The notes under the pieces were generated by a model, which was not told where the DNA came from, searched no databases, and saw nothing but the letters and a program-made list of their open reading frames with translations. Positions 1-64,000 of a DNA stretch of 64,000 nucleotides are shown piece after piece; the first letter of the stretch is position 1, and the number at the start of each line of letters is the position of its first letter. Both the position numbers and the translations under genes were made by a program. This DNA comes from an uncultured Acidobacteriota bacterium (GTDB lineage Bacteria > Acidobacteriota > Blastocatellia > RBC074), in NCBI GenBank assembly GCA_963796275.1, contig CAWCKY010000006.1, forward strand, positions 2,336,001-2,400,000. Direction: 5' to 3'.

Positions 1-2
1 AG

Positions 3-110
3 CCGCCATTTCGGTTCACCGGTGTGATTAAGCGGGTCTCTGTCGATGTGAGCGGGAAACACATCGTAGACCAGGAATCGGAAATGAAAGCCCTCGTCGC
101 CAAACAGTGA
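3..110 (+). CDS. 3' end of an arylsulfatase (partial, runs off the window start)
   Basis: Frame reads PPFRFTGVIKRVSVDVSGKHIVDQESEMKALVAKQ*, resembling the C-terminal PF.FTG.I.RV..DVSG motif of long AtsA/AtsD-type arylsulfatases. Confidence 0.6.
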   Translation, partial: PPFRFTGVIKRVSVDVSGKHIVDQESEMKALVAKQ

Positions 111-145
111 AGGCGGTTCAAATCATATCAATGAAGGGAGAACCC

Positions 146-316
146 ATGCCGAAACAGAAAAAAGCAAAGTCGACCGATTCATCCAGGATCTCGACCGATG
201 GTTCTGTCCTTCCATTCCCGCCCGCGCCATCCGCCAGTCAGGCGGGATTACTGTTTCGGAATCGATGCATAAGTGCCGTGTTGAACCGTCCGGCTCCCCG
301 ACGTCGTGCCCACTAG
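146..316 (+). pseudogene. N-terminal remnant of an arylsulfatase
   Basis: RBS AAGGGAG + ATG at 146; DGSVLPFPPAPSASQAG, then after a frameshift ITVSESMHKCRVEP, resembles arylsulfatase N-termini; truncated where it meets the convergent gene. Confidence 0.5.
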
Positions 317-1281
317 GGCTTTTCGGGGTCTCCCTTCGATTGCTCCGCTGTTTGTCTTGGCCGAGCGGGAGACCGTGTGCCATTGCCGTACTTTTCGACC
401 TGACGTGTTTTCATGTTGTATACATCGCCCTCAGAAAGAACGTAATAAGGCTTCTCCCAGGGTTGATACGCGCGACTGTTGTCGTGGATGGCCACTTTCC
501 ACATCCCGATCACCTCAAAACGATCTCCCTTGACGATAATTGCCGTACCCTCGGACAGACCGATTCCCAATAGATTGGGATGCTTCTTGATGACCGGAAC
601 GAGATCGTCCCATCGGTTACGAGCATTAATGTGCTGATCAATCGCGGTTTTACGGAGGAAGGAAAAGCCGTGTTCGTGTTCCGGCTCCGGCGTCATCATG
701 ATGTGGGAGCCTGCTATCGCTCCACGCACCAGATAGTCGCCTTGAATCGTGGCACCTGCCGAACTGCCACCGATCACGCCGCCACGTTCCAACACTTTGT
801 GGAATTCACGATAGGCGGCAGTGTTCATGTAGGAATCGACGATGTTCCACTGGCGGCCCCCCACAAACCAGACAGCGTTTGCCTCGCGCAAAGGTTGTAT
901 GAAATCTTCCGTGTCCGCAATTTTCGGATCGTGTGTATGAAGCATCCGAACATTCTTGAGTCCTCGCTTTATCCAATTAGCAAGAACGTTTTCTTCGTTA
1001 TAGACTTTGATCTGACCGTCCGGGGTCTTGTTTCCACCAGCGGTCGGGACGATGACAAACTTAGCATCGGAGCCCCCTGCCAGTTTGATGAATGTCTCAA
1101 TGATTCCCGTGCCATCGGTCGGTCCACCGCCGACAATTACCAGTGTCCCTTTAGCCGGCCCATATTCCGGCATTACCTGAATCGCAGCAGTATTGGGTAA
1201 CTGCTGACCCGTGATAATTCCGAACACCACTAATACCGAAAGCATAGAAGCTAATATGATGGGAAAACGCTTTTGCTTCAT
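313..1281 (-). CDS. Secreted cyanophycinase-like serine peptidase (peptidase S51)
   Basis: Signal peptide MKQKRFPIILASMLSVLVVFG; motifs LVIVGGG, WFVGGRQ, GGSSAGA (catalytic Ser), IDQH, GIGLSEGTA; GGAGAG RBS before ATG at 1281. Confidence 0.85.
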   Translation of the reverse strand: MKQKRFPIILASMLSVLVVFGIITGQQLPNTAAIQVMPEYGPAKGTLVIVGGGPTDGTGIIETFIKLAGGSDAKFVIVPTAGGNKTPDGQIKVYNEENVLANWIKRGLKNVRMLHTHDPKIADTEDFIQPLREANAVWFVGGRQWNIVDSYMNTAAYREFHKVLERGGVIGGSSAGATIQGDYLVRGAIAGSHIMMTPEPEHEHGFSFLRKTAIDQHINARNRWDDLVPVIKKHPNLLGIGLSEGTAIIVKGDRFEVIGMWKVAIHDNSRAYQPWEKPYYVLSEGDVYNMKTRQVEKYGNGTRSPARPRQTAEQSKGDPEKP

Positions 1282-1399
1282 GAACTCTCCAAGCCTCGAT
1301 ATGAAACTGATAGAAAAAAGTTGGATCGGTAAGTGAATATATTTTGGGATGTTCTGCAAAATTGTTCCGCTCCTTTCTGGTCTATATTTGTTAGTTGTG

Positions 1400-1490
1400 T
1401 TGAGCGCTGTCATCGGATCGATCTTCGTCGCACGTCGCACCGGAATCCGGCACGCCAGCAACGCGATGGCGCCAAGCAGCGGCGTGGGAA
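1400..1490 (-). pseudogene. Orphan C-terminal fragment of an ADOP/MacB-type ABC permease
   Basis: Reads LLGAIALLACRIPVRRATKIDPMTAL, matching the [16 protein letters not shown] tails of the permeases at 12-20 kb. Confidence 0.6.
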
Positions 1491-1602
1491 ATTGCCGCTG
1501 CGCGATGGATGCCGAGTATATCCGGTCGAGCGCCCTACGCCAAATATTGGCAGCTCATCACCGAGCTGCGTGATCTCACTTCGGATCCCCGCAGCGGCTG
1601 GC

Positions 1603-1691
1603 CGGGGCATGGGGGCACGGGGTCACGGGGTCACGGAGCACGGGGCCAACGGGCCAACGGGGCATCGGGGCATCGGGGCAACGGGGCAACG
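1603..1691. repeat. Short tandem G-rich 7-8-mer repeat array (GGGGCATC/GGGGCAAC/GGGGTCAC)
   Basis: About 11 imperfect units directly visible in intergenic DNA. Confidence 0.85.
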
Positions 1692-2015
1692 TATACACTC
1701 TCCGCGACGCATAGTATCGATATGTCGTTAGATGCTTATGATAAAATCCGGAAGGCTCGCCGAATAACTCAAGAGCAATCTTCCGGATTGCAGTCGGCAT
1801 TGACGAGAAGAGTAGCCGTCATTCTCAACAATTTTCATATTGAGTAGGGAATATGGAGATGATGATATGTGATATGGATCGAGCTTCAAGACGAGGCATT
1901 AGTGCCGGATGCAATATCCGTTTGTGCTCTTCTGCCGCATCTTGAAGCCGATCCATGGCGGAGGAAATGTCAGGGCGTTGGATTTTGACCGCCAATGTCT
2001 TAGTAATCGAAATTG

Positions 2016-2190
2016 TTATTGCGATTGTGGTGATAACCGGCGCCTGCTACCGATCTTGGTGATAAATGCATTGGTGCCGGCAAAGGGATCATTTAATGTG
2101 CTTCGAAATTCCGTCGGGAAAGCTTCCGGCGTGGTGGGAAGTCAGATGAACTGGTATAGCCAACCACATAGGCGCTCCCCCTGCATCTAT
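2016..2190 (-). pseudogene. SBBP beta-propeller repeat fragment
   Basis: Minus strand reads GSAYVVGYTSSSDFP / TTPEAF...TNAFITKI across a frameshift; no intact start. Confidence 0.5.
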
Positions 2191-2333
2191 TTTCTCTACT
2201 CTATTTAATTTAAATACAAAAAACAATTCATTGTGTTTGTAGTTTCACAGCGATCCTGTGCTTCGGGGCAATACCAGCTTAAGTGGTCAGCTAAATATCT
2301 AGCGTTCCACTATACAGGGCTCTGTGCGCGCAG

Positions 2334-2708
2334 CTACTTTTTCAGCCAGGCGCGTAAGAGAATGTAGTTGTTCCTGCCGGGTGGCTGATTAGAGTCAATC
2401 GTGACTAACAGATTGCGCTCGAAGGCGTCGCGCAATAAGTCGAGCATGCCCTGTCGAGCCGGAAGCCGGGCGTCATTACGAAGCTGGAAGCCAAAAAACT
2501 TGCCCGGTTGGCTATCAAGCGCAATCACTACTTCAACATCAATGAAGTCATGGGGTGGGCCGAAGCCGTCCCCGAGGTCATTCACGCGCAGCATCGTTAC
2601 CCTTCCTGGGGTAGTAAAAACCTGGGCTGACGCTGTATCGGTGAATAACACGGTGAACAACATCATCATAAACAACGAGCAAAGCACAAGAGCAGAACGT
2701 TTCATCAA
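2334..2708 (-). CDS. Small secreted hypothetical protein
   Basis: AAGGAG RBS; Sec signal ending ASA-Q; 124 aa. Confidence 0.75.
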   Translation of the reverse strand: MMKRSALVLCSLFMMMLFTVLFTDTASAQVFTTPGRVTMLRVNDLGDGFGPPHDFIDVEVVIALDSQPGKFFGFQLRNDARLPARQGMLDLLRDAFERNLLVTIDSNQPPGRNNYILLRAWLKK

Positions 2709-3310
2709 GTCACTCCTTATTTGAGTTTATTTAATCGGCCCGAAACGGATAATGCATCCGTTTCGCATTCCTGTTTGAATACAGTTAATGTGCCCTCGGT
2801 GATCGCGAGTAGTTGAATCGCGCAGATTATTCAACTACTCGCGGTGCGCATCCCGACTGGCAAATACAGGATTCAGTCTCTCAATTTCGTGAGGTTAAGT
2901 AACGAAAAAGTGACTAAAATACGACAAAAATACCTTAGGTGTCCCCTATTTCTAATGTGTCGTAGTATGAACTGTTGCGAAAGCAGGGAGGATAGAAGGT
3001 CGCTATGGTGGTCATCCGAGACGAGGTAATCCAGAAAATGTTCGGTCAGGCATTCTTCACTAGATCGAGAGGTGGCGATAGAGGTCGTAGTGGATTCACT
3101 TGTACAAATCCCACTCAGATGGATCATCACACACTGAGAGAGACGAATCTAAACCGTGGAGTACCCGGATATGAAGGTCACGGCGGTGCGCCGGCGGATC
3201 GTGTCGTGACCGTCGCCCATATCCGCCCAGGTCCTCTCCGGTACAGTCGTGGCAATAGTCGTGCGATCGATCTGTTTGCGACAACTGGCGCCGAATCGTT
3301 GCCATACTCC

Positions 3311-3907
3311 CTACTCGAAAACTGCTTGCGGCCCGAGCAGGGCGCCGCGCATCCGATTCTTCAAATAAGCGCCGTCGCGCGGAGGTAGGGCCTTCGGGTC
3401 GTCGGTTAGCGCTACTTTGATCACAGCCAGAAACAGATCATTGAGTTGATGAATATCGACGCGCAGCGGCTCGATATAGTCAGCCTCCCGCACCGTGCGC
3501 GCGTGCGGGAACCCACAGGCTAAAGCTATCGCAGCAATGTCTGCGCCGGCGGCCGTATGCGTGCGCTGTCCTCCCGTTTCGCCATAGCATTCGTTGTCAA
3601 TTACTACGACGCGCAGATTGCGCGGGCGCGCGGCAGCAATCGTGGCCAGACTGCCCAATCCCATCAGCATTTCGCCGTCGCCCGTGATAACTAACACCCT
3701 GCGCGAAGGCTGCGCAAACGCTAATCCGAGTCCGACCATCGCTGCTCCACCCATCGCCCCCCACAGCGGGAAATCATTTGGGTGATCCTCGACGGAAGCC
3801 ACATCCCACGCTGTCGCGCCTAATCCCGCTACAACCAATAGGTCGTTGCGGTCGGCGAGTAGTGCAGTCACGACTTCACGACGCTTCAAAGGTTTCGCCG
3901 CCATCAT
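3311..3907 (-). CDS. TPP-dependent sulfopyruvate/phosphonopyruvate decarboxylase, beta subunit (ComE-like)
   Basis: GAMG motif; TPP-binding GDGEMLM...IDNECYGETGGQ; ATGA overlap with the alpha subunit gene. Confidence 0.85.
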   Translation of the reverse strand: MMAAKPLKRREVVTALLADRNDLLVVAGLGATAWDVASVEDHPNDFPLWGAMGGAAMVGLGLAFAQPSRRVLVITGDGEMLMGLGSLATIAAARPRNLRVVVIDNECYGETGGQRTHTAAGADIAAIALACGFPHARTVREADYIEPLRVDIHQLNDLFLAVIKVALTDDPKALPPRDGAYLKNRMRGALLGPQAVFE

Positions 3908-4461
3908 TTCTCCTCCACGAATCGCTTTACGCCGATGAGACGCTGTGAAAGCAGCACCGCCACACCGCAATATCCGCCGAACGCCAGGCTGACAGCTGCT
4001 TCAAGCACGTCACGGACTTCACTCGGAGCATCAACGCGATAAACGATGAGGCCGATGGTGGAGAGCACGTTCGGCGTCGCTTGCCCCATGGGTATCTGCC
4101 AGGGATTAAACTCACCGAATTCGCCACGCATCGTGACAAGTGTGAGAAACGGCAGCTGGCAAGACTTGATCATTGAAAGCATGTTGATACAGTTACCCAC
4201 GCCGCTCGACTGCATCAGCAGCGCAGCGCGTTTACCGCCCAGATACGCGCCGGCCGCAAAGGCGACGCCTTCTTCCTCGGTGGTCAACGACACCGCTCGC
4301 GTCCTCTCATCTGCTTCACACAGCTTGATGAGGTCAAGGTGGCCGGCATCGGGCACATAAGACACCATTGAAATGTCTTGCGCCTGAAATACCTCGTAGA
4401 TGTCATGCGCCCAGTGGCGCGTAAGTTCAGAGAAGTTTTGTTGCATGATAGTAGTCATCAT
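3904..4461 (-). CDS. Sulfopyruvate/phosphonopyruvate decarboxylase, alpha subunit (ComD-like)
   Basis: Motifs YVPD, TTEEEGV, LMQSSGVGNCIN, RGEFGEFNPWQIPMG. Confidence 0.85.
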   Translation of the reverse strand: MMTTIMQQNFSELTRHWAHDIYEVFQAQDISMVSYVPDAGHLDLIKLCEADERTRAVSLTTEEEGVAFAAGAYLGGKRAALLMQSSGVGNCINMLSMIKSCQLPFLTLVTMRGEFGEFNPWQIPMGQATPNVLSTIGLIVYRVDAPSEVRDVLEAAVSLAFGGYCGVAVLLSQRLIGVKRFVEEK

Positions 4462-4677
4462 TTGTATACCGGAAACTATAATTGGAGAATGAATTCTGAA
4501 AAGATTGCCATTAAATCAATCGCTAATTAACATCTGCATTGCACCAAACCATACATTAAGGATCTCCGACAAACCATAGCGGCTCAACTGAAATCCCCGA
4601 TAATATACGTTCGATATGAATTTTGATTGCTGAAGTCGGAGATTTCCATGATCTAGGCGAGGCGACTTAAACTCACA

Positions 4678-6357
4678 ATGAAAAAATTTCGATGCAAAAT
4701 ATTATCCGCCGGATTGCTGACGCTGTTGTTCATCGTGTCTCAACCGCCTGCATTCGGCCGGCCTCCCGCGACTGTCGCGCAATGGACGCGCTTCGAGGCC
4801 GAGTTCACGAGCGCGGTAGAAAGCTATCCCAATCCGCTTCAGGATGTGCGTGTCGAGATCGAATTCACCTCGCCATCCGGGAGGACGATGGCAACTGAGG
4901 CCTTCTGGGACGGTTTCCGACTCTGGCGGGTCCGTTTCTCACCGGAAGAGCGGGGTCGCTGGACATACAGAACGCGCTCGTCGCAGGAGAAAGACGCGGG
5001 GTTGCATAACCGGACGGGGGCGTTCGAGTGTGTGGCATACCGGGGCCGGAACCCGCTCTACGCTCACGGCGCGCTGCGCGTATCGGGCGACCGGCGCTAC
5101 CTGACCTATGCCGACGGCTCACCATTCTTCTGGCTCGGCGACACGGCGTGGAACGGTGTCCTGAAGGCCGACGTGCCGAGCTGGGATGAGTACCTGCGAG
5201 ATCGTGCGGCGAAGGGATTCAACGTCATCCAATACGTGACGACGCAGTGGCGCACGGCGGGGGGAAATGCCGATGGCCGCGCGGCGTTTTACGGGCGCGA
5301 GAAGATAGAGGTCGATCCGGTCTTCTTCCAGTGGATGGATGAGCGTGTCAACGCGATCAACGACCATGGCCTCGTCGCCGCGCCGATCTTGATCTGGGCG
5401 CACGAGCGCACGGCGCAGTTCAACCCGGGCGGATTACTGCCCGACGACCAGATCGTGCTGCTGGCGCGATATATGGTCGCTCGCTACGGCGCTCATCACG
5501 TCGTCTGGATGCTGGCGGGCGACGCAGATTATCGCGGCGAGCGGGCGGACAGGTGGCGCAAGATCGGGAGCGCGGTCTTCGGCGAGCGGCCCTATCGGTT
5601 GGCGACGATGCACCCGGGCGGCAGGATGTGGGTGCAGGGCGAATTCGCTCAGGAGCCGTGGTTCAGCTTCAACGGCTACCAGAGCGGCCACTCGACAACC
5701 GACGAATCGCACCGCTGGCATACCGAAGGGCCGCCTGCCCGTGAGTGGCAGAGATCGCCGGCATTTCCCTCGATCAACCTGGAACCGAACTACGAAGACC
5801 ACATCGGGCGACCGATGGGCAAGGTCTTCACCGCATACGAAGTGCGCCGCGCTGCATACTGGAGCCTGCTGGTCGGGCCGCCTGCCGGAGTGTCTTACGG
5901 CGGACACGGCGTCTGGAGCTGGGAACTGAAAGCCAATCCGCCGATGACGCACCCTTACACGGGAATCGCCAGGCCGTGGCGAGAGGCAATGAGACTGCCG
6001 GGAGCGGCGAGCATGAAATTGTTGAAAGATTTCTTCACCTCGTTCGAGTGGTGGAGGCTTCGTCCCGCGCAGGAGCTCCTGGTCACGCAGCCGGGGAATA
6101 GCGCGCCCGCGAACTTCATCGCCGCGGCGAAGAGCGACGAAGTTGCAGTTGTGTACGCGCCGGCTGGCGGAGAGGTGGAACTGAAGATGGATCAGTTCGC
6201 CCGGCCGGTCACAGCCGAATGGTTCGACCCGGCGACCGGCGCGCGCTCGGGGCTGGGCAGGATAGCGAATCAGGGCACAAAGAAATTCAAGATTGCGGGG
6301 AAAGGTGACCGCGTGCTCGTCCTGAAAATGCGCGGAGAATCGGGGTCGAAGCGGTAG
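4678..6357 (+). CDS. Secreted DUF5060/DUF4038 putative glycoside hydrolase with C-terminal collagen-binding-like domain
   Basis: Signal peptide; NPLQDV, FWDG, PFFWLGDTAW, KGFNVIQ, QSGH, EPNYE, YGGHGVW, WFDP motifs. Confidence 0.8.
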   Translation: MKKFRCKILSAGLLTLLFIVSQPPAFGRPPATVAQWTRFEAEFTSAVESYPNPLQDVRVEIEFTSPSGRTMATEAFWDGFRLWRVRFSPEERGRWTYRTRSSQEKDAGLHNRTGAFECVAYRGRNPLYAHGALRVSGDRRYLTYADGSPFFWLGDTAWNGVLKADVPSWDEYLRDRAAKGFNVIQYVTTQWRTAGGNADGRAAFYGREKIEVDPVFFQWMDERVNAINDHGLVAAPILIWAHERTAQFNPGGLLPDDQIVLLARYMVARYGAHHVVWMLAGDADYRGERADRWRKIGSAVFGERPYRLATMHPGGRMWVQGEFAQEPWFSFNGYQSGHSTTDESHRWHTEGPPAREWQRSPAFPSINLEPNYEDHIGRPMGKVFTAYEVRRAAYWSLLVGPPAGVSYGGHGVWSWELKANPPMTHPYTGIARPWREAMRLPGAASMKLLKDFFTSFEWWRLRPAQELLVTQPGNSAPANFIAAAKSDEVAVVYAPAGGEVELKMDQFARPVTAEWFDPATGARSGLGRIANQGTKKFKIAGKGDRVLVLKMRGESGSKR

Positions 6358-6492
6358 AAAGAAGGCCGAGAAGAGGAATACATTATGGGGACGGGAAGTG
6401 ATAACGCTCTAAAAGAGAAGGGCCACGCCGATTATCTGGAACACCTATTTCGCGCTCCCGAAATCTTTGCTGAAATCTTTGCTTCGCTCACC

Positions 6493-7812
6493 TCATTCAG
6501 CTCCCAGGTAAATGTATCTCAACACAAACATCACAGCCAGAATATAAACCAGCGGGCTGGCCTCTCGCCATCTTCCCGTCAAAACTTTCAGCAGCGGATA
6601 GAAGACGAATCCGAGCGCCAATCCATTGGCTATCGAAAACGTCAACGGCATCGCCAGCATGGTCAGGAATGCGGGAACGGCTTCGGTCATATCATCCCAC
6701 TTGATAGCGGTCACGGCGCTGATCATCAGCGCGCCGACGATGATCAGCGCGGGTGCGGTGGCGATCGGCGGAATTGCGCCGGCGATCGGCGAAAAGAACA
6801 TCGCCAGGACAAATAACGCGGCCACTGTGACGGAGGTCAAGCCGGTACGCCCGCCCTCGCTCACGCCGGTGGCGCTCTCGATATAGGTCACGACCGTCGA
6901 CGTACCGAAGACCGAGCCGGCGATGGTTGCAATCGCGTCGGCGAAGAGGGCGCGGTTGACCCGCGGCATCTTTCCCTCGGATGTCAAATATCCCGCCTGT
7001 CTGCCCAACCCCATCAGCGAACCTATGGTGTCGAAGAGGTCGACGAACAGGAAGATGAAGATCACGTCAAAAACAGCGAGTTTCAACGCCCCGCGCACAT
7101 CGAGCTTTAAAAACGCCGAGCTCGCGTCCGGCATTTGAATCAAGCTGTCCGGCAAATTCGACAAGTTTAATAGAATCGAGGCGGCGGCGACGGCGAAGAC
7201 GCCGATGATGATCGCAGTCTTGTATCCGCGTGCCATCAGCGCCGCCGTGACGAGCAGGCCGCCGAGCGCGAGCAGCGCGGGTTTTGAAGTGATGTGGCCG
7301 AGCGTCACGAATGTCGCGGGCGACGCCGCGATTACGCCGGCATTCTTTAGCCCGATGAAGGCGATGAACAGTCCAATGCCCGCGGCGACCGCGGTCTTCA
7401 TAGTCACCGGGATTGCATCAACGATCATCGCCCGGATGCGCACGAGCGTAAGGACCAAAAACACGACGCCCGAAATGAAGACGGCGCCCAGCGCGACGCG
7501 CCAGTCATAGCCCATCGTTTTTACTACCGTGTAAGTGAAGTAAGCATTCAAGCCCATCCCGGGCGCCAGCGCGAAAGGATAATTCGCGATCAGCCCCATC
7601 ATCAGCGAACCGACTGCCGCTGCGAGACAGGTCGCGAACAGCGCTCCCGAATAGGGCACGCCGGCTTCGCTCAGAATTTGAGGGTTGACGAATATGATGT
7701 ATGCCATGGTCAAAAACGTCGTCACCCCTGCGGCGAGTTCGATTCGAATCGTGGTCTCGTTTTCCGACAGCTTGAACAATCGTTCAAGCGCGTTGCTGAT
7801 CGAATTTTTCAT
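6493..7812 (-). CDS. NCS2/AzgA-family purine permease
   Basis: AGVTTFLTMAYIIFVNP, APGMGLNAYF, FDTIGSL, YIESATGVSEGGRTGL motifs; many TM helices. Confidence 0.92.
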   Translation of the reverse strand: MKNSISNALERLFKLSENETTIRIELAAGVTTFLTMAYIIFVNPQILSEAGVPYSGALFATCLAAAVGSLMMGLIANYPFALAPGMGLNAYFTYTVVKTMGYDWRVALGAVFISGVVFLVLTLVRIRAMIVDAIPVTMKTAVAAGIGLFIAFIGLKNAGVIAASPATFVTLGHITSKPALLALGGLLVTAALMARGYKTAIIIGVFAVAAASILLNLSNLPDSLIQMPDASSAFLKLDVRGALKLAVFDVIFIFLFVDLFDTIGSLMGLGRQAGYLTSEGKMPRVNRALFADAIATIAGSVFGTSTVVTYIESATGVSEGGRTGLTSVTVAALFVLAMFFSPIAGAIPPIATAPALIIVGALMISAVTAIKWDDMTEAVPAFLTMLAMPLTFSIANGLALGFVFYPLLKVLTGRWREASPLVYILAVMFVLRYIYLGAE

Positions 7813-7918
7813 TTCGGTTCTATCTTCCAACACCTCAAAGTATTAAAGAAAAGCTGAACTCGATCATCAATCCTTATTTCGCCAAAGGTTCCTGGGCTTT
7901 ATCGCAGTCGATACTATG

Positions 7919-8542
7919 TCAGGCAATTCTCTTGATGGCGGAAACACTATCGAATTCCTCCTCGGGGAAATGTGCCCTGAGGGAATCAATTGTTGAATAT
8001 CCCCATGACACGGCTCCAAAGGCGATATTTTCCTTACGCGCCGCCTCCAGATCGGTGACTTGATCGCCGATATAGATTACTTCGCGATAGGGAATGCCGG
8101 TCTTTTTGAGTACTCTCTGTATTCTGGCTGCCTTCCCGAAAATTGACATTCCGCACTCAAATTGGCTAATCAGCTTCGTATTTCCAGGCCCCAGAATCTG
8201 ACTAACGTTGTCGTAGGCATTCGATGAAACGATTGCTAGCGTGACTCCCTTATTCGCCAGATGAGCCAGCACGTCATCAGTATCTTTAAATAGCGAGATG
8301 CTCGCCGCATTTTGCCTCATAAGAGAGATAAAACTCCTTGCAACGAGGGGGAGTTTCCAGGCAGGCATCCCTACCTGATCCATTATCTGCCTGGCGTTGT
8401 AGCCCCTATATATAGACGCCAAATCCGGGTCGATTCGCTTAAATCCGTGTTGTTCTGCGAGTTGATTGAATACTCGGAGAAAGAAGGGAAATGAGTCAGC
8501 TAAAGTTCCATCGAAGTCGAAAATTGCCAGTCGATATTTCAT
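7919..8542 (-). CDS. HAD-superfamily hydrolase (phosphoglycolate phosphatase-like)
   Basis: FDFDGTLADS motif I, SSN motif II, YIGDQVTD motif IV. Confidence 0.88.
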   Translation of the reverse strand: MKYRLAIFDFDGTLADSFPFFLRVFNQLAEQHGFKRIDPDLASIYRGYNARQIMDQVGMPAWKLPLVARSFISLMRQNAASISLFKDTDDVLAHLANKGVTLAIVSSNAYDNVSQILGPGNTKLISQFECGMSIFGKAARIQRVLKKTGIPYREVIYIGDQVTDLEAARKENIAFGAVSWGYSTIDSLRAHFPEEEFDSVSAIKRIA

Positions 8543-9074
8543 GTTCAGGATTGCGCAAGCGTAGCATCGGCAGGCGAGCGGTGCGCTAAGGCGCGATTTT
8601 GTGATGGCAATACAACCACTAAAAGGATAAGTCTGCTCAACAGGCGGGAATATCTCATAATATCTAGCGCTAGCCTCCTGAATGAGTATCGTTCGATCCG
8701 CTCGAAGCTATTCGGAAAGAATTTGGTCCATTCGCTGATTTTAGCGCCTCCAATACTTGGCCGCCATTTCACGCTGTACGTCTTTTCATCAAGAACCTAT
8801 GCCTGATCAAGATGTTCGGCGCGATGTCAGTTCTCGAGTGGTACTTGTTGTACACCAATGCAATTTCAGTTGGGCAGCTTACCACGATAGATTGTGGACG
8901 CTACAGGCCGGGGCTCCTCGATGATGGATATAACTTCGAATGTTTTGTCACTGCATTTGGTGAAGACAGTAATCCGGTCGCCGCGATAAAACCCAATTGT
9001 ATAGACAACGGGACGGCGAGAACTGGTGAGCGCTCACGCGGTCTCATCGAAGAATCGATTGAGAAACGAGTTGT

Positions 9075-9138
9075 GAGTTCCGCCTTCAGGCGGTCAGAAA
9101 CTACATGCGGAAGGAAAGACCGCGTAAACGCGGAACTC
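9075..9138. repeat. REP-like inverted doublet
   Basis: GAGTTCCGCCTTCAGGCGGTC ... GACCGCGTAAACGCGGAACTC; each half is a small hairpin and the halves are inverted copies. Confidence 0.7.
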
Positions 9139-9658
9139 CAAACGGAGTTCCAAACAAACAACGCCCGAACTCCTCTTTTCGAACTGAGAGTGGTCTCGCT
9201 ATTCCAGGGCGCCCGACGCGAGAAGGAATTTGACCACTTCTTTATGTCCTCCCTTTCGAGGAGTGGCAATCGTATGTTGGCATTCAATAGAATGTGACTG
9301 AAATTCATGCGGGATTTTTTGTTTTAACTTTTATACTTTGGTTACCTTCGCGTGTGCAGTATTTATTGATTTTGGGGTACAGTGCGCCAATCGAAAGTAT
9401 TCTGTGGGGTGGCGCAACCTATATCACGGGCCGGGTAGCTCTTATGTACCTTGATGGCGTGCGCTCGTTGAACAAGTGGACACAGTTCAACGTATCCTAT
9501 TTCTTAGGCGAAAAGCTATGAGGCGGAATCCTTATGAGATGGCCAGGGTGCGATCCGCGGGGCGCGGAACACCAGGTCATTTCCTATGTTACGGCGGGAA
9601 AATGTTGGCTTTCGTGTCCGCGCGAACTTATCACTGAATAAACAAAGGAGCTGGGAGC

Positions 9659-10390
9659 ATGCAGATTTATCTCTTTTTTGTCTTGGTCACAGGGTTACTA
9701 CTGGCGCAAGATCGCGCGCCCAAACCTGTGGTGGAAAAAGACCAACTCAAACAAGGCAAGGCGCTTCTACAGCGCGCTCAACGAGCGATGGGCGGCGCCG
9801 AAAAGCTGGCGGCAGTCAATGACGCGATGCATAAAACGGAGATCGATTTTGAACCTACTGCTGGCGGATTCAAAATGAAGCAGACCAGTCTCTTCGTTGC
9901 GCCTGACCACATCCGTTATGAACAAGAGGATCCGTCCGGAAAAACCATCTTTTATTCGGACGGCGAAGCAGGCTGGCTATCTACCCAGCAAGGCATGCAG
10001 CCTATGACCGCCGATGTCTTGCACGCGGCAAAGGGGGTCATCTTTCGCCAGACCGCTACACTGTTGATGTCGGATCGTGACACTTCTCGCCTGGTCAAAG
10101 CCATCGGTGATAACGCGGTTGAAATCTCGACCAAAGATGGGTTATGCGTTCGCCTTGAGTTTGATCCGGCTACCGGGCTTTTGGCGCGGCAGCTTTACAC
10201 CGAAACGAGCGCCGACGGCAGTCGCCGCGAACGAGAGGAGGAGTTATCTGACTGGCGCGACGTAGGCGGAGTCAAAATGTATTTCAAAGGGGCGCTGCGG
10301 GAAAACGGTGCAAAGATGCTGGAGTTGAATGTGTCTGAATGGAAGATTAACAGCGGCCTCACTATCGAGCAGCTCAGCGGGAAACCATAA
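9659..10390 (+). CDS. Exported hypothetical protein (LolA-like beta fold, similar to the C-terminal domain of some M16 peptidases)
   Basis: AAGGAG RBS; hydrophobic N-terminus; AMGGAEKLAAV...YSDGEAGW...SDWRDVGGVK pattern. Confidence 0.65.
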   Translation: MQIYLFFVLVTGLLLAQDRAPKPVVEKDQLKQGKALLQRAQRAMGGAEKLAAVNDAMHKTEIDFEPTAGGFKMKQTSLFVAPDHIRYEQEDPSGKTIFYSDGEAGWLSTQQGMQPMTADVLHAAKGVIFRQTATLLMSDRDTSRLVKAIGDNAVEISTKDGLCVRLEFDPATGLLARQLYTETSADGSRREREEELSDWRDVGGVKMYFKGALRENGAKMLELNVSEWKINSGLTIEQLSGKP

Positions 10391-10656
10391 TGATGTCGTT
10401 ATCATTCGTGGATTTTCTTTCCTTCTCGATCGCTGTAGAAATCGCCACCGCGCGATGAGCAATAGCATTATCCTTATCGTGGGAAGATCATTCGGCATAA
10501 AAGTTTGCGCAGCCCCTTGTATGAAACTTGCCAGAATTTCCGTTCAATCATGATCCGTTTGTTCTGCGATCTCTGTTCCGTCTATATTTCCCGTACACAG
10601 ATAAGAAAATCGCTGTTTATTCGATACCGAATTTCCGAAAAACCGGAGGAACAATA

Positions 10657-12042
10657 ATGAAATTTCGCGCATTGTTGTTATTTGTATTCGCCGCGTTGCC
10701 TGTAGGTGTGGGCGCGGATGGCTTGCGCGTCGGCGCCGCGGCGATTGTGATTACGCCTCCCTCGGGCACGCCGCTGGCGGGTTACTACTACAAACGCCTT
10801 TCGGATGGCGTGCTGGATGACCTTTATAGCAAGGCAGTGGTTGTCGAGCGAGATGGGATTAAAGCCGCGATTGTCGTGCTCGACCTCATCTCGCTTCCGC
10901 GCGCAGTCGTCGAAGCTGCGCGCAAACTGATCGAATCGCAGACGGGGATTCCCGGCGCGAATGTAATGATCGGCGCGACACACACGCACACTTCGCCCGT
11001 CGTCTCGGAAAATAGAACCCGTGGCGTGCTGGACGGCGGCGATACGGAACCCGCGTTGCGATACACTGCGGCGCTGCCCGGGCTGATTGCGCAAAGCGTC
11101 GCTGAAGCGAATAAGCGACTCGCCCCGGCGCGTGGGAGCGCAGCAATTGCGCGCGAGGAGGCGATAAGTTTCAATCGTCGCTTCTGGATGCGCGACGGGT
11201 CGGTCAGTTGGAATCCGCCAAAGCTGGACAAAAACATCATTCGTGCAGCGGGGCCGATAGATCCCGAAATCGGGTTTCTCTACTTCGAGACGCCTGATGA
11301 GAAGCCGATCACGACAATCGTCAACTTCGCACTACACGCCGACACCGTGGGCGGGACCAGGGTTTCTGCTGATTACGCAGGGCAGTTGTCGCGGCTGCTC
11401 GGCGAATTCAGGGGCAGGGAAATGCTGACGCTCTTTGCGCTCGGCGCTTGCGGCAACATCAACCACCGCGATGTGTTCTGGCGAGACAGGCAGAAAGGGA
11501 TCAATGAGGCATTTCGCATCGGCTCTGTGTTGGCGGGCGCGATTAACCGGAGCTGGGATGATCTGAAGCCATTTGACCCGGGCGCGATTCAGGTGCGGAG
11601 CGAACTGGTCAATCTGCCGCTGGCGCCGATCACAGATGGAGATGTGATGCAGGCCGACGAAGTCTTCAAACGCGTGAATACTCCGCAGACGAAATTCATG
11701 GAGCAGGTTAAGACGTTTCAGGTGCTGGATGTTAAGGCTCGGCAGGGGCGCCCGCTCGAAGTCGAGGTGCAGGTGATCACGATAGGCAGGGATGTGGCCT
11801 TCGTCTCTTTGCCGGGCGAAGTCTTCGTCGAGTTGGGCATCTCGATCAAGAAAGCCTCTCCGTTTCCGTACACAATGATCGTTGAGCTGGCGAACGGCTC
11901 CATCGGTTATATCCCGAACAAGTCTGCCTACCCTGAAGGTAACTACGAAGTCGTCAGCGCGCGCTGCGCGGCCGGGTCGGGCGAAATGCTGGTGACGACG
12001 GCGGCGAAGATGCTCGGCGCAATGTTCGAAAGCGCGCGATAA
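10657..12042 (+). CDS. Neutral/alkaline ceramidase-like exported hydrolase
   Basis: GGAGGA RBS; signal peptide; PLAGY, ATHTHTSP, FNRR, NFALHAD, GACGNIN, LPGEVF, ELANGSIGYIP motifs. Confidence 0.78.
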   Translation: MKFRALLLFVFAALPVGVGADGLRVGAAAIVITPPSGTPLAGYYYKRLSDGVLDDLYSKAVVVERDGIKAAIVVLDLISLPRAVVEAARKLIESQTGIPGANVMIGATHTHTSPVVSENRTRGVLDGGDTEPALRYTAALPGLIAQSVAEANKRLAPARGSAAIAREEAISFNRRFWMRDGSVSWNPPKLDKNIIRAAGPIDPEIGFLYFETPDEKPITTIVNFALHADTVGGTRVSADYAGQLSRLLGEFRGREMLTLFALGACGNINHRDVFWRDRQKGINEAFRIGSVLAGAINRSWDDLKPFDPGAIQVRSELVNLPLAPITDGDVMQADEVFKRVNTPQTKFMEQVKTFQVLDVKARQGRPLEVEVQVITIGRDVAFVSLPGEVFVELGISIKKASPFPYTMIVELANGSIGYIPNKSAYPEGNYEVVSARCAAGSGEMLVTTAAKMLGAMFESAR

Positions 12043-12112
12043 TCCAAACCATTTCGACCGCTGCATATAATTGAATCACACGATTCGAGCGACCGGTGGT
12101 CCCCCGACGAAT

Positions 12113-14833
12113 CTAGTCATGCCTGAGCGCCAACATGGGATCTACTTTGGCCGCCTGACGGGCCGGAATGTAGCTGGCCAGGAGGGCCACTGCTATGAGA
12201 AGCGCGGTGACCGCGATTAGCGTCAGCGGGTCGCCGGGCTTGACGCCATAGAGCAAGCCGGATAAGAAGCGCGTCAGGCCCAGGGCACCGGCAATGCCGA
12301 TCGCCACGCCGAGCAATGCCAGCTTGATTCCCTGGCTGATGACCAGCTTGAGGATTTCATTTTTTTCCGCCCCCAGCGCCATGCGAATGCCGATCTCCCG
12401 CCTTCGCTGTGAAACCGAATAGGCGATCACGCCATAGAGGCCGACAATGCCGAGGAGCAGCCCCATAGTCCCGGCGACAATCAGCATCACGAGCGTGAAC
12501 GAAGTACGCGCCATCGACCTGGTGTAGTAATAGTTCAACGTGTTGACCTCCGCCAACGGAAGATAGGAGGCGACTGACCACACCGCTTGCCGCATCTCGT
12601 TGATCAAGCCTTCCGAGCCGGCGCGTGGGCTGCGGACGGTGAAAGTCGCGTTGCGGAGCGCATAGTCCTCGAAGCCCGGGTTGCCCCCGAAGTTGGCTGC
12701 TATGATCGGCCAATAGACGGAAGCCGGCGCTTCCTTATCCACTCCATCCTGGCGAACATCTCCCACGACACCGACGACCTCTCGCCAGTCGTCAGTCTGG
12801 CTCGCCCGGACTTGCTTGCCGAGGGCGCTTGCAGGGGCACCCCAATACTCGCGCGCGAATTTTTCTGAAACAATGGCTATCAGACCCATGTTGTAGATGT
12901 CGCTCCAGGTGTAATCGCGGCCGGCGAGGAGCGGCGTGCCTAACGTTTTGAAAAAGCCTGGCGCAACGAAATGGAATCGGCATGTCGGATTCTCATCTGG
13001 AGCGTGGGCGCTGTTTCTTGCGTAGATTATGTCCGTCCAACCAGCGCCACCACCAATGGGGATAGCTCCGGAAAGGCCTACCGAGGAGACGCCCGGAATG
13101 GCCTCGATCTTGTGCAACATCTCCTCCTCAATGCGAAGCACGTGTTTTGGTTCTTTCACCTGTGCGTCGCGAATCGCAATGCGGAATGTCTGCAATTCCG
13201 CAGGAGGCGCAGTGAATCCGAGATGGACTCTGGTCAGGGCGCGAAAAGTGCGAATCATCAGTCCCGAGCTCACGAGCAGGATAAGCGCCAGCGCCACCTG
13301 TATGATCACCAGTACGCCGCGCAACCGATGCCGCTCGCGGCTTTCACTCATTGAACGTTCGCCCGCACGCAGTCCGGTTCCGAGACTTGCACCCGCGTAT
13401 TTGAAGACAGGGGCGGAGCCGAAGAGCAGACTCGCAGCCAGCGATACCGCGAGCGTGAACAGCACGACGTTTCCATCAACACCGATTTCATTGAGGCGAG
13501 GCAGGCCTTGTGGTGCCAGGGCGACTATGACTCGCAAGGCTCCGTAAGCCAGTCCCAGGCCGAACAATCCGCCGAATACCGCCAAAATCAGACTTTCAAT
13601 GAATAACTGCGCAGCGATGCGGCCCCGGCTCGCTCCCAGCGCAGCGCGGATGGCCAGCTCATGCCTGCGCCCCTCAGCCCGGACCAGAAGAAAGTTGGCC
13701 AGATTGGCGCAGGCGATGACCAGTACCAGGCTGATGCCGCCCAGCAGAATCCACAAGACCTTGCCCACGTCCCCCACCACCTCCTGCTTCAGCGAACGGA
13801 GGCTCGGCCTTAGCTTCCAGTCTTCAAACATTTTGAGACTGTAACCCGGCGCCGGTGGGAAACTTCTGTCTACAATGGGTAGCATGCGCGCCACGTCAGC
13901 GTTGGCCTGCTGAAGCGTGACGCCCGGCTTGAGCCGGGCAATCCCCACATATATCATCGCTCCCAAGTAGGTCTTCTCGCGATTTATCTTCGTGGGCAGA
14001 AGCATCGCCAGGTTGGTTTGGTCCAGGAAGCGAAAGCCCTCCGGCAACACGCCGATGATCATGTGCAGCTTGCCATCCACTTCGATCGCTCTTCCGATCA
14101 CTGAAGGGTCGCCGCCGAACTTGCGGCTCCAATAGCCGTAGGTCAGGATCACCGTATCCGCGCTGTCTGGGGAATCGTCCGCCCGCGTGAAAGCGCGTCC
14201 GATCAGCGGTGTAACTCCCAGAATAGGAAGCAGGCCATCTGTCACACGGAGAGCCGGCACGCGCTCGGGCTCCCCAAGACCGGTGACGTTCACCGAGTAG
14301 CCATTAGAGAGACCGATGTTCTGAAAGGCGCGGCTCTGCTCGCGAAAAATAATGTAGTGTGCTGCAGTTATATCCGTGTCCTGGATGCCAAGCCCGTCAG
14401 CTGTGAATCTGACGGAGACCAGTTCTTCTGGATGAGGATAAGGCAGCGGCTTGAGCAAAACACCGTTGACTACGCTGAAAATAGCCGTGTTCGCGCCGAT
14501 GCCGAGCGCCAGCGTGAAGACGGCAATCAAGGTGAAGCCGGGTTTCTTCAGCAACATTCGCGCGCCATAGCGCAGGTCCTGAACCAGCGTTTCAATCGAA
14601 TTTAGACTCCACATCTCGCGACTCGCCTCCTTCAGCCAGGTTTGATTGCCGAATTGCCGCCGGGCGGCGTAACAAGCATTCTCCGTCGACATTCCGGTTT
14701 TTAGGTTCTGCTCGATCTGCAATTCGAGATGGAGGCGCATCTCCTCTTCCATCTCGCGCTCCAATCTTCCCCTGCGGAACAGAGACAACAGCAGACGCCA
14801 GAGTTGTAAAAGATGTTGGAATAGCTTGTTCAT
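12113..14833 (-). CDS. ADOP (acidobacterial duplicated orphan permease), MacB/FtsX-type ABC permease
   Basis: [63 protein letters not shown]. Confidence 0.93.
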
Positions 14834-14843
14834 CGCACGCGAC

Positions 14844-17519
<2,676 letters not shown>

Positions 17520-17529
17520 TCGTGATCAC

Positions 17530-20193
<2,664 letters not shown>

Positions 20194-20212
20194 TCCGTAT
20201 ACTCACTCGCCG

Positions 20213-20539
20213 CTAGGCTGTTTGCAGTACCTTGGCGATGGCCTCAGTCAGCCGGTTATAGGAGGAGACTTCGCCCTCCAACTGTTTGCGCCCCGTCCTC
20301 GTCAGTTTGTAGTACTTGGCCCGCCGGTTGTTCTCCGACACTCCCCATTCCGCCTTGATCCACCCCTTCAGTTCCATGCGGTAGAGCGCCGGGTAGAGCG
20401 AGCCTTCGCCGATCTGGATCACTTCGTCGGTGAGCTGGCGGATGCGCAAGGCGATAGCGAACCCGTGCATCGGATCCTGGCTGAGCGTCTTGAGGATCAG
20501 CATGTCGAGCGTGCCCTGGAGTATGTCAACCTTGGTCAT
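20213..20539 (-). CDS. PadR-family transcriptional regulator (acidobacterial, ADOP-associated)
   Basis: LQGTLDMLILKTL..PMHGF, GSLYPALYRME, WGVSENNRRAKYY; GGAGGAG RBS. Confidence 0.93.
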   Translation of the reverse strand: MTKVDILQGTLDMLILKTLSQDPMHGFAIALRIRQLTDEVIQIGEGSLYPALYRMELKGWIKAEWGVSENNRRAKYYKLTRTGRKQLEGEVSSYNRLTEAIAKVLQTA

Positions 20540-20734
20540 GTCACGATCTCCTCCCAATGAAACCCTGTCGGATAAAAGTTCGAGCGAAGTCTCGCAGAAC
20601 TCACATCGAACGTCAAGGGAAGAGGCCGCTGGCCAGACGAGTAATTACTCCAAGAATGGCTATTTGATTGATAAATGTAAGTAATATCGTGAATATTATC
20701 GGCGCAAAGCCTTCTTTAGAGTATCTAGGTCAGG

Positions 20735-20910
20735 GCGGTTGTCGGTTGTCGGGTGTCGGTTGACGGTTGTCGGTAGACAGTAGACGTCGCGAGACGGGCA
20801 ATCGATAGTCGGTTCGTAATATGATGAGAATTGATTCGCTTGACAAACTCTTTGCAGACTCTATTCCTGAACCGGCAACCGGCAACCGGCAACCGGCAAC
20901 CGCCAACCGA
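20735..20910. repeat. Two heptamer tandem arrays in inverted orientation: (TGTCGGT)n ... (ACCGGCA)n
   Basis: 20735-20785 GGTTGTCGGTTGTCGGGTGTCGGTTGACGGTTGTCGGT; 20870-20910 ACCGGCAACCGGCAACCGGCAACCGGCAACCG. Confidence 0.85.
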
Positions 20911-21254
20911 CTGCCATACCCCCCCGCCAATAAGCGCCGATGCCGATTAATTTGCATTTCTGATGTAAGAGCGTGTAGCATCTCTGCTTGTGGCTGTGAT
21001 CGGATCGAAATTGCGAAACTACTCTACAGCTTTGGTCGCCTATGATTGTCCGCTAAAAATGAGTTACACGCGTCCGTCAATGACTGAACCGCCATCGAGA
21101 CAGTATTGGCGTAAGGGCGTGCTGTGACATATCTCTTCCAAAAACTTTCTAAATCCACCATCAAAATGGGCAACGCGAATGTGAGATACAAGCTGCTCTC
21201 TATTCGGCTTCTGTGTTTGGAAAATAGCGGACAATGTTTAGGAGAAGATTGAAA

Positions 21255-22346
21255 ATGAGTTTGACCAATCAACAATTGGCGCGTTACGGCTGGAACGATT
21301 TCTTCGCCGCGCATTTTCACGATTTCCTCGAGCGTGGATACACACCCGGGCGCGTCGCGCTTGAATACAATCAGTTCTATCGCATTTACACCGAGCAGGG
21401 CGAGATATTGGCCGAAATCGCCGGACGATTGAAGCACGAGGCCGAGAGCCGTGCCAGCCTTCCAGCCGTCGGTGACTGGGTGGTGCTGCGCGTAATTGAA
21501 AGCGGAAACAAAGCCGTGATTCATGCCGTGTTGCCGCGCCGCAGCAAATTTGTGCGCAAGACCAAAGGCTCCAGAACCGAGGCGCAGGTCGTCGGAGCTA
21601 ACATCGACACCCTCTTTCTAGTCACATCGCTCAATCAAGATTTCAATACGAGACGAATTGAGCGGTACATGACCGTCACACGGGAAAGCGGCGCGAGCCC
21701 CGTCATCGTGCTGACCAAGACCGACCTTTGTGACAATGTGGAGGCGAGAATCGCGGAGATGGGGGGTGTCGCAGCGGGGGCGCCTATTCACTCCGTTTGT
21801 GCGATCAAGGGTGAAGGGCTTGAATCTCTCGAGCAATATTTCAGTCCGGGCAAGACGATCGCGCTGGTTGGAACATCTGGCGTAGGCAAGTCAACCTTGA
21901 TCAACCACCTGCTCGGTTTCGACCGGCAGAAGACCAAAGATGTCCGCGAACACGATGATCGGGGACAGCACACGACGCACCATCGCGAACTGATCCCGCT
22001 GCCGAACGGTTCGATGGTTCTGGATACTCCGGGCATGCGCGAGTTACAGTTGTGGGATGTCGAGGAGGGCGTGGAGATGACCTTCGAAGATATCGAGGGG
22101 CTAGCCGCGCATTGTTATTTCAGTGATTGCAAGCATAAGACCGAGCCGCGCTGCGCCGTGCGCGCGGCTCTGGAATCAGGCGCGCTCAACGCCGGGCGTT
22201 TCGAGAACTATCTGAAGATGCAGCGCGAGCTTGATGATTTGGCACGCCGCCAGGATCAGCTTGCGCAGCGAATCGAAAAAGACCGCTGGAAGAAACTATC
22301 GAAGATGGCCGAAGAGAGGTCGAAATCAAAGCGTAAGGGAAAGTAA
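21255..22346 (+). CDS. rsgA: Ribosome small subunit-dependent GTPase A
   Basis: PAVGDWV, LTKTDL (G4), GTSGVGKS (G1), GQHTT, DTPGMRE, Zn motif CYFSDCKH..EPRCAV. Confidence 0.95.
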   Translation: MSLTNQQLARYGWNDFFAAHFHDFLERGYTPGRVALEYNQFYRIYTEQGEILAEIAGRLKHEAESRASLPAVGDWVVLRVIESGNKAVIHAVLPRRSKFVRKTKGSRTEAQVVGANIDTLFLVTSLNQDFNTRRIERYMTVTRESGASPVIVLTKTDLCDNVEARIAEMGGVAAGAPIHSVCAIKGEGLESLEQYFSPGKTIALVGTSGVGKSTLINHLLGFDRQKTKDVREHDDRGQHTTHHRELIPLPNGSMVLDTPGMRELQLWDVEEGVEMTFEDIEGLAAHCYFSDCKHKTEPRCAVRAALESGALNAGRFENYLKMQRELDDLARRQDQLAQRIEKDRWKKLSKMAEERSKSKRKGK

Positions 22347-22510
22347 TGCGATGATTTTACTGCGATGTTCTGGTTGAGATCAGTCGCGAGGGATGTCAAT
22401 ACGCCAGAGATGCGCCTCAACATCGGGTTGGAACGGAATGTTTGAGGGATATCCACTCGGTTAAGGTCGATTTTGTATTGCGTTCTCCTTCGTTTTACAA
22501 TGTGAAACGC

Positions 22511-23293
22511 ATGAAAGATCGATTCATTGAAACACCAGCGTCCGGCGTGCGCGTTCTGCACAAGACGCTGAACATCCTGGAGACGCTGCGCACGTACAGT
22601 GCCGGACTATCGCTCTCCCAATTAACGGCGCGAGTCGAGCTTCCGAAACCTACCGTCTATCGGATCGTGGCGACGTTGGAATCCCGCGGGTATCTGGATC
22701 GAACCTCGGAAGGGAATTACCGTCTGGGGAGAAAGTTTTTCGAGCGACACCCCGAGGGGAACGATCAACAGGCGCTGATTCAAGCCGCTCGGCCGGCCAT
22801 GAAAGAGCTCCTTGATTCCTGCAAGGAGACCTTAAACCTTGGCATACTCGACGGGGGCGAAGTGGTGATCATTGAAACCCTGGAGAGCCCCCTGACAGTG
22901 CGGATGTCATCAAAGATCGGCAATCGACGCTTTCCGCACTCGACTGCGCTGGGCAAGGTTTTACTCGCAGCCTTGCCGGAGAAGGATGCCCATCGCATCG
23001 TGCGGGCCAGGGGACTGCCGCGGTTCACGGACCATACCATCACCACCTGGCGCTCGCTGGCGGTCGAGCTTGAGAAGGTGCGTCAGCAGGGATATGCCTT
23101 TGATAACTGTGAAAATGAGCCGGATGGGCGATGCGTCGCCGCTCCGATTTTCGGTTCTGGCGGGAGCGTCGTCGCTGCCCTCAGTATGTCCGGGCCATTG
23201 CCTCGGATGACGATGCCCCGCGCGCGCGCTTTCCTTAAAACACTATGCGAGACGTGTAAGGCGATATCGGATGCGATCGGCGGCAACGGCTGA
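22511..23293 (+). CDS. IclR-family transcriptional regulator
   Basis: wHTH LPKPTVYRIVATL; HSTALGKVLLA; QGYAFD..ENE...CVAAPI. Confidence 0.93.
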   Translation: MKDRFIETPASGVRVLHKTLNILETLRTYSAGLSLSQLTARVELPKPTVYRIVATLESRGYLDRTSEGNYRLGRKFFERHPEGNDQQALIQAARPAMKELLDSCKETLNLGILDGGEVVIIETLESPLTVRMSSKIGNRRFPHSTALGKVLLAALPEKDAHRIVRARGLPRFTDHTITTWRSLAVELEKVRQQGYAFDNCENEPDGRCVAAPIFGSGGSVVAALSMSGPLPRMTMPRARAFLKTLCETCKAISDAIGGNG

Positions 23294-23485
23294 GAGCGTT
23301 TATTGAAAGCTTATTGAAGCCCTGAAGGGCGTGATACGGTTCGTATATGGCTTCGGTACTCACGCCGGATTTCACCCACCAATGACATTTTTCTTGACTT
23401 CGATCTTTGTCGTCTCTATTCTCTGTTTCGAAATCCGAATATAAGCATTTCACAATACGAAACAATTTACGATCAGGAGAGCGCC

Positions 23486-26400
23486 ATGAAATCTGCCGAA
23501 GAGCTCAGATTCGGAATGGCCTGGTTCTGGCTGATTTTAGTGCTGGCCAATCCCGCCCTGGGACAAGAGACACGCAGCACGATCTACGGGCGCGTGTCGG
23601 ACCCACAGAGCACATTGATCGCCAGGGCGAGTGTGATAGTAAGCAACATCGAAACCGGCGTCTCGATTACGATAACGACCAATGAAACCGGCTACTTTGA
23701 AGCGCCGCTGCTTTTGCCGGGCAAATACCGGGTGAGCGTGGAGATGCCCGGGTATAAAAAGTCGGTCAAAGACGGAATATTGCTACCGGTCAGCACAAGA
23801 TCAGAGATCAATTTTCGGCTTGAATTGGGGGAACTGGCCGAGAGCGTCACGGTGACAGCTGAAAATCCTCTCCTTGACACGAGCAATATCTCATCGGGTC
23901 GAATCCTGGATAACCGCAATTTGATGGACCTGCCCTACTTCAATAACAGCCCCGCGCTGTTGGTGAAGATTACGCCTGGAGTCCAAAGCAGCGGCGAGCG
24001 TCGTTACAACGGGGTCAACGCCTTGGGCGGTGTTTCAGATCACCGGGTCGCCGGTGGAGTCGGAGGAAGTGAATATTCAATTGACGGCGCTCCGAACGCA
24101 GGGTCCGGGTATCAAGCAGCCTATCTGCCTTATTCCGACACGATTCAGGAAGTTAAGATAGAGACATCGAATTTCGATGCCGCGGTAGGCCACAGCACAG
24201 GCGCCAGCGTCTCCCTGATGACCAAGTCTGGGACGAACGCCTATCATGGAACCTTGACCTGGCAGCACTGGCAGCAGCGATGGAATGCGGCCAGGTTCTT
24301 CACCAACACGCTCCGCAACCGGCAGATCGCCGCCGCCGAGGCCGCAGGCGACCAAAGCCTGGCTGAATCTTTGCGCGCGCAGCCGGGCCAACCTTCCGGG
24401 CATTCCAACAACTACGCGGGGTCGATCGGCGGTCCACTGGTGATCCCCAAACTTTATAATGGCAGGAACCGCTTGTTTTTCTTCGTCAGTCTCGACGGGT
24501 TCAAGGATAAGAAGCCGGCTGAGTTCGGGGTTAACCGCACGCTGCCGACGCCGGCCAATCTGCAGGGTGACTTCTCGGACCTGCTCAAGATAGATCCGGT
24601 GCGTTATCAGCTATATGACCCGCTTACCGTTAAGCCCGACCCCAACCGCCCGGGTCATGTTATCAGGGACCCATTTCTAAACAACATCATCCCGCCCGAC
24701 CGTATCGTCAACCCGGCGTACCATCATTACGTCAGATTCTTGCCCCGACCGAACAATAGCCCGGTGGATCCCAGGCTGGAGCCGACCAACAATTACCTGG
24801 CTGTGGCCATGCCGTTTGATTGGACATATAACGCCCTGGCCAATCGGCTGGACTATGTTCACTCTGAAAAACATCGCTTCTTCTTCAGGTGGAACTGGCT
24901 CAAGTATCGCGAAGACCGCCTGGATTGGACCTACGAATCGGCTCGCGGATTACACAAGGACGGAGTCAACCGGAACAATCGCAGCGGGACCGCGGACTGG
25001 GTTTACACCCACAGCAGCCAGACTGTTTTCGATTTCGTGATCGCCGCGAGCGATTTCAAAACAGGCCCATTGTTCGAGGTGCCCTTCACGTTCAAACCAT
25101 CTGACGTGGGTCTACCGGCTTACATCGACGCAAAGGCCGGCGACCAGCACGTTCTGCCCTCAATGAGGTTTGTGAATGCGATGAATGAGACGGTCTACGA
25201 GACGATCGGCCTCAATGTTCCGACGTTCACCTACTTTCAGACCATCAGCGGCAAGGTCAACGTGTCTCATGTTCGGGGCAACCATTCGCTACGCGGCGGA
25301 TTTGAAATGCGCCAGTTCTACCGGTTAGGCGGAGGGGGAGGGAACACCTCCGGTAATTTCGGTTACAGCAACATCTTTACTCGCAAGGATGATGATGGCT
25401 TCTCTCCTGCCGGCGAGCTCGGCCATAGGTGGGCCGCATTCATGCTGGGATTGCCGAACAGCCTGACCATTGATACAAACGACGACTATGCGACGAATAA
25501 CCCTTACTATGCCTGGTACATTCAGGATCAGTGGCGTGTGACTCCGAAACTGACCGTGAATCCAGGATTGCGCATCGAGTATGAACTTGGAGCAACGGAA
25601 CGCTATAACCGCATGATCGGCTATCTCGATCCTGCGGCAAGGTTGCCGATCACGGACGCGGCCCTGGCGACTTATGCTCAAAATCCGATTCCCGAGTTGC
25701 CGGCCTCGGGGTTCCTCGTAACGGGAGGCGCTCTCTATCCCGGAGCAACCGGCTTGGACCGAAGATCGTTCAAGAACGAACTTATGTGGTTGCCCCGGTT
25801 CGGAATGGCCTACCAGATCGGTTCCAAAACGGTCCTCCGTGCCGGGTATGGAATCTATTTCGACACCATCAACGTGCTCAACCAGGAGCCTGATCAATCC
25901 GGCTTCAGTCAAACGACTTCCAGCATATTAACCAACGATTTTGGGCAGAGCTGGTTGCTCGGCGATCCGCTCAATGGCATCTCGCCGCTGACCGACCCGT
26001 TTCCTGTGCGGGGTGATGGAACGCGTTTCAATGTTCCTACGCGTGACGCGCTCGGGTTGATGGCCCGGGCCGGACGCGGATGGACATTCATCGATTTCAA
26101 CTCGAAACGGGCACGCCAGCAGCGTTGGAGGATCGGTGTGCAGCGGCAATTAGGGGCCAACATAGTGATTGAGGTAGCTTATGCCGGATCTTACTCAGAT
26201 CGAGTTCCCATCTCCAGGAGACTCGATTTTTTGCCGGAGCAATTTTGGGCAGACGGGTTGGTTCGCAACGGCGCCATCGCTACAAATCTCAACCGCAATG
26301 TGTCCAATCCTTTCAATATAAGCAATTTCTCCGGGCTGCAATCCTCCGATCCGGGGCTTTACCAGGAAATGTCCCGCCTCGGATTCTTCTCCAGCCCCAC

Positions 26401-27154
26401 TATCCGCAAGCATCAATTATTACGGGCCTTTCCGCATTTCAATGGCTTGACCCAGGCGCGTACCCCCCTCGGAAAAGTGCGAACCGATGCTTTGGAAGTC
26501 ACCTTCGACCGGAGGTTTTCCAATGGGTTCACCTTAAGCGCCAACTATACCAGGCTCCGCAACGACACGGCGGACTTCTTTCTCAACGAGTATGACGAAC
26601 TACCGACCTGGCGGCAGTCAAATTTGGGAAGACCGCACCGTATCGCCGGGTCGGGCATTTTCGAGTTGCCGTTGGGAAAGGGAAGGCGATGGGGTAAGAG
26701 TGGCGTCTGGAATTCCGTGTTCGGTGGATTCCAGATTGCCGCAACCTTTGAATGGCAGCCCGGCCCCTTGCTCGATTGGCCCAACCTGTTCTTTTACGGA
26801 GACCCCCAAGAGATCAAGACGAATGGGCGGAATCTAGAGCAGTGGTTTACGACTGACAATTTCGAACGTAACGCTTCCAGTGCGCCTGCCGCGTTTCACC
26901 GCCGGGTCTTTCCTACGAGGATTGATGGAGTGCGAGCGGATGGACTCAACCGCTGGGATACCAATATTCAACGGAAATTCAGAATCAACGAGAAGTGGAC
27001 GCTCGAACTAAGGTTGGACGCTTTGAATCTGTTTAACCGCTCACAGTTCAGCGCTCCCGTCACCGACCCCATCATGACGAATTTCGGGCAAGTCGTTGGT
27101 GAAGAGGCCACGACCAAGCGATTTCTACAGATTCAGGCCCGGATCAGATTTTAG
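23486..27154 (+). CDS. TonB-dependent receptor, Oar-like, with N-terminal carboxypeptidase-regulatory-like domain
   Basis: Signal peptide; GRVSDP, TKSGTN, YIQDQWRVTPKLTVNPGLRIE, PRFGMAYQ, C-terminal RIRF. Confidence 0.92.
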   Translation: MKSAEELRFGMAWFWLILVLANPALGQETRSTIYGRVSDPQSTLIARASVIVSNIETGVSITITTNETGYFEAPLLLPGKYRVSVEMPGYKKSVKDGILLPVSTRSEINFRLELGELAESVTVTAENPLLDTSNISSGRILDNRNLMDLPYFNNSPALLVKITPGVQSSGERRYNGVNALGGVSDHRVAGGVGGSEYSIDGAPNAGSGYQAAYLPYSDTIQEVKIETSNFDAAVGHSTGASVSLMTKSGTNAYHGTLTWQHWQQRWNAARFFTNTLRNRQIAAAEAAGDQSLAESLRAQPGQPSGHSNNYAGSIGGPLVIPKLYNGRNRLFFFVSLDGFKDKKPAEFGVNRTLPTPANLQGDFSDLLKIDPVRYQLYDPLTVKPDPNRPGHVIRDPFLNNIIPPDRIVNPAYHHYVRFLPRPNNSPVDPRLEPTNNYLAVAMPFDWTYNALANRLDYVHSEKHRFFFRWNWLKYREDRLDWTYESARGLHKDGVNRNNRSGTADWVYTHSSQTVFDFVIAASDFKTGPLFEVPFTFKPSDVGLPAYIDAKAGDQHVLPSMRFVNAMNETVYETIGLNVPTFTYFQTISGKVNVSHVRGNHSLRGGFEMRQFYRLGGGGGNTSGNFGYSNIFTRKDDDGFSPAGELGHRWAAFMLGLPNSLTIDTNDDYATNNPYYAWYIQDQWRVTPKLTVNPGLRIEYELGATERYNRMIGYLDPAARLPITDAALATYAQNPIPELPASGFLVTGGALYPGATGLDRRSFKNELMWLPRFGMAYQIGSKTVLRAGYGIYFDTINVLNQEPDQSGFSQTTSSILTNDFGQSWLLGDPLNGISPLTDPFPVRGDGTRFNVPTRDALGLMARAGRGWTFIDFNSKRARQQRWRIGVQRQLGANIVIEVAYAGSYSDRVPISRRLDFLPEQFWADGLVRNGAIATNLNRNVSNPFNISNFSGLQSSDPGLYQEMSRLGFFSSPTIRKHQLLRAFPHFNGLTQARTPLGKVRTDALEVTFDRRFSNGFTLSANYTRLRNDTADFFLNEYDELPTWRQSNLGRPHRIAGSGIFELPLGKGRRWGKSGVWNSVFGGFQIAATFEWQPGPLLDWPNLFFYGDPQEIKTNGRNLEQWFTTDNFERNASSAPAAFHRRVFPTRIDGVRADGLNRWDTNIQRKFRINEKWTLELRLDALNLFNRSQFSAPVTDPIMTNFGQVVGEEATTKRFLQIQARIRF

Positions 27155-27229
27155 GAGCCGGAGCGATCGATAATCCGGCTCAGGCCGCTTAACCATAGTC
27201 AATCAACTTAAAATTTAAAGGATGCACCT

Positions 27230-30200
27230 ATGAAAAGGCTGTTTTCGCATCTGCTACTGACAGCAGTGCTATTTCTGGCTGGTTTTGGCGCCTTCGCACA
27301 ACTCGACACCGGCACAATCAGCGGCGCCGTAACCGATGCCACCGGCGCCGTGGTTGCCAATGTGAAGGTCGTACTGAAAAATGAATTGACGGGCGCGCTT
27401 CGCGAGGTCATGGCCAATTCGCAAGGCTACTACACATTCTCCCTCATACCCAGCGGTCGTTACTCGCTGCAAGTAGAGCGGCAAGGATTCAAAAGTTATC
27501 GCCGCACGGGTCTCATCCTGCAGGTCAATCAGAACCTCAACGTAGCTCTTACCCTCGAACTTGGGGAGCTTAGTGAAAGCGTGACCGTGAGCGGCGCGCC
27601 GCCACTGGTTGACACCTCCTCTGGAGTATTACGGGAGACAGTGGACCATACGCGGATAACGGAACTTCCGCTCAACGGGCGCAATGTGCTGCAACTTCAA
27701 AGTCTTCTGCCGGGCGCTGTCGCCACCGGATCGCTCGATCAGGGCGCCAACACGCCAGGGTTCGCCATCAACGGCGGCATCAGCTCAACGAACAATTACT
27801 CGCTCGACGGGGGGCAATATGTGGATGCATATTTCAATGCGCCGCTCCCGTTTCCGAATCCCGACGCGATCCAGGAGTTCACCATCCAGACGAATTCTTA
27901 CAGCGCCGAGTTCGGGCGCAATCGCGGGGCTTCCATCAATGCAGTGACAAAATCCGGGACGAACCAATTCCACGGCGGCGCATTCGAGTTCCTGCGCAAC
28001 GATATATTGGACGCGCGCCCCTTTTTCGCTCGCACGGCGCCGGACTTCAAACGCAATCAGTTCGGAGCGCATATTGGCGGGCCGATCAAACAGAACGAGA
28101 CTTTCTTCTTCTTCGCCTGGCAGGGAACGCACGAGCGAGGCACCCCGAACACCAGCACGTTTGTTGTCCCAACCTCCAAGATGCGGATGGGCGATTTCTC
28201 CGAATTGACCCGCCAAATAATCGACCCGACTGGCAACCCATTTCCCGGGAATGTGATCCCGGAATCACAGCTCAACCCGACTGCCGTGCAGTTCCTGGCG
28301 AGATTCGTTCCGTTACCCAACACCGGCCAATTCAACTATGTCGCCCCGCGCAACCGGCCGCTGGATGGCAATCAGTATGTCGCCCGCATCGACCACGAAC
28401 TGGGGAAGAATGACCGCCTCTATGGCCGTTATATGTTCACTGATGATGAGTCATTCAATCCCGGCGGTGACATCGAGGGGTGGGGCAGCGCGCAGAAGTT
28501 CCGCCGCCAAAGCATAGTGCTTAACCATACTCACACATTCAGCCCGGCGCTGCTCAACACGGCCTCCTTCACCTTCAACCGCGTGAAGGCACTGGTGAAT
28601 CCGGAACCACGTTTTCCCTGGTCGGACCTCGGTTCAAAGACGCCGCCCGCAGCGCCCGACATCGTCGGCTGGCACACCGTAAACGTCAGCAATTACTTTT
28701 CTGCCAATACCAGCACTTTCTGGGATCTGGCGCGCAATTCCTTCAATTATGAGGACACGATGAGCTGGCAGCGCGGGCCACATGCCATGAAGTTCGGCGC
28801 GCAAATCTCCCGCTCCCAAGTCAATCAGCTCAACGAGTTCCTATCGCAGGGCAGCTTCACCTTCAATGGCTTCGCCACCGGCGACTCGCTGGCCGACTTC
28901 ATGCTTGGGCGGGTTGCCAATATGAGGCAGGTCTCCCCGCTGAGCAACACGCTGCGGCAGACGCTTTGGCATTTCTTCGTTTCGGATGACATCAAGATGA
29001 ACCGGCGCTTGACGCTCAACCTGGGGTTGCGTTGGGAGCCGAATCTGCACTTCACCGAACGCGACGGCAAGCAAAGCAGCTTCCGCCTCGGGGAGAGTTC
29101 GACGGTTTATCCAAATGCGCCGCCGGGGTTGCTCTTCAAGGGGGACCCGCAACTGCCGCCGAACGTGCTCAAGAACAACTGGGCTAACCTGGCGCCGCGC
29201 ATCAGCTTTGCCTTTGATGTGTTCGGGGACGGCAAGATGGCGGTGCGCGGCGGCTATGGCATCTTTTACGACGTGATCCGCTCGATCAATCTCAACCGCT
29301 TCCCGCTTATCCAGCCCTTCGTGCTCGACAAGACGGTCTTCAACGTCGACTTCAGCGACCCTTACAGCGGCACAAACGACTTCCCATTTACGCCACCCAC
29401 CACACCCGAGCAGAAGCGGGCGTTCCAGTTCATCGAAGAGGCCGCCACGACGGTCTTCACCGAGGATTTCGCGACGCCGTACTCGCAGCAATGGAACCTC
29501 AACATCCAGCGCCAGCTTCCGCTGGATGTCGTAGTCACGGCAGCTTACGTCGGCTCGAAGAGCACACGTCTGTTCGGTTCGCATAACATCAACCCGGCGG
29601 TCTTCAAGGCCGGTGCGACGGTGAGCGACACTCAGGATCGCCGTCAGCTTCCGCAGTTCGGAGTGATCGAGGAGACGTCGACGGTCGGTTATTCGCAGTA
29701 CCACTCCTTTCAACTGACCGTCAACAAACGATTGTCTAAGGGCCTGACGGTTCTGGGGGCCTATACTATATCCAAGAACACGGGGCTGGTGGCGCCGCAG
29801 TCGGAAGGATCCCAGGGAAACCGCGATCCCTTGAACTGGAATCTGGATCGCGGTGTAGTGGGCGAAGATCGTCCGCAAACGCTTGCGATCTCGTACGTCT
29901 GGCATCTGCCCACCGGTGGTTTGCAGGGAGTGGCGAACAAGATATTAGGCGGCTGGGAATTGTCGGGAATAATGACGGCCTCGAGCGGCGCGCCACTGAC
30001 TGTTCGAGCCGGCGTTGACCGCTCGTTGACCGGGCAGAACCTCGACACGGCTGATTTGATTAGCGACCCAATCGTCTCCGGTGATCGCTCGCGTGGCGAA
30101 CAGCTCGTCCAATGGTTCAATACGTCGGCGTTCGCGCTTCCCGCGCAGGGTACGGTGGGCACTACCGGAATCAACACTCTGCGCGGCCCGGGGTTCTTCC

Positions 30201-30397
30201 TGATGGACGCTGGACTTCACCGCAATTTTAAGATTACGGAACGGATCAACCTGCAATTCCGCGCGCAGTTCTATAATGTCTTGAACCATACGGTCCTCGG
30301 AAATCCCAATACGAATCTCACGAGTGCGAACTTCGGTCGGATTCTGGGAACAGGGACACCACGCGTTGGTGAATTGGGGGTGAAATTGTCATTCTGA
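27230..30397 (+). CDS. TonB-dependent receptor, Oar-like
   Basis: GTISGAVTDATGA, LPLNGRN, DAIQEF, TKSGTNQFHG, LNLGLRWE, APRISFA, C-terminal KLSF. Confidence 0.93.
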   Translation: MKRLFSHLLLTAVLFLAGFGAFAQLDTGTISGAVTDATGAVVANVKVVLKNELTGALREVMANSQGYYTFSLIPSGRYSLQVERQGFKSYRRTGLILQVNQNLNVALTLELGELSESVTVSGAPPLVDTSSGVLRETVDHTRITELPLNGRNVLQLQSLLPGAVATGSLDQGANTPGFAINGGISSTNNYSLDGGQYVDAYFNAPLPFPNPDAIQEFTIQTNSYSAEFGRNRGASINAVTKSGTNQFHGGAFEFLRNDILDARPFFARTAPDFKRNQFGAHIGGPIKQNETFFFFAWQGTHERGTPNTSTFVVPTSKMRMGDFSELTRQIIDPTGNPFPGNVIPESQLNPTAVQFLARFVPLPNTGQFNYVAPRNRPLDGNQYVARIDHELGKNDRLYGRYMFTDDESFNPGGDIEGWGSAQKFRRQSIVLNHTHTFSPALLNTASFTFNRVKALVNPEPRFPWSDLGSKTPPAAPDIVGWHTVNVSNYFSANTSTFWDLARNSFNYEDTMSWQRGPHAMKFGAQISRSQVNQLNEFLSQGSFTFNGFATGDSLADFMLGRVANMRQVSPLSNTLRQTLWHFFVSDDIKMNRRLTLNLGLRWEPNLHFTERDGKQSSFRLGESSTVYPNAPPGLLFKGDPQLPPNVLKNNWANLAPRISFAFDVFGDGKMAVRGGYGIFYDVIRSINLNRFPLIQPFVLDKTVFNVDFSDPYSGTNDFPFTPPTTPEQKRAFQFIEEAATTVFTEDFATPYSQQWNLNIQRQLPLDVVVTAAYVGSKSTRLFGSHNINPAVFKAGATVSDTQDRRQLPQFGVIEETSTVGYSQYHSFQLTVNKRLSKGLTVLGAYTISKNTGLVAPQSEGSQGNRDPLNWNLDRGVVGEDRPQTLAISYVWHLPTGGLQGVANKILGGWELSGIMTASSGAPLTVRAGVDRSLTGQNLDTADLISDPIVSGDRSRGEQLVQWFNTSAFALPAQGTVGTTGINTLRGPGFFLMDAGLHRNFKITERINLQFRAQFYNVLNHTVLGNPNTNLTSANFGRILGTGTPRVGELGVKLSF

Positions 30398-30468
30398 TTG
30401 AGCGTCATGGAACATGGGAAGATTGGACCGGTTGAAGTGAGGGGGGCTTGTTGGGCACTGGAGGATAG

Positions 30469-31002
30469 ATGAGCGAATTGACCGATCGGATGCAGGAGCA
30501 ACAAGACGCTCGCTTTATGGAACTCGCACTGAGACAAGCGGCCGCTGCGGTAAGCAGAGGCCAGACGCCTTTCGGCGCAGTCCTGGTGGATCGAGACGGA
30601 CAGCTGATCGGCGAAGGCCACAATACGGTGCGCTCCGACCTGGACCCGACGGCGCACGCCGAGATCGTTGCAATTCGACAGGGATGGCGGCGTCTGGGGA
30701 AGTGGCAGTTGCTAGCAGGCGGCACGCTCTACTGCAGCTGTGAACCTTGCCTCTTGTGCTCCTTCGTTATCACACAAATCTCCCTCGGCCGTGTGGTGTT
30801 CGCCGCGCGCGGACGTGACGTTCCTACTTATAAGCCGCTGCTCGGCGCTGATCTGGCGGAGGCGGCGGCCTGGGTAAATGCGCAGAGCGATTGGGCGCCG
30901 TTGGAGGTGGTTGGCGGTTTCATGCGCGAACGCGCGATGGAAATGATTTCGTCATTTCCATGGTCGGAGGCTCAGGCGAGGAATGTCCTGGACACGTTGT
31001 GA
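30469..31002 (+). CDS. Cytidine/deoxycytidylate-type nucleoside deaminase (guanine deaminase/TadA-like)
   Basis: PFGAVLV, DPTAHAEI, CEPCLLC zinc motifs. Confidence 0.88.
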   Translation: MSELTDRMQEQQDARFMELALRQAAAAVSRGQTPFGAVLVDRDGQLIGEGHNTVRSDLDPTAHAEIVAIRQGWRRLGKWQLLAGGTLYCSCEPCLLCSFVITQISLGRVVFAARGRDVPTYKPLLGADLAEAAAWVNAQSDWAPLEVVGGFMRERAMEMISSFPWSEAQARNVLDTL

Positions 31003-31192
31003 TACTCAGTAATATGGATATGGCCCGCCTTTTCTTCTGGAATAATTGCAAGGCAGCTTCATATGCTTGCGCGTTCCCGCCAGATCGCTCGCGGATATTT
31101 ATTGGATATTCCATCGTAGGGGCAGACCTTATCCCTTACCCATAGAAGCCCATGGAACAGTCTGAGAATCGGATTTGTTCGTTTACTCAGCC

Positions 31193-32440
31193 TTAAGAAG
31201 CCGAACGCGATCGCCTTCTGTGCATGCGGGAAGAGCGGACGTGGACGCGCGGCCACAGCCGTTTGGCGCCGGGAACGAGGCGCAGTTTCCAGGCGGCGAG
31301 TGCGCGGCCGCGCAGTGTCGGGGCGAAGACATAGTCGAAACCGTGGGTGCGTGTTTGGTTGGTCCACTCGCGCTTCCACGGCATGTCGTCGCCGAGAAAG
31401 TCGAACTCGCGTATGCCACGGGCGATGAGGTCACGGGCGACGGCATCGACCAGGAGATGACCTAGGCCGTAGCTGGCGAGCTTGGGGTCGCAGCCGGGCT
31501 TGAAGAGGTAGTAGGTGTCGTCGTCGACGAGGGCGAAGTGGAAGGCGACGCGACGGGCGCCAGCTTTGAGGAAGTAGCACGCGAGGCGGCCGAGGGCGGC
31601 GAAGGCATGGGCGAGAGTGCGGTACCGGGCGCGCAGCCGCGGGTCGCAGGCGATTGCGGTGCCGAGCTCGCCCTTCCAGCCAGCGGCCTCGAGGGCGAAG
31701 CCTTCGTCGAGGGCAGCGTCGAGGATGGCCCTGTCGACGGCCGCGCCCGGACCATCGCCGTCGATACGCTCGAGGGTGAGCGGGCCGACGTCAGCCTCGA
31801 GCTTGCGCGCGCGCCGGCGCAAATTGCCGCGAAACTTGTTGCTAAGCTGGCTGTCGAGCTCAGCAGCGTTCGATGGCAGCAGCAGGTATGGAGAAGTCAT
31901 CGAAGGCCAGGTGCCCACCGGCAGGCGGGCTGCGCGCGCGGCGGCGACCAATCGCGCGGCGGCAGCGCACGCCGGCACCGACTGCAGCTCGACGGCATCC
32001 CAGTCGCCGCGCTGCCCGAGGTGGGTGATCAGCGCGCTCGCGGCGGCGGCGCCGGCGGGGCCGGGATCGAGCCACAGGTCGAAGCGCTGCGAGTGATCGT
32101 CGCTGAGCGAGCGCAAGAGGCGCGCGGGTACGCCCGCGAGGCGGCGGCGCTCGGCTACCAGCGGCAATGCGGCTACGATGGTGTCGCCTTGGTAAGCGAC
32201 CAGCAGGCGAAAGTCGCCGAGGCGGTCGCGGTCGCGCGGATCGGCGAGCGCGGTGGCGGTGAGCGCTGCCCAGTCAGGCGTGAGGAATGGACCCTTGGTC
32301 TGGCCGGCGGCGGCCATACCGGCGGCGAGAGCCTCCAGCGATGGGCGCATTGCCGACAGCGCGCCGCGCTCGCGCATCTCCACGACAGTGATGGGCAGGG
32401 GGCGGTTCTTTTTCTCCCATTGTTGATTGATTTGAATCAT
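31193..32440 (-). CDS. GNAT-family acetyltransferase (CelD/BcsL type); start uncertain
   Basis: PFLTPDW, SNKFRGNLRRRARKL, LEAAGWKG, YGLGHLL, FDFLGDDMPWKREW; markedly GC-richer than flanks. Confidence 0.8.
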   Translation of the reverse strand: MIQINQQWEKKNRPLPITVVEMRERGALSAMRPSLEALAAGMAAAGQTKGPFLTPDWAALTATALADPRDRDRLGDFRLLVAYQGDTIVAALPLVAERRRLAGVPARLLRSLSDDHSQRFDLWLDPGPAGAAAASALITHLGQRGDWDAVELQSVPACAAAARLVAAARAARLPVGTWPSMTSPYLLLPSNAAELDSQLSNKFRGNLRRRARKLEADVGPLTLERIDGDGPGAAVDRAILDAALDEGFALEAAGWKGELGTAIACDPRLRARYRTLAHAFAALGRLACYFLKAGARRVAFHFALVDDDTYYLFKPGCDPKLASYGLGHLLVDAVARDLIARGIREFDFLGDDMPWKREWTNQTRTHGFDYVFAPTLRGRALAAWKLRLVPGAKRLWPRVHVRSSRMHRRRSRSAS

Positions 32441-33128
32441 AGGTTCTTATTTGTCTATTTTTGCTAGTGAAACGCACAGTTCTGAGCACAGTGATCTTTG
32501 ATAGCATGTTCCAGAAATTAGGTTGTATACCTTTAACAAAATATTTCTTCTACTTGCCTGCAATCGACAGTTACCCAAGAGAGCAGATTCGAGAAGCGTA
32601 ACTCGAGCCGCTACTCTTCCCGGAGGTACCCCATTTTTATAAGGTGTTCGAAGCCAGACAATAGTTACCGCTTTTCTGGTCCATGAACTTCACGTCATCG
32701 AGGTGCCCGCCCGGGATGGACGATCGGCCTCTACAAATCGCCGAATTCTTCGGCGTCTCTCTGGCGGCCGGTATCTTTATCGTGAGCTGACGGCGACTGG
32801 ATACTGCGGGCAAACTCCAAAATCTACCCTATCAACGATTAGCGGTTAACGGTTGCATCACTTGAGCAAATGCCGAGCGCCTCGAAGGAAACTGCTTTGA
32901 GAACGAACAAGTTGAATGGTCGGCTGGCAGATGCAAGCAAAACCGCAACCTGTTGCGGTCGTGCGCTCATTTGAAATTGAAATTAGTCGCCGCTGTCCAC
33001 CATGTCCTTAGCGGACGCAGTACAGGGGCTTTTATTCTCGCGCGAAATTCCCCGCCTCCTATCCATCACGTTCGTAGTCGGTGCACGACCTGGACCCGCG
33101 GAATAACCAATCAAAAATAAAAAAACTC

Positions 33129-33167
33129 TTGACGTAATCATTTAGTCACGTTACTATTTGGTCACGT
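33129..33167 (+). promoter_or_regulatory. Sigma70 promoter overlapped by tandem operator repeats (probable ArsR/SRPBCC operon autoregulation)
   Basis: TTGACG-17 bp-TACTAT; tandem ACGTAATCATTTAGTC / ACGTTACTATTTGGTC / ACGT; AAGGAG RBS follows. Confidence 0.7.
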
Positions 33168-33186
33168 AAGAAAGGAGAACGAACAT

Positions 33187-33615
33187 ATGAAATTCGAAGA
33201 TCTAACGCTTGATATTGAGCAGCGGGTCGAAGTGAAGGCCGCGATCGGCGACGTCTTCAGGGGAGTACTGCATCGGTTTGGCGAAGGTTTTGCCAATCCG
33301 AATGGGGAGTCGATGCAGCTGATCCTGGAGCCGTGGCCAGGCGGCCGGTGGTTTCGCGACCGCGGTAACCAGATTGGCCACCTTTGGGGGCACGTGCAGG
33401 TGATGAAACCCCCGGTGTTGCTCGAACTGAGCGGGCCGATGTTTATGTCCTACCCGGCCCTAAACCATCTTGAGTTGCGGTTGGAAGAGATGGCGGGGGG
33501 AACCAGAGTGATTCTTCGGCACCGCGCGATTGGAATGCTGGACCCCGAGCATAGGAAAGGTGTCGCTACTGGTTGGAAGTACAATCTCGAAAGTTTGAAG
33601 AAAGATCTATCATAG
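33187..33615 (+). CDS. SRPBCC/AHSA1 domain protein
   Basis: LEPWPGGRWFRD, PPVLLELSG, GTRVILRH, GW; next to an ArsR gene. Confidence 0.85.
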   Translation: MKFEDLTLDIEQRVEVKAAIGDVFRGVLHRFGEGFANPNGESMQLILEPWPGGRWFRDRGNQIGHLWGHVQVMKPPVLLELSGPMFMSYPALNHLELRLEEMAGGTRVILRHRAIGMLDPEHRKGVATGWKYNLESLKKDLS

Positions 33616-33637
33616 ATCGTCTTGAGCAAGAACCTGT

Positions 33638-33985
33638 ATGTCTGATGAGCTGGACGCCGTCTGGAAAGCATTGTCGGATCCGACTCGGCGATCGATTTTG
33701 GATTTGCTGCGTAAAGGTCCGCACACCACAACCGAGATTGTCGCGGCATTTCCCCATTTATCCCGCTTCGGGGTCATGAAGCACATCGACGTGCTGCGTG
33801 AGGCCAATCTGGTCCAGACCCGCGAAGAAGGAAGACGGCGGGTGAACACTTTGAACGTTGCGCCGATCCGGCAGATCTACGAACGATGGGTGAGCCCGTA
33901 CGAAGAACTCTGGGCGGACAATTTGCTTCGCCTCAAGGAAGATGTTGAGAAGGGGCGTGTCCCGAAGCGTGGGCCGAAGACATGA
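33638..33985 (+). CDS. ArsR/SmtB-family regulator
   Basis: WKALSDPTRRSILDLL, SRFGVMKHIDVLREANLV, REEGRRR. Confidence 0.92.
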   Translation: MSDELDAVWKALSDPTRRSILDLLRKGPHTTTEIVAAFPHLSRFGVMKHIDVLREANLVQTREEGRRRVNTLNVAPIRQIYERWVSPYEELWADNLLRLKEDVEKGRVPKRGPKT

Positions 33986-34044
33986 CTCAACCAACAAATA
34001 TGCCCGCGGATTGGTCCGCGGCGCAACCTGAAAGGAGAAGATGG

Positions 34045-34809
34045 ATGGCACATCAAATTGTATCACGTGAAAAATGGATCGCAGCCCGGTTCGAGCTGCT
34101 CAAGGCGGAGAAGGAGTTGACGAGTCGCAGCGACGAGCTGGCGCGACGCCGGCAGGAGCTGCCGTGGGTTCGGATCGACAAGGAGTATCGATTCGATACC
34201 GATGAGGGGAGCGCCTCGCTGGCAGACCTCTTCCGAGGGCGGACGCAGCTTATCATCTACCATTTCATGTTCGGGCCCGACTACACGGGCGGCTGTCCGT
34301 CGTGTTCCGCGATTGCCGACGGCTACGACGGGTTCGTCATTCACCTGGAGAACCACGACGTCACGCTTATGACAGTATCGCGGGCGCCTCTTGCGAAACT
34401 CCAGGCGTACAAGCGGCGGATGGGGTGGACGTTCCCCTGGGCATCCTCGTTCGGCAGCGATTTCAACTTCGACTTCAGCGTCGGGTTCACCCAGGAGCAA
34501 CAGCGCGAGGGTATCGAATACAACTACCGGCGTGAGGCAGCGTTGCGGCGCGAGGGTTCGCAGAGCGGCGCTGATGATGAAGACGTCTTAGCTGCCATGT
34601 CGGGAACGGACACCGCCAGATACACGCGGGAGAGGCCTGGAATGAGCACGTTCGTGCTCGAGGGCGGCAAGGTCTATCACACCTATTCCACCTATGCGCG
34701 CGGAGTGGACAGCCTTTGGGGCATGTACCAGTGGCTCGACCGCGCACCCAAAGGGCGCAACGAAACAGGGGTCTGGTGGCGGCGCCACGACGAATATGAC
34801 GAACGGTGA
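34045..34809 (+). CDS. DUF899 thioredoxin-like protein
   Basis: RRRQELPW, LADLF.GR.QLIIYHFMFGP, GCPSCS, RMGWTFPWASS, YHTYSTYARG; AAGGAG RBS. Confidence 0.9.
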   Translation: MAHQIVSREKWIAARFELLKAEKELTSRSDELARRRQELPWVRIDKEYRFDTDEGSASLADLFRGRTQLIIYHFMFGPDYTGGCPSCSAIADGYDGFVIHLENHDVTLMTVSRAPLAKLQAYKRRMGWTFPWASSFGSDFNFDFSVGFTQEQQREGIEYNYRREAALRREGSQSGADDEDVLAAMSGTDTARYTRERPGMSTFVLEGGKVYHTYSTYARGVDSLWGMYQWLDRAPKGRNETGVWWRRHDEYDER

Positions 34810-35256
34810 GCGAGGCTCGTATCTGCGATCCGAATGGTGGAAGCCAACAGTGCGCAACCACCATTCGGGCTGCGATTGCTTGGTGACAGCTAAATATGGA
34901 GACAGCGTGATGAAAGATCATGGTTGTTGTGCATTGGCTGTGAGCGGATCAGGTCGCCAGACGATAGTCTCCTGAAATTTCTGCCGTTGCTCTTCAAAAC
35001 CGACAGAAGAAAAAAGGGTTTGTCACTGTTTTAATTGAATCCGCCGAGCAGCCCGAAGACTTCCTTGGCAAGTAAATCGGTCCACTGAGGTAGAAGCCAT
35101 GTCGTTGAAGCCTTGAGAATGAAACCTTCCGAGGAGATTTTCGATGTCGCCATCTAAAACTGTGCTATCATAATGATATCGGTGAGGTGTTAAATTTATC
35201 AGATATTGATAATTCGCGAACGGCAATCAAGATTCATTGGAAGGAGGAAATAGGTG

Positions 35257-35487
35257 ATGCCCGATGTGTTAGTGAGAGACCTCTCTACCGAAACGCTGGA
35301 AGCGCTCAAAGGAAGGGCCAAGCAAAACAAGAGGTCGTTGCAAGTCGAGTTGAAATTGATACTGGAGCAGGCAGCCCAAACAACGATGGTCGACGCCCGC
35401 GCGGTGGCGGCGAAGATCCGGCGCTCGCTCAGCAAGACGGCCCATTCAGACAGCGCGGTACTGTTGCGTGAGGATCGCGGGCGATGA
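35257..35487 (+). CDS. FitA-like ribbon-helix-helix antitoxin
   Basis: VLVRDL...LKGRAKQNKRSLQVELKLIL; C-terminal LLREDR; ATGA overlap with the PIN gene. Confidence 0.87.
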   Translation: MPDVLVRDLSTETLEALKGRAKQNKRSLQVELKLILEQAAQTTMVDARAVAAKIRRSLSKTAHSDSAVLLREDRGR

Positions 35488-35903
35488 AGTACGTAGTGGA
35501 CGCAAGCGTTGCCGTCAAATGGTATGTTCCGGAGGATCACTCAATCGAAGCTGAATGCCTGCTCGATGCGGCGCATGAGCTACACGCGCCCGATCTGATC
35601 GTCCCGGAGTTCGGCAATATCCTCTGGAAGAAGGTCGGGCGTAGTGAGTTGACAGCGGCTCAAGCGCGCAAGGTAGTCGAAGCTTTTATCGGCGTCCCAA
35701 TGTTCAAACACCCGGCATCGCCTCTGTTGGAAGTTGCATTCGATGGGGCGGTACAATCCGCGCAGACTGTTTATGACTGGACCTATTTGACACTTGCAGT
35801 CTCACTCGACTGTCCGATGGTGACCGCCGACGAAAAGTTTTATCTAGCTTTGCGGGGCGGAGCGCTCGCCAGCTATCTTTGTTGGGTTGCCGACATTCCA
35901 TAA
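35484..35903 (+). CDS. vapC: VapC/PIN-domain toxin of a type II TA pair
   Basis: VVDASVAVKW, E..NILWK, YDWTYL.LA, VTADEK acidic PIN residues. Confidence 0.9.
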   Translation: MKYVVDASVAVKWYVPEDHSIEAECLLDAAHELHAPDLIVPEFGNILWKKVGRSELTAAQARKVVEAFIGVPMFKHPASPLLEVAFDGAVQSAQTVYDWTYLTLAVSLDCPMVTADEKFYLALRGGALASYLCWVADIP

Positions 35904-35948
35904 TTTAAAGCTACTTCACCCCACTCTTTAAAGAGATAGAAGAACCAG

Positions 35949-37361
35949 ATGAATATGATTCGTTACACGTTAACGGCACTGTCACTGCTCGCCTGCGTGT
36001 TGCTTTTGCAGCCCGTGGAGGCAGTAGCGCAAAACAAGACATCGCGGCGGCCGAATATCATTGTGGTTTTGATCGACGACGCCGGTTATGCTGATTATTC
36101 CAGCTACGGCAATCAGCGCGTCCAGACGGTAAACATTGATCGAATGGCCGCAGAGGGGCTGCGATTCGCGCAGTTCTATGTAAATTCGCCGATCTGTTCT
36201 CCTTCGCGCACGGCAATCATGACAGGACAATACCCGGCGCGCTGGCGCATCACGTCTTATATTGACAACCGTGCGCTCAATGAGAAGCGCGGGATGGCGC
36301 AGTTCCTCGATCCAGCAGCGCCGGTGCTGGCGCGGTTCCTGCAGGGTGCGGGCTATCGCACCGGCCACTTCGGTAAGTGGCACTTAGGCGGCGGGCGCGA
36401 CGTGGGCGAAGCGCCCCTCCCCGCAGAGTACGGCTTCGATGCCTCGCTCACGCAGTTTGAAGGCTTGGGGGATCGCATCCTGCCGATCTTCGACGCGCAT
36501 GATGACACGCCCGCTCGCAAAGCGCCGCTCGGTTTGGCCAGCGAGAAGCTTGGGCGCGGAAAGGTGACTTGGCTGGACCGTTGCCAGGTGACACGCGCCT
36601 TCGTCGATCGCGCGCTTGCATTCATCAAGCAGGCCGAAGACGAAGGCAAACCCTTTTATCTGAACCTCTGGCCGGACGATGTTCATTCGCCTTTCTTCCC
36701 GCCCGCCGGTACGCGCGGCGACGGCAGCAAAAGCGCGCTCTACGACGCAGTGCTCAAGAATATGGATGCGCAACTCGGGCCGCTCTTCGACTACGTACGC
36801 AGCCATCCCAAGTTGCGCAACGACACCCTCATCCTGATTACGAATGACAATGGCCCCGAACGAGGCGCAGGCTCGGCGGGCGCGTTTCGCAACGGTAAGG
36901 GCACGCTTTACGAAGGCGGCGTGCGCGAGCCGCTAATTGTGTGGGGGCCAGGTTGGCTGCCCCCAGCACAGCGCGGCGCGTGGGATAAGACGACAGTCCT
37001 ATCGTCAGTAGACCTCGTGCCTTCGCTGCTCAAACTTGCAGGTGTGGTGCCGCCGTTGGCCGTGAAGTTTGACGGCGTGGATGTGAGCGCGGCATTACTG
37101 GGCGAGGCTATCGGCCCGAGAGCCAGACCGCTCTTCTGGAAACGCCCGCCCGACCGGCCTGGCCCGCCGGAAAACCGGTGGCCCGATCTTGCCGTGCGCG
37201 ACCGTGAATGGAAATTATTGTTGAATGAAGACGGCTCCGATGTGCAGCTTTACCACATTCTGCGCGACCCGGCAGAGTCCACCAACATTGCCGCGCAACA
37301 TCAGGATGTAGTGCGGCGACTCAGCAATGCAGTGCGCGCCTGGAGCAATACGCTTCCGTGA
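35949..37361 (+). CDS. Exported sulfatase (formylglycine-dependent, Cys type)
   Basis: Signal peptide; [41 protein letters not shown]. Confidence 0.92.
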   Translation: MNMIRYTLTALSLLACVLLLQPVEAVAQNKTSRRPNIIVVLIDDAGYADYSSYGNQRVQTVNIDRMAAEGLRFAQFYVNSPICSPSRTAIMTGQYPARWRITSYIDNRALNEKRGMAQFLDPAAPVLARFLQGAGYRTGHFGKWHLGGGRDVGEAPLPAEYGFDASLTQFEGLGDRILPIFDAHDDTPARKAPLGLASEKLGRGKVTWLDRCQVTRAFVDRALAFIKQAEDEGKPFYLNLWPDDVHSPFFPPAGTRGDGSKSALYDAVLKNMDAQLGPLFDYVRSHPKLRNDTLILITNDNGPERGAGSAGAFRNGKGTLYEGGVREPLIVWGPGWLPPAQRGAWDKTTVLSSVDLVPSLLKLAGVVPPLAVKFDGVDVSAALLGEAIGPRARPLFWKRPPDRPGPPENRWPDLAVRDREWKLLLNEDGSDVQLYHILRDPAESTNIAAQHQDVVRRLSNAVRAWSNTLP

Positions 37362-37424
37362 TAAGTCGCACTCGCCTGTTTCCGTTGACTATCAGGCGGG
37401 CAGATATTGTAGGAGGATGAAGCC

Positions 37425-39248
37425 TTGACTATCGGTAAAAAGACGCGCGATCGGGTCATTCGTTTGCTGTGTGCTCCCGCCGTGGCCGCAGTCAGCGCTC
37501 TGTGGCTGAGTGCGACGCCGGGAGCCGGGTTGCCGGCGCAGACAGTACCGGCGCGCCCCAACGTCTTGCTCATCATCACTGACGACCAGGGCTACGGCGA
37601 CCTGGGGGTTCACGGCAATCCTAAGATTCATACGCCAAATCTGGACCGGCTCGCGCGCGATAGCGTGCAGTTCCAATCTTTCTACGTCTCGCCCGTTTGC
37701 TCCCCGACACGTGCGAGTTTGATGACCGGGCGTTATAACTACCGCACCGGCGTGGTCGACACCTATCTGGGTCGCTCGCTGATGAACGCGGATGAAGTGA
37801 CGCTGGCCGAGATACTGGCTGCCGCCGGGTACCGCACGGGCATCTTCGGCAAATGGCACCTCGGCGACAACTACCCGCTCCGCGCGATGGATCAGGGGTT
37901 TCAGGAATCATCGGTGCTCAACGGTGGCGGCATTGGCCAGCCTTCCGATCCTGTGGGAGGTGAGAGCTACTTCGACCCGCTACTGCGTTGCAACGGCGTG
38001 TGGGTGAAGACTAAAGGTTACGTCAGCGACGTCATTACCGATGCGGCCCTGAAGTTCATCGGCGAAAATCGAGATCGGCCTTTTTTTGCTTACCTTGCCT
38101 TCAACGCGCCGCATACGCCGCTGGAAGTGCCGGAGCGGTACCATGCGAAGTACAAACAGATGGACCTCAGGCGGGAGGATTTTCCTGGCGTAAAAGAGGT
38201 CGGCGGACATCCGATTCCGCAAAACTTCGATCCGGACACGACCGCGAAGATTTATGGAATGGTGGAAAACATTGATGATAATCTGGGGCGGTTGTTGCGC
38301 GGGCTCGATCAGTTCAAGCTCAGCGACAAGACCGTCGTCATCTTCCTGACCGACAACGGACCGCAGCAGCCGCGCTATAACGCCGGTATGTTTCAGCGCA
38401 AGGGAAGCACGCACGAAGGGGGCATCCGTGTTCCGTTCTTCGTACGCTGGCCCGGGCGTTTTGATGCGGGGCGCAAAATCGATCGCATTGCGGCTCACCT
38501 GGATGTAACGCCGACGCTCCTCGATGTTTGCGGAGTCGCTAAGCCCTCGCGGGTAAAGTTCGATGGGGTGAGCCTGCTGCCATTGCTCAAGGGCGAGCGG
38601 GTTGATTGGCCGGATCGCATGCTCTTCTTCCAGTGGCATAGAGGCGACGCGCCCGAGCTTTACCGCGCCTTCGCCGCGCGCGGCGAGCTGTATAAGCTGG
38701 TGCAACCGGCGGAACGACCCGGGCAGAACGACGGCGCCTGGAATCCGGTCTTCAAACTTTACGACATGCAGCACGACCCGCTCGAAACGCGCGACCTGGC
38801 CGCTGCCCAGCCGGATGTGGTCGAAAGGATGAAACGCGCTTATGAGGCATGGTTCAAGGATGTGACGAGCGATTACGCCGATCCACAAACGGCCGTAGTG
38901 CGCATCTCCATCGGCTCGCCACAGGAGAACCCGGTGCGTCTGACACGGCAGGATTGGCGCGGCCCGCAGGCTGGCTGGACGCCGCAGAGCCTGGGGCATT
39001 GGGAGGTAAAGGTCTCGCGGGCGGGGACATATACCGTCACGGCACGCGTCAGCAAGTCGGATATGCGGGCTACGGCGCGCTTCGCGCTCGGAGGCGCGAT
39101 GCTGCAGAAGGATGTTCCAGCAGGTGCAACCGAGATCGTCTTTAGCGACGTCCGCCTGTCGCAGGGCCCTGGTCGGCTCGAATGCTATGTCGAGCAGGAG
39201 GGCAAGAGAGTAGGCGTGCTTGATGTTACGGTCAAGCGCCTCAAGTGA
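37425..39248 (+). CDS. Arylsulfatase with C-terminal beta domain
   Basis: [41 protein letters not shown]. Confidence 0.92.
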
Positions 39249-39485
39249 GCGAGTCTGACAACTACGCAAAATCTAAACGTTTTGAAAAACAAGTCGTGGA
39301 TTCTGCGGTTTCCCATGAATATGCAGTTTGAGGATTGCGGAGCACTTTTGGAGAAGTACTCGCCAAAGGCTCCGCCATGCCTGTTATTCCTTCACGCGGC
39401 ATCACACCAGAATCGCTGTTCCGCCCATATGCAGCGATCGGTTCGGCGCATACCGATCTATCCCGATCACAGTGGAGTGACCCGA

Positions 39486-40274
39486 CTAACGAGTTAGGGC
39501 TTTTTTCGTTCCGTTCCATTCCAGCACTACCAGGACTGGCCGGGAATCGGAAGCTACCCGATCATCGATAACAGTCGTCTCTATAACCTGCCACGGGTCC
39601 GATTTGCGCACGAGCACATGATCAATCGTGCTGAGGTTTGGCATGGTATTTTTCCATTGCTTACCGAATTCCATCATCGTCTCGCTGCCGGCTTGTGCGT
39701 TCAAATCACCGGCCAGCAGGCAGGTCGGGTCATCCTGGATCGGAAAAAGGCGATTGATCTCCTTCGCTTGGGCGACGCGATTGGCTTCGCGCTGGTGGCA
39801 CAAGTGGGTGTTAATGAAGAGCAGTTCCGGCAGATCATCGTACAGCCTGAGGCGCACGGCCAGCGCGGCGCGAGGCTCACCACCCTTATCGTGAGGGAGC
39901 GCATACAACTTCACCTCATTCGGTTTGACTATCGAAAGAATCGCCTCCCCGTACTCGCCTCCGGAATAATCCAGGGCCTTGCCGAATTCGGCGTGCATTC
40001 CGGTAAGTCTGCCCAGCTCCGCGGCCTGGTCCACTCCGCTGGCCCGGTTCGTATTACGGTCTACCTCCTGCAGTGCGACGATGTCAGGCTGGAGCGCGAC
40101 GATGATCTTGGCAAGTCGTTCGAGATCGAACTTGCCGTCGGCGCCCTGGCCATGATGGATGTTGTACGTCAGTACGCGCAGTTGCGACTCTTGTGCAAGC
40201 CCGGGGGTGCACAGAATGGGCACAATCAGCGCGGCAAGTCCTAGGAAAAAGCGACTGTAAATAAAACGAAACAC
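39486..40274 (-). CDS. Endonuclease/exonuclease/phosphatase (EEP) family exported protein
   Basis: TYNIHHG, LQEVD, NTHL, GDLNA, IDHV; the terminal SDH motif reads SDS. Confidence 0.85.
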   Translation of the reverse strand: MFRFIYSRFFLGLAALIVPILCTPGLAQESQLRVLTYNIHHGQGADGKFDLERLAKIIVALQPDIVALQEVDRNTNRASGVDQAAELGRLTGMHAEFGKALDYSGGEYGEAILSIVKPNEVKLYALPHDKGGEPRAALAVRLRLYDDLPELLFINTHLCHQREANRVAQAKEINRLFPIQDDPTCLLAGDLNAQAGSETMMEFGKQWKNTMPNLSTIDHVLVRKSDPWQVIETTVIDDRVASDSRPVLVVLEWNGTKKALTR

Positions 40275-40319
40275 GATCTTACCTCTTAACCTTTCGAAAA
40301 AAACCGACGCCGGTCACCG

Positions 40320-40860
40320 GATTTTAGAAAATAAACTTCAAGCCAAACTGGATGATGCGAGCGGGGCAGCAGAACTGATCTGTCCGAAGGCTGCTCGTCG
40401 CTCACCTTAGTACCCGGATTTCCGAGGTTGACATGATTGAATGCGTTAAAGGCCTCGGAATTGGAGCGATTTATTCTCAGTAATCCGCGTGTTTTTAAAC
40501 AACGATATTTAAACAACGATATATTGATTGCCCCCGGGCCCACGACTACACCTTCGCCCGATGTTCCATATCGGGTATACAGCTGGTCGACGAACGCGTT
40601 GGTGTTAAACCAGCGCGTCAATGTGCGCTTATCGCGCGGGAGGTTGGCGGCTTCTCCTGTTGAATCGGCCTTATTCCCTGCGTGGCTGCCGACGCCGTTG
40701 TTCAAGCAGCTGCCTACGCTCAAATATGCCCCCGAACGAACCGTGGTGATCCCGTTCAATTGCCATCCGCCAGCCAAGCGGCTTAGAACCCCGCGCCCCC
40801 AGCCAAGCAACGGTGCTGAACCGCTCTCGTCACGAGAAGTTCCGACGATCGAGCTATACG
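40320..40860 (-). pseudogene. C-terminal fragment of an Oar-like TonB-dependent receptor
   Basis: GGWQLNGITT, RWFNTNAF, GPG, EAFNAFNHVNLGNP; a 14-bp tandem duplication (TTTAAACAACGATA x2, 40494-40521) breaks the frame; no N-terminal part. Confidence 0.8.
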
Positions 40861-41405
40861 TCGCTCGCCCATAAATCTTTTGAGGTCGGCGGGACAGACA
40901 ACCCGACTGCGAGGGTTAATAGAAGTCTAATCATATTGGGGTTCCTTTAGATAGACTGCTTACACATAAAACGTTTCAGCACTAAAAGACTCCTCTCGAA
41001 TGAGAAGTCGATACGGATGAACTACCGATAATTCCGGGGGTAATTCCCAAATCGAATGTTTGTTTTAAGAGAGGTTTACGGATGAAACGAAGATCGAATC
41101 AATTCCATCGACCATTTTATTCGCTTGACCACAGGTAAAACCTTGATCTCGTGAGTTTGTTTTAAATGGATTGGGAGATGATCGGAGTGATTATCACTTG
41201 GTAATGCATCTCAATCTGTTAAGACGGGATTTAAATCGGTTATGTTTCAACTTTATCTCCATTTTCGCTCATTTTTTAGACTCGATTATTAATAATACAA
41301 AAATAGTTCCGATGTATGTCGAGCAACTTCCCGCGATCTCTGTCCCCGAAGTGCGGCAACCCGACAGGCAGCACCGAATCGATGGCCGCGCCGCCAAAGA
41401 ACCAC

Positions 41406-41432
41406 TTGACTACCTACTACAAATGTAGTAGG
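41406..41432 (+). promoter_or_regulatory. BlaI/MecI-type operator palindrome next to a -35 box
   Basis: TTGACT followed by CCTACTACA-AA-TGTAGTAGG, containing the ACTACAnnTGTAGT core of bla/mec operators. Confidence 0.7.
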
Positions 41433-41605
41433 GTTGGCCTCGGTTGTAGTTAGAGAAGCGAACCGTCAAGCTGACCGGTTCGAGAAGGAACTTATGGGGG
41501 CGCATCGGGAATCGGGCGGGGAAAGACGCTCGGTCGAAACGGTGATGATTTTAACCGGGATCCCGTGCGCTGCCGGATATTTATGAATAAAGGGGGATTG
41601 AGTCT

Positions 41606-42370
41606 ATGTTGAATGTTAAACGACATACGAAACTATCACTTTTCAGTCGAACTGTGAGCGGATCGGCAATCGCCGCGTTGCTCGCCGTCGGCTTCGCTCT
41701 GCCGATTTTTACGCATGATAACGCGGAAGCATCGAAGCTTTCTGCGGCGCAGGGTCAAACGATCGAACCGATGTCACAGAATTTGAGGCCGACGATCTTC
41801 TATAAAGAGAAAGCACAATACACCGAAGAGGCTCGCCAGAACGGGCTTGAGGGCAGAGTCACTCTACAAGCGGTATTCGCTAATGATGGAAACATCACAA
41901 ATATTGAGGTCTATAGCGGGTTGCCGGATGGATTGACTGAAAAAGCGATAGAAGCTGCGAAGAAGATACAGTTTAAACCGGCGACCAGAAATGACGTGCC
42001 GGTCAGCGTGCGCGGGAAGTTGGAGTTCGACTTCAGACTGTACAAATCAGATGACGACTTGACGGCAAAGCAGGCTGGGGTAGAAACCGTCTATCCTATG
42101 TCATCTTCACTGCGGCCGACAATAACGTATAAAGAGAAGGCCGACTATACGCAAGAAGCGCGAGACAATAACATTCAAGGGACTGTCGTGTTAAACATCA
42201 TCTTCGGCGCGGACGGCAATATCAAAGCTGTCAGGGTCGAGAGCGGATTACCATATGGATTGACGGAGGAAGCCATCAGGGCTGCGCGCAAGATTCGTTA
42301 TGAGCCAGCGATGAAGGATGGAAAGCCAGCGAGTGTGAGGGGAAACCTCGAGTTCGGCTTCAGTTTGTGA
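41606..42370 (+). CDS. Membrane-anchored protein with two TonB C-terminal domains
   Basis: One TM helix, then two repeats PMS..LRPTI.YKEKA.YT.EAR....G.V.L...F..DGNI...GLP.GLTE.AI.AA.KI...PA. Confidence 0.9.
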   Translation: MLNVKRHTKLSLFSRTVSGSAIAALLAVGFALPIFTHDNAEASKLSAAQGQTIEPMSQNLRPTIFYKEKAQYTEEARQNGLEGRVTLQAVFANDGNITNIEVYSGLPDGLTEKAIEAAKKIQFKPATRNDVPVSVRGKLEFDFRLYKSDDDLTAKQAGVETVYPMSSSLRPTITYKEKADYTQEARDNNIQGTVVLNIIFGADGNIKAVRVESGLPYGLTEEAIRAARKIRYEPAMKDGKPASVRGNLEFGFSL

Positions 42371-42677
42371 GCATCTGATATAACGAATATCGTTCGTGGC
42401 GCCGGCTTGGTCCAGCTCGTCATGCGCATGACTGTTTGTAACAAGTGAGAGCAAATGACAAACGAACGTTGCACCATCGCTGCCGGAGTGGCGCTCCAGC
42501 CGCATGTCTGGCCGCCAGTCGATTGCTTTCAACGATTATGGGCGTCGCGTTGCTGACATTTGTTCCTGGTCGGTGTCGCCCTGATTGCGAGCTATATTAG
42601 GGCGCGGCGCGTAACAGGTTGATCTGTTGCAGCGCTGCGCCACTTATGAATCATTGTAAATGCTCAGCCAACGGGTT

Positions 42678-42749
42678 GCAGTAGGGGAGAGCGTGAGCGA
42701 GCTGAACCTGACAAGTGTTTTTTATCGAAGCTCGCTCCCCCGTACTGCG
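42678..42749. repeat. REP-like inverted repeat
   Basis: GCAGTAGGGGAGAGCGTGAGCGAGC ... GCTCGCTCCCCCGTACTGC between convergent genes. Confidence 0.5.
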
Positions 42750-42920
42750 CTGCTGGTTGTGCATGTACGAAGTCACTCATCGTTCTATGTTTCCGGATAG
42801 ATTGATAGTAACCGCCAGAACATTCTTGGGCGCAAACCCCGGATTTACTCTGATCAGATGAACAGGCTACTGATCAATAAGCCCCAGGCGTGATACCGGG
42901 CTTGAGGCGTTAATCGCCAC

Positions 42921-45900
42921 TCACTTCAATCTCACGTACTCTTTCTTCGCTTCAATCAAAACCGGCAGATCAGCGTCCGCCATTTTCCATAAGCGGAAGA
43001 AATCTTCATAAGCCTGGCGGCTTTTCGCCGCATCGCCATCCAATGCCGCCGCCCGCGCGAACCCGAGATGCGCGAGCGGCCAGAGCGGCGAGATCGCGTC
43101 CCATCCGCGATGCTCGATGATCTTTTGAAACTCTGCCGCCGCAAGCGCCCCATTCTTCGCCTGTAGTAGTGCCTGTCCGCGTATCCATACCGGCTTGAAG
43201 AAGATGGCGGCTTCGTATTGTCGCGCCGGCTGCAGCAGTTGAATAGCTTTGTCCGGCCCTGCCGCTGATCCACGCGTTAATTCCATGGTGGCGTGGATCA
43301 GCGGCAGCCAAACCGAGTTGTACATTGTATCCAGGGGGTGCTTGCGTGCGAGATTGTCGGAGAGCGATTGCGCAAGCGCCGCCTCGCCGCATAAGGCCAG
43401 CGTCCAGGCCAGCGGTTGTGAATCCAATTGCTGGATCAGAGAAGGCTCCAATTCTTCGTCCGCGATACTCTTCTTTTCAAGCAGGGAAAGGACGCGTGCC
43501 GTTTGTTTCTTAGCCAATTGCGTGAGTCCCAAGATCGCGCTCAGATTGGCTTCATTGGCCAGGATTCTGGCCTTCTCCGAAAGCAGGCCTCGCGCCTCGG
43601 CCAAAGCGGCTGCCTCCATGAAACTCTCGCCGGCCTCGCGCCGTCGCCCGGCAAAGGCAAACGACCGAGCTTCAATTTCACGGATCTGATATTCATCCGG
43701 CCTCCCATCAAACCACTCGATCTGGCGACGCATGGCCTGGCCATCATCCTTAAGGAACGCAATCAGGTAGAGCCGGTTGTGGAAGCCGCTGGAGTCCAGG
43801 TGGCGCGCCGCCCCCTGATGGATGACTTCTTGCGCCTCGTCAAAACGATTCAACCCGATCAAAGCGAGTGCGAGGTTTGCGCGCGAAAGCGAGAAATCGG
43901 GGTCCAGTCGCAATACCGTGCGGTAAGCCTCCTCCGCCTGCGCGTACTCCCCGGCGATCATCAGAGAGTTCCCGTGGAGATGGAATCCGTGTGATTCCTG
44001 GGGGTAGGTCTGTGTCAATAACGCAGTCGTTCCAATACGTTTATCGAGTTCACCGGTGATATACCTGAAAAAGGTCGCGGAGATTTCGAGCCGCTCTCGC
44101 TCGCTCGCCCGCTCGCGCAGTTGATAGGCTCGCTCGAGATACTCGTTGCCGAGAGCCAGTTTGCGCAGGTCGCGATATGAGGCCCCGAGTTGGACAAAAG
44201 CCAGAGCGAATTCACCGTCCCGTTCAATGGCCCGTTTGAAGGCTAAGATTGATTGGGCGTATTGCCCCTTACGTCTAAAATCAGCTCCGATGGTAAAATC
44301 CTTGAAAGCCTCGAGCGAGGGTGTCGTCGCCTGTTCAATTGGCGCATCGTACTTGCGGATCGAGGCGAGGGATTCGCCCAGTTGCTTGCGCATAGCGGTC
44401 GAGGCCTGGCCGAGCGCCCAAAGGACCTGCTCTTTACCTTCGGCCTCGATCTGCTGGTGCCCGATCGCCTCTCCGGTCTGGCTGTTGATCGCTTCCAGCG
44501 TGATCACGTAATTGCGTCCGAGGCTGGCGATCGTCCCGACGAGCAGCGCCTTGATTCCGCGCCGCTGGCAAATCTCGCGACCGACCTCGCGCAGTATCTT
44601 TTCATCGGGTGGCCGTTCCATCAGCCTGAGCGTCTCCCTGGCACGCTCCTCGGACAGGATATTGAAATAGGGCGACTGTTCAAACTGCACCATCAAGCCT
44701 TGTTTTAGCGTATCGTCGAAGACCGCATCGCCCGTAGTGTTGACGAAGTCCGTGAGCAGAATCATGTCTTTGTCGGTCAGCGCCGGCCGGTTTGGGATCA
44801 ATCCGCCGCCGAGGTAAAGATAAGCCGCGGCAACTGTGGCGAGAATCATGATCGCGATGGCGACGATGAGCAGGGTTCGTGTTCGCGCGGTCATCGACAA
44901 GACCGCGTCGCTCATTTTGTCGCGCGCGCCTTTGATACTTGTCTCAGCAATGCGTATCGCCATCCTGTAATTACTACCATCGGTTGCTGTCACAATCTGC
45001 GCGTTCTCGGATTCGATCCCTTGGATTCGAACATCCATAGCCAGACTAACTTGCACCGTTTTGAGATCGTCGAGTAACGCGTGCGCAGTTTGATAACGTT
45101 CTTCCCGTTTCTTGGCTAAGGCACGGTCGATGATATTCTGCAAGGCGGCCGGTGCGCCTGGCGTAACACCGGCGATTGGCGGCGTAGGCGCATCCGTAAT
45201 CGCCACCATCGTGTGATGCCAGGTCTCGCCGCCGAAGGGCCGGTTCCAGGTGATCAACTCATAAAGGATAACCCCCAGGCTGAACAGATCGCTCCGCCAA
45301 TCTACCTTCTCTCCCCGCACCTGTTCCGGCGACATGTAGTTGACAGTTCCCATCACTACACCGGCCCGCGTCTCGAAATCCAAACTCGTTTGAGTATCGG
45401 TGTTGATTTTGTTCTCGCCAGACTCCGGCTCGGATAGTTTGGCCAGCCCGAAATCGAGCACCTTCACGTACCCGTCGGGCCGCAGCATGATGTTTTCCGG
45501 CTTGATATCGCGGTGGACAATGCCCGCTGCGTGAGCGGCTGCGAGCGCGCTCGCCACCTGTATAACCAGATCCAGTATTTGGTTGAGTGAATGACCCGGG
45601 TTATTGATACAATTTCGCAGGGTGTGCCCCTCGACAAATTCCGAGGCGATGTAGTCGCGGCCGTTCTCCCGGCCGAAGTCGTAAATGGTGATGATATTCG
45701 GATGATTGAGTGCGCTGGCGGCGTGAGCTTCGCGGTAAAAACGACGCACACGCTCCGGATTATCGACGAGCGGCGACGGCAGGAGTTTGAGTGCCGCTCG
45801 CCGCCTGAGCCGCGTGTCGTAGGCGAGATAAACCGTTCCCATCCCGCCTCGCCCCAGCTCTTTGATCAGCCGGTAGACGCCGATCACCTCGTCGCTGAAA

Positions 45901-46136
45901 CTCTGCGAATCATCGGGGCGGGAATTCGAGGATATGAGGGCGTCGGCGAGGTGGTACGCCGGGCGATCGATCAGCAGATCGTCGCGCGCATCAGCCGCGA
46001 GCATGGCTTCCACACGACGCCGAATCTCCTCATCGCCTGCGGAGGCGTGCGCGAGCAATGTAGCGCGTTCCTCAACCGGGCATTCCACGGCAGCCTCAAA
46101 GAGCTCGTGAATCTTTTGCCAGCGTTCCGGACTCAT
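42921..46136 (-). CDS. Hanks-type Ser/Thr kinase with TM segment and TPR region
   Basis: GRGGMGTV, ALK, HRDIKPEN, DFGLAK, GTVNYMSPE; TM helix; TPR repeats. Confidence 0.95.
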   Translation of the reverse strand: MSPERWQKIHELFEAAVECPVEERATLLAHASAGDEEIRRRVEAMLAADARDDLLIDRPAYHLADALISSNSRPDDSQSFSDEVIGVYRLIKELGRGGMGTVYLAYDTRLRRRAALKLLPSPLVDNPERVRRFYREAHAASALNHPNIITIYDFGRENGRDYIASEFVEGHTLRNCINNPGHSLNQILDLVIQVASALAAAHAAGIVHRDIKPENIMLRPDGYVKVLDFGLAKLSEPESGENKINTDTQTSLDFETRAGVVMGTVNYMSPEQVRGEKVDWRSDLFSLGVILYELITWNRPFGGETWHHTMVAITDAPTPPIAGVTPGAPAALQNIIDRALAKKREERYQTAHALLDDLKTVQVSLAMDVRIQGIESENAQIVTATDGSNYRMAIRIAETSIKGARDKMSDAVLSMTARTRTLLIVAIAIMILATVAAAYLYLGGGLIPNRPALTDKDMILLTDFVNTTGDAVFDDTLKQGLMVQFEQSPYFNILSEERARETLRLMERPPDEKILREVGREICQRRGIKALLVGTIASLGRNYVITLEAINSQTGEAIGHQQIEAEGKEQVLWALGQASTAMRKQLGESLASIRKYDAPIEQATTPSLEAFKDFTIGADFRRKGQYAQSILAFKRAIERDGEFALAFVQLGASYRDLRKLALGNEYLERAYQLRERASERERLEISATFFRYITGELDKRIGTTALLTQTYPQESHGFHLHGNSLMIAGEYAQAEEAYRTVLRLDPDFSLSRANLALALIGLNRFDEAQEVIHQGAARHLDSSGFHNRLYLIAFLKDDGQAMRRQIEWFDGRPDEYQIREIEARSFAFAGRRREAGESFMEAAALAEARGLLSEKARILANEANLSAILGLTQLAKKQTARVLSLLEKKSIADEELEPSLIQQLDSQPLAWTLALCGEAALAQSLSDNLARKHPLDTMYNSVWLPLIHATMELTRGSAAGPDKAIQLLQPARQYEAAIFFKPVWIRGQALLQAKNGALAAAEFQKIIEHRGWDAISPLWPLAHLGFARAAALDGDAAKSRQAYEDFFRLWKMADADLPVLIEAKKEYVRLK

Positions 46137-46710
46137 GTTTCGCAATCGAATGGTTCAACTCTGTTTGCAACCATGCGCGGGCAGCGCGCCATCCACGTTC
46201 GACCGTGGGAGTCGAGATGCCCATGACATGAGCTGTCTCTTCAATCGTCAATCCGCCGAAAAAGCGAAGCTCGACGATTCGGCTTTTTTGCGGATCGACC
46301 TCAGCCAGGGTTTCAAGCGCCCCATTGAGCACAAGCATATCCACAACCTCTTCCTGCACGATGTTCGCTGCAGCCGTGAGAGAGATATGCTGCAGGTCAC
46401 CGCCGCGTTTGAGCCTTTGCCGCGCACGCGCGTGATCCACCAGGAGCTGGCGCATTAACCTCGCCGCGATGCCGAAGAAGTGCGCGCGACTCTCCCACGG
46501 GACCGATTGCTCGACCAGCCTTAGGTAGGCTTCATTGATCAGTTCGGCGCTTTCGAGCGTGTAGCCGGCGCGTTCACCGCGCAGTTGACGACGCGCGATC
46601 CGGCGCAAGGTGTCATAAACGAGTGGGATCAATTCGTCGCGTGCCGCATCATCGCCCCGGCCCCATGCGAGCAGCAAGTGAGTCATGTTTTCAGATACGG
46701 GGGTATTCAT
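46096..46710 (-). CDS. ECF sigma factor of the kinase-associated type
   Basis: LIPLVYDTLRRIA, LINEAYLRL, RAHFFGIAARLMRQLLVDHAR, VELRFFGGLTIEETA, WRAARAWL. Confidence 0.93.
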   Translation of the reverse strand: MNTPVSENMTHLLLAWGRGDDAARDELIPLVYDTLRRIARRQLRGERAGYTLESAELINEAYLRLVEQSVPWESRAHFFGIAARLMRQLLVDHARARQRLKRGGDLQHISLTAAANIVQEEVVDMLVLNGALETLAEVDPQKSRIVELRFFGGLTIEETAHVMGISTPTVERGWRAARAWLQTELNHSIAKHESGTLAKDSRAL

Positions 46711-47061
46711 CGTAACCAGCCAAGACACGCTGAGCTTTTTCTGCCGGTCATTAAATCATGGAGAATGAGTGATCATTAACCAGTGCCGCGCACCGGCAGA
46801 TTATGCTCCATAGTTTAGAAATAAGACAGGCATCAATTCAATTCTCTAATCTTAGTCTGAGAATTCAAAAAGATTTCGCTTGATGATGGAGTTTTAGGGC
46901 GAATGACGCATATTAAACTGAGAGCCTAATATAATTTCGCCGACACGATGGCCGTTTACTCGGCAGACGCCGCCATCCGCTCGCGGTAGTATTCGATATT
47001 GCATTCGCAGAAGAGATCTACGCCGGCGCCGAAATGTCTCCCGTTTCGCAAAGGAGTGGTC

Positions 47062-48424
47062 ATGAGAAAATCCCCCGCGTCCTTCGATCCCGCCACAGCC
47101 GGGATCGGTCATGAGCTTTACCGGATTCTGATGGAGAGTATAAATGAAGCCGTCTTTGTCATTGATCCTCACGACTTCAATCTTCTGGATGTGAATCAAA
47201 AGGCTGTCACGCTCTTGGGGTACTCGGTCGACGAGATGCTGGCCCTCGACATGGGCCGCCTTCTTCCCGAGCACGGTCTCCGACTGCGGGCCGCCGCCCA
47301 CAACGCCGAGCCGTTGATGATCGAGGAGGGACTGAGGGCGAAATGCGGAAGGGCCATCCCCTGCGCCCTGACCATTCGGGCCATCAACCATTCCGCTCGT
47401 CCCATGGCCCTCTTGATCGCCCGCGAATCGAAGGTGGAAGTTTGCCTCTCATCTATAAATCTTGCGGCGGGGCGCGAAGACCTCGTCGAAACGACGTTCG
47501 CTTTCCCAAGCATTATCGGGCAGAGCTCCCAGATTCGCCATGTTTGCCGTTTAATCGGGCTGGTGGCCCAAAGCGATGCCACGGTCCTCATCCAGGGCGA
47601 AAGCGGAACTGGGAAAGAGTTGGTCGCTCAGGCCATCCATTTTCATAGCCGTCGTGCGGAACGGCCCCTGATCAAGGTCAATTGCGCGGCGCTCACTGAA
47701 ACCCTGCTCGAAAGCGAATTGTTCGGTCACCGGAGAGGAGCTTTCACCGGAGCCATTCAAGATCGGAAGGGCCGGTTCAAGCTGGCTGACGGCGGGACCA
47801 TTATTCTGGACGAAATCGACAGTCTTTCACTTTCGGGCCAGGCCAAATTGCTGCGCGTTTTACAGGAGAGAGAGTTCGAGCCGGTCGGGGATGCCGCCAC
47901 GATCAAGGTCGACGTTCGCGTCGTCGCTGTGACCAATGCGGGATCTGACCGGGGCCATCGTCGCCGGCCGATTCAGAGAAGATTTGTATTACCGGCTCAA
48001 TGCTTTTCCGATCCGGCTCCCGCCGCTGAGAGAACGAAGAGATGATATTTCATCGCTGGTCAGCCATTTTTTGCGGAAATATTCAACCTCGCTCAGGAAA
48101 CAGATCGCCGACCTCGAGCTAGAGGCTCTGGCCATGCTCATGGACTATCCCTGGCCGGGCAATGTGAGGGAGCTTGAAAACACGATCGAATATGCCGTCA
48201 TCCTGGAGAGAGGGCGGAGCTTGAGCGCCGCCAGTCTGCCGGACAAACTTAAGCATGAGGAGAGACCGAACCACTCGCTGAAAGACCGCCTCGAAACCGC
48301 AGAGAAGCAGATAATCCTGGAGGCGTTGAGCATTACCAACGGAGTCAAGCAACGCGCGGCTGCGCTGCTCGGGATCGACCGCCGCAACTTCGGATATTTT
48401 CTCAATAAACATGGCATCAGGTAA
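47062..48424 (+). CDS. Sigma54-dependent enhancer-binding protein (PAS-AAA+-Fis HTH), one frameshift near 47938
   Basis: PAS region; GESGTGKE, ESELFGH..GAFTGA, LLRVLQE in ORF 46999-48045; continues as FREDLYYRLN, WPGNVREL and HTH in ORF 47936-48424. Confidence 0.9.
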
Positions 48425-48452
48425 GCCCACCTTGTCCATTGGGTTGGGAGCA

Positions 48453-48851
48453 TTACTGATTGTGAAGTGGGGATTCCAGCAAATAGAGCAAATTTCGGGC
48501 GAAATCGGTCTTGATCAGGAATTGAACTCCGACGAGCGGCGGGGCGATCCGATCCCACGCGGGTTGATCTTCAGGCTCAATCATCAGAACGATCCTGGTG
48601 TTGTTAGATAACCTGGCGAGATCGGTAGCGAATTGCAGACCGGCGGCCAGCGGGGCGCCGGCGTCCACCACGATCGCGCCATACGAGGATCGGGCGATTC
48701 TCTCAATATCTGCCTGGGCAAAACCGCCCCTCTCCTCAATCTGTTGATAGCCGGCGGAGAGGAGAAGGTTGACGATCGCTTCGCGAATTTGCTCGTCCGG
48801 TTCGATAATCAAAATGGATTGGTGAAAGGTTGTTTTCTCATAGCTCACCAC
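48453..48851 (-). CDS. Stand-alone atypical receiver (REC)-like protein
   Basis: SILIIEPDEQIREAI..LL..AGY, AIVVD, FLIK pattern; no output domain. Confidence 0.6.
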   Translation of the reverse strand: MVSYEKTTFHQSILIIEPDEQIREAIVNLLLSAGYQQIEERGGFAQADIERIARSSYGAIVVDAGAPLAAGLQFATDLARLSNNTRIVLMIEPEDQPAWDRIAPPLVGVQFLIKTDFARNLLYLLESPLHNQ

Positions 48852-48940
48852 ACACCTCTCTGCTTAATGACCAGCTTTTTACCCGCCTACTTTACGTTCG
48901 GAGAGATATTATGCGGCGCCGAATTCATGTGCTTTCATAT

Positions 48941-50494
48941 CTATCGCAGCGCTTCGGTCAGGAGTAGTTGATCGACCTGCAGTGTGATATGTAACCCGCT
49001 GTGCCGATGCAAAATTCCAACGAAACCGGTATCAGGTTCGACGCGAGTTGTGTCGCCGTTGATGCGCGCCACCACCTCATCCCCAAATCGCAAGACGGCA
49101 GTCGTTTGCCGGGTTCCTATTCTGATCAGATCGAGCTTCCACGTGACTGTTTTACCCAGTTCAATTTTTCCCTCGCCCACGTCGATTCTTTCCCTGAACA
49201 AGCCGTTCGCGCTTCGGATCCGAACTCCTGCCGCAAATTTCCCGCCTCCGATCTTACGCAGGCAGGCGGCGGCTATCAGATTGTTGCCCGCCAGGAAGGC
49301 GAGAGGATGAATTACCTGGTCTCTCCCCATCCCCAGTTCCGTGGGATTAATATCCGCCTCCAGACGCCAGGACATGCGGCGGGCAGGCAAGGCGAAGCTC
49401 AACCCCGCACGGATCAATCTCCCTGGCAAACTACCGAGGTCCTGACAGAGCATATCCACTGAACCGCTTAGAGGGTTGGTGTTATTTGCCTCGCAAACAT
49501 TGCCGGATAGGAGGATCAATTCCCAATCCTGCGGCGGAAATATCCGGTCTTCGAAATCTATATTGCTGTCGACGGGTTCTTCGCCGGCTTTGCGTTCGGG
49601 CAGAGGGAACTCAGCGCGCTCCAGTTTCCCGTTCTTAACATCCAGGATATTGAGTTTTACGAATTTTTCATCTTGTGGAATGTCCTTGACGAGCACTCCA
49701 TAGTGCAGTTCGAGCAATCCTTCTCCCTTCATATTGGATTTCTGGTACCCTTCTATGGCGATTCCGTCCTTGAAGGCTTTATCGTCTCCCTTATCGCTAT
49801 CGATGGTCGCCCGGTCATCGAAGTTGACGTGAATGCTACGGGGCGCGCCGCCGTCGCCTCTCAATTCCACTTCAACAGCCTGCAAATCGCCCTCCCGCCG
49901 GTCCAGGGCTTCAAAGAAGAGCCTGATCGCCCTTTTTTCAATACCGTTGTCGGAGTAGAAATTCGTACGGTCAAGACGGGGCGTTTTAAAGTTGGCTTTG
50001 TTGATGTACGGCAGGTAATGCAGAGGGTGAACGCTGCTATCCTGGTTGGCCTCCCCTTTCCTGAACTCCATGTGTAGATGGGGATATTCCGCATCTTCCT
50101 GACCCACCGCGCCGATCAGGTCGCCCTGGTTCACCTCTTTGCCGACGATTATTCCCTCCACGATGCTGTCGAGATGAAGATAGACGAGAAATAAGTCATT
50201 CTCCCCATCCGTCGGATCGACAGCTTGAATGATTATATGAGTGGAGCCGAATCCCCCATCCGCCGGGCCGGCGCGATGCACCACGCCACTCGCCATGGCA
50301 TAAATCGGCGTGCCAACAGCGGCAGGCAGATCTATGCCGTCGTGAAAGTCCCAGCGATCGGCGTCTATCCGCGGACCGAAGGAGGTGTTCATCTCGTCTG
50401 CCGCGAAGCTTTTGCTGAGGGGCCAGATGAAATGAGAGTGGCCTTGAGCACAGCCAGATACGTGATGACCATAGTCTCTTGTTTCGTTATCCAT
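48941..50494 (-). CDS. M23 metallopeptidase with C-terminal beta-rich domains, no signal peptide
   Basis: SFGPR..FHDGIDL, GTPIYA, YLHL, HLHME; GGAGG RBS. Confidence 0.88.
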   Translation of the reverse strand: MDNETRDYGHHVSGCAQGHSHFIWPLSKSFAADEMNTSFGPRIDADRWDFHDGIDLPAAVGTPIYAMASGVVHRAGPADGGFGSTHIIIQAVDPTDGENDLFLVYLHLDSIVEGIIVGKEVNQGDLIGAVGQEDAEYPHLHMEFRKGEANQDSSVHPLHYLPYINKANFKTPRLDRTNFYSDNGIEKRAIRLFFEALDRREGDLQAVEVELRGDGGAPRSIHVNFDDRATIDSDKGDDKAFKDGIAIEGYQKSNMKGEGLLELHYGVLVKDIPQDEKFVKLNILDVKNGKLERAEFPLPERKAGEEPVDSNIDFEDRIFPPQDWELILLSGNVCEANNTNPLSGSVDMLCQDLGSLPGRLIRAGLSFALPARRMSWRLEADINPTELGMGRDQVIHPLAFLAGNNLIAAACLRKIGGGKFAAGVRIRSANGLFRERIDVGEGKIELGKTVTWKLDLIRIGTRQTTAVLRFGDEVVARINGDTTRVEPDTGFVGILHRHSGLHITLQVDQLLLTEALR

Positions 50495-50585
50495 CTTTCA
50501 CTTCCTCCTTTGCGGTTAATAAATGCTGTCCAAATCCCGATTGTTTCGATTTAGGCTGGCGAAATACCTGTCACGTTTCTCGTCT

Positions 50586-50885
50586 CTAGCACCAGAGATC
50601 CTGGATAAACTGGCTCTTCCCGCCATTCATGTCCCTGGGGCCGAATGGAATGAGACCTTCACCCGTCATTTTATCGGCAGCCTTGCCTTGATTGGCGTTT
50701 GCCACGGCATCCCACTTGGCTATGAAGTCCGAAACATCCCAAGTTGCTACGCTTGTCTCGGCGACGCCGAGATCATGGGACCACAGACGGCGCCGGAACT
50801 TTGTCACTGCTTCCGCGTCGTCGAGCATCACATGTTCAAATACTTCAGGCTGTACACCCCCAAATGTTCGGTCATAGATATACAT
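50586..50885 (-). CDS. Short, possibly truncated protein with the cluster leader MYIYDRTFGG
   Basis: ATG at 50885 within ORF 50586-50951; leader resembles that of the 53038 gene. Confidence 0.5.
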   Translation of the reverse strand: MYIYDRTFGGVQPEVFEHVMLDDAEAVTKFRRRLWSHDLGVAETSVATWDVSDFIAKWDAVANANQGKAADKMTGEGLIPFGPRDMNGGKSQFIQDLWC

Positions 50886-50960
50886 AAGGTTTATCTTCGT
50901 TAGGCAGCCGACTGAGTACTTGGTCAGGCACCTTATCTGAACCGTGCGCAATAAAAGTTC

Positions 50961-51689
50961 TTATCTGAAAACCCATCGGAATTCTCGTATTTTGGGCTTC
51001 GGCTTATTCACAGTTGGATCTTCCTTCAGAAGTCTTAACCGCTGGAGGTCACTCAAGAACAGGCGTTTGTCGCTGTTTTCGAAATCGATATCGACGTGCA
51101 GCGGAAAAGGGTTTTTCATCAATCCTTGCGCACTGTGCTGTAAACGGTTGCCCAGATGGCCGATTTCGTGAGCTATCGTATTGACAAATGCACGCCACAG
51201 GTCGCCAGTGGCGCCGCCGGAAACCTGGTGCGTTTTGATGAATCCGACCTTTCTATATCCATCACCTGATGGAATTCCGCAGCCTAGGGTACCCATTTCA
51301 TCCCAACACGTTTTGGCAAGGTCGTAGAAATCCTGCCCCCGTATGGTTTTCGGAATCTTGTGTTGTGTCATTAGTTTCAGGATGGTCCCGGGGAGATGCT
51401 GCCTACCGAGTAAGTACACGGGAAAATCGAGTTTTCCAAACCCGCCCTTCTCGTCGTCGGAAGGTTCATTTGACCGGTATTGCGCCTGGAACCTGATATT
51501 CGCCTGCTTCAACCAGTTCGGATCCAGGTTATTGAACTTATCCTCCAATTTTGACCGGATCTCCTCGCGAAGCTTATGATCATTTTTAAAGATACCAGCC
51601 GGGTCGATAAGAATGATACGAACAAAATCCGGTTGTCTCGCTTGGGGCGGTTGCCCTAGCCGTTCATAAGCCCGAACATACATAGTCAT
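50961..51689 (-). CDS. Zincin/metzincin-like metallopeptidase with cluster leader
   Basis: AHEIGHLGNRLQH...GLM (HExxH, third His, Met-turn); N-terminus MYVRAYERLGQ. Confidence 0.75.
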   Translation of the reverse strand: MTMYVRAYERLGQPPQARQPDFVRIILIDPAGIFKNDHKLREEIRSKLEDKFNNLDPNWLKQANIRFQAQYRSNEPSDDEKGGFGKLDFPVYLLGRQHLPGTILKLMTQHKIPKTIRGQDFYDLAKTCWDEMGTLGCGIPSGDGYRKVGFIKTHQVSGGATGDLWRAFVNTIAHEIGHLGNRLQHSAQGLMKNPFPLHVDIDFENSDKRLFLSDLQRLRLLKEDPTVNKPKPKIREFRWVFR

Positions 51690-51749
51690 TGTCCTTCCCT
51701 CTCATAACTTGCCAGATCACCTCGCCACGCAAATTGAGTCTGACTCGCA

Positions 51750-51910
51750 TTTAACATGGAAGTCATAGCGCGCAGCGTCGATCCGCGGACCGAAAGAGGT
51801 ATTCATCCCATCTGCTACGAAGCTCTTGCGGAGGGGGCCAGGTGAAATGTGAGTTGCTTTGACCGCAACCAGATACTTGCTGACGATAGTCTCTTGTTTC
51901 ATTACTCAAT
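51750..51910 (-). pseudogene. Truncated duplicate of the M23 gene 5' end
   Basis: NETRDYRQQVSGCGQSNSHFTWP / KSFVADGMNTSFGPRIDAARYDFH versus NETRDYGHHVSGCAQGHSHFIWPLSKSFAADEMNTSFGPRIDADRWDFH; similarity also visible at DNA level. Confidence 0.8.
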
Positions 51911-51973
51911 CTCCTCTGACGAAGGCTGCATTCCAGGCTGGCGCGAGAACTAATGATCGGATGTTCAAACTGA

Positions 51974-53038
51974 TCAAGGCCACTTCTTCACTACCTCGTC
52001 GATCACTCGATAGACGTTGATGACATCGCCAATCACGTCGGGGTTGGCGTCCGGATAGTTTTGCCATACTGCGACGAAAGGAACGCCATTGCGGTCAAGG
52101 AAGGCGCCTTCAGATTTCACGGAACTCACCTTGGCATCTACGCTGGGATGGTGACCCACCTTGGCACCCTTGCTGGTGAAGGAGAGCGTATTCGCATTCG
52201 TCGCCAGCGAGAGCCAGGAGCCGCCTCTGGACATGATTTCCATCATCTCCCGGCTGCTCGCCTGATCGACGAGCGTCCCGCGATGCATCGCCGCGAATAG
52301 TCTGGCCATGGCAAGTGCAGTCATGGCCGCCGATGACTTACCATTAGTGTCGACGGGAACATGGAACTGCTTCCAACCGCCACCGAGGTCGTTGGCGTAC
52401 CAGATGCCTCTCTTTGATTTCGGATCGAAGAATCTACCAGCGGTAAGGGCACCGTTCACGTAACTGTAACCAAGACGGCGCATACAGTTGCGCGCCGCCC
52501 AATCCTGCAGCTGATCTGCAAAGATGGCATCGAGATCTGCGCGATGCTGTTGCTTGAAGTCGAATTTGAGCACTCCGGAATCGCTCGTTGCGGCAATCCT
52601 CAATGTCTCGTCGATATTCATCTTCTTCCAGGGGCCGTCAGGAATCGACGGGACGGCCGCTGCGACCGCGGCAAAGAAGGGCTTCCAGTCCCAAGCTACG
52701 GTCGGAGCCAGGTTGTTGAGCCGTGCACGCAGTTCGAAACTCGCATACAACAGCGCCACCTTAAGAAGGCTGGCGGAGAAGAGCATGTGATTCTCTTTTT
52801 CGCCGGCATACCTCAAGGGATTTCCGCCGGTCCCTAGCTTTGCGATAGCGAACGCGACCTTTTCCAATCGTTGTTGATCTTTCAGACTCAATGTTCTCTT
52901 CACGGCGCGGATGGCTTCGGTCAGGTCCTTCGTGCGGGTTGGGTCGGAGACCATCTGTGGGCCATACGCCCGGTTGGCGAACGGTTCGACGGCCGACAAG
53001 CTTCCCAACCCTTGAAATTTACTATCGTAGATGAACAT
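51974..53038 (-). CDS. Serine beta-lactamase/PBP-like hydrolase with cluster leader, no signal peptide
   Basis: SASLLKVALL (SxxK), RRLGYSYVN, TALAMARLF, AKVG (KTG-like); N-terminus MFIYDSKFQGLG. Confidence 0.8.
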   Translation of the reverse strand: MFIYDSKFQGLGSLSAVEPFANRAYGPQMVSDPTRTKDLTEAIRAVKRTLSLKDQQRLEKVAFAIAKLGTGGNPLRYAGEKENHMLFSASLLKVALLYASFELRARLNNLAPTVAWDWKPFFAAVAAAVPSIPDGPWKKMNIDETLRIAATSDSGVLKFDFKQQHRADLDAIFADQLQDWAARNCMRRLGYSYVNGALTAGRFFDPKSKRGIWYANDLGGGWKQFHVPVDTNGKSSAAMTALAMARLFAAMHRGTLVDQASSREMMEIMSRGGSWLSLATNANTLSFTSKGAKVGHHPSVDAKVSSVKSEGAFLDRNGVPFVAVWQNYPDANPDVIGDVINVYRVIDEVVKKWP

Positions 53039-53060
53039 ACGATTAACCTTCGATGATTGG

Positions 53061-54425
53061 TCAGGGCCTCACGCCTTGCCTTTGCTCCAGCGTAAGCCCA
53101 TTCTCAAGAAAGCTAACAAAATGATCGACGACCTTCTCCATCTCCGGAGAATCTTTCTCGATCATCTTATCTACTCGCGCACGTTTGATTGGTTCGGGCC
53201 CCTGATATAATTGACCGTTAAACCGCAAATAGATCAAATATTGATTGGTGTAATAGGCGATTGTTTGCCGAGCCTGCTTGGAGAGCTTGGGAGTCTGCTG
53301 ACCTGGAATTAGCGCTAGCTCCGCGATGCCTCTTTCGTTCCTCGAGTTAGCAATGAATTCGTGAAATCGGCGAAGGCTTTTCTTACCATAATATGCATTA
53401 AGATTCTCTGCTAAAGAACGTGAGTGATCGTAGGCGCTTCCGACATTAATCCCGTCGATATCTCCTATTAAATCAGATCGACTTGCCTCCTTCACGAGGT
53501 AATACTCGAGTGTGAGCGGATCATGTTTGTCTATAGCGTTCCCGGCTTTGTCGGTCGCCAGCCAAAAATGCCGGATAAAAGCATGGAGGGCGCTACCCAG
53601 ATCACCCGACCAAGTTACGATTAAATCTGGTCGGTGTGGTTTGGGCAATTGTTGATCCTGATCAGGCTTCTGTTTTGGCGAGCCTTCAATTCCACAAAGG
53701 ACATGCCCTATTTCAAGCAGTTCTCCATTATCATAGAGTATTTTGTAGAGTCGGAGCCGCTCTTCTGCGGGGCTATGAAGGGCAAAAAGCGGGCTCACAT
53801 TCCGGTGTCGATACAAGACGATATTGAATGGTCCAATAAATTGCGGTTCTCTGGGGCCGCCATGGTATATCTTCCTCACCGAGGCCAAAAAATGTAAATG
53901 GGTCTGCCATGCAGGGCGAGCCTTTTCCTCGCGGTCAACGATTGCCAGGAATCCGGCTAGATCGATTAGCTCCACTACTGCTTTGGCCACGACACTCCCA
54001 CCGTTTTTGATTCCCACTGTCACTTGTACTGTGAGATGACGAACTAAGTAAGGCTTGTAGCTCATCCAGGTGGATGTGATGAATGACCCATCTTGATTGA
54101 TAGGAACAGCACCGCCGCCAGTTATCGCGATCGGCCCACCGACCCCAACATGAGCCTCGGCCTTAGCCAACGGCCAGCGACTATGATCTAGCCCGTAACT
54201 GTAATTCCGCCGGGTTCCTGCTCCGTCAATTTGAACCCTCCCGCTTAGTTTCACCGATCCGTTATATGACGACGGCGGTGTTCTGAAGAATCCCTCGTAC
54301 TGTCCGCTACTACTCCTGGTCAAGGTAATCTCGGGAATTCCATCGATCTTGAGCTTGTCGAGAGTGAGCACTGGCGATAATTGGGGTCCTTCTCCTATTT
54401 TCGTTTCGTTAACTCGTATATACAT
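53061..54425 (-). CDS. Hypothetical protein with cluster leader; beta-rich N-half and a GHV...TWSGDLGS...DLIGDIDG domain
   Basis: GGGAGG RBS; MYIRVNETKIGE leader; conserved-looking acidic motifs of uncertain function. Confidence 0.7.
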   Translation of the reverse strand: MYIRVNETKIGEGPQLSPVLTLDKLKIDGIPEITLTRSSSGQYEGFFRTPPSSYNGSVKLSGRVQIDGAGTRRNYSYGLDHSRWPLAKAEAHVGVGGPIAITGGGAVPINQDGSFITSTWMSYKPYLVRHLTVQVTVGIKNGGSVVAKAVVELIDLAGFLAIVDREEKARPAWQTHLHFLASVRKIYHGGPREPQFIGPFNIVLYRHRNVSPLFALHSPAEERLRLYKILYDNGELLEIGHVLCGIEGSPKQKPDQDQQLPKPHRPDLIVTWSGDLGSALHAFIRHFWLATDKAGNAIDKHDPLTLEYYLVKEASRSDLIGDIDGINVGSAYDHSRSLAENLNAYYGKKSLRRFHEFIANSRNERGIAELALIPGQQTPKLSKQARQTIAYYTNQYLIYLRFNGQLYQGPEPIKRARVDKMIEKDSPEMEKVVDHFVSFLENGLTLEQRQGVRP

Positions 54426-54537
54426 ACCGATCTTCCTCCCACTTTGTATGGGACTACCTTAGCTTGAGATCGGACACTGGCATTCAGACCTCGCTCATTC
54501 GGTGTTTCCCTCGCGGCAGTTCTGATGCCTAGCCTAT

Positions 54538-55191
54538 CTACTTCGCTACGTGGATGTGGTCTCGATGTGCGTTGAGTAACTTGTCTGAAATCGCTTTATG
54601 CGGTCCCTCGCCTCGCGTCCACGGCCCGAACAGTTGCACCGGATAACCTTTCGGCTGGGCCCATCCCCCATGGGCTTGCAGGGCCTTATAAAGTTTGTGG
54701 CCCAGATTGCGTTTCTTCTCCTCCTCGACCAACCGCGCGCGCGCTTGCGGGTTGGTTACAGCCTTGGCTTTGCGCATCGCGTGGTTCCATTCGTGCGCCC
54801 ATTGGCCGATGCCTTTGCCGCCGACGGCGTAAATGTCTGCTGCGCGTCCGAAACGGTGCAGCCCCAACGTGCCGCGTTTGAGAGAGACGGTTAGCAATTG
54901 CTCGGCGCTGAATCCGTTCGATTGTGCGAATTGCTCCAGGGCCTTGCTCAACTCGCTCGCCAGCGGTGGCGTGACGAGCGATTCCTGGACCGGCGAAACC
55001 ACACGATAGAACTGGCCATTCGGGATCGGTTGCAAGTTGCTTGTCTCAGCGCTCTCCGGTTGCTGCGGAGGTAAGATCGGCACTTGAGTCTGCGCGGGAG
55101 GATGCTTCAGACGAAAGAGACGTACGGGGCGCAGACGCGCCATCCGGCCATCCGGCGTTCTGACCACTCGTGAAGGTGCCCGGCGTTTCAT
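54538..55191 (-). CDS. Peptidase M15/Hedgehog-DD-peptidase-like zinc hydrolase with basic N-terminal extension
   Basis: H-x6-D (HRFGRAAD) and HRDHIHV zinc ligands; ATGA-type overlap with the upstream gene. Confidence 0.65.
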   Translation of the reverse strand: MKRRAPSRVVRTPDGRMARLRPVRLFRLKHPPAQTQVPILPPQQPESAETSNLQPIPNGQFYRVVSPVQESLVTPPLASELSKALEQFAQSNGFSAEQLLTVSLKRGTLGLHRFGRAADIYAVGGKGIGQWAHEWNHAMRKAKAVTNPQARARLVEEEKKRNLGHKLYKALQAHGGWAQPKGYPVQLFGPWTRGEGPHKAISDKLLNAHRDHIHVAK

Positions 55192-55727
55192 CTTACGTTT
55201 CTACCTCCGAAGATTTCGTTGTACCAGTAACGCCCCAGGATTCGACCGGCGAAGGAATTGATCGGATAGTTAGCCAGATTGCTGATCGAGCGATTCCTGA
55301 GAACAAACTCGACTTTGGCGTTTTCGTCGAGCCGCACTGCCACAGGCAGGCAGTTGCAACCCCACGGATTGATGATTCTCTCCAGCCTTGTATAAGGAAA
55401 GAGGGGTTTATCATTTTGCAGAATCAACCACTCGAATCCTGGCGTCTCGATTTGCGAGTTGTCGCGCGCGTAAAGATCGGTGAATTGCGCGAAATGAGTC
55501 AGCACGCCGCAATATTGCGGATGAAGTTGAAAACTCGCCAGCACTACCTGCTCGCCTCGCGGCGGCAGATTTTCGACCGGTTTTAAGGGATCGCGGAACT
55601 GTGCGAACGGGTCAGTCTCGCAAGCATCCAGCGCGATACCGATCGATCCGCTAACATCGAAATATTCGGCGTCGAGAGGGATACCGCAGATCACACAGGA
55701 ATTGTTGTTCGACGTTTTCGCAATCAT
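55188..55727 (-). CDS. Predicted beta-sandwich structural protein (minor capsid/penton-like, inferred)
   Basis: Alternating beta-strand pattern; C-terminal PVAVRLDENAKVEFVLRN...GRILGRYW parallels the neighbouring paralogs; N-terminal CxxC. Confidence 0.55.
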   Translation of the reverse strand: MIAKTSNNNSCVICGIPLDAEYFDVSGSIGIALDACETDPFAQFRDPLKPVENLPPRGEQVVLASFQLHPQYCGVLTHFAQFTDLYARDNSQIETPGFEWLILQNDKPLFPYTRLERIINPWGCNCLPVAVRLDENAKVEFVLRNRSISNLANYPINSFAGRILGRYWYNEIFGGRNVR

Positions 55728-55730
55728 CGT

Positions 55731-57053
55731 TTATCCCGGAACCCGGCCCGTGCCGAGCATTTTGTAACCCTGCAAAACCAGGGAGAGCGTACCCGCGGGG
55801 CCGGAGAGTTCTTCGACCTGAATGCGGACCGAAGATTTGGGCTCTGACATGAACGGCTTGGCAAATGGCCGGAACGGGCGGTCGCCATTGGCGACGCCGA
55901 GCCCGGCAATGTTGTGAATCGGCTTGCTCTGGTATTCGCGCCCCGTGCTGCTGACATCAAGGCTGTAGAGAAAACTCACCTCTTCCGCAGCCACAGCGCC
56001 GGTTTCGAAGATTCTTCCCAGGGTCCCGCCGGCGACTTGATCGATCGCCAGATTGGCCGCGATGAGGCCGTTCGCTTCGGGATTGAGTTTAAACCCGCGC
56101 GTCAAATCCACTCCGCTCCTCTCCAGTCCGGCGGCTAAGGCTCCCAGCGAAATATTTGACAGTCTCACGCGCGGGATGTCGAAGACGCTGAAGGCGACGC
56201 CTAGAAGGCTCGAGGGCGAGAGACCGGTGATAAGCAGATCGCCCGGTGAGAGCAGGCCGCCGAGTTCTACCAGCTTGCCAGAAGCTGTAGCGCCTGTGGC
56301 GAATTGGAAAGGCTTATCCAGTAAAGCCGACTTTCGAATCGAGGTGCTTCCATCACTCTTCAACACGGTGAGATCAACCAGGCTGTTTTGTGAACCGTAA
56401 ATATGTACACGGTCAGTGCCTGCTGACGGCAATTGTTTGGTGGTTGGATCCGGGCCAATCACTGGCGTCATGAGTGTCGAGGCGTTCAAGGGACCTATCT
56501 CCAACTGTTGGGTGAACAGGTTATTGGTTCGATCCCAGAGGAGAAACCGGCTCTCGGGGGAGATCACCGGGACCTCCTCAGTTCCTTCCAAAACCAGAAG
56601 TAGAGTGCCATCCGATCCGATCGTCCCGCTCGTCAAAATTCCAGGCAGGGTGTTTTCGAGAACTGCGATGCCTGTGGCAGGTGGGTCGTCGAGAAGCACC
56701 AGGGCGATATCTGCGCCGGGGGCGCTGGTGATGAACAACTTGTTGATATTGCCGTTCGAAAAGAATGGGACAAAAGAGGGACTTCGCAAAAGCGTATTTT
56801 GGTTGATCACCGGCCCGAAAGTGCGCGGCGTTTGGCGTTCATCCAAGACGAGGCTATAGCCGACCGACAAGGCCACGAAGACGCCCTCGGTGCTGATCTC
56901 TACGACATCCTGCACCTTGTTGCCGCGCTGCCCCAGGAGCGTGAATTGAAAGACATAATCGAAAGGGATCGTCTTCACCGCGGGCGGCGCGTTCGTGCGA
57001 ACGGCGCCGCGTTGGGGGACCGCTCTCGGATTGGGATAACCGAATTGGCTCAT
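55731..57053 (-). CDS. Beta-sandwich structural protein with a large central insertion (spike/vertex-like, inferred)
   Basis: IPFDYVFQFTLLGQRGNKVQDVVEISTEGVFVALSVGY...TGREYQSKP...GDRPF...LVLQGYK, paralogous to both halves of 57101-58513. Confidence 0.65.
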   Translation of the reverse strand: MSQFGYPNPRAVPQRGAVRTNAPPAVKTIPFDYVFQFTLLGQRGNKVQDVVEISTEGVFVALSVGYSLVLDERQTPRTFGPVINQNTLLRSPSFVPFFSNGNINKLFITSAPGADIALVLLDDPPATGIAVLENTLPGILTSGTIGSDGTLLLVLEGTEEVPVISPESRFLLWDRTNNLFTQQLEIGPLNASTLMTPVIGPDPTTKQLPSAGTDRVHIYGSQNSLVDLTVLKSDGSTSIRKSALLDKPFQFATGATASGKLVELGGLLSPGDLLITGLSPSSLLGVAFSVFDIPRVRLSNISLGALAAGLERSGVDLTRGFKLNPEANGLIAANLAIDQVAGGTLGRIFETGAVAAEEVSFLYSLDVSSTGREYQSKPIHNIAGLGVANGDRPFRPFAKPFMSEPKSSVRIQVEELSGPAGTLSLVLQGYKMLGTGRVPG

Positions 57054-57100
57054 AGTGTCGCTCTCTTACAATCGCGCCGGCGAACATCCTGACGGCGCGT

Positions 57101-58513
57101 TTAACGAAGAATCTTGTATCCCTGAAAGACCAGGAAGAGACGGCCCCTTCCGAAGATCTCTTCCACCTGCACGCGAATGGTCGAACGCGGCAGAAATGTC
57201 ATCGGTTTATGGAAGACCTTGAATGGGCGGTCGCCGTTGGCGATGCCGAGGCTGGCGACGTTGAAGGCGCGCTGGCTCTGCAACTCGCGGCCGGTTCCCG
57301 TGTCAATGATTGAATAGAGGAACCGAACCTCCTCCGGACGGTTCACGCTCTGGAACAGTCGCCCCAACAAATCCCGGCTCACCGTATTCAACTGGCCGCC
57401 GGCGGAGAAGGCGAAGCGCACGCGTAACGGATCGAGCCGGATCCCGTCGAAGAGGGATTGTACGGGTTTGATTTCTCTTAGTTTGATTTCGCCCAGTTTG
57501 AATACATCCGGATTGACCGGGTCCGGTTGGGAGTCGATCTCGATCCTGGTGTCGCCTGCGTCCAGGCTGTAGCCTACCGCCGTCGCGACATAACCTCCGT
57601 CGACATTGATCGGAACTTCGTCTTCGAGGATGTTTCCCGGTTGCCCGGTCAAATCGAGCGTCGAGACATAATCGAACGGCACGATGCGCGTCGAGGGCGC
57701 GTCGTGCTCAATCGCCTCGCCGAGCGGCCGATAGTTGCCCGTTTCGTGATCGTAGACCGGTATCTTCTTGATCGGCTCGAACTCCGCCAGCCGCCGAGTC
57801 TCTTCTTCCGCCGCCCCCGCCAGGCCGAGCACTTTGTATCCTTGCAGCGTGATGAAGAGCCTGCCCGTTACACCTGCCGTCCGCTCTTCGATCTGCAATC
57901 GAATCGTCGATCGTGGCAGGAAGACCATCGGCTGCGGCAGCATTTTGAACGGCCTCCGCCCGTCGGCGCGGCCCAGCGTCGCCAGGCTGTCCACCGGCTT
58001 GTTCTGCAACTCGCGGCCGGTTCCGGTGTCGACCAGGCTGAGCAGGAAGCTGAAATTGTCCACCGGCTTCAATCGCTGAAAAAGCTTTTGCCTTAGCTCC
58101 TGGTTCAAAGGCAAACTTGCATTCAAGCCGCCATTTTCCGATATGAGAGCGCGCAAGTTCGGATTTAGTCTGAACCCTTCGATCAGCACATCGGGGGGCA
58201 GGTTTGCTAGCTTGACATCGCCGAGGGTGGCCAGGGTAATCGGCGTGGCTGTGGTGTTAGTGGCTGGGGAGGGAACCAAGTCGACCTTCTCTGCGCGCTC
58301 TTCCGCCAAGCCGTAGCCGACGGCTGTAGCGACGAAGACGCCTTCGGCGCTGATGTTGATCACGTCCTGAACGAGGTTGCCGACCTCTCCCCTGAGCGTG
58401 AAGTCGGCCACGTACTCGTAGGGGATGACGCGCGCCGCCGGCGCGCTATGCGACTGTTCGCGACCGAACGAATTGGCGCCCCTCGGCGGATTGGGCTGAG
58501 CCATGCGGTTCAT
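57101..58513 (-). CDS. Protein with two tandem copies of the same beta-sandwich domain (double jelly-roll-like, inferred)
   Basis: IPYEYV...VATAVGY...DTGTGRELQ...RPFK..PM.FLPRSTIR.Q.EE...QGYK occurs twice. Confidence 0.7.
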   Translation of the reverse strand: MNRMAQPNPPRGANSFGREQSHSAPAARVIPYEYVADFTLRGEVGNLVQDVINISAEGVFVATAVGYGLAEERAEKVDLVPSPATNTTATPITLATLGDVKLANLPPDVLIEGFRLNPNLRALISENGGLNASLPLNQELRQKLFQRLKPVDNFSFLLSLVDTGTGRELQNKPVDSLATLGRADGRRPFKMLPQPMVFLPRSTIRLQIEERTAGVTGRLFITLQGYKVLGLAGAAEEETRRLAEFEPIKKIPVYDHETGNYRPLGEAIEHDAPSTRIVPFDYVSTLDLTGQPGNILEDEVPINVDGGYVATAVGYSLDAGDTRIEIDSQPDPVNPDVFKLGEIKLREIKPVQSLFDGIRLDPLRVRFAFSAGGQLNTVSRDLLGRLFQSVNRPEEVRFLYSIIDTGTGRELQSQRAFNVASLGIANGDRPFKVFHKPMTFLPRSTIRVQVEEIFGRGRLFLVFQGYKILR

Positions 58514-58531
58514 AACTCTTCCTCGGTTTCA

Positions 58532-58586
58532 GCCGCAGATTAACGCAGGTAGATACAGGTAGCTTTCAATCGCGCTGATCTGCGGC
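58532..58586. repeat. Intergenic imperfect inverted repeat (stem-loop) right after the putative major shell gene
   Basis: GCCGCAGATTAACGC (58532-58546) / GCGCTGATCTGCGGC (58572-58586). Confidence 0.6.
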
Positions 58587-58608
58587 CGGGTTTTCATTCA
58601 TTGCACGT

Positions 58609-59508
58609 CTATTGCACGTCGCGCGTCATGTACCCATCGAGGACGACCCAAATGAAGAGCGGCCCATAGAGTCTTTGCAGATCGCTCAGCACTTCGCTCT
58701 CCGGTACTTCGATCTCGACGCGGAAGTTCTGTTGCGCATCGATTTTCACCGCCTCGGCGAAACGAAAGGTCGCTTGTGGACTCGGATAGCCGTGCGTCGT
58801 GACCCTGCCGTCCTCCGAATATGGGCCGGCGCCGGCGGGGAAGAACCACGTCGGAACCTGAATCATGATCTTCTCGCCGACGAAGAAGGTGGTGACGGTG
58901 TTATAGATGAACTTGCCGATCAGCCCGCCGAAACCATTATTAGGGAAGATCTGTTCTTTCGCCGGAATGATATCTTTCCCGAACTTATCCACCGCCTCTT
59001 TCAATGTCGTGCGGGTGATCTCGGCCAATTCATCCGGGGCCAGCGGCTGCGTTGTTGTGTCCGGTGGGATCGCCGTGACTGTCAGACCGAGATTCTCCAA
59101 CGCGTCGAGTGACAGCCGGAGCGCCTTTATCTCCGAGCTCTCAACCCGGCGTGTGAACTCCACGAAATGCGTCAGCTTGAAGTTGCTCAGCTCCACTTTC
59201 CTATTGCCCACTGGTTGCCCGGCGCAGTCGACGACAACTACTTCGAGTTTGATGGTAGCGCTCTCAGAGACCACCGACGGCAAATCCGAGATCACCACCC
59301 GCAGCGCATGCGCCTCAAAAGTGTTCCAGTGCGGCAACAACGACGCAGCCTGCATGTTCGTCAACAACTTCGTCTTTCCCGTTACATCCTGAAAGAACCG
59401 TAAAACGTTGGATGTGAGAATCTCGCCCAATCTTCTCCCCGGTTTGATTGCGACAGCATCATATAACTGCTGATGTACTAGCTCTCTGACTCCTTTGACG
59501 ACAGCCAT
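58609..59508 (-). CDS. Putative major shell protein (single jelly-roll capsid-like, inferred)
   Basis: Strong AGGAGG RBS; GVRELVHQQLYD...LRFFQ..GKT..TNMQ...FPAGAG...G.PSP...AVKIDAQQNFRVEI...VVLDGYMTRDVQ resembles, from recall, hypothetical capsid-like proteins of tailless viruses; not verified. Confidence 0.55.
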   Translation of the reverse strand: MAVVKGVRELVHQQLYDAVAIKPGRRLGEILTSNVLRFFQDVTGKTKLLTNMQAASLLPHWNTFEAHALRVVISDLPSVVSESATIKLEVVVVDCAGQPVGNRKVELSNFKLTHFVEFTRRVESSEIKALRLSLDALENLGLTVTAIPPDTTTQPLAPDELAEITRTTLKEAVDKFGKDIIPAKEQIFPNNGFGGLIGKFIYNTVTTFFVGEKIMIQVPTWFFPAGAGPYSEDGRVTTHGYPSPQATFRFAEAVKIDAQQNFRVEIEVPESEVLSDLQRLYGPLFIWVVLDGYMTRDVQ

Positions 59509-59525
59509 AGCTTCCTCCTAGCTAT

Positions 59526-60392
59526 CTACCAGAGCGGTTGAAACCAACCGCTGCGGGATTTGGATTGTTCTTCCGCAGGGCGGATGTTTTCGCAGGTCGG
59601 GTTGATTGTCCTCGGACGCTGGTAACCCTCGACGCCGTTGATGTTCTCCAACGGTACGACCCGCGGGTTGATCTCCCGCTCCCGCACATAGCCTTCGACA
59701 GGGGCTTCCGCGAAATAACCCATCTCCGGCGCATTACCGTAACCCATCACTTCTGGCGCTTCGCCGTAGTAGCCCATTTGATCGGGCGCTTCGGCGTAAT
59801 AGCCCATCTGATCGGGTGCTTCATAGACATAACCCATGGCTTCCGGTGCCTCTGCGTAATAGCCCATCTGATCGGGCGCTTCCGCGTAATAGCCCATTTG
59901 ATCGGGCTGTTGATAGACCTCGTTGACGCCGGCAAATTCCGGAGCTTCGGCGTAATAGCCCATCGTCTGTGGCACCTCATAGACGTAACCGACTTCCGGC
60001 GCCTCCGCGTAGTAACCGGTGCCTTCGACAAAACCCGGTGGCGGATCGGCGATATAGCCCATCCCGTGAGGCGAGCCATAACCGGAAACCTCCGGCGATT
60101 CGTAGATGTAACCGACCGTTTCCGGCGCTTCGCCGTAATACCCGACGTTCTCCGGCGCCTCGTAAACGTAGCCTACATTTTCCGGTACTTCATAAACGTA
60201 ACCGAGAGGCTCCGGCGCCTCGTAGACATAGCCCATCTGATCAGGCACTTCAGCGAAGTAACCCGAGATCGTGGGAGCCGGGCATCTACGCTTTCTCGCT
60301 CCTGGCTTGGGTATTGGATAGAACCGCATGCGTTTTCCTCCTTGCTGTGGTATTGGATTGACAATCATGATTTCATCGAAATGGCCTGCCAT
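59526..60392 (-). CDS. Acidic Gly-Tyr decapeptide-repeat protein (GYYAEAPDQM-like, about 19 units)
   Basis: GAGGAGG RBS; basic N-terminus, repeat core, C-terminal WFQPLW. Confidence 0.85.
   Translation of the reverse strand: MAGHFDEIMIVNPIPQQGGKRMRFYPIPKPGARKRRCPAPTISGYFAEVPDQMGYVYEAPEPLGYVYEVPENVGYVYEAPENVGYYGEAPETVGYIYESPEVSGYGSPHGMGYIADPPPGFVEGTGYYAEAPEVGYVYEVPQTMGYYAEAPEFAGVNEVYQQPDQMGYYAEAPDQMGYYAEAPEAMGYVYEAPDQMGYYAEAPDQMGYYGEAPEVMGYGNAPEMGYFAEAPVEGYVREREINPRVVPLENINGVEGYQRPRTINPTCENIRPAEEQSKSRSGWFQPLW
59700..60265 (-). repeat. ~30-bp coding tandem repeats
   Basis: e.g. GCGTAATAGCCCATCTGATCGGGCGCTT recurring on the + strand. Confidence 0.85.
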
Positions 60393-60403
60393 ATTCTGCC
60401 TCC

Positions 60404-60718
60404 TCATCCTTCAATCCCGCGCTTTGTCACCCGGTATCGACCGCCGATGATGTATAACCGCCTGCCTGTCGGATCGGCGGCCAGGACGGGAAATTGCTGC
60501 TCGAAGAAATGAACATAGTTCTGCGGAACTTCTCCGGGCGCGCGGCTGGCACGATAGATCACTCCGCGCAGTTCTCCGAGCGGCATTAACGGCGGCGCCA
60601 ATCGGATTATCCGCAGACGCCTGGTCTCGCATGCGCAACCCGAACCGCATCCGCAGGACGAGCCACAGGCGCAATCCGAACCGAATTGTGGTTGGGAACA
60701 ACCGCAAGCACACGACAT
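60404..60718 (-). CDS. Small protein: Cys-rich N-terminus plus YVHFF...LYIIGGRY.V..RGI domain
   Basis: AGGAG RBS; MSCACGC...CACGSSCGCGSGCAC. Confidence 0.75.
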   Translation of the reverse strand: MSCACGCSQPQFGSDCACGSSCGCGSGCACETRRLRIIRLAPPLMPLGELRGVIYRASRAPGEVPQNYVHFFEQQFPVLAADPTGRRLYIIGGRYRVTKRGIEG

Positions 60719-60728
60719 GACTCGACTC

Positions 60729-61310
60729 CTAGCGGAACCTCCGAACTGGAGCGCCCGGCGGCGCCGGAGCGGCTGGCTGCGGCGCGACTGTGCCCGGCTG
60801 CGCCTGGACCCCTTTTCTCGCCCCACGGCGGCGGCGAGGCCGAATGACGACCGGGATGCTCATCCAGACCGGGCGCAGGTATTGCTTGACCTGACCTGAT
60901 TCGCCGATCCCTTCAACGACTTCATAGAGTTGCCCGTCAGGCGCCTGCATTATTCCGTCCTCCGCGCCTGCCAGCCCAGCCTTTCCGAGGATGCTGCAGA
61001 GCTTGGTCCCGATTTGGTAGACCGGCTTCAGCTCCACGCTCTGTTCGGCACATGGGGCTAACTTGGGCAGGCCCTGGCAGAATCCCTTGACGGCCCCTCT
61101 CACTTGTTCGATCACCGGCCCGATCCCCGGGATGAATTTGACGGCTTTGCCGGCCAGTTTCTTGATCCCTTTCCAGAAGCCGATGTCGTTCCCCAGGCCA
61201 TCGACACCTTCCACCCATTCGTATAGCTGTCCGTCCGGTCCCGGGCGGACTTCGCCAACATAGTTGCCGATCCCCAGGACCTGTGTCGTCTCGTAAGATG
61301 CAAAAGGCAT
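60729..61310 (-). CDS. Hypothetical protein with duplicated PDGQLYE motif and a cationic amphipathic segment
   Basis: AGGAG RBS; GPDGQLYEWVEG / APDGQLYEVVEG; GFWKGIKKLAGKAVKFIPGIGP; Arg/Pro-rich tail. Confidence 0.8.
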   Translation of the reverse strand: MPFASYETTQVLGIGNYVGEVRPGPDGQLYEWVEGVDGLGNDIGFWKGIKKLAGKAVKFIPGIGPVIEQVRGAVKGFCQGLPKLAPCAEQSVELKPVYQIGTKLCSILGKAGLAGAEDGIMQAPDGQLYEVVEGIGESGQVKQYLRPVWMSIPVVIRPRRRRGARKGVQAQPGTVAPQPAAPAPPGAPVRRFR

Positions 61311-61320
61311 AAGTCTTCTC

Positions 61321-61848
61321 CTAATCAACCGGAAAATACTGTTTGTGATCTGCCGGCGGCGCCCAACCCATCGAGCGATTGACCGTTGCATCGAGCGGAA
61401 TCCACCGACCTTTGTAAAAAACTTCGAGATAGATATGCGTGAATAACTTCTTCTTCATTGGATTGAATCCAACGAGTACCAGGCGCACCGGATGGCCGAT
61501 AGACTTGAGCATAGAGGAAAGAAGGATCGTCATATCGTCACAATCGCCTGCGCGCAACTCCAGCATCCGTCTCGCCGTGTGTAGAAGCTCGACACGATGA
61601 ATATCCCGCGTGTATCGAACATTGCGTCTCACCCACTCGAAGAGGGCGTGGATCTCCCCCAGATAGTTTTTCGGCCGGATGTCGCATTGGCGCAGAATCT
61701 CGATCGCCGTTTGCCGAACGCCAAAGTCTTTTGCGCCTGCCCTGACCAGATGCGCAATCAACTCGACGGTCTTGATTGTTCCCGGATAGCCTTTGGGGAT
61801 CCGGCCGATGAAGATACGGGGCTGTGTTGAATTCGAGCATTTGTGCAT
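61321..61848 (-). CDS. Transglutaminase-like (Cys-His-Asp) enzyme, probable protease
   Basis: LFEWVRRNVRY, GDCDD, THIYLEV, WIPLDAT; ATG at 61848 downstream of the sigma54 promoter. Confidence 0.88.
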   Translation of the reverse strand: MHKCSNSTQPRIFIGRIPKGYPGTIKTVELIAHLVRAGAKDFGVRQTAIEILRQCDIRPKNYLGEIHALFEWVRRNVRYTRDIHRVELLHTARRMLELRAGDCDDMTILLSSMLKSIGHPVRLVLVGFNPMKKKLFTHIYLEVFYKGRWIPLDATVNRSMGWAPPADHKQYFPVD

Positions 61849-61892
61849 CGCCTTCTCGTTCTTTTGAATGTTCCTGACACCGTGGATAGAGG

Positions 61893-61908
61893 GCAACTGG
61901 AATGCCAA
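61893..61908 (-). promoter_or_regulatory. Sigma54 (-24/-12) promoter
   Basis: Minus strand TTGGCATTCCAGTTGC: GG-N10-GC with TGGCA and TTGC consensus halves, about 45 bp upstream of ATG 61848. Confidence 0.75.
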
Positions 61909-62352
61909 TCGGGGAAGAGTCGTGGAATATCGACATATCTCTAGCGAGAAAAAAGGGTTGACGCTTTGAGCCCGAGAGTTTTAATAGAGAAGGGAAGATC
62001 GCGGAGTCATAATCTCTATGCGTCTCTCCGTGTGTCGACAGACCGGCGGGATGTTGAAGATGTTGCGGCAGTGAGGTTTGTGCGGGCGCATAAAAATCGC
62101 CGGGCCCTCAAAATGATGAGCGATCTATCGAACATAATTCTGGAACCTGAATTATTATATCGGGCACAGATCGCCCACGGGATATTGCGGGATCAGGATC
62201 GGGATCGGGAATGCACCGAAAGCTTCTCCTTCACCGAAGGAAAAGGTTTTGCGACGACTTGATGAAGTTGTGGAGCTGGTGGTCGAGACTGTTGAGGTGC
62301 TGAATAATGTCGACCCTGGTTGCCATCTAAAGGAGAGAATCAATAAATCACA

Positions 62353-63999
62353 ATGGTTAAACGACGAGATTTTATACGGATCGGTGTTCTGAGCAGCTTC
62401 GCTGCGGCAATCGGATGCGATCGACATCCGGCGCCGTCATCTTCCGGCGCTCCCAATCAAAGCACGGCGGTCGGTTCATTCGAACTGGATGAGAAGACGA
62501 TTGCCGAGTTGCAGGAAGAGGTGAAGTCCGGCGGTCTGACCGCGCGATCGATCGCTGAAAAGTATTTATCGCGAATCGCGGCCATCGATAAACAAGGGCA
62601 TCGCCTCAATTCGGTCATCGAACTCAATCCCGACGCGCTCTCCATCGCCGATGCGCTCGACGCCGAGCGTAAAGACAAAGGCCCACGCGGCCCACTTCAC
62701 GGTATCCCGGTCTTGCTCAAGGATAACATCGATACGGCGGGTCGAATGTCGACGACCGCCGGATCACTGGGACTTGAAGGTTCGATTGCGCAGCGCGACG
62801 CATTCATCGTGCAGCGGCTGCGCGAAGCCGGCGCCGTCATTCTCGGAAAAACGAACCTCAGTGAATGGGCTAACTTTCGTTCGACCCGCTCCACCAGCGG
62901 ATGGAGCGGTCGAGGTGGTTTAACCCGCAATCCTTATGCGCTCGATCGCAACCCTTGCGGCTCCAGCTCCGGTTCGGGCGTAGCAGTCTCCGCCAATCTT
63001 TGCAGCATAGCGATCGGGACAGAGACCGACGGCTCGATCGTTTGTCCGGCCACCACCAATGGGATTGTGGGGATCAAGCCGACGCTGGGATTGGTCAGCC
63101 GTTCCGGGATCATTCCGATTGCGCATAGTCAGGATACGGCGGGGCCGATGGCGCGCACTGTGTCTGATGCCGCGATTCTATTGGGCGCAATCGTCGGTGT
63201 CGATCCGCGAGATGCCATCACTCAGGAGAGTAACGGCAAATCGTTTACCGATTACACGCGGTTCCTGGATCGCAACGGGTTGCAAGGCGCGCGCATCGGG
63301 GTCGCCCGCAGGTATTTCGGCTTTAACGATGAAGTGGACCGATTAATCAACAATGCGATCGATGCCATGAAACGAGCTGGCGCGACGATAATCGATCCGA
63401 TCAACCTTGCGCCGCCGAAGGAATATGAAGAGTCCGAGCTCGAGGTTTTGTTGTACGAGTTCAAGCATGATCTCAACAAGTATTTGTCGGAGCTCGGCCC
63501 CAAGGCGCGTTTCCATTCGCTCAAAGAGATCATCGAGTTTAACGAGAAGAATCGCAGCCGCGAGATGCCATACTTCGGACAGGAATTGTTACTTCGAGCG
63601 GAAGCGAAAGGTCCTCTGACCAGCCCGGAATATCTCAAGGCGCTTGAGAAGAATCGCCGGCTGTCGCGGACAGAGGGGATCGACGCCTCGATCGACAAAG
63701 ATCGGCTGGACGCGATCGTCGCGCCGACCGGCGGCCCTTCGTGGACGACGGATCTGGTCAACGGCGATCATTTTGCCGGAGGCAGTTCGACGCCGGCTGC
63801 GGTCGCCGGTTATCCGGCTATTAGCGTTCCGGCAGGCTTTATTCATGGGCTTCCGGTCGGGATATCGTTTTTCGGTGCTGCATACAGTGAACCTGCGTTG
63901 ATCAAACTGGCATACGCTTTCGAACAGGCGACCAGACATCGCCGGGCGCCCGGGTTTTTACCAACCCTGGACCTTCAGGCTGTGGGACAGAATGGATAA
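62353..63999 (+). CDS. Amidase-signature family amidase with Tat/lipoprotein-like leader
   Basis: KRRDFI...GC leader; GPLHGIPVLLKDNI, GKTNLSEWANFRS, GSSSGS, GTETDGSI. Confidence 0.93.
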   Translation: MVKRRDFIRIGVLSSFAAAIGCDRHPAPSSSGAPNQSTAVGSFELDEKTIAELQEEVKSGGLTARSIAEKYLSRIAAIDKQGHRLNSVIELNPDALSIADALDAERKDKGPRGPLHGIPVLLKDNIDTAGRMSTTAGSLGLEGSIAQRDAFIVQRLREAGAVILGKTNLSEWANFRSTRSTSGWSGRGGLTRNPYALDRNPCGSSSGSGVAVSANLCSIAIGTETDGSIVCPATTNGIVGIKPTLGLVSRSGIIPIAHSQDTAGPMARTVSDAAILLGAIVGVDPRDAITQESNGKSFTDYTRFLDRNGLQGARIGVARRYFGFNDEVDRLINNAIDAMKRAGATIIDPINLAPPKEYEESELEVLLYEFKHDLNKYLSELGPKARFHSLKEIIEFNEKNRSREMPYFGQELLLRAEAKGPLTSPEYLKALEKNRRLSRTEGIDASIDKDRLDAIVAPTGGPSWTTDLVNGDHFAGGSSTPAAVAGYPAISVPAGFIHGLPVGISFFGAAYSEPALIKLAYAFEQATRHRRAPGFLPTLDLQAVGQNG

Positions 64000-64000
64000 A

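Follow-up and report, generated by a model that had tools for sequence, protein, structure and literature searches.

A putative sigma54 promoter, a candidate enhancer and a linked activator gene at an operon of jelly-roll proteins and hydrolases in an uncultured Acidobacteriota bacterium

The window, i.e. the whole 64,000-nt stretch of DNA that was analyzed, contains on its minus strand an operon of ~13 kb that runs from 61848 to 48453 and whose core genes are all intact. The gene block is conserved among 26 homologous loci, which were collected in one scan of GTDB genomes with an alignment of the 470-aa operon protein (the scan covered GTDB species representatives and was limited by the search pattern). 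The record titles of these loci name Acidobacteriota, KSB1, Nitrospirota, Pseudomonadota, Chloroflexota, Actinomycetota and other groups; the titles of L002 (Heliobacteriaceae) and L008 (Enterobacteriaceae) are possibly mislabelled and were given no weight. The features of the operon and its surroundings are the following:

62006-62022 (no strand): candidate upstream activator sequence, a type A palindrome (TCATAA-N3-TTATGA) 115 bp upstream of the -24 box
61893-61908 (minus): putative sigma54 -24/-12 promoter box, TTGGCATTCCAGTTGC, with GG and GC 10 nt apart
61881 (minus): predicted transcription start (G), placed by its spacing from the -12 element
61321-61848 (minus): first gene, transglutaminase-like cysteine protease fold (GDCDD...HIY; PF01841, E = 2e-13)
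60729-61310 (minus): core gene 2, glycine-rich, no family found
60404-60826 (minus): core gene 3, no family found, real start probably later than the listed GTG
59526-60407 (minus): core gene 4, GY(Y/V)xE repeat protein with a 30-nt repeat period, possible scaffold
58609-59508 (minus): single jelly-roll, major-capsid-like protein of 299 aa with an insertion (AF2 model)
57101-58513 (minus): tandem (double) jelly-roll protein of 470 aa (AF2 pLDDT 76, Z at most 8.7)
55731-57053 (minus): paralogous jelly-roll protein of 440 aa with a large, spike-like insertion (paralogy from sequence and tblastn)
55188-55727 (minus): conserved core gene of 179 aa, probably a small jelly-roll
54538-55191 (minus): core gene 9, no family found, present in part of the loci
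53061-54425 (minus): cargo gene with MYIR leader, no family found
51974-53038 (minus): cargo gene with MFIY..GLG leader and a serine-hydrolase (Beta-lactamase2) domain
50961-51683 (minus): cargo gene with MYVR..LGQ leader, HExxH metallopeptidase-like (weak, E = 0.009)
50586-50885 (minus): small cargo gene with MYIY leader
48941-50494 (minus): M23 peptidase gene without leader, recurring in L008, L016, L022 and L023
48453-48851 (minus): stand-alone REC (receiver) gene, partly degenerate; a REC gene stands ahead of a downstream activator in six homologous loci
47062-48424 (plus): PAS-AAA+(GAFTGA)-HTH sigma54 activator of clade A, with a +1 frameshift at ~47940-47942 and inverted relative to its homologues

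Sigma54 promoters carry GG at -25/-24 and GC at -13/-12, 10 nt apart. A box of this kind, which the initial annotation had placed just upstream of the first gene, was confirmed at 61893-61908, in sense orientation and 59 nt upstream of ATG 61848, with 9 of 10 consensus bases present. It is the sole TGGCA-N6-TTGC in the window and the sole site there with at least 13/14 on our consensus score (consensus TGGCAC-N5-TTGC). Considered alone over 64 kb, the box is not above chance (0.56 expected; 44 of 100 shuffled sequences have one), and it is significant because of its position before the first gene rather than its mere occurrence: the chance of such a match in a given 100-nt upstream stretch is ~3e-4, and local shuffling gave p = 0.002. 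The predicted +1 G at 61881 would leave a 33-nt leader before the ATG, and the box is separated from the ATG of a divergent amidase gene (62353) by 444 bp, in agreement with the ~440 bp of intergenic space annotated initially. A scan for sigma70 promoters revealed no enrichment (6 found versus 9.6 expected) and nothing convincing for the operon. A 195-aa ORF with a TTG start inside the box was rejected as an artefact of the ORF finder; the homologues support ATG 61848. In section 7 of PMC3162934, a sense box within ~300 nt upstream of a start codon is given as the positional criterion, and the box of the window lies within this distance.

Conservation at homologous loci, proposed with the initial annotation as a check of the box, was scored in 22 of the 26 loci, as the upstream region is absent from L007, L010, L013 and L026. 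A box of at least 12/14 is present within -100 to -20 of the first gene in 13/22 homologues (14/23 with the window included), compared to a background of 2/23 on the antisense strand and 1.4% of random 80-nt windows, so the box is conserved in position. The boxes are placed at -41 to -74, and weaker ones occupy the same position in five more loci (L003, L004, L008, L015 and L021). Over 19 sites no variation occurs at G-24, A-22, T-14 and G-13, and the spacer is unconstrained, a pattern that is partly circular because the sites were picked by consensus score. As judged from sequence, the box is very probably the sigma54 promoter of the shell operon.

Four of the 22 loci (L016, L017, L019 and L020) have no credible box, and sigma54 control of the module is therefore not universal. 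The box was scored from the first gene; the start of L020 is approximate, and rescoring of its whole intergenic region gave 10/14 at best. The two Chloroflexota loci, L019 and L020, have a BTAD regulator upstream, L016 has LuxR/REC genes upstream, and L017 belongs to Actinomycetota. Upstream of the L019 operon, TAATCCAAT occurs as a direct repeat, 11 bp apart, a pattern typical of SARP binding sites. The start of the operon also varies in gene content, as a small extra gene of ~80 aa stands ahead of the protease gene in five loci and a different small gene in the two Chloroflexota loci:

L011 869-1108: ~80-aa gene heading the operon
L012 300-542: ~80-aa gene heading the operon
L014 5940-6158: ~80-aa gene heading the operon
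L022 ~5894-6139: ~80-aa gene heading the operon
L024 2055-2300: ~80-aa gene heading the operon
L019 5041-6394: BTAD (SARP-type) regulator and the different small gene ahead of the operon
L020 4968-6400: BTAD (SARP-type) regulator and the different small gene ahead of the operon

The conserved ~80-aa heading gene is confined to loci that combine the clade-B activator with enhancer B, both described below. Leader-bearing genes lie upstream of the protease gene in L004 (5629-6051) and L017 (297-1067), which makes the promoter assignment less sure in L004 (box 10/14). According to the relevant part of PMC3162934, sigma54 is absent from Actinobacteria and present in only some Chloroflexi. Replacement of the regulatory cassette in lineages that mostly lack sigma54 does indicate adaptation to host transcription.

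A Gibbs search for an upstream activator site was run on 13 loci, with the window held out and two groups assigned by eye beforehand. Enhancer A, learned de novo, reads ATCATAA-N3-TTATGAT (IC 16.4 versus ~11 for shuffles), and enhancer B, found in five other loci, reads CCGGAAA-n-TTTCCGG (IC 18.1 versus ~13 for shuffles). For the enhancer-A matrix trained without the window, 62006-62022 is the top site in the 64 kb, and in leave-one-out analysis the upstream site ranked first within its locus in 11/14 cases (0.15 expected). The sites form a proximal cluster between -101 and -127 and a distal one between -175 and -210, and many homologues have a second site near -190 to -210. The 115-bp spacing in the window fits the ~80-200 bp expected of sigma54 enhancers; its site scores 14.4, below most homologues. 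The sites show weak helical phasing (p about 0.04), and there is a modest enrichment of IHF-like sites (14/19 versus 7.2 expected; the best match in the window is 6/9). Neither in the window nor in the homologues is the activator or REC gene preceded by an enhancer-A site above 8.0 or a box of at least 13/14 that could indicate autoregulation; read-through feedback is possible where the REC and bEBP genes are co-directional at the operon end.

The initial annotation described a PAS-AAA+(GAFTGA)-HTH activator at 47062-48424. All of its domains are present, namely PAS (PF13188/PF00989), Sigma54_activat with GAFTGA and Walker A, an AAA lid and HTH_8, but they do not form one gene, a point that the initial annotation missed. 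They are distributed over two frames, 47062-48045 (which ends in out-of-frame junk) and 47936-48424, that meet at position 143 of the Pfam profile, and alignment with the homologues shows a single additional base within a G run at ~47940-47942. A continuous frame joining AAA+ to HTH, absent in the window, is present in 114 of the 119 top homologues, and as written the window activator cannot yield an HTH-bearing protein. The three closest homologues are intact (457-460 aa), with identities of 84-91% before the break and 91-92% after it; since they are equally similar on both sides, the frameshift is, as read from the alignments, most likely a long-read assembly indel or a very recent lesion. 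No other consistent break occurs in the 14.4 kb of the window that homologues cover. The reported convergence of the activator with the operon end holds for the window itself and is peculiar to it. In the homologous loci, each of the 14 bEBP genes points in the same direction as the operon (7 upstream and 7 downstream, none convergent), which marks the convergent closing as a local accident. DNA alignment to L001 shows the activator of the window flipped relative to its REC neighbor, and a search for inverted repeats bounding the activator, which might explain the inversion, found none.

These lesions raise the question of whether the switch is dead in this genome, with the activator a true pseudogene after local inversion and the operon either silent or controlled by an unlinked clade-A activator. 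We consider this rather unlikely. Besides the frameshift and the unique inversion, it is favored by the duplicated 5′ remnant of the M23 gene at 51717-51904, a further decayed gene with several frame changes at 17.5-20.1 kb and the low score of the window enhancer (14.4), and the presence of long intact genes elsewhere in the window (1222, 1074 and 1055 aa) indicates that indels are not frequent there. However, the extra base lies in a G run, no second lesion accompanies it, identity is as high after the break as before, nearly all top homologues (114/119) are contiguous and the core genes of the operon are all intact. The contig of the window is 2.93 Mb long, and similar splits occur at other long-contig loci, L018 and L022. 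We therefore prefer to read the frameshift as an indel or a very recent lesion.

Several neighboring features were noted in passing. An ECF sigma factor and a Ser/Thr kinase-TPR pair (42921-46728) are divergent from the activator; the activator of L015 also adjoins an ECF-kinase pair, which is probably a common neighbor type in Acidobacteriota. An ABC permease gene of the FtsX/MacB type at 17530-20110 is split into several frames beside two intact paralogues and is either a decayed pseudogene or locally poor assembly. A TonB-dependent receptor gene fragment at 40286-40810 resembles the C-terminus of 27230-30397.

Linkage of an activator to homologous loci, the second check suggested initially, was found as well, with a bEBP gene within 10 kb (fetched DNA) in 13/26 loci and several of the remaining loci on short contigs. 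Both checks turned out in favor of the initial annotation. The L011 contig ends in an HTH fragment, and L008 has a box and enhancer A, yet a bEBP is absent from its fetched 10 kb despite a full flank. The nearest relatives of the window activator are operon-linked activators (69%/76% to L001). An indirect sign of linkage also comes from metagenomes, where 10 of 40 long contigs of the top activator homologues are equal in size to shell-gene contigs (0.06 expected). Two upstream activators, L003 1407-2384 and L004 4303-5256, have no N-terminal sensor domain, and L004 has a second, PAS-bearing activator downstream. The phospho-Asp of the stand-alone REC protein is retained in 4/7 copies.

A coincidence, in which the box would match by chance and the activator would be an unrelated neighbor, is highly improbable. 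One strict match per 64 kb is expected (0.56), bEBPs are common in such genomes, and the activator is convergent and 13 kb away, all of which would fit a coincidence. The position of the box in 13/22 homologues, the first rank of the held-out enhancer in 64 kb and the operon linkage of the nearest activator relatives argue against it, and box conservation together with the held-out enhancer effectively refutes it.

The linked activators fall into two clades (100/100) with distinct recognition helices. Clade A occurs with enhancer A in 10 loci and clade B with enhancer B in 4, with no crossover, a covariation that amounts to only 2 independent contrasts (sign test p = 0.5); L023 and L025 are near-copies. 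From these sequence patterns, it is in all likelihood the linked activator that pairs with the enhancer. Four changes of regulator type (minimum two) map onto the shell-gene tree, on which neither the enhancer-B loci (p-AU 3e-5) nor the Acidobacteriota loci (p-AU 6e-107) form one clade. L025 has shell genes near-identical to those of L022/L024, with a different regulatory cassette. Promoter, enhancer and activator are a dedicated cassette that moves with the shell genes and is swapped as a unit. As the module carries its activator and enhancer along, sigma54 dependence is evidence of a self-contained cassette and not, in itself, of wiring into the host. The cassette would borrow host RNA polymerase-sigma54, and a mobile element could carry one too. 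In the initial claim that the module is wired into host regulation and hence domesticated, the first part does not follow from sigma54 control by itself, since the activator travels across phyla, and the second part is probably right, mainly on other evidence.

Part of this evidence is provided by the cargo zone. An N-terminal leader, M(A)[YF][ILVMT] (the MY[IVL]..LG type), is present in 54/90 cargo-zone frames and 7/228 controls (21 loci, zones drawn by hand). Leader frames usually have a Shine-Dalgarno sequence, and 48/54 contain a motif of the [LFI]G type within 30 residues. When scored with a model trained on the 50 leaders from outside the window, the four leader genes of the window ranked 1, 2, 3 and 6 of 122. 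The cargo Pfams comprise Amidase_2, M15, M23, M74, VanY, Extensin-like, PG-binding, OmpA, trypsin, M35, patatin and lipase_3, with up to seven interchangeable leader-tagged genes per locus, lipases and proteases included. The leader (M-Y-[IVL]-x...LG[QE]) is a sequence-based candidate for a loading or cleavage signal. A duplicated 5′ remnant of the M23 peptidase gene at 51717-51904 is 81-85% identical to 50343-50489; it is a scar of recombination in the cargo zone, and L023 has a similar duplicate.

Among the core proteins, the first gene product retains its transglutaminase-like catalytic motif in 20/22 homologue hits and is possibly a maturation protease. Searches of the core-gene families against PHROGs, NCBIfam, PADLOC and PDB sequences gave nothing beyond the transglutaminase domain. 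The AF2 model of the 299-aa protein (pLDDT 71) matches jelly-rolls at Z of at most 7.2, and its nearest Atlas clusters are 86-100% viral at 0.97. The capsid-like protein has 2137 homologues in environmental data, in 229 clusters at 50% identity with many fragments. The 470-aa protein has weak Foldseek matches to the PRD1 P3, PBCV-1 and SGIV (iridovirus) capsid proteins, and PDB matches of the jelly-roll models include portoglobovirus and sphaerolipovirus entries (6oj0, 6h9c and 3zmn). Foldseek against BFVD returned only weak capsid-type matches with poor TM-scores, and in VIA-align no named capsid family stands out. The structural matches at Z 7-8.7 are in a range common to non-viral, cellular jelly-rolls, and with moderate confidence we take the scores of these models to indicate the fold and not a shell. 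In L005, L006, L008 and L009 (~8660-9990), a second, longer capsid-like paralogue with a large insertion follows the first.

With regulation unchanged, the jelly-roll proteins could instead build a surface or secreted scaffold (a fibre, lattice or spike complex) on which the hydrolases are displayed, or a compartment inside the cell that serves its own wall remodelling or lysis. Matches of equal Z to non-capsid jelly-rolls (PHM, nucleoplasmin, GOLD domains, Tc-toxin receptor-binding domains, FlhE and Ena fibres) are compatible with this reading, as are the bias of sigma54 regulons to the cell exterior described in part of PMC3162934 and the finding that no immunity genes were identified beside the hydrolases. 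We nonetheless judge it unlikely: the paralogous single and double jelly-rolls, the protease and the repeat protein together look like a block for virion morphogenesis, the closest look-alikes are viral clusters and, at a low 0.75-0.77, the PM2 P2 and PRD1 P3 families, and the common leader is not a Sec/Tat signal by eye. The reading that we favor for the product, at somewhat better than even odds, is a domesticated jelly-roll particle that contains no genome and is loaded with peptidoglycan hydrolases, proteases and lipases bearing the leader.

Viral resemblance also raises the possibility that the module is a provirus, or a satellite, of a small tailless virus of the jelly-roll type. Its late operon would then use host sigma54 and an element-encoded activator, its hydrolases would serve as lysis or entry enzymes, and its replication and integration would depend on genes beyond the fetched flanks or on a helper. 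The nearest Atlas clusters are 72-100% viral or mixed, and the patchy spread over at least six phyla, with Acidobacteriota loci not forming one clade, implies that the module moves. In small jelly-roll viruses a packaging ATPase may be missing and an integrase is found only sporadically, as described in part of PMC5894146. L016 adjoins a serine recombinase and tRNA-Gln. In opposition to this, a scan of 262 ORFs from flanks and cargo zones (all 116 listed upstream and 146 of the 191 listed downstream) found no conserved integrase, replication or packaging gene, although ~11 loci show both ends with unrelated housekeeping flanks. In the window there is no integrase, att site or replication gene, and none is conserved across the 26 loci. 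A search for an FtsK/A32 packaging ATPase in 23 operon spans gave no Pfam match and no convincing Walker-A ORF. No att-like repeats, tRNA or Rfam elements were found at the window module, and tRNAs occur in only 2/25 loci scanned. A tblastn search gave 0 matches in 50,697 cultured phages and 0 in 72,556 plasmids. Up to seven leader-tagged genes per locus exceed a lysis cassette, and no description of sigma54-driven phage late genes was found in the open-access literature. We regard a provirus as improbable. Since conserved integrase, replication and packaging genes are missing and the hydrolase cargo is leader-tagged, the module is probably domesticated. As separate observations, a serine recombinase, a DDE transposase fragment and tRNA-Gln are located ~4 kb upstream of the L016 operon (730-2440), which may sit in a genomic island, and IS transposases lie near L016 and L018.

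Sigma54 promoters need activators of the bEBP type and give tight on/off control: a closed sigma54 complex is contacted through a DNA loop by an enhancer-bound AAA+ oligomer and opened by ATP. For the operon, sigma54-RNA polymerase would wait on the box as a closed complex, and the module's own PAS-bEBP would bind TCATAA-N3-TTATGA ~115 bp upstream, loop to the holoenzyme and open the promoter by ATP hydrolysis via its GAFTGA loop. The signal would enter via the PAS domain, perhaps together with the small REC protein, and one promoter would turn on shell genes and cargo together. In other loci, the alternatives would be the clade-B activator with CCGGAAA-n-TTTCCGG, or BTAD or LuxR regulators where the box is absent. 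We infer in this way transcription, the identity of the enhancer-binding protein, the signal, particle assembly, cargo loading and an antibacterial role. Taken as a whole, a sigma54 cassette that drives a domesticated shell and cargo operon is the best explanation of the locus and a likely one. The system is testable, as an intact or PAS-deleted activator in excess should turn on the whole operon. Somewhat below even odds, we place the broader proposal of a widespread, undescribed class of domesticated tailless-virus-type particles that carry interchangeable antibacterial hydrolases, leader-loaded and protease-processed, and that are released via a PAS-bEBP/sigma54 switch. The capsid-like family is common in environmental data, yet just 26 loci were found in GTDB species representatives by the pattern-limited scan.

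The regulatory logic is of a known kind, on an apparently undescribed jelly-roll operon; no description of the operon or its regulation was found in the open-access literature. In the Vibrio T6SS, the bEBP VasH, which acts with RpoN, is encoded in the cluster (as given in part of PMC10482370), and in the Pseudomonas H2-T6SS Sfa2 acts with RpoN and cannot be replaced by Sfa3 (as given in part of PMC8855297). As in these systems, to the extent that they are described there, structural genes and antibacterial hydrolases of the module would be controlled by sigma54 and a cluster-encoded, cluster-specific activator. Unlike T6SS, the structural genes are jelly-rolls, and the window has no tail, sheath, baseplate or membrane-complex families (searches for T6SS/eCIS tube, sheath, baseplate and spike families gave no Pfam, PHROG or NCBIfam matches); the activator is of the PAS type with a stand-alone REC partner, and the cargo has a common short N-terminal leader. 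Encapsulins, as outlined in part of PMC8346489, also combine a virus-like shell in a chromosomal operon with cargo that bears a short targeting peptide; in the module the counterparts would be the jelly-roll proteins and the N-terminal leader, a candidate targeting peptide. Encapsulins have the HK97 fold, mostly one shell gene and metabolic cargo, whereas the module has several jelly-roll genes, a protease, hydrolytic cargo and sigma54 control. Both modelled proteins are beta-sandwich jelly-rolls, and no encapsulin Pfam match was obtained.

Single and double jelly-roll proteins are shared with the Odin group, FLiP and PM2, viruses in which lytic enzymes are sometimes present; the Odin group and FLiP have no packaging ATPase (as stated in the part of PMC5894146 that concerns them). 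None of the terminal repeats, nucleases, polymerases or integrases described there for tailless jelly-roll viruses is conserved in the module, and no report of a bEBP or enhancer cassette on such viruses was found. A sigma54 box alone is ordinary; what is notable is the conservation together, across phyla, of the box, a new enhancer and an operon-specific activator clade. eCIS, tailocins and GTAs are domesticated chromosomal virion modules that spread horizontally, with lineage-specific regulators and variable cargo after a conserved core. The module resembles them in its conserved core, variable downstream cargo and lineage-specific regulators and differs in being based on jelly-rolls. To our knowledge, the known domesticated virion modules (T6SS, eCIS, tailocins, GTAs and encapsulins) all derive from tailed or HK97 phages. 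If the proposed reading is true, a regulated, genome-free jelly-roll particle would extend domestication to the other major capsid lineage and would stand beside tailocins, eCIS and encapsulins as their jelly-roll counterpart, and the promoter, enhancer and activator needed to switch it on would already be known.
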